A stretch of DNA of 64,000 nt from Mytilus californianus (lineage: Eukaryota), in assembly GCF_021869535.1 (NCBI RefSeq), contig NW_026262581.1:136400001-136464000 (forward strand). The letters are read 5' to 3'. The position numbers and the translations under genes were made by a program. Each line of letters opens with the position of its first letter. The first letter of the stretch is position 1. Shown here piece after piece: positions 1 to 64,000 of this stretch. Under the pieces are notes generated by a model. The model worked only from the letters and a program-made list of their open reading frames with translations. It ran no database searches and was not told the origin of the DNA.

Positions 1-110
1 CGCTGGACACAGGGCAGGCGGTGTTGTCTTGATATCCCAATTGCATGAGTTCGAATCCCGGCAAGGGAAGAACAAAAATTTGCAGATTTAACATGGTTGT
101 GCTGATATTT
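1..110 (+). mobile_element. tRNA-derived SINE head fragment (truncated at window edge)
   Basis: Pol III B-box-like GAGTTCGAATCCC at about 47-59 followed by GGGAAGAACAAAAATTTG; no cloverleaf can be built. Confidence 0.55.
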
Positions 111-1188
111 AGAGTAATTATGTATATACATTATATATTATCATATATATATATTAAGTTCCAAAAAAAAATCAACCCAACAATGTTCAGAGAAGATTTG
201 ATTCTTTCAATACTTCTTCCCTGAGTGGGGCTGGAACCTGTTCTTTTCATTTCTTACTTCTACAACACCGCCTAGCATTGCGCAGATGCCTTATCATCTT
301 TTTTCATCATCATTATTTTAGTTGATAAAAATCAGCTTTCGATGGTTTATGGAGGTGTTAATATTTATATATGCATTTCCCTAGTCTAATATGTATTATA
401 CTGTGTTTTAAGTAGTTGATTGAAAAGATCGTTTACGCTGATCATAATTCTAAATCTGCACATTACTGTCTTTACAAAAAGTGTTTGATTTGATATATGA
501 TGGTGGCTTCACAATCACAGCCAAGACCTTTTTTCCAGGAAGAAAATAGATGACATTTGAAAATAGATGACAACTGAAAAAAGTTTGACTGCCATTATGA
601 TCAGGTTAACTCAAAGCAATAGTTAAAACAACAAACGACTTTTTTTGTTTCCTATTTAGTAAAATGAAACAGGAAGCAAAACCATGTGCCTGAAAATTAG
701 GGACTGTTTACATTTTGTTTAGACTTTTCGTACTTCTTTATGACAACCAGAGTGCAACAGACACGAGCTTTGTTTTGGTTGGGGGAAGAGTTCTACACAA
801 TTTTAGTACGAAAATCTTAATCGATGACACATGAACCTACCCATCCATGTTAAATTTTAGATTTTCACGCTTTCTTTATTTCATTCAGGTTCAAAATGGC
901 GGTAAAAGTTTTTACATTATTTTCGTATCTAAAGATAAATCATTGTAGTTATGCATAACAAACTGTTTGCAAATTGGAAATAATTATGAAAATTGATGGC
1001 ATAATTACTTTATTAATTAGATTATTGGATTCAACCTCCAAAAACAATCTTAATGCACGATAAACTGGTTTCAGACCATAAGCGGCAAGGAACAGAGGTA
1101 GAGTAATTGGAACCAGTTGAAAACTATTTTACTTCCGTTTTCAGTTTCCAACCAAGCTATCACACGTCAACCTTATTTTCATGTTGAA

Positions 1189-4100
1189 ATGTCTTTACTT
1201 TTGTTAAGCTTCGTTATCTATTCGTGTGCTAATGGTATGGAAACAATTGTTAAAACGAAGCATTTTGACATTCCATCACAAGAAACTCCTTTGCCGCCAA
1301 ATGAGAAGTTTTTGGACATTTTTCCACTAACACTGGATAACTTTACAGAGAGTGTTTTGAAAAACAAGGATCCCTGGGTAGTGATTTTCCACGAAGGGTC
1401 GATTCCAAGAGCATGGAAGACAATGGCAGCATCTTTGAGAGGATCAGCTTGGTTTGGAATGGTTGATATCAAATCTGAAGAAAAGCTTGTAAAGAAAATA
1501 GTATGTTCACTACAGTGGTTTAAGCTGAGTCTACTATAAAGGGGTTTGATCCTGGATCCCGCTTATTTTTTTTGTCAGATTCCTGTATCCTGCTCATTTT
1601 TTTAGTTTCCCATTTCCCGCTTATTACTTTTGTCATTTCAAAAGTCACCTCACATGCAAATACATGTATGAAGCTAACATTCATTGACATTGGTAAGCCC
1701 CTGTTAGAGGTTAGGAATGTCCCTTATCTCCAAGCGTCAAACTTCGTTTTCCACTACTGTTAGCGTCAAATGAGCCTTAATTTTTTATCGTCTTTCGTCA
1801 AATTGAGTGAAACCTTTATCGTAAACGTTATTTTAACAAATATTTTACCATCATTCGTCATGTGGGTTACCACATTCCTACCCTCCTGTTACACTGTTTG
1901 ACTTATTAATTAGATAAAAAATTTGGCGTTGAAAACATGGCTAGATCATGTACATCGGCAAGAGCAGGAATAATCTAATTACAGAATTTTGGTCCCTCCT
2001 TTTGCAGTCTTAATGTTCAACCACAGGCCCAACATCCTGCCCGACTTCGTTTCCCGTTTTCACATACAATAATTTGAATTTCACATGTAACGCTTACTTA
2101 AAAATGACCAATCCTGCATCATTCTATTGCTAAGACTCTAATGAGACCCACCGATAACAGTTAATATAGATTGAATTTGAGCCATATCTACATTTGTAAA
2201 TGAACAAAGACTTATAATCTCTAAATTTTGACTAAGTGCACTTAAATTAGAAAAAGAAGCTGAACGATACATAAATTTAAATGTGAATGGTAGAAAATGT
2301 CTGTTTTGTAAAAATTACATTGAAGATGAAATATACTTTTTACTTATTTGTCCAAAATATGAAGAAGAGCACAAGCAAGTTTTGTTTATCGTCATTTTGC
2401 CTAGTTTCTTCTGTTACCTATTTTAACATTGGACTTGGACTTCTTTTTAACTGAATTTTACTGTGCGTATCAGGCTTAAATTAAAATATTGTTTGTTTGC
2501 AGTTTACCGACCGACCTTCGAAAATCCGCCCGACTGTGAACATTTTATTGCTTTTAATTTGAAGAAATTATTTTTAATACTTCTACTGACCCGATCCGGA
2601 ATTTCGGGTCGTTTCCGGAATTGATTTCGAGTCTAGGTCAATTACATGTTTGAAGACCGGTTTTTCTTCCCTTCCTGTCAAGCGTTCATCGGACCCTTAA
2701 ATGGTAAAGCACATGGAGATTGTCTACAGGTATCCACGAAGTTTCTATTTCTACCAGTTAGTGACCGCCGTCATCATGTTGACTATTCTGTCACTTTTGG
2801 GTGTGCGCAAATATAATTTTGATTAAAGTAACAAACAAAAAAGGTGCTATACAAATATTTAACAGTGGGGATTAAAAACAAGGGCTTTTGATTTATTTGT
2901 TTGTCAGGAGCCTCTTGAACGATTCAAGGCTGCTGACAGATGTAACTGAGGAGGGTAAGGCATTCCAATTCCTGATGGTCCTCGGGTAGAATGACTCTTT
3001 CCTTGTTGTGTTACATTGTGGGATCTGAAAAGAGTTTGTGCCCATATTTCTTGAGATCCTGTCCGGTGGAACGAGTTTGTGGCTTGCTGCAACGTTGACC
3101 TCCTGATTGTTGATCTTATACAGCATTGATAGTCGTGCGCTTCTCCTTCTATCTTCTAGTGGTGTCCACTTTAGTTGTTCCAACACATCAGTAACGGATG
3201 ATCTGTTACTGTACCGGTTTGTTACATATCTGGCCGATCTCCTTTGTACCATTTCTAACTTGTGTTTATCTTTTTGGAGGTATGGATCCCATAGAGAGCT
3301 GGCATACTCGACTGTTGGTCTAACGAGGGAGATGTAGGCCTTTTCTTTGATATCGCTGTTAGAGATATTGAGGTTTCTTTTGAGAAATCCGATGGTTTTA
3401 TTTGCCTTGGCACAGATGTTTCCGATATGTTTTTCCCATTTAAGGTCTGATGTTATAGTTACTCCTAAGTATTTTGCAGATGTTACGTGCTCCAAAGTGT
3501 GGCTATGTAAACGGTAATCCTTTATAATAGGTGTTCTGTTCTTTGTTACTGATAATACCTGACATTTATCTGGATGGAATTGCATCATCCATTTTTCTTC
3601 CCAGACAGCCAACTTGTCTAAATCTTCCTGGAGGGTATTATCATCTGATGTTACTGTGATGTATGCAATGGTGTCATCTGCAAATAGCCTCACAGTTGAT
3701 TTAATATTTTCTGGCATGTCGTTTATATAGAAGAGGAAGAGGCTGGGTCCTAGCACAGATCCTTGTGGTACCCCAGACTCTACATCGATGGAGTCAGATG
3801 TTTCCCCTTCTATTAGTACTCGTTGGGTTCTCTCAGATAGGAAGCTTTTAATCCAGTCGTTTGTTTTTCCTCTTATTCCATAGTGTTGAAGTTTGTGTGT
3901 TAGTAGACTATGGCCGACCTTGTCAAATGCCTTCGAAAAGTCCATGATTAGGCAGTCTGTTTGTTGGCCACTATCAAGGTTTTTGGTGATGTCGTCGATG
4001 AATTCTATCAGCTGGGTTTCACATGATAGTTTCTTCCGAAGTCATAGAGGAGTACCTTATTCTGTCGTCTTCTGTCAATTTTAAGACAAATAATACACAG

Positions 4101-7100
4101 AAAAGTTTCATAGTAAACTGTTTATACTGATTCAGGAAGAATTGCACACGGAATGATGTCTTCGATGATATCATTGACGATGATGCAGCGAATATTCATA
4201 AAACCGACACGATAACCGTTTCTGTCTCAAACAAATCGGATACAGAATCTTTTGAGACTGACTTTATGGAACCAATTTCAGTGGTTCAACAATTCGACAG
4301 CAGCCTGAAGTATGCCATATTTTCTTTAAATCGTTGTGAAGACGACAAAGATGAAACCACTCCTCCGTGACTTCATGGATACCTGTAAACACGCCTGTAC
4401 GGTGGAAGGACGCATTTGAAATGTTTGAAGCCACACAAACTACACAAAGATGTAGAGAAAATGAATGGTTGGCTTGAGAAATAAATATATTCTCTCTCTA
4501 TCAAATCTATCTTCGATTGCAATGAGTATGCTCCTTTATGATAAGGGGGGCTGTCCCACTCATTGCAATTATTCTCTCTCTTGCAATATTAATTATACCC
4601 AAACTGTGTGAATTGAATTGAAATATGTCCTTAGCTAGGAGCTATTCTGCCAACTTTTTTATGCAGTCAAAACATTTCAGTACAGAACATTTACTTTTAA
4701 TGGGGTGCTATTGATTTCACCCCAAAGCTTGTCTGTAAATTTTTGTTTGTTTTAATTAAAGCCTGGCATCAACATACCTTTCCAAATATAACCTTTATAA
4801 CAGTCAGATGTCTAATATATTTTTTTTAAGTTGTCTTTTTTTTCAATTGAGGAAGATTCAATTGTTGATTTTTTTTAACACACTCCTAAATTGTCTTTTG
4901 AATCTTTAATATCTACATTTTTCTGATGCAAATACTCTACTCATGAAAACATTCTAGTAAAGATGCATATATGTCAGTGAATATGTTTCTTTACAACAAT
5001 TCTAGTCATTCCTTGTTTATAAGTGTTCCAGTATTTCATAATACCATAAATTTATGTCATAAATTGTATAATGACACCATGTTAAGTTTCAGTTTTGGTT
5101 AAAAAGGTGTTTACCTGAAAATGCCTGTTCATTTCATGTTGGTTTTCAGTGTTTGTTGTTTTGAAATGTTTTTTTCTTAACAAGAAACTTGGTTTGTGTT
5201 AAACTGCTTGTTTAAACTTTATTCTGGCTGATAAAATAAAATATTTTTCCTACCTACCGACCCTGCAGTCTGAAGGTACAGTCGGAAAACTGCAAACAAA
5301 CATATTTTTAAGGTTGGCCTCACTGTGTTTGTTTATTCTACATTGGCTAGAGGTATAGGGGAGGGTCGAGATCATACATAATATGTATGTATTTAGAACA
5401 AAGGGTGCCAAATATAAAAGCAGTAGCTGATGAGTCTAAATTTGTCTGGCTTATGAGCTCTGAGGATCCGAAGATTGTTAAACTTTTAAATGAAAATCTT
5501 GTCTTACTATTTCAATTCCTAAAAGTACAATGTATTGTAGTCTATTGATAGATTACAGTAATATTCCTTTAATGGCTTTATTACAAAATAGAAGTGACAG
5601 GTGGGTTTGGTGGCTTGTCGGTATTATGGAACTGGGTTACTGTACCTAATATATTCAAGAATGTACATGTACCAGCTGCTTTTTATTGCAGGTTTTAATT
5701 GAATGGTTTGATTTTGATTTGGTTTTGGTTTTTTTAATCATTGTACATGTATATAAAATAAAATGTAATGTAATTATTCAGCTCAGCTTTGGGACTGTGG
5801 TTTTCTATATTATACTTGTCTAGTAGTCACAGGTTAAATATAAGAGTTTGAAGCTTGTTTTTTTTTTTTGGGGGGGGGGGGGGGTATAAAAATGTGCTCA
5901 AGGTCAACCCTTTTACAACCCTCTCAGAAAACAAAAAAGCAGCATTCTATTTTGATAACTATATTTTAAAGATATATACATTGTATGGAGCAGTCCGATG
6001 TATCGACACACTTAAGACTTTAGGCTACACTTTGGTAAGGACAGGTAAACTCGTGCAACCAATAACAGATAATATCTTGGGAAAATTTTTAAAATTCAGG
6101 ACATACTTAAATTTCATGAAATCTTATTTAGGTATTATACTATAATTTCTTGAGACTTTGTGTAATGTGTGTCCAAAATAAGGAAATCTCAGTTTTGACA
6201 GTTCTTCATTATAAATTATTTCAGAAATATGAAAATGGTACAGATAATCTAGCTCGTGTTTATCCGTATGGTTTACCAGCAAAGAAAAAAGACAGTTGGA
6301 AGTATGTGAAAAATGCAGAACAAGCAAGATTAGCTGTAATTGAATGTATACCAGATACTTCATTAAAGATCAAAGGTCGGGATGTCCAAGATTTCTTGTT
6401 TGAGAGTTTTGCAACAAACCCTTCAAGATTTCCAGCAGTATTTTTCACAAGTAAGCATACATTGTAATTCAACTAATATTCAAAATTGTCTGTAGTGAAT
6501 GAACAGTATGTATAGTCAACAAGATCTTGCTTTTGTTAAACATATTTTCTACAGAACTTAATACCATGACTAAGATTTAAAGGGAAAGTGCAGAGTGCTA
6601 AAAAACTGCAGTTTAACTTTTCCACATGTTCATGTGTTGTCTTTATTCATATCTTACTATTTTTTGTTCTTTATGGAATCTTTTTTTGATAGCAGGACTT
6701 TGATAGTCTCTGTTGATTTATTCACAAGTTACTGGACTTGATACATGTGATTTACAGTTTGACATAATGTATCCAAAGACATTTAATTATTTATATACTG
6801 CACTCGTTCTATTTGAGCAGTCGAAATGCGTTGACTGTATATTTCTATGTCATATACAGTCACTGACCCGATATCACCTTTCCTCATGAATATTTAAATA
6901 GTAGTTGCCGGAACTATATTGAATTATTCATGACGACTTCTTCAACCTGTCTTTGTTTCCAATGTAAACAACGAAGCGTGTAAAGACTCACACTTATTTC
7001 TTTTACAATTGTTGGAAAAACATATTTCACTTGTTAATATTTTTGTTTAAAACCTATGAATCATTATGTTTTATGCTTATTGTTGATATTTTAGTCCATA

Positions 7101-8340
7101 CTCAAACGAATTCGTTCACCATCGGATTGGTTTCAACAGATCACATTTTATTGTGTTATAATATTACTCCGCCAGATATGAGGCCTTTTTAAAGGGGAAT
7201 TTTTTCAAATATTTAAATCAAATAAATAAAAATAACACAATAAACAACAATTGAGAAAGTTTTTTTCCAGATTGCAGTATAAAGACAATAATAGTGTATT
7301 GACTTGACATATCAACAATATAAGGATTCGGCCCGAAACAGGGAAAAAGCTCGACAGAGCCTCGCATTTCCCCGTTTCTAAGCCTCATATATAATAACCG
7401 AAGACGTAATACATGTATCTGTACTTTGCCTCGTGTTGAAGACGGTACTTTGATCTATAATGGTTTACTTTTATAAATTTGGACTCGGATGGAGAGTTGT
7501 CTCATTTGCACTCATACCACATTTTCTTATATCTATTTGCCACATTTACAAATCTTAAAATATCCCTAATTATTATATAAAGTTACTTGAAACAAGACTC
7601 TGCATGTTGAAAAACCTGAGAAACAGTTCTTTGGATGGGAACAATGGATACCTTTTTCTGAATTTTTATTTATGACCCTTGTTTTGAAGTAGCAGCCCAA
7701 ATTATCTCCCCTTCCCCATGTCAACTAAATTTTCAGATCATGTAGTATTTACCACAAAAACAAGATGTAAAGAAACCTACAAGTTACAACCAACAATACA
7801 CTTATTAGGCACAGTGGTCTACTTACACAGAGATATCAATATTAATATCTATTTTCAGATGAAGAAGAATCACCATCTTTTATCCGAGCAATTTTTGTGC
7901 GATTTCAGAAATATTTCAACTTTGCAAGATTTGTTTTGCCAACTATTGAAGACATGAGAGCCATTGGACTACAAGAAGAGATTGTTGACCTTCCTTCATT
8001 GTATATTTTAGTAACTCCAGATGCAGGTCCCACCGACAGAATAAATTTTAATGCTATAGAATATAGACCACAAATAATGGGATCAATGAATTATCCTAAT
8101 GTTTTACAGTTTTTGTTTATGGTTAATCATCAGTTTAGACATCAATTACAAGGGGATAATAAGTCTACTAATCTTACTATCATGAACATGCAAGATGTTG
8201 TGGAAATTGAACAAAAAAGATTTGAAATTATGATAAAAGGTAGAAAACAGACTGTAGCCCCAAAGAAGGTAGAAAAAGTTAAGGTACCAGATATCGAAAA
8301 AACTGCCACACAACATAATGGTATAAAAGATGAGTTGTAA
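1189..8340 (+). CDS. ER-lumen thioredoxin-fold (PDI-like) protein, no CXXC, C-terminal KDEL; exons 1189-1500, 6225-6450, 7859-8340; 339 aa
   Basis: Signal-peptide-like MSLLLLSFVIYSCANG; PDI a-domain-like LTLDNFTESVLKNKDPWVVIFH; junctions ATA|gtatgt, tttcag|AAA, ACAA|gtaagc, tttcag|AT give phases 0 and 1 that join without stops (1020 nt); ends HNGIKDEL-stop; AATAAA near 8470. Confidence 0.85.
2170..2400 (+). mobile_element. Degraded non-LTR retrotransposon ORF2 C-terminal remnant
   Basis: Interrupted translation LSALKLEKEAERY..RKCLFCKNYIEDEIYFLLICPKYEE resembles the Cys-rich C-terminus of LINE ORF2. Confidence 0.55.
2473..5319. mobile_element. Non-autonomous PIF/Harbinger-like TIR element with nested LINE
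   Basis: GGC...GCC termini, TCA on both flanks (2470-2472, 5320-5322), imperfect TIR sharing AAAATA(T)TGTTTGTTTGCAGTTT(A/T)CCGAC. Confidence 0.65.
2893..4040 (-). mobile_element. 5'-truncated LINE (CR1/L2-group) reverse transcriptase fragment
   Basis: 350-aa open ORF with DFSKAFDKV, GVPQGSVLGP, LFADD, KYLGV, SFYPRTIRNWNALP; frame extends upstream (LRKKLSCETQLIEF) to about 4040. Confidence 0.93.
6780..7400. mobile_element. Unclassified dispersed repeat with internal inverted segments
   Basis: TTATACTGCA near 6792 pairs with TGCAGTATAA near 7272; non-coding and GC-richer than its flanks. Confidence 0.3.
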
Positions 8341-10614
8341 GTCTGCAAAATGCTAATGTTATTCTCCGTAAATATTTGGTGTTGATAAAAATGTGGTGAT
8401 TTTGAAGTCAATGATAATGATTCTTGAAAGTGTAATGTTATGATGATGCAACATTAAACATAATAATACAATAAACTTGGAGACGGTTAGTTCCAAAGCA
8501 AACTCAAACTTACTTGAAAATTTGTTTAAAAAAAACCCACCAGTTTTAAGTGCAGTTTTGAGTTAAAGTTTCTTGGGTGTAATCAAGGAATGTTAATACC
8601 TTAAATGTAATTTATGAAGAAACCTTTTTCATAAGTTTATGATTGCAAGGTCTTTAAGCCTGTGCATTAGACTTTTTAGATCAGCTTGTAGTATGATGAA
8701 TGTTGGCCAAAGGAAAGAGGGAACCTATTTTGTATAATTGACGTCAACTACAATTTTCAACCCAAAGCCTTCAAACTCTCAAGAATAACACTCATGTTTG
8801 TTAATGTGAAGTTAACTTTATGTAATTATTTTGGAGAATTTTCGAACATTTTCCAGATGGTCGAACACTACCAATTTCCTGCAACATTCTAGATGGAGGG
8901 TATCTATTTTGTGTAATCTACTATTCAGATTAATTTCTTAAAAAATAGGCAACAAATTTTTTTGAATATTTGGATAAACATCAAAGATGTGCAAGTCACT
9001 TTTTTACACATTTTAAAAATTTGATATTACAGAACTTGGTCAGTTTTCAGCAACTTTGTTTATCATATGGAATGTATATATTTTGGCATATTAACAATTT
9101 TCATACAAGAAGATAAGAAATGTATACACGATATAGTTTGTTCACAGTATAACATTTACTGAGCATTAAATTCATTTTAAAGACAATGTGCCCCTTTCCC
9201 CTTAAATTTCTGCCTAATTACCTTGACAATAGATGTTTTTAGTGTTTTGTTAAACTTTTTTGCCTTGACCACCAGTCAAAGACATTATTACGGATAGTAA
9301 TGCTTAATGTGAAATACATGTATTTATCATTCAGAAGTACAATCAGGAATCTTAATGACACTGTTTAAATGAAATTAATTATTTTCATCTCTACTATTCA
9401 GTATTGTAACCTTCTTCTAGGTTATCAAAAATCCATCAGTTAAAGGGAGACAATTCTATCCAAATAATAGTCCACCTGTAAACTAACTAGAATGTTTGAA
9501 TATGAATTGAAGATGTCCATATCGTTTATGTTCATAATTTTTTTAGTAAGTTATCTTGGAATTCAGTTTACAATTTGTGGTTTCGAGGTTTAGTAAATGG
9601 AACTTTTCAAGACTACTTAAAATTTCTTTCAAGTATCCATTTATTTACCAGTACTTTATACAAAGACTATTTGGTGCTTTAAGTTAATATTTAAATTATT
9701 AAGATTGAATCTTAACAAATTCATTTGAATACAACTAATTATTCAATGCATAATCTAATAAGAAAATTTGTTAAATTTTATACTCCGTCCAATTTTTTTG
9801 TGTTGTATTTTTGTATATTAATAATGTCAACAGAATTTTCTTTATATGCAAATTGTTATTAGTTGTTTTTTTTTATTTTTGTAGAAAATATTTGTTACCG
9901 GAAGGCAATAAACTTGTTACATAATATATATATTTCTAATTTGAATAAAATAATATTTTAATATGTCTTTGTCTTTAAAACAATAGTGTATTTTTCCATC
10001 TATGAGCTTATATATGCAGTATATTGCTGGTTGGTGCATCTATTCAAAACCATGTTTATTCATAAAGGAGGAGCTGTGCATAGTAAATTGAGGTATTTCA
10101 AAATCAAAATCCTAATTTGGTGTAAAGATAATTGATTAGTATGAGCAAAGTTTAAAAATTTTAGAAATATCATGAATACTGAGGTTTGATGGTTGAAAGA
10201 TAGCACAACACAAATTTTTCTACAAAAAAAAAAATGGCACATTTTCACGCATATATGTGAGTGGCAAATATTAAGCACGTGAAAGTAAAACAAAATATTA
10301 ACATGAAATTGCATTTATTGTGACGTCGCATGTCAAAAACTACCTTTAAAAAAATCAAAAAGATGTGGTATCGTTACCAATGAGAAAACTTTCCCTTAAA
10401 GTTCAAATGACTTAGAAGTTAGCAATTAACTGTTGGTCTCTGTACAGTTTTCAACATTGAACAAAACCCATGCCACATAGCAAGCTATAAAAGGCCTTGA
10501 CATGACAAATGTAAAACAATTCAAACAAGAAAAGTAACAGCCTAAGTTGTGTACAAAACAATAAACGAAAAACACATTAATATAATTATATACAGCAACA
10601 AACTACAAATTGTT

Positions 10615-10797
10615 TACTGTAAACTCAGAAATTATTGCGTGCGTTTATTATTGCAATAATTGAAGAATAGACAAAAATGTGAGATTAATTATTGCGATTT
10701 CAAGAAAATCTGCATACAGATATATGTATATCGATACCCACTCATTCGCATTATTAGCAATAATAAAAACCTCGCAATAATTTCTGAATTTACAGTA
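10615..10797. mobile_element. Tc1/mariner-type MITE
   Basis: TIR TACTGTAAA(C/T)TCAGAAATTATTGCG at both ends with TA termini; decayed relative at about 32098-32270. Confidence 0.75.
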
Positions 10798-10814
10798 ATT
10801 TATTGTTATCTGAT

Positions 10815-11885
10815 TTTTGTTGAGCCTGCGACTTTTGTAGCAGAAAGCTCTACGTAGGGATAGTGATCCGGCGGCAGCGGCGTCAGATCACTTCTTAAAA
10901 GCTTTATATTTTAGAAGGTGGAAGATTTGGATGCTTCATACTTTGTATATGGATGCCTCATGTTACGAAGTTTCCGTCAATCACATGTCCAATGTCCTTG
11001 ACCTCATTTTCATGGTTCAGTGACAACTTGAAAAAAATTTAAGATTGTTTGTAATGTTAAATTCTCTCTTATTATAAGTAATAGGATAACTATATTTGGT
11101 ATATGCATACCCTGCAAGGTCCTCATGCCTGTCGGACAGTTTTCACTTGACCTTGACCTCATTATATGGATCAGTGAACAAGGTTAAGTTTTGGTATCCA
11201 TATCTCAGATACTATAAGCAATATGTCTGGTATATTCGGTGTATGGAAGGACTGTAAGGTGTACATGTCCAACTGGCAGGTGTCATCTGACCTCGACCTC
11301 ATTTTCATGGTTCAGTGGTTATAGTTAAGTTTTTGTGTTTTGGTCTGTTTTTCTTATACTGTATGCAATAGGTAGAATTTGGTGTATGGAATGATTGTAA
11401 GGTGTACATGTCTAGCTGGCAGGTGTCATCTGACCTTGACCTCTTTCATGGTTCAGTGGTCAAAGTTAAGTTTTTGAATTTTGGTCTTTTTTTCTAATAC
11501 TATATGCAATAGTTCAACTATATTTGGTGTATGGAAATATTTTATGATCTATATGTCAGTCACGCAGGTTTTATTTGACCTTGACCTCATTTTCAAGGTT
11601 CATTGCTCAGTGTTAAGTTTTTGTGTTTTGGTCTGTTTTTCTTAAACTATAAGCAATAGGTCAACTATATTTGTTGTATGGAAGAATTGTTAGCTGTACA
11701 TGCCTGCCTAGCATGGTTCTTCTGACCTTGACCTCATTTTCATGGTTCATTGGTCAATGTTTAGTTTACTTGGTTAATGTTAAGTTTATGTGACAGTTGT
11801 AATAAAGCTTTATATTTAGGACTATCAACATAATATCAATGATTAGTAAAGAAGGCGAGACATTTCAGCGTGTGCACTCTTGTTT
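10815..11885 (+). mobile_element. Non-autonomous Helentron/DINE(pearl)-like element, copy A
   Basis: Starts in a T-run, CGG microsatellite, 6-7 internal tandem units of about 140-147 bp (GACCTTGACCTCATTTTCATGGTTCA), ends GTGTGCACTCTTGTTT; reverse-complement copy at 16625-17693. Confidence 0.7.
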
Positions 11886-12059
11886 AAACAGACATAAATA
11901 GAAATCAAAAATTAAAATAGGGCCCTTATTGCATCTTGTCCTTTGTATTACATTGAATTTGCTTATTCTCTCATCTCTTTTTTGTCTTGCCTGCAAAAAA
12001 AGTTGCAGAATGGGAGACAAGGATTACTATTGGGCAGTGGCAGCTGCAACGTAAACGAT

Positions 12060-13030
12060 TGGTATCAAGCTTTATATTTCAGTAGGTAGAAGACCTGTAT
12101 GCTTCAAACCTTTTTTTTGTCATGTGAATTTCTCATTTATAATGAATAATAGGATAACAATATTTGGTATATGGGTTCTATGGAACATCTACATGTCCGT
12201 CAGACAAAGTTCACCTGACCTCAACCTCATTTCATGGATCAGTGATCAAGATTATTTACATGATTAGGTTCATTTCACAGATACTGTAAGCAGTAGGTCA
12301 ACTATATGTGGTGTATGGAATGATTGTAAAGGGTACATGTCAGTCTGGCAGGTTTAATCTGACCTTGACCTCATTTTCATGGTTCATTGGTCAATGTTAA
12401 GTTTTTGTGTTTGTTTTTTCAAGTATTGTAAGCAATAGGTCAACTACATTTGGTGTATGGAATGATTGTAAGGGGTACATGTCAGTCTGGCAGGTATAAT
12501 TTTACCTTGACCTCAATTTCAAGGTTCATTGTTTTTTGTGTTTTGGTCTGTTTTTCAATTGCCATAAGCAATAGGTTAACTGTATTTGGTATATTGAATA
12601 ATTGTAAGATGTACATGTCTGTCTGACCTTAACCTCATTGCCATGAATATTGAGAATATTTAAAAATGTAAAGTTTATGTGATACTTGTAGTAAAACCTT
12701 TATGTTTAAGACTTCCAAAATAAAATCTATGGTTAGTAAAGCGGTCAATGTAAAGTTTTCATGGTTGGGTCAATTTCATTTCTCAGATACTGTAAGCAAA
12801 AGTTCGACTTTATTTGGTTGTTTGACATATATGTTTGTTTTACCATGTCCTCACTTTCAGTTTATTGGTAAAGGTGGAAACAAAATTTGTGGTTAAATCT
12901 GTTTGTAATATACTATAAGCAAAAGGTCAACTATATTTGGTGGATGGAATGATTGTTAGGTGTACATAGCTGTCTGGCAGGATTCATCTGACCATGACTA
13001 CATTTTCATGGTTCATTGCAATGAGTCAAT
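12060..13030 (+). mobile_element. Degenerate copy of the 10815-11885 family core repeats
   Basis: Repeated GACCTTGACCTCATTTTCATGGTTCA and TTTGGTGTATGGAATGATTGTAAG motifs. Confidence 0.6.
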
Positions 13031-13289
13031 GTTAAGTTTTCATATTTAGTATAAAATAAGGAGATGTGGTATGATTGTCAAAGACCCAACTACCCACCAG
13101 AGACCAAATGACGCAAGTAGCAACTTTAAGTCGCCATACAGCCTTCAACTATGAGCAAAACTTATACAGCACAGCCAGCTATAAAAAGGTCTGTTTCTCT
13201 GATATATTAGCAATATATCAACAACATTTTGGATTACTTTGGTGATCTTCTAAATTCTTGCCTCCAGTGCTTTAGTTCATGGTTACAAT

Positions 13290-13480
13290 CACAGGCAGAG
13301 TCAAACCAAAGGCTTGATGCTTCATTGCTAAGCACACAACAAAAGAGTAAGAGCAGACTGGTAGGCTCAAAGCGAGAATGATGTGTTTGAGAAGGGTAGC
13401 AGGTCTTCATACAGACTGTTACTCTGAACTAGCACATTTAAAATACAGGTCTGTGTGTCAGTCTAGTATGAAATGGGGTT
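13290..13480 (+). mobile_element. Decayed CORE-type SINE fragment
   Basis: GAGTCAAACCAAAG..GCTAAGCACAC..GACTGTT..GAACTAGCAC resembles molluscan CORE-SINE body, recognised from memory. Confidence 0.4.
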
Positions 13481-14833
13481 CAGATTCACTTTACATCGTT
13501 TTATTGCTGTGCTGACTTCTTTTGAAATGTTTGCCACTGGTCATTAAACACCAATCCATCAACAACATCAACTATTTTTGGTGGATAAAATGTGCAAATA
13601 AGGTAAATGCCATATGACATATTCAAGATGGACAAGCTTGACCACAGGTGAATATGAGTGAATGAACAAACTCAATACACATTTTGGTTGTCCTAGTAGG
13701 TGAAAATTGGGATTAAGTATTGAGAATTTTAAATTGTTATTACTATCACCAGAAAAGAAATACCGAAGTCTTGCCTTCTACAACTTATGTTGCATGTGCA
13801 ATTAACAATTATAGCCTGCTTGTGTGGTTCCTATTAAACATCATTTTACCACATCATAAGTTTGATTGTGCAATTGTGGCAAAACCTAAAAGAAAAATCA
13901 GAAATAAAGTTTGAGGTTTACAAACAAAACAACTTAAAAATAATAACAACAAAAAACAAGTTGACTGTAAGCTTATGGTGACTAATGAAATCCTGTTATA
14001 AGATTTCCAACAGTAAATAAATAGTTAATAATGCAATGATTGTGAAAATGCATCACACAATAAAGAATCTTCACATGAACAATGATACTAAATTTCATGG
14101 TGCTCTGATCAGTAATTCCTGAGAAAAATGTCACAAAAGTTTAATATAGGTCACTATTTGTAAGAATATAACGTGTTTGGTATACAGGAAGTTGATGAGT
14201 TGTGAATGTATAAAGGCATCACACCATAGCATGTTCACATGAAGTCTGATAACAAATTTCAGGAAGTTTAGCTTTGTAGTTTATAATAAAAATGAAACAT
14301 AAATTTCATACATGTGGAACTTACCACCTTGTGTGGTGTACAAGTCCAAAACTTTTGTAGTATCATAAGATTTTTTAATCGAGCAATTGTACCAAAGAAA
14401 TAAAAGGAGAATGTTTGAAAATTACACATACAAATAAATTCAAATAACATACACACAAAAAGATCTTTAATGAGAAGATAAATAGAGAAAGAAAATGAAC
14501 AAGAGGCTTCAAAGAGCTTGAATCTCTCACCTTGCAAAAATATGCAATCGTGATATTTATTTTTACCATTACTGCAACCAGTTGTGCTTGCTTATTTGTA
14601 AATCTTGTTTAGTGATATTTTTGTAGATCTCATATTGATGATAATTTAATTTTTACTGTTTACAGTTTATACTTATCAATTAAAGTTTTCGAGAAAATTG
14701 ACAAAATAATAACTAGAGGCTCTCAAGAGCCTGTGTTGCTCACCTGATTCTACTTTGCTTTTGGAAATCATGTAAAAATAGATTAAAATCATAACAGATA
14801 CCCTTATAATGATTGAGGCCAAATTTGGTTTAA

Positions 14834-15302
14834 GGTGTAACACCACTAATTCGGGCCCGGCCAGAAAGCACATACCAGAAAGTAGTACATATTTAACACA
14901 AAATAGTTCCTACGCATGGGTGTAACTTTCAAAATATGTAGAATATTTATGTAATTTTGGTATCAAATGAAAGCTGAATGACTGGTGATCATTGTAGAAC
15001 ACTTTTTGACTTATAATTTTGAATAATAAAAAAATTGCATGAAATTTAAAAAAGAGGGTAATTTTGCCTGTTTGTCAGATCTGGAGTACCTGTTTTGGTA
15101 CATCCGAAGTTCCGGGAACCAGTTCTTTCTTATATGCCATTAAAGGTATGTTGATTTTTTCAGTACAAGGCACCATGAAGTGTTGCTTTGACATGCAATG
15201 ATTGTCACTTTATTTGAACTTAAAACAAAAGAGCTGTGCCTGCTTGAAATTGAAGAATTTAACATAGAAAGCAATGGGGCCATGAATTAGTGGTGTACTT
15301 CC
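14834..15302 (+). repeat. Left long terminal direct repeat (469 bp)
   Basis: GGTGTAACACCACTAATTC ... GAATTAGTGGTGTACTTCC; about 7 substitutions versus 21854-22322 by eye. Confidence 0.9.
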
Positions 15303-16624
15303 TATTACAGAGTATCATCAGAAATTCAATTTTTAGAAGTTGTACCTATTCCAATGAAAAGTGGTCATATTTGATGTCAGTAATCATGTTTAATCAACTT
15401 TTTAGGATGAAAAATTCTGTTTATGGGAAATTTCAGCTCTTAAATAGACACAATAAGGTACTTTAGCCTTTTATGGTCATACAACATGCATGCAGTTAAG
15501 ACTTGACTCCAAGTTCTTATTTTTGCATTATTTGGGATTGAAATCAATGCAACAGGTATATTATGACTTGTTTATGATAAAACAATGGCTCTTGGTCAAA
15601 TAATCTTATGATTTTTCAAGTTTAATTGGTTTTCTTATGGTAGCCTTTTACAATCTAGGCAATTGGTATATACTCATATAAGAATTCAAAAATCTCATTG
15701 TACATGCAATTTTGAACCAGTTTAGCAAGTTATCTAGCTGAGGGATATATAAATTGCTCTTAAAAATCTATGTTGTAGCACAGAAGTATGGTTTATACCA
15801 AAAGTGTCCCTTTACCAATTTGAAGAAAAAAGGGGGGACAATATTCTCAATTATGTCTTAGGTTTGGACTAATATGTTTTTATCAGATGAACAACCACTG
15901 ATAAAAATATAACTATTGGTAAGCACATTGCTTTCATAGTAGAAATTAACAAATAGAACCATGACATTGAGAATAAATCAAAGCGTGAAAGCGCTGTAAA
16001 GGCAGTTAATTACAGGTTGTGTGTATTTTTAGTCCAGTTATATCATTATCTTGCATAGTACATTGTACTTATCAGAGGTGGCTTTCAGTATTTAAGATTT
16101 AGAGTTCTCTAATGATATTGAACAAGTTTTATGAATGTCATATTCTGAGCACTATATGAAGGCGATTGTTCTCACTTGTTTATGAACTAGTGCATTATGT
16201 CCACTTTGTACCTTTTTTTATCTATGTTTATAGTCAAATACTGTTTAAAATAGTTTGGCATTTTCTTTTTAGTAATAAGTAAATGTTATCAACTGTATTT
16301 TATTCAACTTCGCAAATGTGGTTTGTTACTGGTAGGTACAATGTATGGATGATAGTTGTTTCATTGGCAATCATAACACATCTCCTTATTTATATAAAAT
16401 GATCTATATTCAACGACCTCGGGTACAAAAAAAATGTATGTAACTAAACTATGATGGGAAACCTTTGACTTCTTTCTTTTATATAAACTTTTGATTTGGT
16501 ACCATAGAACTATGTAGAATAAATGTACATTGCAACATGTCAACTCTTTCAATGACAATACTTTTTTTAGAAACTATAACTCCAAGCAAAATTATATTTC
16601 CAAGTATAAAGTAATTTATGAATG

Positions 16625-17693
16625 AAACAAGAGTGCACACGCTGAAATGTCTCGCCATCTTTACTAATCATTGATATTATGTTGATAGTCCTTAATATAA
16701 AGCTTCATTACAACTGTCACACAAAATTAGCATTAACCAAGTAAACTAAACATTGACCAATGAACCAAGAAAATGATGTCAAGGTCAGATGAACCATGCT
16801 AGGCAGGCATGTACAGCTAACAATTCTTCCATACAACAAATATAGTTGACCTATTGCTTATAGTTTAAGAAAAACAGACCAAAACACAAAAACTTAAAAC
16901 TGAGCAATGAACCTTGAAAATGAGGTCAAGGTAAAAAAAAAACCTGCGTGACTGACAAATAGATCATAAAATATTTCCATACACCAAATATAGTTGAACT
17001 ATTGCATATAGTATTAGAAAAAAAGACCAAAACTCAAAAACTTAACTTTGACCACTGAACCATGAAAATGAGGTCAAGTCAGATGACACCTGCCAGTTAG
17101 ACATGTACACCTTACAATCATTCCATACACCAAATATAGTAGACCTATTGCATACAGTATAAGAAAAACAGACCAAAACACAAAAACTTAACTATAACCA
17201 CTGAACCATGAAAATGAGGTCAAGGTCAGATTACACCTGCCAGTTGGACAGTCCTTCCATACACCGAATATACTAGACCTATTGCTTATAGTATCTGAGA
17301 TATGGACTTGACCACCAAAACTTAAACTTGTTCACTGATCCATGAAATGAGGTCGAGGTCAAGTGAAAACTGTCTGAAAGGCATGAGGACCTTGCAAGGT
17401 ACGCACATACCAAATATAGTTATCATATTACTTATAATAAGAGAGAATTTAACATTACAAAAAATCTCAACTTTTTTTTCAAGTAGTCACTGAACCATGA
17501 AAATTAGGTCAAGGACATTGGACATGTGACTGACAGAAACTTTGTAACATGAGGCATCCATATACAAAGTATGAAGCATCCAGACCTTCCACCTTCTAAA
17601 ATATAAAGCTTTTAAGAAGTTAGCTAACGCCGCCGCCGGATCACTATCCCTATGTCGAGCTTTCTGCGTTAAAAGTCACAGGCTCAACAAAAA
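16625..17693 (-). mobile_element. Helentron/DINE-like element, copy B (inverted relative to copy A)
   Basis: AAACAAGAGTGCACACGCTGAAATGTCTCGCC ... GCCGCCGCCGGATCACTATCCCT..GGCTCAACAAAA is the reverse complement of 10815-11885. Confidence 0.75.
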
Positions 17694-18239
17694 GGAGTTC
17701 TTAATTAAGAAATAAACTGATTCGCTGAGCGCAGCTGGATACACCTGCAGAGGTTCAACCCTGAACAGTTGGGGCAAAAATGGACACAATATTCAAGCTT
17801 GATACAAGTCTGAATTTGGTTGTAATTAAATATTTCACATATTATAGTTTCTGAATAAATGTAGTCAAAGAACTTGAAATTGGTTATATGAATTGAATTT
17901 ATATTCAATTAAAGATTTCTTGCTGTTGTGCAATACACTGTGCTGTTGCGCAATACTTAATAAATCTGTTGCCAGACTATAAACAAATAAAGTTCAATTT
18001 CTTCTCAATGTCATATTTGAAATTTAGGGAAATCAATAGGGAGATTACATCAATAGCTATAAATAATTCACCAAAGTTTCATGCGAACTGCTTAAAGCAT
18101 TTTTGAGTTGTTGTCCAAAAACTGGAAAATCCCCCCTTTTTTAATGAATAAAACCCCATAACTCAGAAATGTGAAATCTAAAATTTATAAAATTCTAAAG
18201 GGAGCTTACGGATTGATAATTTAGTCTTAGATGCAAGAT

Positions 18240-18790
18240 TTTTTTATCAGTTGTTAGTGGCTTTGAACTAGCTGTCAGTAAATGCGAGTACTCTCAGATC
18301 TGCACTTAGTGTCTTTTTGTTGTTTGGATGTACAACTACCCGGCCACGTCCACTTGTATTTGTATTTATCCATCTGATGAGTTAAGCCTCTTTCAACTGA
18401 TTTTTTATAGATCGTTCTTATATTGTACTGTTACACCACTGTCCCAGGTTAGGGGGTGGGTTGGGATCCTGCTAACATGTTTAACCCCGCCAAATTCTGT
18501 ATGTACACGTATGTGCCTGTCCCAAGTCAGGAGCCTGTAATTCAGTGGTTGTTTGTTGATGTGTTGCATATTTGTTATTTGTTCATTTTTTGTACATAAA
18601 TTAGGCCGTTAGTTTTCTTGTTTGAATTGTTTTACATTGTCATTTCGGGGCCTTTTATAGCTCACTGTGCGGTATGTGCTTTGCTCATTGTTGAAGGCCG
18701 TACTGTGACCTATAGCTGTTAATTTCTGTGTCATTTGGTCTCTTGTGGAGAGTTGTCTCATTGGCAATCATACCACATCTTCTTTTTTAT
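18240..18790. mobile_element. Abundant short interspersed element; fragments also near 5330, 7470, 10360, 13060, 16340, 24290, 25090, 49500 and 60300
   Basis: Shared end GAGAGTTGTCTCATTGGCAATCATACCACATCTTCTT recurs across the window on both strands. Confidence 0.65.
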
Positions 18791-19074
18791 ATTTACATCA
18801 ACAGATAGAAACAATTCACCAAAGTCAAACTTAGTTGTAAGATCTCTGAAATTGTTTACACGGTACAAGTTTTTCTAATTGTTGGAGATTGTACGGTGAC
18901 AGTAACACCTGTAACTGCTTAACCCATTTCTAATGCACTTTGGTTCGATAAACTCACTGAATATCATACCACATCTCCTTATTTTTATATGCATTACAAT
19001 TTACATGTGCATGTAATTGTAAATAATATTTATATATATATATATCAGAACAAACTTCATTGTGTCACTTTTAT

Positions 19075-21079
19075 TTATGCATTCTTTGGCACAATACAAG
19101 TTCTAAAATTACACAACCTAAAACAACTAAATGTTATTTCAGATGAAAGTTTTGTTTCAGTTCCATTCATAGGATTTATTAGAATTTTGTATGTTTTGCC
19201 AAGTCCAATAATTAGCTCTATGTGCACATGTTAATTGGAGACTTTTCTATCCCGTATAAGAGTTTTGGAACTAATTCTGTTTCTTTTTTTGAAAAAAGTG
19301 AGCAAACAAATCTTGCACATTTAAACCTTTGTCTGCCATCACACTGTCACCTGGATCACATAATTGAACTATTCTATCTTTCAACTATTTCACAGTCACT
19401 GGTACAACTAACATATGCATTAGAGACATAGTTGACTAAACCACCAGGTGTCGAACATACAAGTATTTTCAGTGTTTCTGTTTTTATATGATGAAAAGGT
19501 TGCCTGAGCTCTAGGAGCTTTAGGTTTTATCACGGGATATTCTGTGCTGTCAATAATAATCCAAGTTGTAGGAAACTTTAATTTGAAGTTGGATGGCGAA
19601 AAATACCTGACTAAACCACTTAATGGCCAAGTGTTAGCCTCACGCCACTGTTTAGACATAAAAACAATCCATGTTTACACAATATTCTTAACACTAGTTT
19701 CAATCTAGAATCTAGACAGTTCAAAGTTGGTTGTATAATGCCTCAATTTCATCAAAGTCATAAAAAAACTGATTTTCAAATGACACCCTATCAATTTGAA
19801 AATATATGTATCTCAAACAATGTGCTGCTGGACCAAGTGTGGTGAAAACAAATAAAAATTTAGTATACAACTCTAAACCGGTATAAAATTGCATGGCTGT
19901 GTCACGTGTCTTCATTTCAAAATTCTCTGCTGAAAATATAGGCATTGATGGTGTTTGCGTAATTCCATCTGTGAAGCTCAACATTAGCTCGGCAGTTGGT
20001 GGTGGACAGTCATAAATCCTGTCTGCAGTATGAATGACTTCTTCAGGAAAACCAACTTTACAATCAAAACTTTCCTCTAGATTTCTACTACAATATTCAT
20101 CAAGTTTAGTTCTTTTGTTTTCACAGGAAACTGCCCTGATTTTTCTTTTTGCGGACGATTCAGTCTCTTGCTTAATCCAGGAAAATAGGCTGGGAATGGC
20201 AGTAGACCTTAGTCTCTGTATGGTGGGTTTGCGCCCTGAAAAAGGTTATAAAACATTAGTTTTTTGATAATTAAATGAACTTCCATTAGCAATGCAAAAT
20301 ATTAACTAGATTTATTCATTACAATCTGGATAAAACTATGTTAGCCTGAATTAATGTACATCAAAATGTATGTTATGTAAATCCAAAGTAAGTAAGTAAG
20401 TAAAACTTTATTTTGATTTGGCATATTGACAAACATACAAAAATAAGCTCTAATGAGGACAAACAATGAGAGATGTATACAACAAACATACATTGTTTGT
20501 ACCTAAACAACTATAATATAGATGAGAGCATGTCATTATTTTGTTCCTGTTAACATTGTCACTGATATTTTTCAAGAAAGTCTATGAGGCAAAGCTTATG
20601 CATTCCTGTCATTACTACATTAGCATAATTACTGCTAAAATAATTCTCAGTATGATATACCTCTTGTAAGAAATCATTATAATTGTAGCAAGCACCAAAA
20701 AATCTCAAACAGATCACATTGAATCGTAATCCAAAAAATTATGACGTCTTGAATTAACCACCCCCTTTTATTCTAAAACGATAATTGCGGTTGTAAACAA
20801 ACTTTGGTTTATTCGCATGGCGATTACATATATAACTATATATTTTAAAAAGAAAATAGAGTTTTACCATGAATAGTTTCCTGCACGTAGTCTTTTTCAG
20901 TAAAATGTGCCTTGCAAACAACAGCTGATTGAGATGGACTCCACGATTTCATCGTATTCTCGTCCAATCTGCGTATGGGCCATTGCGTTGATCCAACTTT
21001 TCCTTCTTTTTAAGTCATTTGGAAATGCATGTCCTCCTCTTAAATGACATCCAGGTACACAACAACATGTACTTGGCAT
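19075..21079 (-). pseudogene. Decayed THAP + DDE_Tnp_4 (PIF/Harbinger/ISL2EU-type) transposase
   Basis: THAP: MPSTCCCVPGC..W..VCKAHF, then an apparent intron, then AIPS box; catalytic IIDSTE, TFSSYKNRNT, DSVMADKG, HVHIELIIGLGKTYKIL; several frameshifts and stops. Confidence 0.85.
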
Positions 21080-21853
21080 CGTTAATTAATAATGCAACTG
21101 TAATAGTTGCACAGTGCAGAAACCGGAAGTTGAAGAACAGGATCGGCTACCACGGCGCCACCTATTCAGGAACGATAATTTGCTACTTTATATAACCGCG
21201 AAATAACAATTACGTTAGACGGGTTCGCGTGCATAAACAGAAATGCGCTTTAAATTGTATAATATAATTCATGTTCAGTCGACCTTTAATTATTATATCA
21301 ACGACTGAAATGATTTATAAACATCTAGATTGCAGATAACACTCGAAATTAACCCGACCTCTTTCCACACGGAATTCAAATAATTCTAGTTTGTCAATCG
21401 GTTGACTGCTTATAATGTAAAATACAAATATATCAAAAGTTTTTAAAACTAACAAAACACAATGATCGTTTCTCTATTTCCCAATGTAAATGAAATGAAA
21501 CAAAAAACATTTTATATCACAATAAGAAGAGGAGAGAATCAACATTTTCCGGATCTACTTGGAGCCTAATGACCCCCCACGTAGATAAGTTGGATATCGC
21601 GGAAAGAAAGATTAACACGGCAACTAGAAAGGCATTAAAGCACTGCCTTTAAAAAATCAAATTGGCCATTGGTAATATCCATATGCAGTTTCCTTTGCAT
21701 ATAACCCATATGTTACTACTTGTCCAATTTGAGCTTAAAATCAGTAAAATAGTGTTTGGAATAAAGCTTTGTTTGTATTTTATTGCTTGAAATAGATCAT
21801 AAAATGAAATAAAGTAATGCTGAAGTCAATATAGCAAGTTTGGTTCTGTTATA

Positions 21854-22322
21854 GGTGTAACACCACTAATTCGGGCCCGGCCAGAAAGCACATACCAGAA
21901 GGTAGTACATATTTAACACAAAATAGTTCCTACGCATGGGTGTAACTTTCAAAATATGTAGAATATTTATGTAATTTTGGTATCAAATGAAAGCTGAATG
22001 ACTGGTGATCATTGTAGAACACTTTTTGACTTATAATTTTGAATAATAAAAAAATTGCATGAAATTTAAAAAAGAGAGTAATTTTGCCTGTTTGTCAGAT
22101 CTGGAGTACCTGTTTTGGTAAATCGGAAGTTCCGGGAACCAGTTCTTTCTTATATGCCACTAAAGGTATGTTGATTTTTTCAGTACAAAGCACCATGAAG
22201 TGTTGCTTTGACATGCAATGATTGTCACTTTATTTGAACTTAAAACAAAAGAGCTGTGCCTGCTTGAAATTGAGGAATTTAACATAGAAAGCAATGGGGC
22301 CATGAATTAGTGGTGTACTTCC
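21854..22322 (+). repeat. Right long terminal direct repeat (469 bp)
   Basis: Near-identical to 14834-15302 and followed directly by TTAA. Confidence 0.9.
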
Positions 22323-22339
22323 TTAATATTGGCTCCGTA

Positions 22340-23670
22340 ATTTATTAAAAAATCCTGGTGGCCATCTTGAACAGTAAATCGGCAACAAAGTAGCAACACT
22401 TCATGCACCTCATAAGGAACATTTATGCCATGTTTGGTTTCATTCCATTCAGTGCTCCTCTAGAAGAATCATTTCTATGTATTTCCCATAGGGTCGTATG
22501 TTAAACTAAGTCCCCTGCTGGCGGTTATCTTGGATGATGGTTCGGCTACAAAGTAACAACATTTGGTCAGCACCTCATTAGGAACATTCATGCCATGTTT
22601 GGTTTCATTCTATTCAGTGGTTCTGTAGAAGAAAACATTTGTATGTATTTCCCATAGGGTCCTAATATTGTTAAACTTACTCCTCCTGCTGGCAGCCATC
22701 TTGGATGACAAATCAGCTACAAAGTAACAACACGTGTACAGCACCTCTAAAGAAACATTCATAAAATGTTTGGTTTCAATCCATTCAGTGGTTTTCTAGA
22801 AGACATTTGTATATATTTCCCATAGGGTCCTTTGTTAAACTAAGTCCCCCGTTAGCAGCCATCTTGGTTGATGGATTTGTTACAAAGTAACAACATTTGG
22901 TCAGCACCTCATAAGGAACATTCATGCCATGTTATATTTCATTCCATTCAGTGGTTCTTCAAAAGAAGACTTTTGCATGTATTTCACAAAGGGTCCTTTG
23001 TTAAACTAAGTTCCCCGCTGGCAGCCACCTTGGATGATTGATTGGTTACAAAGTAACAACACTTGGTCAGCACCTCATTAGAACATTCATGCCATGTTTA
23101 GTTTCATTCCATTCAGTGGTTCTCTAAAAGAAGACATGTGTATGTATTGTCCATAGGGTCCTTTGTTCAACTAAGTTCCCCGCTGGCAGCCATCTTGGAT
23201 GATTTATTGGCTACAAAGTAACAACACTTGGTCAGCACCTCTAAAGAAACATTCATACCATGTTTGGTTTCATTCCATTCAGTGGTTCTCTAAAAGAAGA
23301 CATTTGTATGTATTGTCAATAGGGTCCTATGTTAAACAAAGACCCCCGCTGGAAGCCATCTTGGATGATGGATCGCCTATAAAGTTACAACACTTGGTCA
23401 GCACCTCATAAGGAACATTCATACCATGTTTTATTTCTTTCCATTCAGTGGTTCTCTAAAAGAAGACATTTGTATGTATTTCCCATAGGGTCCTAAGTTA
23501 AACTAAGTCCCTCTCTGGCGGCCATCTTGGATGATGGATCCGCTTCAAAGTAACAACACTTGGTCAGCACCTCATAACGAACATTCATGCCATGTTTGGT
23601 TTCATTCCATTCAGTGGTTCTCTAAAAGAAGACATTTGTATGTATTGTCTTCGTGCCAGGGGAGCTAAAA
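22340..23670 (+). repeat. About 8 tandem units of about 165 bp, satellite-like core of a pearl/Helentron-type element
   Basis: CAGCACCTC recurs at 22568, 22739, 22902, 23068, 23233, 23399, 23565; ends GGGGAGCTAAAAAT. Confidence 0.75.
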
Positions 23671-24430
23671 ATGAATAAATCTTACTTTGCTGAACATCTT
23701 TAACAGTTACAATTTCTCTCTATTACAGTTGTTGCTAAAAATGCTTAAATGGGTAAAAACAATCTTTCTATGGCAATAACTCGTATATGGGGTCAATTGA
23801 AGATTTTGATTTAATTGTAGGTCCTACATGTATTTTGCTGAAAGTCTTTGCTATTTACAGTTTTTCGCCATCTATTATGGTTTCTGCAAAAATCTCTTTC
23901 AAGGGCAATTACTCCTATTAGAGGTCAATTATCAATTTTGGCCATGTTGATTTACTTGTAGATATTTTTTTTTCTGGAATATTTTAACAATTTACAGTTT
24001 CTCACTATCTATTATGGTTTCTGCAAAAATTAGTAAAAATCAAGACAAGAAACTCCTCCTTAAGAGCTGGACAGACCTTTTGTGAGTTCACTTACAGCTT
24101 TAGATCTTTTGGTTTTCTGTTTCATTGCGTTACGGTCTCTTGGATGTATACCACACATCTCCTTGAATTAAAAAGCACTTCAAATGAAATCATAAATTTC
24201 AAAGTAATTCACAGCCATTGCCATCACTGTCATCTGGACTGAAGTATCATCTCTAAAAAATACCTTTATGTGCTAACATCTACATCATGTGGTCTTTGGT
24301 GGACAGTTGTTTCATTGGCAATCATACCACATCACCTTATCTTATAATAAAAATATGTCAAATAATTCTTCATGGCTGTGTTCATATTAAAAACATTAAA
24401 ATCATAAACTTTTCTAACTGTCTAGAAACA

Positions 24431-24935
24431 AAAATCTTAGCTGGCTCCCAAATCACTTTCCATTAAATATAGAAAATCTTAGCTGTCTCCCAAATAACTA
24501 TCCATTAAATATAGAAAATCTTAGCTGGCTCCCAAATTACTATCCATTAAATATAGAAAATCTTAGCTGGCTCTCAAATAACTACCCATTAACTATAAAA
24601 AATCTTAGCTGGCTCCCGAATATCTATCCATTAAACATAGAAAATCTTAGCTGGCTCCCAAATAACTATCCATTAAATATAAAAAATCTTAGCTGGCTCC
24701 CAAATAACTATCCATTAAATATAGAAAATCTTAGCTGGCTCCCAAATAACTATCCATTAAATAGAAAAATCTTAGCTGGCTCCCAAATAACTATCCATTA
24801 AATATAGAACTCTTAACGGGCTCCCAAATAACTATCCATTAAATATAGAACTCTTAACTGGCTCTCAAATAACTATCCATTAAATATAGAACTCTTAACT
24901 GGCTCTCAAATAACTATCCAATAAACATAGAACTA
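24431..24935 (+). repeat. 42-bp minisatellite, about 12 copies
   Basis: Unit AAAATCTTAGCTGGCTCCCAAATAACTATCCATTAAATATAG. Confidence 0.9.
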
Positions 24936-25548
24936 TTACACTATGGTAGTTGTCGACTTACTCAGGAGGAAAATGAAAATATCTTTACACATGTGTTTGA
25001 GTTAATTAGAGGATTGAAGAGATGCCATATTGTTTAGATAGTGAAACATGACCACAGACACATCATCATCTATAGGGTCATATAAAAATAAGAAGATGTG
25101 GTATGATTGCCAATGAGACAACTTTCCACCAGAGACCAAATGCATAAGTTAGTTTTTTGGGGTTTTTTTTGGTTCATTTTCTTCTTTTTGAAATTTATAA
25201 ATTTCTGTCCAATTTATTCAAATGCTGAAGTAATATTTTATGTATGCATGCTCTTATATATTGTATTGGTAAATATGTTAAATGGAGAAGACTTCATAAG
25301 TCTGTTTGAATTGTGTCTTATCTAATTTGTATTTATGCAAATAAAATATGTCTAAACTAAAACAAAAGTCGCAACTGAAAAAAAATGAAATAAGATGGAA
25401 ATTTAGAGACATTTCATAACTGCCATCAAGTTTTACTTTGAAAACAAAGATTTTACAATGTAAGAGGCAAAAAAAGATATATCATAAACAATTTATTTAC
25501 AATATGAACAAACACACTGAAACATTTATATCACAGTTAATATTATCA

Positions 25549-28500
25549 TTACGTTGACTCCTTTGTTTGACTGGTAGCCTCATGATGATTATCAATACTA
25601 TTCTCTGAATCACTTCCAAATAGTTTGTATTTAAGATCCATTCTCCAGCGAATACCTGCTACTTTCATTCTGTCATAGAATGCTCCAAATGAATCCAAGG
25701 CTGGACGAACATCCAGTAATGTAAACTGATAGTTTTCTTGTACTTTTCCACCATCGTAATAATCAATGATATATCTCACTTCTTTACCACATCTATCTAC
25801 TATCCAATCGTGGCGGTCAAATGGCAGATCGTATCTACAATTATAAATTTATTCCATTGAACAAATTGTATATAATGAGCATTCCATTCCTACCAAGTAC
25901 TAGAATGTGTGAAGTCTAAGTTGTATTTGGTTCCTGAATTTAAGTAAAAGGCTTTTTGGAATGGTACGGTATGTCCTGTGAGGTGTGGTCCATTTTGGAA
26001 AAGACACTGACAATTCATTATTAACTTTTACTTTCACTTTCATTTTAACGTCGTCAAATCAAAAACTTTTACTTTCACTTTCACTTTAACGTCATCAAAT
26101 CAATTATTGTGACGTTACGTCTTGTTAACCTTTGTAACCCCATATGCACCGCATTTTATGTACTTCAGTATTTGTTTTCTATGTTTAAATTGTCCTGAAG
26201 ACGCCACCGTAAGTGGCGAAACATGTAGACCATAATAAAGGTTTTCCTTGCAGTAATCTACGATGTTGTTGTCTTTGTGTAGCATTATTTAATTGAACTT
26301 TGAGTTAAAGATCTCTCTTACTTGGTATCTACATTCAATATCAATAGGAATAGAAAAGGATTGATAGGTTGAAGATCTCTCTTACTTGGTATCTACATAC
26401 AATATCAATAGGAATAGAAAAGGATTGATTGGTTAAAGATCTCTCTTACTTGGTATCTACATCCATTATCAATAGGAGTAGAAAAGGATTGATTGGTTAA
26501 AGATCTCTCTTACTTGGTTTCTACATACAATATCAATAGGAATAGAAAAGGATTACAGCAAGGCTAAGACAGTCCCTTATGTCAACTATAGAAATATTAC
26601 ACCTTACAGCAAGGCTATGACAGCCCCTAATGTCAACTTATAGAAATATTACACCTTACAGCAAGGCTATGACAGCCCCTAATGTCAATTTATAGAAATA
26701 TTACACCTTACAGCAAGGCTATGACAGCCCCTAATGTCAATTTATAGAAATATTACACCTTACAGCAAGGCTAAGACAGTCCCTAATGTCAACTTATAGA
26801 AATATTACACCTTACAGCAAGGCTAAGACATTCCCTAATGTCAACTTATAGAAATATTACACCTTACAGCAAGGCTAAAACAGTCCCTAATGTCAACTAT
26901 AGAAAAATTACACCTTACAGCAAGGCTAAGACAGTCCCTAATGTCAACTTTAGAAATATTACACCTTACAGCAAGGCTTAAACAGTCCCTAATGTCAACT
27001 TATAGAAATATTACATCTTACAGCAAGGCTAAGACAGTCCCTAATGTCAACTATAGAAATATTACACCTTACAGCAAGGCTAAGACAGTCCCTAATGTCA
27101 ACTTATAGAAATATTACATCTTACAGCAAGGCTAAGAGACTAAGACAGTCCCTAATGTCAACTATAGAAATATTACACCTTACAGCAAGGCTAAGACAGC
27201 CCCTAATGTCAACTTATAGAAATATTACACCTTACCACAAGGCTAAGACAGCCCTTAATGTTACATTAGCCAATTTGAACTTAATGAAATAAAAGAACAG
27301 AGTTCCAATGTCCCCTGTGTTGCACATATTTTATCTATCCAAGGTACAAGGGCAATAACAAAAAAAAGCACTCTTTTTTTTGTTCTTTAAAACTTTTTAT
27401 TAATATCTGAAGAGAAATGAAGGCTTCAGAGCAAATGCAATGTGATTTCCATTATAATTTATATTTCCAAGGGGCAAACTCGTTAAAAATAATTGACCAG
27501 AGTGTCAAAGACATTGCTGATATAAACCTATGATATAAGTTTCATAAAATTCTGGCAAGAATTGTACATATGAGAGCGCTAACGATGCAATTTTCCATAA
27601 AATTAATGTTTCCGAGGGGCAATACTCTTAAAAATAATTGATTGGCACTGATTTTCAAATTCCTCCAAGACATTGCTAATATAAACCTCTGATATAAGTT
27701 TCATAAATTCTGGCAAGAATTGTACACATGAGAGCACTAACGATGCAATTTTCCATAAAATTAATGTGTCCAAGGAGCATAACTCTTTTAAAAATAATTG
27801 ATTGGCACTGATTTTCGAACTCGTCTAAGACGTTGCTGATATAAACCTATGATATAAGTTTCATAAAAATCTGGCAAGAATTGTACACATGAGAGCGCTA
27901 ACAAGACTGGACGGACAGACGGACAGATGGACGCCCGGTATTTCCATGTCCCCGTGCAATGCGTTACGCAGGGGACAATTAGGCACACAAAGGAAACAAT
28001 TGAAGAAAATTTGGTGAGTCCATTTCAGCGACAGATTTAGGAAGCGTTGATTCTAAAAAAAAGAAACCACGGTATATGAATAGGCTGACATCCAACAATG
28101 GTTTAACATTAATCAATTAATCATACTTCCTTCAATCCGTTTTTTGTAAAAAGAGGTTTGACTGCCAACCTAAATTTGTTCATTTTTTACGATATTAGAT
28201 GTGATAAAATCCTCTTCCATTTCAACATCCACTTCAGTTTGAAGTTCAGTCTAAGAATTAAAATCTCCTTGCTGAAAGGGATGTTTTACTTGTGAAATTG
28301 GACCTACAGTAAGTAGTTTATGTAGTTTGAGTATATCAGCAATTGTTACAATAATTAAATAATTCTTAATAAAACTAGAGGCTCTAAAGAGCCTGTGTCG
28401 CTCAACTTGGTCTATATGCATATACAACAAATGACACTCTCCAACATTGTAGACGAGAATAGAATTCATGACAAAAACCTCTGTTTTGTTGATCTTGTAT

Positions 28501-31500
28501 TGCTGTCAGATCATTTAGTCCGTTTAGTTTCTCTCTATCTTCTTTAGTTTTTGCTCAATACACAAAAGAGGTTAAAAAAAACCTCATTTAAGGGCAATCA
28601 CTCCTACAAAGAGTGACAGTCTACTAACTTTATCTGCAAAATTTGACTTGTTAGTAGACCTTATCTTATAATGCAAAACGTTAAAAAAAGGTAACAATCG
28701 TCATTAAAGGGCAATAACTCCAATAAGGAGTCGTCAGACAATTTCCTAAATTGTCTAAATTGTAGATCTTGTCTTGCTGATCATTTTTGCTTATTTAAAT
28801 TTCTATCTATCTATTATAATTTTAAAGATATAAGGCAAAAACGCAAAAAAATTGGTAAAAATCGTCATCAAAGGGCAATAACACTAATAAGGAGTCGACT
28901 GATGATTTCGACCATGCGGACTTATTTGTAGAACTTGTTTTGCTGATCTTTTTTGCATTTTAAAGTTTCTCCCTATCTATTATAGTTTTCAAGATAACAG
29001 GCAAAAATGAAAAAAAAAATGGTAAAATTTGTCATTTAAGTAACTCCTATAAGAAGTCGTCTGACAGTTTTGATGTATATAAACAATTGGTAGAGCTCAA
29101 CATTCTGCACATTTTTACTTTTTGTCAGATTTTCTCTATTTATAAAGGTTTTCAAAATAAAAGACAGAACTTGCATTTTCTCCATGTTCTAATTTTAGCC
29201 ATGTCGGCCATCTTGGTTGGCAGGTGGGGTCATTGGACACATTTTTATACGCCCGTCAAATTTTTGACGGGACGTATTATGTTATACAAATGTCCGGCGT
29301 CCGTCCGTCTGTCTGTCCGTCTGTCTGTCTGTCCGGCGTAAACATGTCGCACCTTAACTTGAGAATGACTTATCCAAATTTCATGAAACTTAACATAGTT
29401 GTTTCTTATGATGGTCAAACGATCTGTATACTTTTTGGTGAAAATAAGATTAAAACTTTTTGAGTTACAGGACTTAGTAACTAAAACAGGTGTGTGTTTT
29501 TTTTCACATGTCGCGCCGTATCTCAAAAACAATTTATGATTATTGCTTAAAACTTTACACACTTCTTAGTTATATTAATCTTAAGATCTGTATACTTTTT
29601 GGTGATGATTCAATATTTTATTTTAGAGATATTGAGTATTTTGTTAAAAAAGGGGGAGGGGTTTTTCACATGTCGCGCCGTATCTCAAAAACAGTTTATG
29701 ATTATTGTTTAAAACTTTACACACTTCTTAGTTATATTAATCTTAAGATCTGTATACTTTTTGGTGATGATTCAATATTTTATTTTAGAGATATTGAGTA
29801 TTTTGTTAAAAAAGGGGGAGGGGTTTTTCACATGTCGCACCGTATCTCAAAAACGATTTATGATTATTGCTTAAAATTTTACACACTTCTTAGTTATATT
29901 AATCTAAAGATCTGTATACTTTTTGGTTTTGATTCAAATTTTATTTTAGAGATATTGAGTTTTTTGTAAAAAAAAAAGGGGGTTTTCGCATGTCACGCCA
30001 TATGTCAGAAACTATTTATGCTTATTGCATGAAAATTCACACATAAGACGACGGGCGTATCATGCGCTCATGGCGCAGCTGTTTATTTAAACTAGATACC
30101 CCAATGCTGATTGTGGCCAAGTTTGGATAAATTTGGCCAAGTAGTTTCAGAGGAGAAGATTTTTGTAAAAGTTAACGATGACGGACGACGAGGACAGAGG
30201 CGAAATTAATAGTCAGACTTCGTATATATCATATATAAACATACATCAAGAAAAAAATAATGATTTGAAAAAAACAGACAATAGCACAAAATGTTGATTT
30301 TCATTAACTCTCAAGTGTTGAAATTGCTCAAGCAAGCCTTTATACTAGAACAAAATGCTAATATTCAGTAACTATCAAGTGTCTTATGGTTGTAGCAAGC
30401 CTCTTAACTAGAGTATAAGGGTAGTTTTCAGTTACTATCAAGTGTCTTATGTCTGTAGCAAGCCTCTTAACTAGAGTATAAGGGTAGTTTTCAGTAACTA
30501 GCAAGTGTTTTATGTCTGTAGCAAGCCTCTTAACTAAAGAGTATAAGGGTAATTTTCAGTAACTATCAAGTGTCTTATGTCTGTAGCAAGCCTCTTAACT
30601 AGAGTATAAGGGTAATTTTCAGTGACTATCAAGTGTCTTATGGTTGTAGCAAGCCTCTTAACTAGAGTATAAGGGTAGTTTTCAGTAACTATCATGTGTC
30701 TTATGTCTGTAGCAAGCCTCTTCACTAAAGTATAAGGGTTATTTTCAGTAACTTGCTATTAATGAAATTGCTCTGAAATGGGGACTCATAAATTGCAAGA
30801 ATGTTTGTAAACACAAATACGGTTTTTGTTTTAAACCATATTTTTAATCTTACCCTAACCAGTTCCTGATTCTAGCTCTAGGTGAATACTCTGTGGCTTT
30901 TCCTCCAAACTTTTTTAATCTTGGGTCAGAACATTCACTGAAATAAATATCAGATATATGAGTTTTAATTTCATTGGTGCCCTGCAAATTCACATTGTAT
31001 GATAACATTATTAATCATAATTTTTAGACTTTGGAAATATAAGATTTCAGTTAAAAATTACATAAACATGAATAAGCTTGGGTTTGATGACATAATTTGA
31101 ATGTGAAGTCATTAAGGTGACATCTTTTAGTGGTAAATAAGCATGATGAAGACATTAGTCCAAGCGGAAATTTTTTTACAGGTGTGAAATTTTGAAATAG
31201 AAAAAAACTACATTGTTTGTTATACTTTTGGACAGTAGAATTAGTCAAGCAAAGTTTTGACTCATAGAAATTCGACTGAAGTAAATTAATATAAATTACT
31301 ATGTTTCAACATCAAGAATTCAGCAAATTTCGACTGATGCTGAATTTCCAGTCAACAGAGTTATAGATAACAAGAGTCAACTGCAGTTCTTATACCTTTA
31401 TAATATATGCCTGTTGATTGCATGAAACTATTATCTTATACTTGAGACAATTAATAGTTTATCATAAAGTGTGGCTGCTTGTCTTTTGTTGAAGACCTCA

Positions 31501-34500
31501 AAGTAATCTCTAGAATATGAGATGACTATTTATGTTAATGTGTACTGTTTAGTGACTATTTATGTTAATGTGTACTGTTTAGTGACTATTTTTGTTAATG
31601 TGTACTGTTTAGTGACTATTTTTGTTAATGTGTACTGTTTGGTTTCTGTATCACTGCCAGATGTTTACCACACAGCTCCTCATTCATAATACCAAATCTG
31701 ATTTTAATGATGCACAGCTTTACTAGTGATATTACAATCTACCTTGCATGAAATGCCTCCCATTTTAACACTTCCTGCCAGGCCTGTTCATTGTTGGCAT
31801 TGTGTATTTGTATAATGTGATTCATGTCTTCTGCTGCGACATCTTCTTCCTTCCATCGCCAACCTGCAACATCAAGTCTTTAAAATGATAACAAAGAATA
31901 AGAATTCTTATATACTTGTTACAATATTTGAATGATTATTTTCAAATAGTATATAAATCTGTTTCATTCAACTAATTTTTGTATTTATAACCCAATAACT
32001 TCAGGTTAATGTAGAGGTGTTGTGAGTAAAGACCACAATTTGATACCCCCATGACTTGGTATAAAGGGAAACCCCAAAAATAATTAAAATAATAATACTA
32101 CAGTAAATTCCCAAATTATTGCCAGCACTTATTATTGCGATTTTTTAACAATGGACACAAATGAGAGATTAATTATTGCCATTTCATGAAAATGTTCATA
32201 CAGATAATATATCCTATATCAGAATGGTAGTTCTTATTTTTGCGAAACTCACTTCTGAATTTACAGTTTTAAAAGGTGAAGATTCTGAAAAATTTCATCA
32301 ACATAGGAATAGGGATTTAGGAGGAAAAAAATGAAATAAATGTGTTTTGTAGTAAGCAGATGATAATGCTGAAGGAAATCACAAAAATGATTCTGATCAA
32401 AAACAAAATAGGAAGTATAACAGCATTATGGTGACTAAGATTGTGAGAAAAATTAATAAATTGTAATTAGGGGTTTAGGAGCAATTGCTGATACAAATAT
32501 GGGACAGGACAAAGGAACAAATTTAGGGACAGGACAAAGGAACAAATGTGGGACAGGACAAAGGAACAAATGTGGGACAGGAAAAAGGAACAAATGTACG
32601 GAGAGGAGAAAGGCACAAATGTGGGACAGGACAAAGGAACAAATGTGGGACAGGACAAAGGAACAAATGTGGGACAGGACAAAGGAACAAATGTAGGATA
32701 GGACAAAGGAACAAATGTAGGGACAGGACAAAGGAACAAATGTGGGACAGGACAAAGGAACAAATGTAGGGACAGGACAAAAGAACAAATGTAGGGTCTG
32801 GACAAAGGAACAAATGTGGGACAAGACAAAGGAACAAATGTAGGGACAGGACAAAGGAACAAATGTGGGACAAGACAAAGGAACAAATGTAGAGACAGAC
32901 GCCCTCATCACCTTCATCAGGAATGCTAAATACCAAAACTGTGAAGGTTTAGAATGTAAATACTTGATGAGCTACATGACCAAAATCAACAATAAAATAG
33001 CCAACATATCTAACATAAATCTTGAAGAGCTGATACAATTGAAAAGGACCAAAAGTATAACCGAACACACATAACAAATCAGATTGTGGCATGAGGAAGA
33101 TACATTCCTTAATTTGAAAGGATTTCATTAGTTTTATCACTTCTAATTTCATAAAACAAACTACAATTTGAGTCTTGCTAAAAATATTATAGCTTGGCAG
33201 GTTTTGAATTGTCAGTTTTATTTACTAGCTGTCATCGTCTCTCTGGAATGCTTTATCTTTAAAATTAGAATGATACCTTTGCTTACAGAATCAGTAATAT
33301 TTATATCAAAGGCTATTAGAGATTGACTTTGAAAAGTAAAGATAATAGTTATAGAATCATTCTTACACAAATTTATATCTTATGTCTATAAAGTATACAC
33401 CATTTTCACAGCCCCCAAACTGATGACTATATATTCTTTACCATGGACTTTTTTTTTGGAATTTTGTGTGCATAAAAAACTGGTTTAACCCAACTACAGT
33501 TTGTGCCTGTACCAAGTCAGGTTATCTAAGACTATATGTTGTTCATTGTTGTTTGACATGGCTTGGGAGGTGTTGAGTAATAGTGGTTTATGTGATCTGT
33601 TTGTACTATCCAATACTTTTGGTGATTCCTGTTACCAATTTATGTATTCCTCTGTTCACATCTCTAAATCTTACCTTTCCTAAGCATAGCATTCAAGAAC
33701 ATTTGCTGTGAAGGATACACCCAGTTTTCCTCTGTTCACATTTCTTATCTTACCTTTCCTAAGCATAGCATTCAAGAACAATTGCTGTGAAGGATACACC
33801 CACTTTTCCTCTGTTCACATTTCTTATCTTACCTTTCCTAAGCATAGCATTCAAGAACAATTGCTGTGAAGGATACACCCACTTTTCCTCTGTTCACATT
33901 TCTTATCTTACCTTTCCTAAGCATGGCATTCAAGAACATTTGCTGTGAAGGATACACCCACTTTTCCTCTGTTCACATTTCTTATCTTACCTTTCCTAAG
34001 CATGACATCCAAGAACATTTGCTGTGAAGTATACACCCACTTTTCCTCTGTTCACATTTCTGATCTTACCTTTCCTAAGCATGGCATTCAAGAACATTTG
34101 CTGTGAAGGATACACCCACTTTTCCTCTGTTCACATTTCTTATCTTACCTTTCCTAAGCATGACATCCAAGAACATTTGCTGTGAAGTATACACCCACTT
34201 TTCCTCTGTTCACATTTCTGATCTTACCTTTCCTAAGCATGGCATTCAAGAACATTTGCTGTGAAGGAAACACCCACTATTCCTCTGTTCACATTTCTTA
34301 TCTTACCTTTCCTAAGCATAGCATTCAAGAACATTTGCTGTGAAGGATACACCCAGTTTTCCTCTGTTCACATTTCTTATCTTACCTTTCCTAAGCATAG
34401 CATTCAAGAACAATTGCTGTGAAGGATACACCCACTTTTCCTCTGTTCACATTTCTTATCTTACCTTTCCTAAGCATGACATTCAAGAACATTTGCTGTG

Positions 34501-37500
34501 AAGTATACACCCACTTTTCCTCTGTTCACATTTCTGATCTTACCTTTCCTAAGCATGGCATTCAAGAACATTTGCTGTGAAGGATACACCCACTTTTCCT
34601 CTGTTCACATTTCTTATCTTACCTTTCCTAAGCATGACATTCAAGAACATTTGCTGTGAAGTATACACCCACTTTTCCTCTGTTCACATTTCTGATCTTA
34701 CCTTTCCTAAGCATGGCATTCAAGAACATTTGCTGTGAAGGAAACACCCACTATTCCTCTGTTCACATTTCTTATCTTACCTTTCCTAAGCATAGCATTC
34801 AAGAACATTTGCTGTGAAGGATACACCCAGTTTTCCTCTGTTCACATTTCTTATCTTACCTTTCTAAGCATGGCATTCCAGAACATTTGCTGTGAAGGAT
34901 ACACCCACTTTTCCTCTGCTCACATTTCTTATCTTACCTTTCCTAAGCATGACATTCCAGAACATTTGCTGTGAAGAATACACCCACTTTTCCTCTGTTC
35001 ACATTACTTATCTTACCTTTTCTAAGCATGGCATTCCAGAACATTTGCTGTGAATGATACACCCACTTTTCCTCTGTTCACATTTCTTATCTTACCTTTC
35101 CTAAGCATGGCATTCCAGAACATTTGCTGTGAAGGATACACCCACTTTTCCTCTGTTCACATTTCTTATCTTACCTTTCCTAAGCATGGCATTCCAGAAC
35201 ATTTGCTGTGAAGGATAAACCCACTTTTCCTCTGTTCACATTTCTTATCTTACCTTTCCTAAGCATGGCATTCCAGAACATTTGCTGTGAAGGATAAACC
35301 CACTTTTCCTCTGTTCACATTTCTTATCTTACCTTTCCTAAGCATGGCATTCCAGAACATTTGCTGTGAAGGATAAACCCACTTTTCCTCTGTTCACATT
35401 TCTTATCTTACCTTTCCTAAGCATGGCATTCCAGAACATTTGCTGTGAAGGATAAACCCACTTTTCCTCTGTTCACATTTCTTATCTTACCTTTCCTAAG
35501 CATGGCATTCCAGAACATTTGCTGTGAAGGATAAACCCACTTTTCCTCTGTTCACATTTCTTATCTTACCTTTCCTAAGCATGGCATTCCAGAACATTTG
35601 CTGTGAAGGATAAACCCACTTTTCCTCTGTTCACATTTCTTATCTTACCTTTCCTAAGCATGGCATTCCAGAACATTTGCTGTGAAGGATAAACCCACTT
35701 TTCCTCTGTTCACATTTCTTATCTTACCTTTCCTAAGCATGGCATTCCAGAACATTTGCTGTGAAGGATAAACCCACTTTTCCTCTGTTCACATTTCTTA
35801 TCTTACCTTTCCTAAGCATGGCATTCCAGAACATTTGCTGTGAAGGATACACCCACTTTTCCTCTGTTCACATTTCTTATCTTACCTTTCCTAAGCATGG
35901 CATTCCAGAACATTTGCTGTGAAGGATAAACCCAATTCTCATCTGTTCCTGCTTTTGGTATATTTGATATAACTCTGTTTGTAGCTAAAGGAAATGGCTG
36001 ATCAGGTGATGGTCTCTGGTTTGGTGGTGGCATCTGCAATTATTTTAAGTCAGTACTTATTTCATGACAGTTTTTTATACTTCATTCCAGACATTATCTA
36101 CTTTTTAAAATCATTCTGCCACTCAAAATATTTGGAAAACTCTAAAATGATGAAATGTTTTAGGTCTTTTACATCTTACATACATTTAAAGTTCTGACAG
36201 TGTACTTTCGTTGTCAATTTGTTTTTTCTCACTGAATCATACTAAGTATGGACATAGCAATTACCAAACGAGAAATTCAAAGCCGATTATAAGTAGTGTA
36301 CAGATAGAAATTGCTGTCAGACAACAGCAGTTTAAATATTCATGTGCATGTATATATTTAAGAAATGATTATTTCATGCCTTGCTCTATGCTCATTTTAA
36401 CATGGGTAGGCATTATATTTGTCAATATCTTTATACCGAGTGTTAGCGAGGTGTAAAATGTTGACAAATATAATGCCTACCCATGTTAAAATGAGCATAA
36501 AGCATGGCATGATAGAATCATTTCGATTTCTAATAGGAAAATTTGGAAATTTTGTACTGCGAAGAGGAACTATAATTCACGTTCGAAAGGCAGCCATTTT
36601 GATTTGATGATGCCAAAACATTATAGAAAAACAACCGTTTCACGATTAAAAAAAAACCAGATACATGTAAAGTTACTTTTAGAATGATTTTATTTAATTT
36701 CCTAGCAAGCAACACCAACAAAAATGTCTATTTTGATCTCCGACGTTGTTCAAAATACAACTGACGTTGCAATTTCAATTTTGACGTCAATCACGTGCAG
36801 CCCATGTTCTATTGGAATTAGAACATGGCTTTGTTTCCAAAGCAAAAGAAGAACGTCATATTAGAATGTACAACAAGTAGTTGTGTATGCAAACCACAAA
36901 TAAATATTTTAAACCTATATCGATTAAATTTGTATAATTACTTACTTGATTACTGAACAAATTTTTTAAATCTCACTTTCGACAAATTTGTATCATCGTT
37001 TGTTTAAGCTCCCATGTTTTGACGACTTTCACTTTTGCTTATATTCAGAATGCTTATATTCTGTTAGAGTCCATGGTTCAATGACGTTACTTACACAGAA
37101 TGACCTTGGGTCACTCATTTATAAAAAGCATATGAAGGGGAAGTATGATTGGAACAGTCCAAACAAATCATAACGTTACCGATCAGCTAACATACAATAT
37201 ATTTGAATTTGACCATGTCACAGGTGTGTACTCAAAGCATTACCATGTCACAGGTGTGTACGCAAAGCATTTGAAGAATGTCCTATTAAACCATTTATCA
37301 GCATGAGTGTGTTCTTACATCAGAAGGTTATAAAACAGATTAATATGTGATTTTTTCCATATCATCCCAGTTATCATCCCCCGACCCATATCAGACCTTC
37401 TGCTTTCGCCTGGGTCTGATAACCTGATCAATATTGAAAAAGTAATGTATTAATCTGTATATTCACATGAAAATAAAGAAATGACTCTTTCCATATAAGT

Positions 37501-37679
37501 CCTGTTATCATAAATAATATTACCATATTCAATGGGTCAATATCATTTTGTGATCCTTTGTGCATAGGACATTCACTAGGGTAAGACTTTGTCTGTTCCT
37601 GGTGCATAGGACATTCGCTAGGATAGTTATTCATGTCTTTTTTACCCTGATCCATTGGACTACAATTAGCTGCTCCCAT
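25549..37679 (-). CDS. HCCS: Holocytochrome c synthase (cytochrome c heme lyase); coding exons 37679-37524, 36033-35886, 31863-31743, 30937-30854, 25834-25549; 264 aa
   Basis: Two ECPMH heme motifs, [99 protein letters not shown]; all junctions GT-AG with matching phases (795 nt). Confidence 0.96.
26188..26237 (+). ncRNA. Type I hammerhead ribozyme motif
   Basis: TGTC-CTGAAGA-C-GCCAC(cgtaa)GTGGC-GAAA-C-AT-GTA-GACC: full core, 5-bp stem II, palindromic ACATGT stem III, predicted cleavage after A26227. Confidence 0.7.
26305..26555 (+). repeat. 64-bp tandem repeat, about 4 copies
   Basis: Unit beginning AAAGATCTCTCTTACTTGGTATCTACA. Confidence 0.85.
26555..27258 (+). repeat. 51/52-bp minisatellite, about 13 copies
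   Basis: Unit ACAGCAAGGCTAAGACAGTCCCTAATGTCAAC(T)TATAGAAATATTACACCTT; explains ORFs 26890 and 27044. Confidence 0.9.
27420..27980 (+). mobile_element. Pearl/CvA-like (Helentron-type) non-autonomous element
   Basis: Internal tandem units, GGAC/AGAC microsatellite, terminal hairpin TGTCCCC..GGGGACA; sister copy at 38370-38905. Confidence 0.7.
29244..30088 (+). mobile_element. Helentron/DINE-like element nested in another repeat
   Basis: Subterminal inverted repeat ATACGCCCGTC / GACGGGCGTAT, 5' hairpin CCCGTCAAATTTTTGACGGG, GTCC/GTCT microsatellite, 162-bp internal units, inserted into a T-run. Confidence 0.8.
30365..30755 (+). repeat. 63-bp tandem repeat, about 6 copies
   Basis: Unit ACTAGAGTATAAGGGTAGTTTTCAGTAACTATCAAGTGTCTTATGTCTGTAGCAAGCCTCTTA. 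Confidence 0.9.
31523..31640 (+). repeat. 30-bp tandem repeat, about 4 copies
   Basis: Unit GACTATTTATGTTAATGTGTACTGTTTAGT. Confidence 0.85.
32493..32892 (+). repeat. 24/25-bp minisatellite, about 16 copies
   Basis: Unit AAATGT(G/AG)GGACAGGACAAAGGAAC; source of the overlapping spurious ORFs at 32453-32936. Confidence 0.9.
33645..35935 (-). repeat. 79-bp tandem array made of an HCCS exon end plus 5' splice site, 29 donor copies
   Basis: Minus-strand unit TGGGTGTATCCTTCACAGCAAATGTTCTGGAATGCCATGCTTAGGAAAG|GTAAGATAAGAAATGTGAACAGAGGAAAAG; first and last CTTACC at 33670 and 35881 (28 intervals). Confidence 0.95.
36362..36524. repeat. Long inverted repeat (arms about 65 bp, spacer about 30 bp), probably from a mobile element
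   Basis: ATGCTCATTTTAACATGGGTAGGCATTATATTTGTCAA pairs with TTGACAAATATAATGCCTACCCATGTTAAAATGAGCAT. Confidence 0.85.
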
Positions 37680-38369
37680 TACTGAAGAAAACAATAAAAA
37701 GGTAACATCAAACTAATTTGTTGATCTACAAATGTACGCATGTCATGTGAAAACAGATTAAAACAATTAAACAATATGGTGTTTTCCATCATTTCAGTTC
37801 TACTGTCTGCAACCTAGAGACTAGTCTAAAATCCAGATAATTGATAAAAAACAAAATTGAATATTTGTCTTCTAAAAAGAAACATGACAATATTGAGAAT
37901 TTATAATCAATAACAATATATGACAGGCCAATGATGTGACATATCTAAGCATGGACCTTAGATCTGTAACATTTGTAACATTAATGTAAGTTTTCTACCT
38001 TGACCAGGGGAGTAGCTACAAAAAACATGTATTTTCCAACATCAGTATTGTCAGCCAACACAGTTGCTGGGCCTGCTTTGGCTCCAAATAAGTTGGAGCC
38101 AGAAAAATCACCAGCTGCTATTGTTTGTCGCCTGTTTGAAAAACTTGGAGCCAACTTTAAAGCCAGCAAGAGTCTTGATTTCCTCTACCCAAATTGAAAC
38201 CACATTCAATTTAAATTTCTTATGCACTGTACATCATTTAACTTTAAGTGATGATTTGTCATGTTTCGGTGAAAGAAAAAAAAAACCAAACAGGTTCACT
38301 GAATACTAATGACATTGATTTAAAATCAGAACTGGATAGAAACCAAGTCTGATTTTTACAATGCCATTA

Positions 38370-38905
38370 GAGCGCTCATAAGGCAATTCTCCCTGTAATT
38401 AATATTTCCAAGGGGCATAACTCTTTTAAAAATTATTGATCGGCACTGATTTTCAAATTTGTCCAAGACATTGCTAATATAAACCTATGATTTAAGTTTC
38501 ATAAATTTCTGGCAAGAATTGTACATATGAGAGCGCTAACAATGCAATTCTCCATATAATTAAGGTTTCCAAGGGGCATAACTCTTTTAAAAATAATTGA
38601 TCGGCACTGATTTTCAAACTCGTCCAAGACATTGCTGATATAAACCTATGATATAAGTTTCATAAAAATCTGGCAAGAATTGTACACATGAGAGCGCTAA
38701 CAAAGTTTCCAAGGGGCATTACTCTTTTAAAAATAGTTGATCGCCACTGATTTTCAACTTGTCCAAGACTTTGCTGAATTAAACCTATGATATAAGTTTC
38801 ATACACGTGAGAACGCTCACAAGACTGGACGGACAGATGCACGGACGTACTGATGGACGCCCAGTATTTCCATGTCCCCCGCAACGCGTTGGGCACGGGA
38901 CAAAA
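38370..38905 (+). mobile_element. Pearl/CvA-like element, sister of 27420-27980
   Basis: Same core units, GGAC microsatellite and GTCCC..GGGAC end hairpin. Confidence 0.7.
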
Positions 38906-39713
38906 ATAAATAGTTTTGAGGATCATTATTTCCTATCAGAATGGCAGATTACCTTTTAAAAACAAATTAGGACACCTGTTGTGATTTGTTGATTAGCTTT
39001 GGGTCATAAACTTGTAATAAATAGGTCGCCAGGTAAAATTGTAGATGGACCCAATTACATTCAAATTTTGAATCTGGTTCCTTACCTGGAAGAAGAAAAA
39101 GTGTACAAATTATATCAAACAGTTTCACCATGACAAAGTTGTACATGAGAAACAAAAAAATACTACTAAAACATAATGGATCCCTTCGTCAAAGGGAACA
39201 TATAACATTCATCTTATACGGACTTTGTGCTCGGTCACAGGTAACAATTGCCTCATATTACAAACTATAACGATTGGGCATCAAGTGACAGTGTCATGTC
39301 CTTGAATAAAACTTCTAAAAAAAGTTATATCCTTGAACTTCTGAAGAATTACTTACCAATAATTTACTGTTTTAAGTTGACTTCTATTCTGTAGTCGGTT
39401 GTACGATGACTAACTATTTGTTTTAAGCGAGTCTGTTGTTTACATAAATAGTATATTCACGGTAAATGTCATTCTTACGAAACATGCTTATTTTTTCGTA
39501 CAGAGTTACTGGCCCTTTTTCAAACTGTGAAATGCTAAAACCTGATCTACGTAAATTCAGATTTTAATTTGGAATATTATTGCAATAAAAAAAAATGTAT
39601 TAATTATTATCAATCCATTAATAGTGATTTCAATGGTACCATTTCAATGTGTAGAATTGAATTCAAGACTTATAATTTTTTTTTATCAAAATTTATTATT
39701 AAAGGCGCTGCTG

Positions 39714-40234
39714 GATAACTCGGCCTAAAACAAACTCGGCCTAAAACAAACTCGGCCTAAAGCAAACACGGACTAAGTCTTACAGCAAACTCGGCCTAAC
39801 ATTATCTATATAATGAAATACAGTGAACAAACTCGGCCTGTGATATTTAGATCGTTTTTTTCACTGTTTTTTTTTACTTATTTCGTTTCTTTTCCTGACT
39901 GCAATTAAATTTGTACATTTTTTCCCATCCCAATCGTTGAATTTGTTTTTGAAAGAAATCGACATGACTTAAACGCAGACCGCAATGAGGACCCCAAATT
40001 GAACTGTGACGTAAACAGTAATTTGACATAACCGTTCGCAACAGAAGCAGGATACCAGGAGACTATATATACGTCTAGTATACGTATATCTCTTCGTGTT
40101 ATCTGTTCACCTGTAATAGTATAGTAGAAAGGTCGATTGCAGGATAAATTCTTCTATTAGTCCGATTTGTTATACACCGAGTTAGTTATAGTCCGATTTT
40201 GTTATAGGCCGAGTTTGTTATGGGCCGAGTTATC
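39714..40234. mobile_element. MITE-like element with subterminal AAACTCGGCC repeats
   Basis: GATAACTCGGCC at left and GGCCGAGTTATC at right, with repeated AAACTCGGCC / GGCCGAGTTT; TSD not resolved. Confidence 0.6.
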
Positions 40235-41710
40235 ATGGAGTCATTTACGGGATGAAGGAACTTTTTTTATAATCCACGGTGACATACACACTTCCGGTTA
40301 TTTGTTGGCGGCAACTTCAATATGGGGAAAACAAAACAACCTAAAAAATATTCTGAAGAAAACTCAAAAGAAAACAAAAAGACCAAACAAAGGTTCATTC
40401 ATGATGCTTAATTAGATAAGAGTTTCTCTTCGATAGAATTGAGTTCAGATATACATAGTTAAAACTGTTTTTGACTTGTCACCACTGACACCAGACTCAG
40501 TCTTCCCAGGAACATATATATTGACGGGACTTGACACTACCTAATTGTAGCCGATTTTATCGTCGGGTCATGGGTAACAAAGATACGATACGGAAACGGA
40601 CATGTGTTAAAAACGTACTCGCTATTATCCCAATAAATTCTGATAAATTATATCAATAAAATGTCATTCAAACTAGTTTTACAGTGATGCCAGTGTATCA
40701 AACTTGTATTCTGTCACTTCAAATTTTTTATAATCGCATTCATTTTATCACAGAATGGTACAGAATGCAAACAGGGAAACGAAAAAATGGCGCCGATTGC
40801 CTTCCCAAATTCAAAACATTATAAAACACTTCACATCAAATAAATCACACTTATTTCGGTAATTTTATATGTCAAAATGTATCTACTTTATGATAAAACT
40901 TGTATTTATTTACGATTAGAATTATGTGGTCAATTTATTGAGCAGTTCCGATACTGTTTTTCAGTCAGGCGCCACCAAAATCCATAAATCTCGCGAAGTC
41001 TCGTGGAGTCCGAGATTTTATCAATTTTATAACGAAAAGCCTATCAGATTCATTTCCCGTTAGATATACTGTTCCCAGGTCTTCCCAGGAACTTGTATCA
41101 GTTAAATACCCCCCCCCCCCCCCCACCAAAAAAAAATTGATAAACCTTCACTTGAACTAATATGAGACAGCTATCTGATGAGTGTCTGTCTACTTTTCAG
41201 TACTTGCTAGTCCAAATAATTTTGAGGTCTTGAAAATGAAAGGCTAATTTAATATTTTGCCGTGATACCTTCCTATGACTTTCCGAACCAATTTTTGCAG
41301 CTGGACTTCAAGAAGAAATTTTGCATTGAAATCTTCATGCCGGCAAGAAATTTGCATGTATAAAAATTTGAACCTTTTGTGTGCTTGGAGCAATCTATAA
41401 TTTTCCAGAAATATCCAAAAGTAATGATAAAATAAGTAAATAAGTTATGATTCCATCTGAGGAGAAGATGACTTCGACTTCTTCTGAATATGGGAGTAGA
41501 CTCCTACAGTACCATTTAAACAGATCGATTCGAGATCGTTTTTTTCCGATTTCCAAGGATTTACACCGCGTTCCGCGGATTATACTCCCAATTTCCTCCA
41601 AACATTCTCTCCCAACACTGCGTGGCTGTTAATTGGTTTATTGCCCATCGGATGTCCTAAAAATTAACGACGTGTGACAACATAATCGGATTAGCCAGAT
41701 TATTTACCTA

Positions 41711-42613
41711 CCGTTAAAAGGCTTGTATAGTCCGCGGTTTTATTCTCTGAAATTGAACCTGCCAGCAGGGGTGCGGACTATAGAGAACAATAAGCAAGAA
41801 ATAAGAAAAAAATTAATTTCGAGAGGTGGTTTATTTTCGTTCCGCCATGTTTGTTATTAATATTGTAGAGGGCGCTCTTATCATTTTTCAAACTAATAAT
41901 TTTACCTAATCCATATTAATAAGTTATTATTATTCAATATCAAATTAATATTGATAAATTTAAAAATTAAACGCTTCATAACAAATTTCTTGTTTCTTTT
42001 CAATGCATTGCTTATAAAATAAACTGGTATCTGCTTGAATGAAACTGTACAAAAAAAGTAAAAAAGACAACCGTAAACCAGCTTACGATGTGTAAATTAC
42101 AAAACGTAATCGGTTATTATACGTTCCGTTTTGGTGTTTCATAGTGACTAATATGTTATTTATTAGCTTAAAACCCTTCAAACATTAATGTGATAGATAT
42201 ATTTAACACTATTTTACATCAGGATGGAACTGTTTTACTTTCAAAGTCGTATTATATTGATATTTAGTATGTATGGATTCCGACTCACCATTTTTTTCTC
42301 TTCTTTTACACATGCTTTTCAAACTTCCAGTTTAAACATAAACAAGTTTCTAAATTGTTTTTTGTGTGATTTAGACTTATTTTAACAATCATGAAGGCTT
42401 TTAGAATCATTTACTAGCAGTTTCAGCTTCTGTTTGTTAATGGAAAATAGGTTTTTCCAAGGAAATACTGCATACGATCACACATGATTTAAAATTACCG
42501 GAGTTTCATTAGACCTTTTATAACAGTTACAAAAAGTTTTTTTACCAAAAATTTCGTGGGGAGAAGGGGGTGCGGACTATGTACCAGTGCGAACTATACA
42601 AGCCCGATTACGG
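41711..42613. mobile_element. Tc1/mariner(pogo)-like MITE
   Basis: TA|CCGTTAAAAGGCTTGTATAGT ... ACTATACAAGCCCGATTACGG|TA. Confidence 0.65.
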
Positions 42614-43329
42614 TATGTACATCTAATCGATCTTGATTGCACCTGTGTGCTTTAAAAACACTGTTTTAAAATTTTAACAAATGTTTTCCTTTCTTTGACA
42701 GATAAAGATGTGACATTATCATTCAGCATAAGATAATTATTCTTATATGTTTTTGCCCCATGTCATTGTCATTTGAAATAAAACGTACAAACGAATAAAA
42801 ATACGAAGAAAAAACTTATTTTGTATTTCTATTATCTGATTATAGTCCGGTCAGGTCATACTTTATGTTCTTTCAACAAAGACGATTTTACCACAATTAG
42901 AATCTTTTATGACTTACTCAGTAAGCAATTTCCGGTGCATATTTATTTTGCAATGTAAAATATTATGTTTCACTACCTCGGTACATGACCGACTTGAATT
43001 ATTTGAATTCCGAAAAGAAACTGTAAAGTGACAACTCTGTTGAACAAAGGGAATAAGTTTTGTATGCATGCCCTTTATTCATAAAAACAAAACACTGAGA
43101 GAAATTCCCCGCCCAGGCACAAAATTTTGGGAGGAATATCGGAGTTTCTCGGAGTGACTCCGAAATTTTCCTCGGTGTAGGGTGTGGGAGAGCTGGTCCG
43201 TTTGAATGGTACTGTAGGTAGGAGTGTAAAACTTCCCGGAAGTTGTGTGCTATGTACATACATGACATATGGACTTAATTAAAATTACTATAAACAATAA
43301 ATAAAATAGTCTATAGAATAACATATATA

Positions 43330-44000
43330 CATTATGTACAGTGGCTTTGGTGGTTTAATAAGTTGGTGTGGGTCTTTCAAATGTTAGAGTGGATATGCCA
43401 CTTTTGAAGGATTCCAGGGTGTCGGACATACCTATTGCTTCAGGTAGTGAATTCCAGTCAGAGATGGTGTTGGATAAAAAGAATATTTATAGAAGTCTTT
43501 ATTAGTAGCAATTTGCCGAAATTTATGTTGCCCCCTAGTACGTCTATCAGATTTTGTAAAATTGTCCTTTCGAACTACTACTAACCCCCAATTAATTTTA
43601 TATAGCATTGTTAATCTAGCTTTTTTTCGTCTATTATGTAAACTTTCCCATTGCTAAGAATTTATCATATTCGAAACTGCACCCAGTGTTCTGTCTTTAT
43701 AATCGTTATAGACAAATCTGGCTGCTTTACGCTGAATCTGCTCAACCTGAGTGATGTGGTGCTTTTTATACGGATCCCAAACAGGGGAAGAGTATTTGAC
43801 GACTGGACGGACAAGTGATGTGTACGTAAGGTTTTTAACCTTACGTGTGCAGTTTTTTAAATTTCTACGAAGAAAACCTAAGGTTTTAATTGCCTTACAG
43901 GTAATATTATTTATATGTGTTCCCCAGTCAAGATCATGGCTTATACTTACACCTAAATATTTACTGTCTGACAGATTCTAAAACATGATTATGCAATATA
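43330..44000 (-). mobile_element. Decayed LINE (CR1/L2-group) 3' fragment
   Basis: Minus-strand translation KYLGVSISHDLDWGTHIN..KTLGFLRRNLKNC..SLVRPVVKYSSPVWDPY..FFLSNTISDWNSLP with lesions. Confidence 0.85.
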
Positions 44001-44299
44001 TAATCAAAAGCAGAAGGGTTAATTTTTTTAGATATATGTACCCACTTCTTTTTTCAAATGGTTACACAGGTTTCCTAATATCCATCACTTGGGAAGAGTA
44101 TGAAATAAATTTTCAAACCCTAATTTCCAGAACATTCTATTTATATCATCTGGAAATTGAGGCCTGTCCAATTTCAAGAAGTTTGGTTTGTAATTTTTTT
44201 TTATAAAAATCAAAATAACTTCAATAGGTACATTTTGTAATTACTGAAATTTACTAATCAATAGAATAAGCTTTAATAAAAATCACTTGTTTAAGTAAA

Positions 44300-44490
44300 C
44301 TCATCATAGATACCAAGATTAACATTTTGTACGCCAGACACATATTTCTTCTCCAAAAGACTCATTAGTGATGTTTGAATCAAGAATGTTTTAAAAAGGC
44401 CAAATAAAGTGCAAAGTTGAAGAGCATTGAGGACCCCAATTCGAAAGGTTTTGCCAAATACAGCTTATTAGGTAATTATTCCTGGGGTGT
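44300..44490 (-). mobile_element. Decayed retrozyme-like repeat with mutated hammerhead
   Basis: Minus strand CA-CTAATGA-GTC-TTTTGGA-GAA-GAAA-TATGT-GTC-TGGCGT at 44331-44375 follows the type I hammerhead layout with core and stem mutations. Confidence 0.5.
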
Positions 44491-44734
44491 TAAAGTAGTA
44501 CTCCTGATTGAATAGCACAAGGTCATGTGATAGATAGGTTTTTCAGGATCATGGTACAGTGGACTTGTTAGCCAGGAATAAGTTAATTTCATGTCAAAAA
44601 TTTCCCTTTCAGTTCTTACAATAGTACAGTCAGACAGGATTTGTCAATGACTCTCATGACCAGATCAAGTCCATTGAAAAACATGATTTTTCATTTAAAA
44701 CATAAGATAAGTTTTAAATACACTTTTTTTACAG

Positions 44735-47700
44735 AAAAAAGAAGTTAACAGATGAAAATGATGGACGTGTACATATAAAATGGGCAGTGAGCCAAGATCA
44801 AACAGAGAGACTTTACAGTGAACTTGGTGTAGAGAATATTTCCGATGAGAGCTCCGATAGCTGTTACGCCTTAGAGTTAACACCAGCTGTTACAGTTAAC
44901 AAAGATAAACCAGTCGCTCCATGTGTATGATCAATTCTAAATATATAAAAAAAAAACAAGTTTTTTTTTTAAATATGAAAATACAACATTAAACTTTAGA
45001 AATAATTTATGCAAGCCATAGATTTGTTAGCCATTAATTTTCAAATTTTATCAAGATAGTTAGAGAGGATAAAAAATAAACAAATATAATTATAAAGGCA
45101 CAGGCCTTGTAAAAATGACAAAAATGTCTATGGCTTGCATGAATTATTTCGATTCTAATAGGACAGATACAGTCATTTTAAAAAAACTGAAGGGAATATC
45201 AGTATGGCTGTTCTACTTGACCCTTTGTAAAATAAAGATAAAATTTTTAAAATCTATGACTTTAATGAATTATTTCTTAAATTACCTCTATAAAAATGTG
45301 TTTACTCCGTATAATTCTAAACCAAAACATTTGAAAATTACTATTTTTTTAATCAGTTCTATTTACTGTCAAATATACAGTTGACATGTAGTAACTAAGG
45401 ATTGATTTTCAACTTTCAACACTATTGGCTATTTTGTGGTGGTCAGTTTTTATTGGTGGAGGAATCTGGAGAGAATCACGACCTTCGGCAGGAAAACTGA
45501 CAATCTCATAACTAAGGAGTTAGCCATCATGTTAACTTGCTGAAATCCATAAATGTGTGAATAATGCAATAAAATGGAAAATTAAACAACACCTACCTTA
45601 AAACTCCATTTTATGATAAATTATCCCAATTTGGACCGGACAAGTACCAGAATAACCTTTAGTTTGAGAGTTTTCATTCAAATGATATCATGTTTTGAAC
45701 GTGTTGTTTCAAAGTTAAAGCAGTAAGTCATATTAGAATGGCCTATAATGGGCACTCTTGCAAGTTATAATTGCGTTTTACTAAGAAGTTTATTGAAATA
45801 GTCGTCAAAAATATTAGAATTATGATGTAAAATTTAAAACTATTGAAAGCAAATATTATTGCTAAATATAAATTTTAACTCTCCTCAAGCTGGAGCAGAC
45901 ATTGTAACTGCATAGTTTCTGTAATCTGTAGCTCCCAAAAGTTTTAATCATCATTCAAATTTTGTGTAGTGATCACATACAGATTGTCATGAAACTTTAT
46001 AACAATTTGGACATCAATTCAAAAATATTTTACAAAAGTAATCATTCTTGTGTCCATGAAAGAATTAAGAAAATTCTGGAAAACTTGTCTGATTAAGATA
46101 TATTAAGAGATAAAATTTGTTGTAATTGTGAAAAACAGAAGATGTCACTGATGTGTGGTTTACTTGAATGAGGCAACAACTTAACAATACAAAAAGATCA
46201 AAAGACATCTAGACAAAATAGTCCAACAAATGACAGCTGTCAAGAACAAAATATGGAAAGCACTGTCTCATCCAGAGTGTAGTGTAGCGTTCAGTTGAAA
46301 ATTATGAACACAAATGGAATGCACAAGTAAATCCAATTCAAAATAGTGCTTCACACTGGAATACTGGTACAATTTGATATGACAACTATATACACAGATG
46401 TTAAAGAAATTTTTTCATTAGGACATTGTTTAAGTGCATTTTATTAGAATAACAAAAAAATTTGGATATATTTACTGAGTTGATTGATGTGTAAACTTGG
46501 CCTTTAACTAGCAAACTTAATAGTTCTGTGAGTAAATTGCGAGTTTGTGTATCAATAAACTTTGTAAAATAACATTGTTTCTTATTATTCCAATACACTT
46601 GCACTTCAATTATGTGCTGATATATTGATTAATTGTAGGCTCCAAGAATACTGCTTCCAAGCCAAAAGCCAAACCTAAACCACAGTTACACATCTGATGA
46701 CGTAGAACTTATATCTCCCTTGTCAACACCAAATAACAAAAAATTTCTTCATTATTGCCATGACGATAATGATGATGATGTTGATGAAGACAGTCAGTAT
46801 GGTATGTGATTGTTAGTTTCCTAACATAAGACAATTGGTTTAAATGAGGACTTTAGATTAATGCCATGTGATCGGATAGTGCCCCTATCTCTGTAGGTAA
46901 AAGAATCCTTATAATGACTCTCTTAAGCACCCCTAGACAACCTATTTCACAGGGAAATTTGTGTCACTTAATAATAATTTTGCTTTTTTTCTGTAATAAA
47001 CATGAGCTAGCTGTGACATTTTGCATGGCCTGAAAGTTTGGTCGTCATCTTATCTGGAATAAAATGAAAATAATTTAACTGTTTTGACGTTTGGGAAAAA
47101 TTACAAGGGAAACATACATTAACCTAAAAATGATTTCTTTTCATTTCAGATTATTTTGCAGAACTGTCAGATGAAGTTATCTTAAACATATTTAAATGGC
47201 TACCACGTTTTACTTTAGCAAAATGTGCTCGGGTTTGTCATCGATGGAGTAGACTTGTGTAAGCTACTGTGTAGATATGGATTTAATTAGACTAATTTTT
47301 TTTTATAGTTTTTTTTTTTCTCTGGTCAAAGTCAACAATTTAGAGTGTTGCATACTAGCTATACTAAAACTAAGTCAAAGAAAGAGGACATGAAAAAAAA
47401 ACAGATGAAAAGATAACTGTTCAAAACCAAAAAAATACATAAATAAAGCAACACAAACCCTGCTCCTGCTCCATTTACAGCACCTATTGTGCAGTGCTTT
47501 CATCAGCGTTCATCATTTACAGCACCTATTGTGCAGTTATTTCATCAGCGTTCATCATTTATAGCACCTATTGTGCAGTGATTTCATCAGTGTTCATCAT
47601 TTACAGCACCTATTGTGCAGTATTTTAGCCATTTACAAAAACAATCGTAATGACAAAAGAATTAAGATTAATTTCGATACTTAAATTTATAAAGTAAAGA

Positions 47701-50700
47701 ATTTTTATTAAATCTAATAAATTTACAGTGTGACATGTTTATGACAGAATAGAGACATTAAAGTAACTTGAACTGTAATATAAAGGTTAATTACTAATCT
47801 AGTTACATAGACTGTGGTCAAGATTAGGTACTGGTTTTTCTTGGACACCTGTTGTATTAAACATGCATGAAATATTTGCCACTGGATGTTTATCAACCAA
47901 CAATCAAACGTTTTATTAATTCTAAAACAGTGACTTAATATGCTCAATTTGCCTGTTATGCTTTGGTGTATATTACATCTGAACAATTGAAAAGTTGCTA
48001 CCCAAAATAATTAGCATTACTTTGTTTATCTTTGACACCAGTTAAGCAGAATCATCTTGACGTTTATTGACCTTATCAATAGCTGGTGCATGATAAATTT
48101 TAGGCCTTCTATAGTGCTCTTAATGATGGACAAAATTGGCTTTTGTTTGAGGTCTGTTGTTAAATTGTAAATTTATCATTCTAAGGTTTGGAAACATTGG
48201 TATCATGTAATTTAGTCATTTAGCCTCCAAAAACTATATTGTAATATTCTTTATTCTATGATGAATATACATTTAATGTAAATGTAAGATGTCAGGGCTG
48301 ATATGCATAAAACCACTTACGTTAAGATATTATCCAATCGTAGTACTAATTTATGGTAGGACATGAAGAAAAAATCGGTTCGTTCGGAACAAATCTTAAC
48401 TTTAGTAGTTATATGCATATCATCCCTGATATATACAAAAGAGACAGCAGCCTATCAACACAACAAAACCATAAAGGACATCTACGGTAGATACTATATA
48501 AAGTCCAACAAAAAACTTTAAAATTTAAACAATTGTTGGGGAGTGTTATTTACATCTCTTCTGTCTTATCCATTGACGTATACAACAGTACTGTAAGTAA
48601 GTCTGAAGTAAAACCTACTATAAACTAACATCTAGTTAGAAAATTATGGAAATTATCAATGTTTCAGTGCTGATGATCACCTTTGGAAGAGAATTGACCT
48701 TTCAAACAGAACCTTGTCACCAGGTGTACTAGGAAATGTTTTGCGACGAGGAGTGCAGATTCTGAGATTAGCTAAATCTGAGGTAAATACATGTTTCAAT
48801 TAATAAATCACAAAACCCCAACTCATGCCTTTACTTAAAGATAATTTTTTGATATTACACACAACAAAGCTTTGATGGGTTTAAATTATTTTTTGTAAAG
48901 TGGCAAAAGGAAACATATTACACTATTTGATATTTTGTATCAAGCTTCATGTGAGCACGCTGTACTGTGATGCATTCTCATTATCAACTTCCTGTTACCT
49001 GAATAGTGATAGCACAGGTATCAGAAGTGAGCAGTAGCTCACATTTCAAATATGTTTTATGTAACATTGAACTTCCATGACAGCTGTATAATATTATAAA
49101 ATGTAAAACAAAAAAATATGAATAATTCACTGTAGACTAACTTAGTAACTAATGATTATCTTCTGATTTTGTTAGATTGAAGGTCCTGTATTTATTTGTT
49201 CTCCGAAGGTACTCAGTTTTACAAGGTAAGTTGTACAAGGTATACATTCAAATTAGAGTGACTTAATGTTCAATCAAACTAAGAAAAGTACCGTTATTGG
49301 TTGAAATTGATAAAAGCTTTGTTTTAAAATCTTCACCAAAAAATTGATATTGTTCATGTTGATATATTTGATTGTTGTTCTTCATCTCAAATACAGAGTA
49401 AAAACTCACACCTCACTGCAAAGAAATATAACATGTTAAAACATAGATGTTAATATCAGTACTTTTAGAAAGGTGTTGTTTTTTTGTTTTTTAGGCTTAG
49501 TACACCTCTGATGAGTCCAGCCCTTTTCAACTAATTTTAACTGTTTACTCGTATATTATGCTGTTGCATCCTCCTCTCAGTATAGGGGAGGGTCGAGACT
49601 TTACAAACATGCATAACCTGCAATATTTTTTATGTGCGTTTCCAAAGCCAGGAGCCGGTGGCTTCCTTTCAAAAAACTTTTTTGTTTTATGTTATTGGAT
49701 CAAAAAAGTCGTTTGTTCTCTATTATGAATTATTTTCACTTAATATAGCTTACTGTGGGTTTGCTCATTGTTGAGGGCTTTACAATAACCTGTAATTGTT
49801 TACATTCTTGTCCTGGAGTTTTTAGGATAGTTTGTCTCATTGGAATTTATAACACTTTTTATCTTTATCTATTTTAAGCTTTAGGTATCCTGGAATTAAT
49901 AATTTTATTTTTTAAAAGAACAATACTTGGCAAAAAAATATAGATATAAAGATAACAATATTTTATAATTATAGCATGAAAAATAGTCTATATCTAACAC
50001 AGATGTTTAAAAATGACACAAATTTGACAACATTGAAATTGTTTTTTTTATAGATTAAGCAGAGTACAGTACTTAGATTTAAGTATGGCTTCCATTACAA
50101 CTCCAATTCTACAAGAATTATTATCTGTATGCACCCATCTTAAGAAGCTCAGTTTAGAACATTGTCCGCTCAATGATGAAATTTGTCGGTAAGTAAAAAT
50201 ACATTTTAAAATTTTGTTGGACAAGATGTTTATCACAGATTTCTTTCTGTTGCATTGGAGGAACTTTTTTAAGACCCCAGCCATCATATAATTAGAATTT
50301 TTATTTTACTCATAATTTGTACAAAATTCTAAGGAAAATGCAACCACCCATATTTAATAAATTTGAGTGACTCCCATCCCCCACTCGATAAATTTTAGAA
50401 AAACCCTCGGCAAAAATATTTGTTTTGCAGAAGTAGCAGTTACCAATGAACTTGCTTAATTGAATGAACAGATGACATGCAACCAAGTTTTACTAATACA
50501 ACAATTTAATGTTTTACAAACATCCTCTGAATAGAGTTTCTTTGTGATTTACTACAATGTACACATATTTGTCTATTCAGTGTAAAAAAGGTTTGGTCTG
50601 GCATTCAAATTGGAAAAGTGTTGCAAATATGGAGAAGTTCTTACCATTCTCTAGTGATTAGACTGTGGCTTAGGGTCCTAAATTACAAGTCAGTATGTAT

Positions 50701-53700
50701 GTCTAAACCAAACATATTTTGTTTCTCAAGTCCAATAAATTGTCTACATATTTTAATTTGTAAACAGCACACTGTTTTTGTTTTAGTTATATAGCAGAGA
50801 ACAAGAACCTAGAAGTTATCAACATGAGCATGTGTCAAGGAATCACTGTAAATGGTCTTATGCCTATATGTAACAACTGTACAAGGTAGGTTATCTCCCA
50901 TGTAACAGCTGTACAAGGTAGGTTATCTCCAATTGTTCATGTTTTTACTGTCTCAACATGTAATACATGTATGAGGTGAAATAGAAAACTTTGTCATTAC
51001 AAGACCATATGTAATGTTATAATGTTACTGTCGTTATACATAATAACTGTACAAGGGAGAGATATCTCTATTTGTCTACAACATGATCATGGTTATAAAG
51101 CATTTACAGTATTTCTGGTATTTTTGATGGGTTTTTACAACCATTGGGTCAATGTCACGGCCAGTAGATGGTCACTGAGGTATCACGAGCCCAGTAATCA
51201 GCACTTGTGTGCTAACATGAAATGTCATATTGTAAAGTTACTGTTTATAAAATGTTCAAATTATTCCACACTAAGGTTTTCTTCCCAAGGCAAGGATAGG
51301 CATACCAAATTTGGACAAGTTTTGGGAATTTTTGGTTTTCAATGCTACAAAACTTAATTGATTTTTGATATGTCAGGATAGTCTCTCTGTATTTACTGTA
51401 CAAGTTGAGTAATCTCCCTTTGTCCACAACATATCTATAGATATACAGTATAACTGTCTCTTTATGTAATAATTGTTCAAGATGGATTTTTACCTTTGTC
51501 TAAAAAATGACTTTGACCGTTCTTTTATATTGCAAATCTCAAAGAATCAATGTTATCAAGGATATTACAGTCTATATGTACAAACGATATTACAGTCTAT
51601 ATGTACAAACGATATAACAGTCTATATGTACAAACTATATAACAGTCTATATGTAAAACTATAGTACAGTCTATATGTACAAACTATAGTACAGTCTATA
51701 CGTACAAACTATATTACAGTCTATATGTACAAACTATATTACAGTCTATATATGTACAAAGTATAGTACAGTCTATATGTACAAACTATCGTACAGTCTA
51801 TATGTACAAACTATATTACAGTCTATATATGTACAAACTATAGTACAGTCTATATGTACAAACTATAGTACAGTCTACATGTACAAACTATAGTACAGTC
51901 TATATATGTAAAAAGTATAGTACAGTCTATATGTACAAACTATAGTACAGTCTATATGTACAAACTATATTACAGTCTATATGTACAAACTATGTTACAG
52001 TCTATACGTACAAACTATATTACAGTCTATATGTACAAACTTTAGTACAGTCTATATGTACAAACTATATTACTCTATATATGTACAAACTATAGTACAG
52101 TCTATATGTACAAACTATATTGCAGTCTATATGTACAAACTATAGTACAGTCTATACGTACAAGTACAGTCTATATATGTACAAACTATAGTACAGTCTA
52201 TATATGTACAAACTATAGTACAGTCTATATGTACAAACTATAGTACAGTCTATATTTACAAACTATAGTACAGTCTATACGTACAAGTACAGTCTATATA
52301 TGTACAAACTATAGTACAGTCTATATATGTATAAACTATAGTACAGTCTATATATGTACAAACTATAGTACAGTCTATATGTACAAACTATAGTACAGTC
52401 TATATGTACAAACTATAGTACAGTCTATATGTACAAACTATAGTACAGTCTATATGTACAAACTATATTACAGTCTATACGTACAAGTACAGTCTATATA
52501 TGTACAAACTATAGTACAGTCTATATATGTATAAACTATAGTACAGTCTATATATGTATAAACTATAGTACAGTCTATATATGTACAAACTATAGTACAG
52601 TCTATATGTACAAACTATTGTACAGTCTATATGTACAAACTATATTACTCTATATATGTACAAACTATTATACAGTCTATATGTACAAACTATATTACAG
52701 TCTATATGTACAAACTATAGTACAGTCTATATGTACAAACTATATTACTCTATATATGTACAAACTATAGTACAGTCTATATGTACAAACTATAGTACAG
52801 TCTATATGTACAAACTATATTACAGTCTATATGTACAAACTATAGGACAGTCTATATGTACAAACTATAGGACAGTCTATATGTACAAACTATAGTACAG
52901 TCTATATGTACATACTATAGTACAGTCTATACGTACAAACTATGTTACAGTCTATACGTACAAACTATAGGACAGTCTATATGTACAAACTATAGTACAG
53001 TCTATATGTACAAACTATAGTACAGTCTATATATGTACAAACTATAGTACAGTCTATATGTACATACTATAGTACAGTCTATACGTACAAACTATGTTAC
53101 AGTCTATATATGTACAAACTATAGTACAGTCTATATATGTACAAACTATAGTACAGTCTATATGTACATACTATAGTACAGTCTATACGTACAAACTATG
53201 TTACAGTCTATATACGTACAAACTATAGTACAGTCTATATGTACAAACTATGTTACAGTCTATACGTACAAACTATAGTACAGTCTATACGTACAAACTA
53301 TATTACAGTCTATATATGTACAAACTATGTTACAGTCTATACGTACAAACTATAGTACAGTCTATACGTACAAACTATGTTACAGTCTATACGTACAAAC
53401 TATAGGACAGTCTATATGTACAAACTATAGTACAGTCTATATGTACAAACTATAGTACAGTCTATATATGTACAAACTATAGTACAGTCTATATGTACAT
53501 ACTATAGTACAGTCTATACGTACAAACTATGTTACAGTCTATACGTACAAACTATAGGACAGTCTATATGTACAAACTATAGTACAGTCTATATGTACAA
53601 ACTATAGTACAGTCTATATATGTACAAACTATAGTACAGTCTATATGTACATACTATAGTACAGTCTATACGTACAAACTATGTTACAGTCTATATATGT

Positions 53701-56700
53701 ACAAACTATAGTACAGTCTATATATGTACAAACTATAGTACAGTCTATATGTACATACTATAGTACAGTCTATACGTACAAACTATGTTACAGTCTATAT
53801 ACGTACAAACTATAGTACAGTCTATATGTACAAACTATGTTACAGTCTATACGTACAAACTATAGTACAGTCTATACGTACAAACTATATTACAGTCTAT
53901 ATATGTACAAACTATGTTACAGTCTATACGTACAAACTATAGTACAGTCTATACGTACAAACTATAGTACAGTCTATACGTACAAACTATGTTACAGTCT
54001 ATACGTACAAACTATAGTACAGTCTATACATACAAACTATAGTACAGTCTATATATGTACAAACTATCGTACAGTCTATACGTACAAACTATAGTACAGT
54101 CTATACGTACAAACTATAGTACAGTCTATATGTACATACTATAGTACAGTCTATACGTACAAACTATGTTACAGTCTATATACGTACAAACTATAGTACA
54201 GTCTATATGTACAAACTATGTTACAGTCTATACGTACAAACTATAGTACAGTCTATACGTACAAACTATATTACAGTCTATATATGTACAAACTATGTTA
54301 CAGTCTATACGTACAAACTATAGTACAGTCTATACGTACAAACTATAGTACAGTCTATACGTACAAACTATGTTACAGTCTATACGTACAAACTATATTA
54401 CAGTCTATATATGTACAAACTATAGTACAGTCTATATGTACAAACTATATTACAGTCTATATATGTACAAACTATAGTACAGTCTATATGTACAAACTAT
54501 AGTACAGTCTATATATGTACAAACTATGTTACAGTCTATACGTACAAACTATGTTACAGTCTATATATGTACAAACTATAGTACAGTCTATATATGTACA
54601 AACTATAGTACAGTCTATATGTACATACTATAGTACAGTCTATACGTACAAACTATGTTACAGTCTATATACGTACAAACTATAGTACAGTCTATATGTA
54701 CAAACTATGTTACAGTCTATACGTACAAACTATAGTACAGTCTATACGTACAAACTATATTACAGTCTATATATGTACAAACTATGTTACAGTCTATACG
54801 TACAAACTATAGTACAGTCTATACGTACAAACTATAGTACAGTCTATATATGTACAAACTATAGTACAGTCTATATGTACATACTATAGTACAGTCTATA
54901 CGTACAAACTATGTTACAGTCTATATATGTACAAACTATAGTACAGTCTATATATGTACAAACTATAGTACAGTCTATATGTACATACTATAGTACAGTC
55001 TATACGTACAAACTATGTTACAGTCTATATACGTACAAACTATAGTACAGTCTATATGTACAAACTATGTTACAGTCTATACGTACAAACTATAGTACAG
55101 TCTATACGTACAAACTATATTACAGTCTATATATGTACAAACTATGTTACAGTCTATACGTACAAACTATAGTACAGTCTATACGTACAAACTATAGTAC
55201 AGTCTATACGTACAAACTATAGTACAGTCTATACGTACAAACTATAGTACAGTCTATACGTACAAACTATGTTACAGTCTATACGTACAAACTATATTAC
55301 AGTCTATATATGTACAAACTATGTTACAGTCTATACGTACAAACTATGTTACAGTCTATATATGTACAAACTATAGTACAGTCTATATATGTACAAACTA
55401 TAGTACAGTCTATATGTACATACTATAGTACAGTCTATACGTACAAACTATGTTACAGTCTATATACGTACAAACTATAGTACAGTCTATATGTACAAAC
55501 TATGTTACAGTCTATACGTACAAACTATAGTACAGTCTATACGTACAAACTATATTACAGTCTATATATGTACAAACTATGTTACAGTCTATACGTACAA
55601 ACTATAGTACAGTCTATACGTACAAACTATAGTACAGTCTATACGTACAAACTATAGTACAGTCTATATGTACAAACTATAGTACAGTCTATACGTACAA
55701 ACTATAGTACAGTCTATACGTACAAACTATGTTACAGTCTATACGTACAAACTATATTACAGTCTATACGTACAAACTATAGTGCAGTCTATATGTACAA
55801 ACTATATTACAGTCTATATATGTACAAACTATGTTACAGTCTATACGTACAAACTATAGTACAGTCTATACGTACAAACTATAGTACAGTCTATACGTAC
55901 AAACTATGTTACAGTCTATATATGTACAAACTATAGTACAGTCTATATGTACAAACTATAGTACAGTCTATACGTACAAACTATATTACAGTCTATATAT
56001 GTACAAACTATGTTACAGTCTATACGTACAAACTATAGTACAGTCTATACGTACAAACTATGTTACAGTCTATACGTACAAACTATGTTACAGTCTATAC
56101 GTACAAACTATAGTACAGTCTATACGTACAAACTATGTTACAGTCTATACGTACAAACTATAGTACAGTCTATACGTACAAACTATGTTACAGTCTATAC
56201 GTACAAACTATGTTACAGTCTATACGTACAAACTATAGTACAGTCTATACGTACAAACTATGTTACAGTCTATATATGTACAAACTATAGTACAGTCTAT
56301 ACGTACAAACTATATTACAGTCTATACGTACAAACTATAGTGCAGTCTATACGTACAAACTATATTACAGTCTATATATGTACAAACTATATTACAGTCT
56401 ATATGTACATACTATAGTACAGTCTATACGTACAAACTATATTACAGTCTATATATGTACAAACTATAGTACAGTCTATACGTACAAACTATAGTGCAGT
56501 CTATATGTACAAACTATAGTACAGTCTATATATGTACAAACTATAGTACAGTCTATATGTACAAACTATAGTACAGTCTATACGTACAAACTATATTACA
56601 GTCTATATATGTACAAACTATGTTACAGTCTATACGTACAAACTATGTTACAGTCTATATGTACAAACTATATTACAGTCTATATATGTACAAACTATAG

Positions 56701-59700
56701 TACAGTCTATACGTACAAACTATAGTGCAGTCTATATGTACAAACTATAGTACAGTCTATATATGTACAAACTATAGTACAGTCTATATGTACAAACTAT
56801 AGTACAGTCTATACGTACAAACTATATTACAGTCTATATATGTACAAACTATGTTACAGTCTATACGTACAAACTATAGTACAGTCTTTACGTACAAACT
56901 ATAGTACAGTCTATACGTACAAACTATAGTACAGTCTATACGTACAAACTATGTTACAGTCTATATATGTACAAACTATAGTACAGTCTATACGTACAAA
57001 CTATATTACAGTCTATACGTACAAACTATAGTACAGTCTATACGTACAAACTATAGTACAGTCTATATATGTACAAACTATAGTACAGTCTATATATGTA
57101 CAAACTATAGTACAGTCTATACGTACAAACTATATTACAGTCTATATATGTACAAACTATAGTACAGTCTATACGTACAAACTATAGTGCAGTCTATATG
57201 TACAAACTATAGTACAGTCTATATATGTACAAACTATAGTACAGTCTATATGTACAAACTATATTACAGTCTATACGTACAAACTATAGTACAGTCTATA
57301 CGTACAAACTATAGTACAGTCTATACGTACAAACTATGTTACAGTCTATACGTACAAACTATAGTACAGTCTATATATGTACAAACTATAGTACAGTCTA
57401 TATGTACAAACTATATTACAGTCTATATATGTACAAACTATGTTACAGTCTATACGTACAAACTATAGTACAGTCTATACGTACAAACTATAGTACAGTC
57501 TATACGTACAAACTATGTTACAGTCTATATGTACAAACTATAGTACAGTCTATATATGTACAAACTATAGTACAGTCTATATGTACAAACTATATTACAG
57601 TCTATATATGTACAAACTATGTTACAGTCTATACGTACAAACTATAGTACAGTCTATACGTACAAACTATAGTACAGTCTATATGTACAAACTATAGTAC
57701 AGTCTATATGTACAAACTATAGTACAGTCTATACGTACAAACTATAGTACAGTCTATACGTACAAACTATGTTACAGTCTATATGTACAAACTATAGTAC
57801 AGTCTATATATGTACAAACTATAGTACAGTCTATATGTACAAACTATATTACAGTCTATATATGTACAAACTATGTTACAGTCTATACGTACAAACTATA
57901 GTACAGTCTTTACGTACAAACTATAGTACAGTCTATACGTACAAACTATAGTACAGTCTATACGTACAAACTATAGTACAGTCTATACGTACAAACTATA
58001 GTACAGTCTATATGTACAAACTATAGTACAGTCTATACGTACAAACTATAGTACAGTCTATACGTACAAACTATGTTACAGTCTATACGTACAAACTATA
58101 GTACAGTCTATACGTACAAACTATGTTACAGTCTATATATGTACAAACTATGTTACAGTCTATACGTACAAACTATAGTACAGTCTATACGTACAAACTA
58201 TAGTACAGTCTATACGTACAAACTATATTACAGTCTATATATGTACAAACTATGTTACAGTCTATACGTACAAACTATAGTACAGTCTATACGTACAAAC
58301 TATAGTACAGTCTATACGTACAAACTATAGTACAGTCTATACGTACAAACTATAGTACAGTCTATACGTACAAACTATGTTACAGTCTATATATGTACAA
58401 ACTATGTTACAGTCTATACGTACAAACTATGTTACAGTCTATACGTACAAACTATAGTACAGTCTATACGTACAAACTATCGTACAGTCTATATATGTAC
58501 AAACTATGTTACAGTCTATACGTACAAACTATATTACAGTCTATACGTACAAACTATAGTACAGTCTATACGTACAAACTATAGTACAGTCTATACGTAC
58601 AAACTATGTTACAGTCTATACGTACAAACTATAGTACAGTCTATATGTACAAACTATAGTACAGTCTATACGTACAAACTATAGTACAGTCTATACATAC
58701 AAACTATAGTACAGTCTATATGTACAAACTATATTACAGTCTATATATGTACAAACTATGTTACAGTCTATACGTACAAACTATAGTACAGTCTATACGT
58801 ACAAACTATGTTACAGTCTATATACGTACAAACTATGTTACAGTCTATATATGTACAAACTATAGTACAGTCTATACGTACAAACTATAGTGCAGTCTAT
58901 ATGTACAAACTATAGTACAGTCTATATATGTACAAACTATAGTACAGTCTATATGTACAAACTATAGTACAGTCTATATGTACAAACTATGTTACAGTCT
59001 ATATGTACAAACTATAGTACAGTCAATATGTACAAACTATGTTACAGTCTATACGTACAAACTATAGTACAGTCTATACGTACAAACTATAGTACAGTCT
59101 ATACGTACAAACTATGTTACAGTCTATACGTACAAACTATAGTACAGTCTATACGTACAAACTATATTACAGTCTATACGTACAAACTATGTTACAGTCT
59201 ATATATGTACAAACTATAGTACAGTCTATATGTACAAACTATATTACAGTCTATATATGTACAAACTATGTTACAGTCTATACGTACAAACTATGTTACA
59301 GTCTATACGTACAAACTATAGTACAGTCTATACGTACAAACTATGTTACAGTCTATATACGTACAAACTATGTTACAGTCTATATATGTACAAACTATAG
59401 TACAGTCTATACGTACAAACTATAGTGCAGTCTATATGTACAAACTATAGTACAGTCTATATATGTACAAACTATAGTACAGTCTATATGTACAAACTAT
59501 AGTACAGTCTATATGTACAAACTATGTTACAGTCTATATGTACAAACTATAGTACAGTCAATATGTACAAACTATGTTACAGTCTATATGTACAAACTAT
59601 AGTACAGTCTATATGTACAAACTTTATTACAGTCTATATGTACAAACTATATTACAGTCTATATATGTACAAACTATAGTACAGTCTATATGTACAAAAT

Positions 59701-62700
59701 TTAGTACAGTCTATATGTACAAACTATATTACAGTCTATATTTACAAACTATATTACAGTCTATATGTACAAACTATGTTACAGTCTATATGTACAAACT
59801 ATGTTACAGTCTATATGTACAAACTATAGTACAGTCTATATGTACAAACTATATTACAGTCTATATGTACAAACTATATTACAGTTTATATGTACAAACT
59901 ATATAAGATGTGTTGTTCCCTACAATAATAATGAGTGAAGGTGCAACTGCAAAAGTTTTGTTGCCTTTATATAATAATGATGGATTTCACTCATGTGAAC
60001 TTATGTTGCTCAAATAAGAGGAAATAACATATCAGTATTTGATATTATTTTTCAGTTCATTACCTTGTTAAAATTTTAAACCTGTATTCCTGAGTTAATG
60101 TTGATATTAAGGGCTGTTCCATTGAAACATACATGGTACACAGGGAAGGCACTTTCATATGGGTTACCATCTAAAGAGGCAAATCACTATACAAAAAAGT
60201 ATCTGACACCCACCCATAGTTTACCTCAGCCATTCACTGGATAAGCATCATCTTCCAATAACCTGACCATGACAGTTGCTAATTTCTACATCATTGTGTC
60301 TCTGGTGGAGAATTGTTTCATTGACAATCATACCACATCTTCTTATTTCATATACACAGACACAGTGTATTTTACATCAGCCATTTGCTGGTTGTCTTTC
60401 TATAATTTCAGATAAGAGTCATTGAACGTTGCCTGGACATCAGCCATTCACTAGTTGTCTTCCTATAATTTCAGATCAGAGTCATTGAACATTGCCTGGA
60501 CATGTATACACAGGCACAGTGTATTTTACATCAGCCATTCACTAGTTGTCTTCCTATAATTTCAGATTAGAGGCGTTGAACGTTGCCTAGACATGTATAC
60601 ACAGACACAGTGTAGTTTACATCAGCCATTCACTGGTTGACTTCCTATAATTTCAGATTAGAGTCATTGAAAGTTGCCTGGACAGGTATACACAGACACA
60701 GTGTAGTTTACATCAGCTATTCACTAGTTGTCTTCCTATAATTTCAGATTAGAATCATTGAACGTTGCCTGGACATGTATACACAGACACAGTGTAGTTT
60801 ACATCAGCTATTCACTTGTTGTCTTCCTATAATTTCAGATTAGAGGCGTTGAACGTTGCCTGGACATGTATACACAGACACACTGTAGTTTACATCAGCC
60901 ATTCACTAGTTGTCTTCCTATAATTTCAGATTAGAATCATTGAACGTTGCCTGGACAGGTATACACAGACACAGTGTAGTTTACATCAGCCATTCACTGA
61001 TTGTCTTCCTATAATTTCAGATTAGAGTCATTGAACGTTGCCTGGACAGGTATACACAGACACAGTGTAGTTTACATCAGCCATTCACTAGTTGTCTTCC
61101 TATAATTTCAGATTAGAGTCATTGAACGTTGCCTGGACATGTATACACAGACACAGTGTAGTTTACATCAGCCATTCACTAGTTGTCTTCCTATAATTTC
61201 AGATTAGAGACGTTGACTGTTGCCTGGACAGGTATACACAGACACAGTGTAGTTTACACCAGCTATTCACTGATTGTCTTCCTATAATTTCAGATTAGAA
61301 TCATTGAACGTTGCCTGGACAGGTATACACAGACATAGTGTAGTTTATCTTTCTCTTTGTTTACCTCAGTCTATAGAAAAGCTCAATATCAGTGGTTGTA
61401 GAGAGAATATTACAGATGAAGGTTTGTATGTTTTATTCTGACAGCTAAGTTTTCATCATTCAAAGAAAATGCTATTTTAAATCTTTGGAACAAAAATGAT
61501 AAGCATTTCAAACCTTTGCGTGAAGAGACATTGTCCTTATTAATAGTAGAGTTGAATTTTTATAAGAATGAATTTTTTATTACAGTATCGAGCTATTGTT
61601 TTGGTTTTTTTTTGAAGTAGCAAGCTCTGTTTGCATACACGGCTCATTTGTATCTTTACAAACATAAATATTGTTTTGAAATATTGTCGTCAGATGTATT
61701 CAAATATTGCTTTAAGAGACACATTGTAATTGGTCAACTCTTGTATTATATATATATATATTTACTTCATTAAAAAAAGGACACAACATAGAAGAGAGAC
61801 ACCTCCATAAAATACCAACAAACACATCAGGAGTCGGTTTCACAAAAAAACTTATGACTAAGATTGATCGTAAGTATACTGAATTGTTCATGACCTACGA
61901 TCAATCTTAGTCATAAGTTTTTTTGTGAAGTGACTCCAAGTTCAGTGTTCATAATTTGAAATTTTTTTTTAGGGAAATGTTAGGCCAAATAAGTTAAATT
62001 TCGTAAACACGAAAACTATTCCTCCCTGAGATGTTATAAATGAAAAAGTCATTCTCTGTTTTGTGTTTTTCAGAAATTTTACAGTTAGTGAAAAGATGTT
62101 ACAGATTAAGAGAATTAGATTTAAGTGACTCAACAGTTATTACTTGCAACAGCATTCGTTATTTAACTCAGCATTTGAAGAGATTAGAATACATAGCTTT
62201 AAGCAGATGTTATCGTATATCTCCAACTACTATACCGTAAGTATTTTAATTGTTTGAGACTGATACCAAGGTACAATGAAAAAATCATTAATCAACCGTG
62301 GAGAAGACAACTTTTTAAATACTTAAACCAGAATGCACTTAAGTGAATTTTTCTCTTGTACTGTATAAAAAAAAAAAATCTAGTATAAAGGAATTTCAAT
62401 CACAATTTTTAAAGGCAGGATCCACAAGAGACAGGTTTACAAAACCTATATGTTTTATGTAAAAATTTGCTCAGTCAATCTGAAACCAGGTTTGGTTCAA
62501 TTATATCAGGTAATATGAACAGGTAACAACATGTGTGAGAAATAACTTGCATAGTTTATTTGGAGTTAAAAAAAACAACAGGTCAAACAAGTCAATAAAC
62601 AATTGAAAAGTGAAAAATAGACATCAACTTCAATGTACTTAATTTCAACTATTTAACACTGTTCAGGTGCTTCAAGCAAGTTTATTTTTATGGTAAATGA

Positions 62701-63684
62701 GGAGTAAATGTACAAAAGTTCAAATTCATCATGTTTTTTTTTAGTTTCTTAATCATGTTAATTGTTTAATAAAAGTGAACCTTTAAATCCTACTTAGTTG
62801 ATAAGAGGTACTGTTCGATAATTTTATTAAAATTATTTCACAGGTAAGTTCATGGTACAATAGTTTGCCAGTTAACTCTGTAATGTCAGCATCAAGTTCA
62901 GTTAACTCTGTAATGTCAGCATCATATTCAGTTAACTCTAATGTCAGCATCAAGTTCAGTTAACTCTGTAATGTCAGCATCAAGTTCAGTTAACTCTGTA
63001 ATGTCAGCATCAAGTTCTATGGCATCAAAGCCCTGAAACTTATCTTTCCAGTCAAATCCATCATATCTTCATTGGCTGACATTCTGATGTCTTCATGTTG
63101 GCACATTAAAAGATGGAGATGGATTTCCCTCTATTTTAACCAATACAATACTTGAATTACTCTTATATATCATAAAATTATCTTTAGAATCTTGAAAATA
63201 CCCTACATATTTTCAATTTTGGAGAAACGCTGCTGTTTGTTCTGAGGTATAAAATTTAGAATGCTCTTTTCCAGTACCGGAAGCACATTAATAAAAAACA
63301 AGTATACTTGTTTCCTGCAATAAATATATTTTAATCAATTATTCAAGGCAAATATTTAGTTTGTTACATTTTCATGGTTCGTTAATAAAAGTTAAGTTAT
63401 CATGATTAAGTCAGTATGTATATTCGGTTTGCAGAATGGTTGTGATGGGAACATGTCCATCTGACTCTATTCTTGACATTAATTGATCAATGTTTAGTTT
63501 TCATGATTAAGTTAGTCTCTCAATTATACATATGAGATTAGATATGAACAAAAAATTTCATTGTTTCAGAGAATTACAGAACATTTTATCATTAAATGTG
63601 GTGGATGTGTTTGGAATGTTAAGGAACCAGGGCTTCCAAAATTTCCTGACGACAGCCGGACATTTTTCAAAGAAATATTTTTGA
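44735..63684 (+). CDS. SKP2: S-phase kinase-associated protein 2 (F-box/LRR); exons 44735-44924, 46639-46801, 47150-47258, 48668-48782, 49176-49225, 50054-50188, 50787-50885, 61294-61421, 62074-62236, 63570-63684; start exon not located
   Basis: N-terminal KWAVSQDQTERLYSELGV; F-box FAELSDEVILNIFKWL..CARVCHRW..DDHLWKRIDL; LRRs VQYLDLS, KKLSLE, LESLNVAW, EKLNISGCREN, RELDLSDS, IALSRCY, VDVFGML; all phases consistent. Confidence 0.9.
47470..47625 (+). repeat. 42-bp tandem repeat, 3-4 copies
   Basis: Unit CATTTACAGCACCTATTGTGCAGTGCTTTCATCAGCGTTCAT. Confidence 0.8.
48292..48429. mobile_element. Small internally deleted MITE
   Basis: TCAGGGCTGATATGCATAAAACCAC.. pairs with ..GTAGTTATATGCATATCATCCCTGA (about 37-bp imperfect TIR). 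Confidence 0.65.
50868..50930 (+). repeat. 32-bp tandem duplication of an SKP2 exon end plus donor
   Basis: TGTAACAACTGTACAAG|GTAGGTTATCTCCCA followed by TGTAACAGCTGTACAAG|GTAGGTTATCTCCAA. Confidence 0.9.
51565..59903 (+). repeat. 8.3-kb minisatellite of 25/27-bp units, roughly 320-330 copies
   Basis: Unit TACAGTCTATA(TA)(T/C)GTACAAACTAT(AG/GT/AT); all ORFs at 52656-59906 are artefacts of it. Confidence 0.97.
60350..61350 (+). repeat. 91-bp tandem array made of an SKP2 3' splice site plus exon start, 11 acceptor copies
   Basis: TATAATTTCAG ends at 60411, 60474, 60565, 60656, 60747, 60838, 60929, 61020, 61111, 61202, 61293; only the last continues into the full exon. Confidence 0.95.
61831..61936. 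mobile_element. Foldback MITE remnant forming a near-perfect hairpin
   Basis: 34-bp perfect arm TTCACAAAAAAACTTATGACTAAGATTGATCGTA and its reverse complement around a short spacer. Confidence 0.8.
62867..63018 (+). repeat. 30-bp tandem repeat, about 5 copies
   Basis: Unit GTTAACTCTGTAATGTCAGCATCAAGTTCA; one copy has a 2-nt deletion. Confidence 0.85.
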
Positions 63685-64000
63685 CGGTCAATGATCAGCT
63701 GGATACTTAAATGTAACTGAGAGGATGCATAAATTGATATATGTGTCTAAATAATTAGTAGTGTTATATGCAATAAAATTATTTATAACTGTTTTGTTTT
63801 CTTCATTCTAAAAATAAATAAAATATTATCCTCGGTATTGTGTCATTTTTCTGTGTATCGTAATACAGTAACCATCATTGCATCAATCAGCTTCAGTACC
63901 TGACTGTTCTCATGTTTTTGTTTCTGTTTATATAATCTATCTTCTCTCTGTGAGTACTTAACACTTTGTAAATTAAGGCCATCTTATTTGAAACTGTTGA

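Follow-up and report, generated by a model that had tools for sequence, protein, structure and literature searches.

A 7.5-kb stretch of the Mytilus californianus genome, bounded by long terminal direct repeats (LTDRs) of KolobokP type, raises the question of whether it moved as one large, cargo-carrying unit or is a smaller element into which something else was inserted. The stretch lies in a 64,000-nt window, the whole piece of DNA analysed (RefSeq GCF_021869535.1, contig NW_026262581.1, positions 136,400,001-136,464,000, forward strand); coordinates below are those of the window. The locus is a small, gene-less KolobokP copy interrupted by a second, very abundant mobile element, and it appears to be 7.5 kb long because that second element sits within it. 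We consider it highly probable that a 1.81-kb KolobokP monomer with a TTAA duplication had its interior split by a separate 5.68-kb element, likely later and likely of Helentron type. These are known element types in ordinary nesting, laid out as follows.

14830-14833, plus strand: left target site duplication TTAA, from paralogous empty sites.
14834-15302, plus strand: left LTDR of a non-autonomous KolobokP, 469 bp, GG..CC ends, imperfect 19-bp TIR with a 13-bp core.
15303-15977, plus strand: first 675 bp of the non-coding KolobokP interior (~875 bp), from uninterrupted family interiors.
15978-21652, minus strand: nested 5.68-kb element with Helentron-type ends, in an A/T run; each boundary is uncertain by ~2 bp.
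15982-16006, minus strand: 3' end of the nested element, with a 10-bp subTIR (15997-16006) and then a GC-rich hairpin (15982-15995).
16625-17692, minus strand: second-level insertion of a ~1.07-kb repeat in an A run, with 146-bp tandem units (16743-17244).
18751-21195, minus strand: ISL2EU-derived segment, transposase half only, the YqaJ gene and far terminus lost.
19078-21079, minus strand: THAP-HTH-DDE_Tnp_4 transposase pseudogene, two exons (21079-20860 and ~20240-19078).
21628-21651, minus strand: 5' end of the nested element, with a subTIR (21642-21651), a 7-bp internal inverted repeat (21628-21634) and a T run before it.
21653-21853, plus strand: remaining ~200 bp of KolobokP interior, from matches to uninterrupted family interiors.
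21854-22322, plus strand: right LTDR, 469 bp.
22323-22326, plus strand: right target site duplication TTAA, from paralogous empty sites.
22327-23650, with a left part from near 14700: host repeat into which KolobokP inserted, with 166-bp tandem units (22378-23646).

The outer structure described in the earlier note on this DNA is confirmed: the two 469-bp direct LTDRs differ by seven substitutions and no gaps (98.5% identity), they have GG..CC ends and a 13-bp TIR core, ACACCACTAATTC, which spans positions 7-19 as counted from either end, and TTAA is found on both outer flanks (14830-14833 and 22323-22326), with TATT and TATA on the inner ones. The outer TTAA is a true target duplication, as all 24 paralogous copies of the host repeat that were compared (the best 24 of 39 non-self matches) join the two flanks through one 4-mer, which is TTAA in 22 copies, TTTA in one and TTAT in one. 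Together with the family monomers, these empty sites bear out the proposal that LTDR, interior and LTDR were inserted as a single unit with one outer duplication. They also exclude the case that the note had set against its own reading, in which two solo LTDRs were inserted separately around older sequence. Solo LTDRs are common in this genome (12 among the LTDR matches examined), but every one of the 24 empty sites joins the outer flanks directly, and the inner flanks are the conserved tips of the family interior and not duplications, so that we give separate insertion a negligible probability.

The standard unit of this family is a 1.81-kb non-autonomous monomer made up of an LTDR, an interior of ~875 bp and a second LTDR. 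Ten uninterrupted interiors (869-877 bp) match 15303-15977 plus 21651-21853 end to end, and the rejoined halves at the locus are 90-94% identical to them. There are 627 LTDR starts in the genome, and C132 has a multimer with interior-interior joints. An outer 4-bp duplication flanks 5/5 other free-standing monomers and 11 of the 12 solo LTDRs (16/17 together); TTAA itself is present at just 3 of these 17 insertions and does not identify the family. The LTDR structure, the family monomers and a related intact element uphold the assignment of the ends to a non-autonomous KolobokP, and a tblastn search of the interior with the proteins of the genome's own intact KolobokP found neither Kolobok transposase nor His-Me nuclease at E<=1, as the note had also read it. 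That intact element, L185, is 4189 bp long and has two genes on opposite strands, for a 682-aa transposase (PF20700, E 1.6e-45) and a His-Me nuclease (PF05551, E 2.7e-13), a gene content and layout by which we assign it, from sequence, to KolobokP. Its LTDR is 84% identical to that of the locus, with no difference in the TIR core, and the two elements agree in their interior tips; the rest of its interior has no sequence in common with the locus family, so that L185 may represent a sister family instead of the helper itself. The monomer would have been mobilised in trans by an intact KolobokP transposase of this genome, of which L185 is the nearest found.

The additional 5.68 kb belongs to an independent, high-copy family. 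Its 3' end has 611 matches genome-wide (control, 0), and both ends were present within 15/18 regions fetched, at lengths of 5.1-7.1 kb. Beyond these ends there is KolobokP sequence at none of 29 other 5' ends and none of 29 other 3' ends. Identities of 85-90%, 93-96% and 97-99% would mark at least three waves, and the copy at the locus differs by 1.2-1.6% from its seven nearest full copies. The ends have a consistent structure: a perfect 10-bp subTIR, kept from the youngest copies to one of ~88% identity (published subTIRs are 11-13 bp), is adjoined at the 5' end by a short inverted repeat with a 7-bp stem, and most of 30 3' ends have a hairpin with a 5-bp GC-rich stem and a 4-base loop, the stem of the locus copy having one mismatch. 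Five T precede 29/29 other 5' ends and TT follows 28/29 other 3' ends. No target duplication outside the A runs was found in 15 copies; filled sites are two A longer than empty ones (9 vs 7 at the locus), which fits either terminal T's of the element or a 2-bp AA duplication. These ends fit the published Helentron layout of subTIRs, a 5' inverted repeat, a 3' stem-loop and a T-rich target (PMC4067079, PMC7492417). Because no autonomous Helentron with matching ends was found within 10 kb downstream of the 40 Helitron_like_N (PF14214) loci checked out of 90, the transposition mechanism rests on end structure, which makes Helentron-type rolling-circle transposition likely, presumably driven by a Helentron Rep/helicase. 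Within the element, the ~1.07-kb repeat at 16625-17692 is missing from older copies of the family, the joint that lacks it is also present in public contigs, and a further copy lies at 10814-11899.

The earlier note had regarded the 7.5 kb as the mobile unit, a non-autonomous or cargo-carrying derivative. This is not supported, given a family unit of 1.81 kb, the independence of the other 5.68 kb and the single-copy junctions: each junction between KolobokP and the nested element occurs once in the genome, and thus nothing shows 7.5 kb moving together. It could still be proposed that a monomer gained its 5.7-kb passenger elsewhere and that the transposase then moved the loaded composite here once, by cut and paste, with no donor left. 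We regard such a true cargo-carrying composite as improbable. Its outer ends, TIR cores and TTAA duplication are indeed intact, cut-and-paste movement need not leave a donor, and the ages by divergence overlap, but both junctions are single-copy, every other interior seen is ~875 bp, and the ~600 copies of the nested element insert in T runs, such that landing in a resident monomer requires no extra step. Further, the published oyster KolobokP sizes (PMC9587614) are 4.0-4.7 kb for autonomous and 1.7-3.3 kb for non-autonomous elements. Divergence gives no order of events (1.5% for the LTDR pair vs 1.2-1.6% for the nested element), and we rejected LTDR divergence as a clock, the LTDRs of other monomers being 97.5-99.6% identical and DNA elements having no need to start with identical LTDRs. 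Logan contigs from six public runs, compared with 13900-21853 and 21560-22420, include none among those listed that bridges a locus-specific junction; they are swamped by other copies of the repeats and hence say nothing about polymorphism either way. Movement of such a composite would resemble the way in which paired bacterial IS copies mobilise foreign DNA. A demonstration that all 7.5 kb had moved together would be direct evidence that KolobokP ends can carry foreign cargo, of which we found no demonstration in the accessible part of PMC9587614.

The nested element itself carries a broken THAP plus DDE_Tnp_4 transposase gene on the minus strand (21079-19078), overlooked in the earlier note, with about five frameshifts and three stops. 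Its DDE stretch is 58-73% identical to relatives among the matches listed, many of them bivalve. Other, weak Pfam matches on short frames were below the cut-off (E>0.009) and attributed to chance. A full-length-like THAP-HTH-DDE gene, 10-bp inverted repeats near the ends and a possible 2-bp AA duplication might suggest that the 5.68-kb element is a cut-and-paste, ISL2EU-like transposon driven by its own transposase. However, the inverted repeats are subterminal, there is a 3' hairpin and no A|AT|T site, and the true ISL2EU elements of this genome, intact relatives among them, encode YqaJ, terminate in AAT..ATT and have TIRs of ~70 bp. Homology to ISL2EU stops at 18751 and 21195, far within the ends of the element, and searches for ISL2EU-type TIRs around the cargo gave only chance-length matches. 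The segment is 76-80% identical to L285 and L288, the only copies with YqaJ remnants; no YqaJ was found in the window or in the Helentron-ended copies searched. The gene is broken in 24/24 copies read, with no transposase ORF longer than 179 aa in 16 copies, and codon positions 1/2/3 diverge about evenly within the Helentron-ended lineage (8.6/7.3/9.3%), with a third-position excess against free ISL2EU-like copies (13.4/12.3/19.5%). The gene evolves neutrally, unselected in all copies read; the breaks and flat divergence rule out a functional carried gene, and we consider self-driven movement very improbable.

The preferred reading, a nested Helentron-type element with dead cargo, would have the family acquire half of an ISL2EU element at an early stage and copy it in at least three waves, with additional insertions accumulating meanwhile. 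We consider it quite probable that, in several waves, a rolling-circle family has built up hundreds of copies of a dead cut-and-paste transposase gene. Hundreds of THAP/DDE_Tnp_4 fragments in the genome would then go back to a single dead gene that a different element has copied, so that a count of ISL2EU activity would wrongly include them, or an annotation would take them for host genes. A clean four-level nest such as this one also dates the order of activity of its repeat families.

Both repeat families look undescribed, although each is of a known kind. Nine short words from the locus LTDR gave chance matches only in the supplements of PMC9587614, where sequences are broken across lines and a miss is not proof, and the LTDR starts of several mussel KolobokP families given there differ from that of the locus. 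We found no paper in the open-access literature on a Helentron together with ISL2EU, or on this case, which does not imply absence from print. As described by Kojima and Bao (2022, PMC9587614), the KolobokP lineage has LTDRs of ~450 or 660 bp and a 3-5-bp duplication outside the unit only, and includes non-autonomous families that lack the transposase and nuclease genes. The locus family agrees with that description in its LTDR-interior-LTDR layout, in LTDRs of the ~450-bp class with short imperfect TIRs and RR..YY ends, in a 4-bp duplication on the outside with only a weak preference for target sequence, in the TATA at the end of its interior, in the occurrence of solo LTDRs, multimers and joints between interiors, and in having an intact relative with a DDE transposase and an opposite-strand His-Me nuclease; the locus copy differs in its 5.68-kb interruption. 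The nested element resembles HINE, DINE-1, Cg_HINE and HLE2 (PMC4067079, PMC7492417, PMC11417382) in its 5' subTIR with a nearby inverted repeat, the stem-loop after its 3' subTIR, its use of T runs as insertion sites, a varying number of terminal T's and captured, broken gene fragments, whereas those are short, satellite-bearing elements and this one is 5-7 kb long, has a 10-bp subTIR and carries half a DDE transposon. With ISL2EU of the PHIS group (Han et al. 2015, PMC4482050) it has in common a transposase of THAP, HTH and DDE_Tnp_4, but it retains this half only, in a dead state, and has no YqaJ, no pair of TIRs and no AT duplication.

The region from window position 14830 to 22326, TTAA flanks included, which an earlier note proposed had moved as one 7.5-kb KolobokP-like unit, contains a non-autonomous KolobokP copy bounded by long terminal direct repeats (LTDRs) and, within its interior, an extra 5.68 kb that belongs to a separate family and is not KolobokP:

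14834-15302: left LTDR, 469 bp
15978-21652, minus strand: inner element, 5.68 kb
16625-17692: ~1.07-kb repeat with 146-bp units, within the inner element
21079-19078, minus strand: THAP-HTH-DDE_Tnp_4 gene, two exons, about five frameshifts and three stops
21854-22322: right LTDR, 469 bp

The ends, TIR core, and flanks of both LTDRs are as the note described them, and the two LTDRs differ at 7 positions. Searched against the genome (1.65 Gb, 175 contigs), the LTDR gave 40 scored matches at 95-100% identity, and its first 24 bases gave 627 matches at ≤1 mismatch (control 0). LTDR pairs in the 30 loci fetched are spaced ~1344 bp apart, and family interiors (869-877 bp, n = 10) align to window 15303-15977 and then gaplessly to 21651-21853. 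Because these ~875-bp interiors match the two window segments without a gap, the family unit is LTDR, ~875 bp, and LTDR, about 1.81 kb in all, and the 7.5-kb mobile unit is not upheld. The note had also suggested looking for solo LTDRs and LTDR-interior-LTDR copies, and 12 solos and 5 free-standing monomers were found. All five monomers have a 4-bp duplication on the outside only (TAAT, TTTA, ATAA, TTAA, TACA), as do 11/12 solos; TTAA is the duplication in only 3 of these 17 insertions. The window copy lies in another repeat, and its outer TTAA is a true target duplication, because 24/24 other copies of that host repeat (the best 24 of 39 non-self matches) join left to right flank through a single 4-mer. 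The interior of the window copy is 90-94% like other monomers, and its LTDRs are 97% identical to the best others and 98.5% to each other, a contrast that would fit LTDR homogenisation or a small subfamily. Units in an array on contig C132 share LTDRs and also show interior-interior joints; the non-autonomous multimer at C132:60461000-60481000 (L139, L140) has two such joints lacking an LTDR and a ~1-kb insertion recurring at interior position ~310.

A search for the His-Me nuclease gave 150 matches. A related LTDR, 83.5-85% identical to that of the window copy, was present in five arrays or copies among 70 regions tested (30 nuclease-search loci plus 40 other fetched regions, including one LTDR locus). 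The unit at locus L185 (4189 bp) encodes a 682-aa transposase (PF20700) and, on the opposite strand, a nuclease (PF05551), which is the KolobokP arrangement of PMC9587614; it has the TIR core in common with the window element, as well as the 8 interior bases at each tip. Neither protein matches the interior of the window element, in keeping with the note's finding of no Kolobok transposase or nuclease there. Long tandem arrays of nuclease-bearing units occur at C154:57.87-57.95 Mb (L186; about 24 units, 3.69-kb spacing), C88:39.61-39.68 Mb (L187; about 20, 3.2-3.7 kb apart), and C154:49.95-50.0 Mb (11, 4.08-kb spacing); the LTDR family of L186 and L187 is related to that of the window.

Three parts of the inner element each gave 40 scored matches at 98-100%, its 3' end has 611 matches in the genome (control 0), and both ends are present, 5.1-7.1 kb apart, in 15/18 regions fetched. 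At the other ends compared, 29 right and 29 left, KolobokP sequence never adjoins the element, and patterns spanning each KolobokP/inner-element junction match the window only (up to 2 and 3 mismatches). We therefore favour insertion of the inner element into a monomer already in place, because the junctions are single-copy and the element is dispersed in about 600 copies; the same two observations make it improbable that a loaded 7.5-kb unit jumped to this site once. Divergence between the LTDRs (1.5%) and between the inner element and its 7 nearest full copies (1.2-1.6%) does not decide the before/after order of monomer arrival and inner insertion, and neither do contigs assembled from public sequencing runs.

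On the minus strand, the inner element is preceded by a five-T run and opens with a 10-bp subterminal repeat, accompanied by an inner inverted repeat of 7 bp; its far end consists of the second 10-bp repeat, then a GC-rich hairpin and a few bases, and TT follows. This layout agrees with that given for Helentrons and HINEs by PMC4067079, PMC7492417, and PMC11417382. The empty site (five monomers) has 7 A's and the filled site 3 + 6; the extra A's are indistinguishable between variable terminal T's, reported for Helentron-type elements in PMC4067079, and a 2-bp duplication. No duplication was seen outside the A/T runs in 15 copies. Downstream of 40 Helitron_like_N matches examined, of 90, the inner-element end was absent; with no autonomous partner found, it is the end structure that points to a putative rolling-circle mechanism. 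Open frames of 2100-2700 aa mark several Rep/helicase loci as candidate intact Helitron-like elements. In one subfamily of the 5.68-kb element (L132-L134, L136, L137), the transposase intron contains an added foldback-type element of ~1.1 kb, which has 17-bp subrepeats.

The ~1.07-kb repeat is present in the youngest inner-element copies and missing in 5/5 middle-aged ones checked. Related repeats with 142-147-bp units cluster at window 10814-13040, one being inverted and 92% identical to 16614-17693. Other tandem arrays lie at 51560-60000 (units 25/27 bp), 33520-36100 (79 bp), 60350-61460 (91 bp), 24350-24930 (42 bp), 26490-27320 (52 bp), and 32450-32910 (24 bp).

A less broken stretch of the cargo gene from another copy scores above the Pfam cut-off (E 2e-15) and, as query, picked out 244 of 268 candidates as relatives. 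Among named proteins, the best-scoring homologues of the genome's transposases come mostly from bivalves. Intact relatives in the genome (about 4.15 kb, AAT..ATT ends, YqaJ) are ISL2EU, which PMC4482050 defines by the THAP-HTH-DDE_Tnp_4 domain set together with a second gene, YqaJ, and insertion at A|AT|T. A young 4.15-kb ISL2EU family (L267, L272, L277, L278; 93-99% alike) has transposase and YqaJ frames that are open in some copies. Two free copies, L285 and L288, about 80% identical to the cargo, retain YqaJ remnants, show no Helentron-type ends within the 9.9 kb fetched, and match the window only across 18751-21195. Helentron-ended copies fall at 85-90%, 93-96%, and 97-99% identity, and the transposase gene is broken in 24/24 copies read. 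Over 1084 phased columns, with pairs related by ancestry and counts thus non-independent, divergence at codon positions 1/2/3 is flat for young versus old (8.6/7.3/9.3%) and young versus middle (2.8/3.7/3.7%) Helentron-ended copies, and rises at the third position only against the two free copies (13.4/12.3/19.5%). The gene was selected while an ISL2EU transposase and has been a neutral passenger afterwards.

By the nesting geometry, a KolobokP monomer entered a pre-existing host repeat; an ISL2EU half, and after it the 146-bp-unit repeat, entered a Helentron-type element, which then entered the KolobokP interior.

Neither the KolobokP family nor the 5.68-kb family matched the published entries compared, which did not include Repbase, and an open-access literature search returned no publication on a Helentron with ISL2EU sequence. 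Publications already cover KolobokP and its non-autonomous derivatives, bivalve HINEs, the capture of gene fragments by Helentrons, and ISL2EU; the locus is real and explained, and both families are of already known types.
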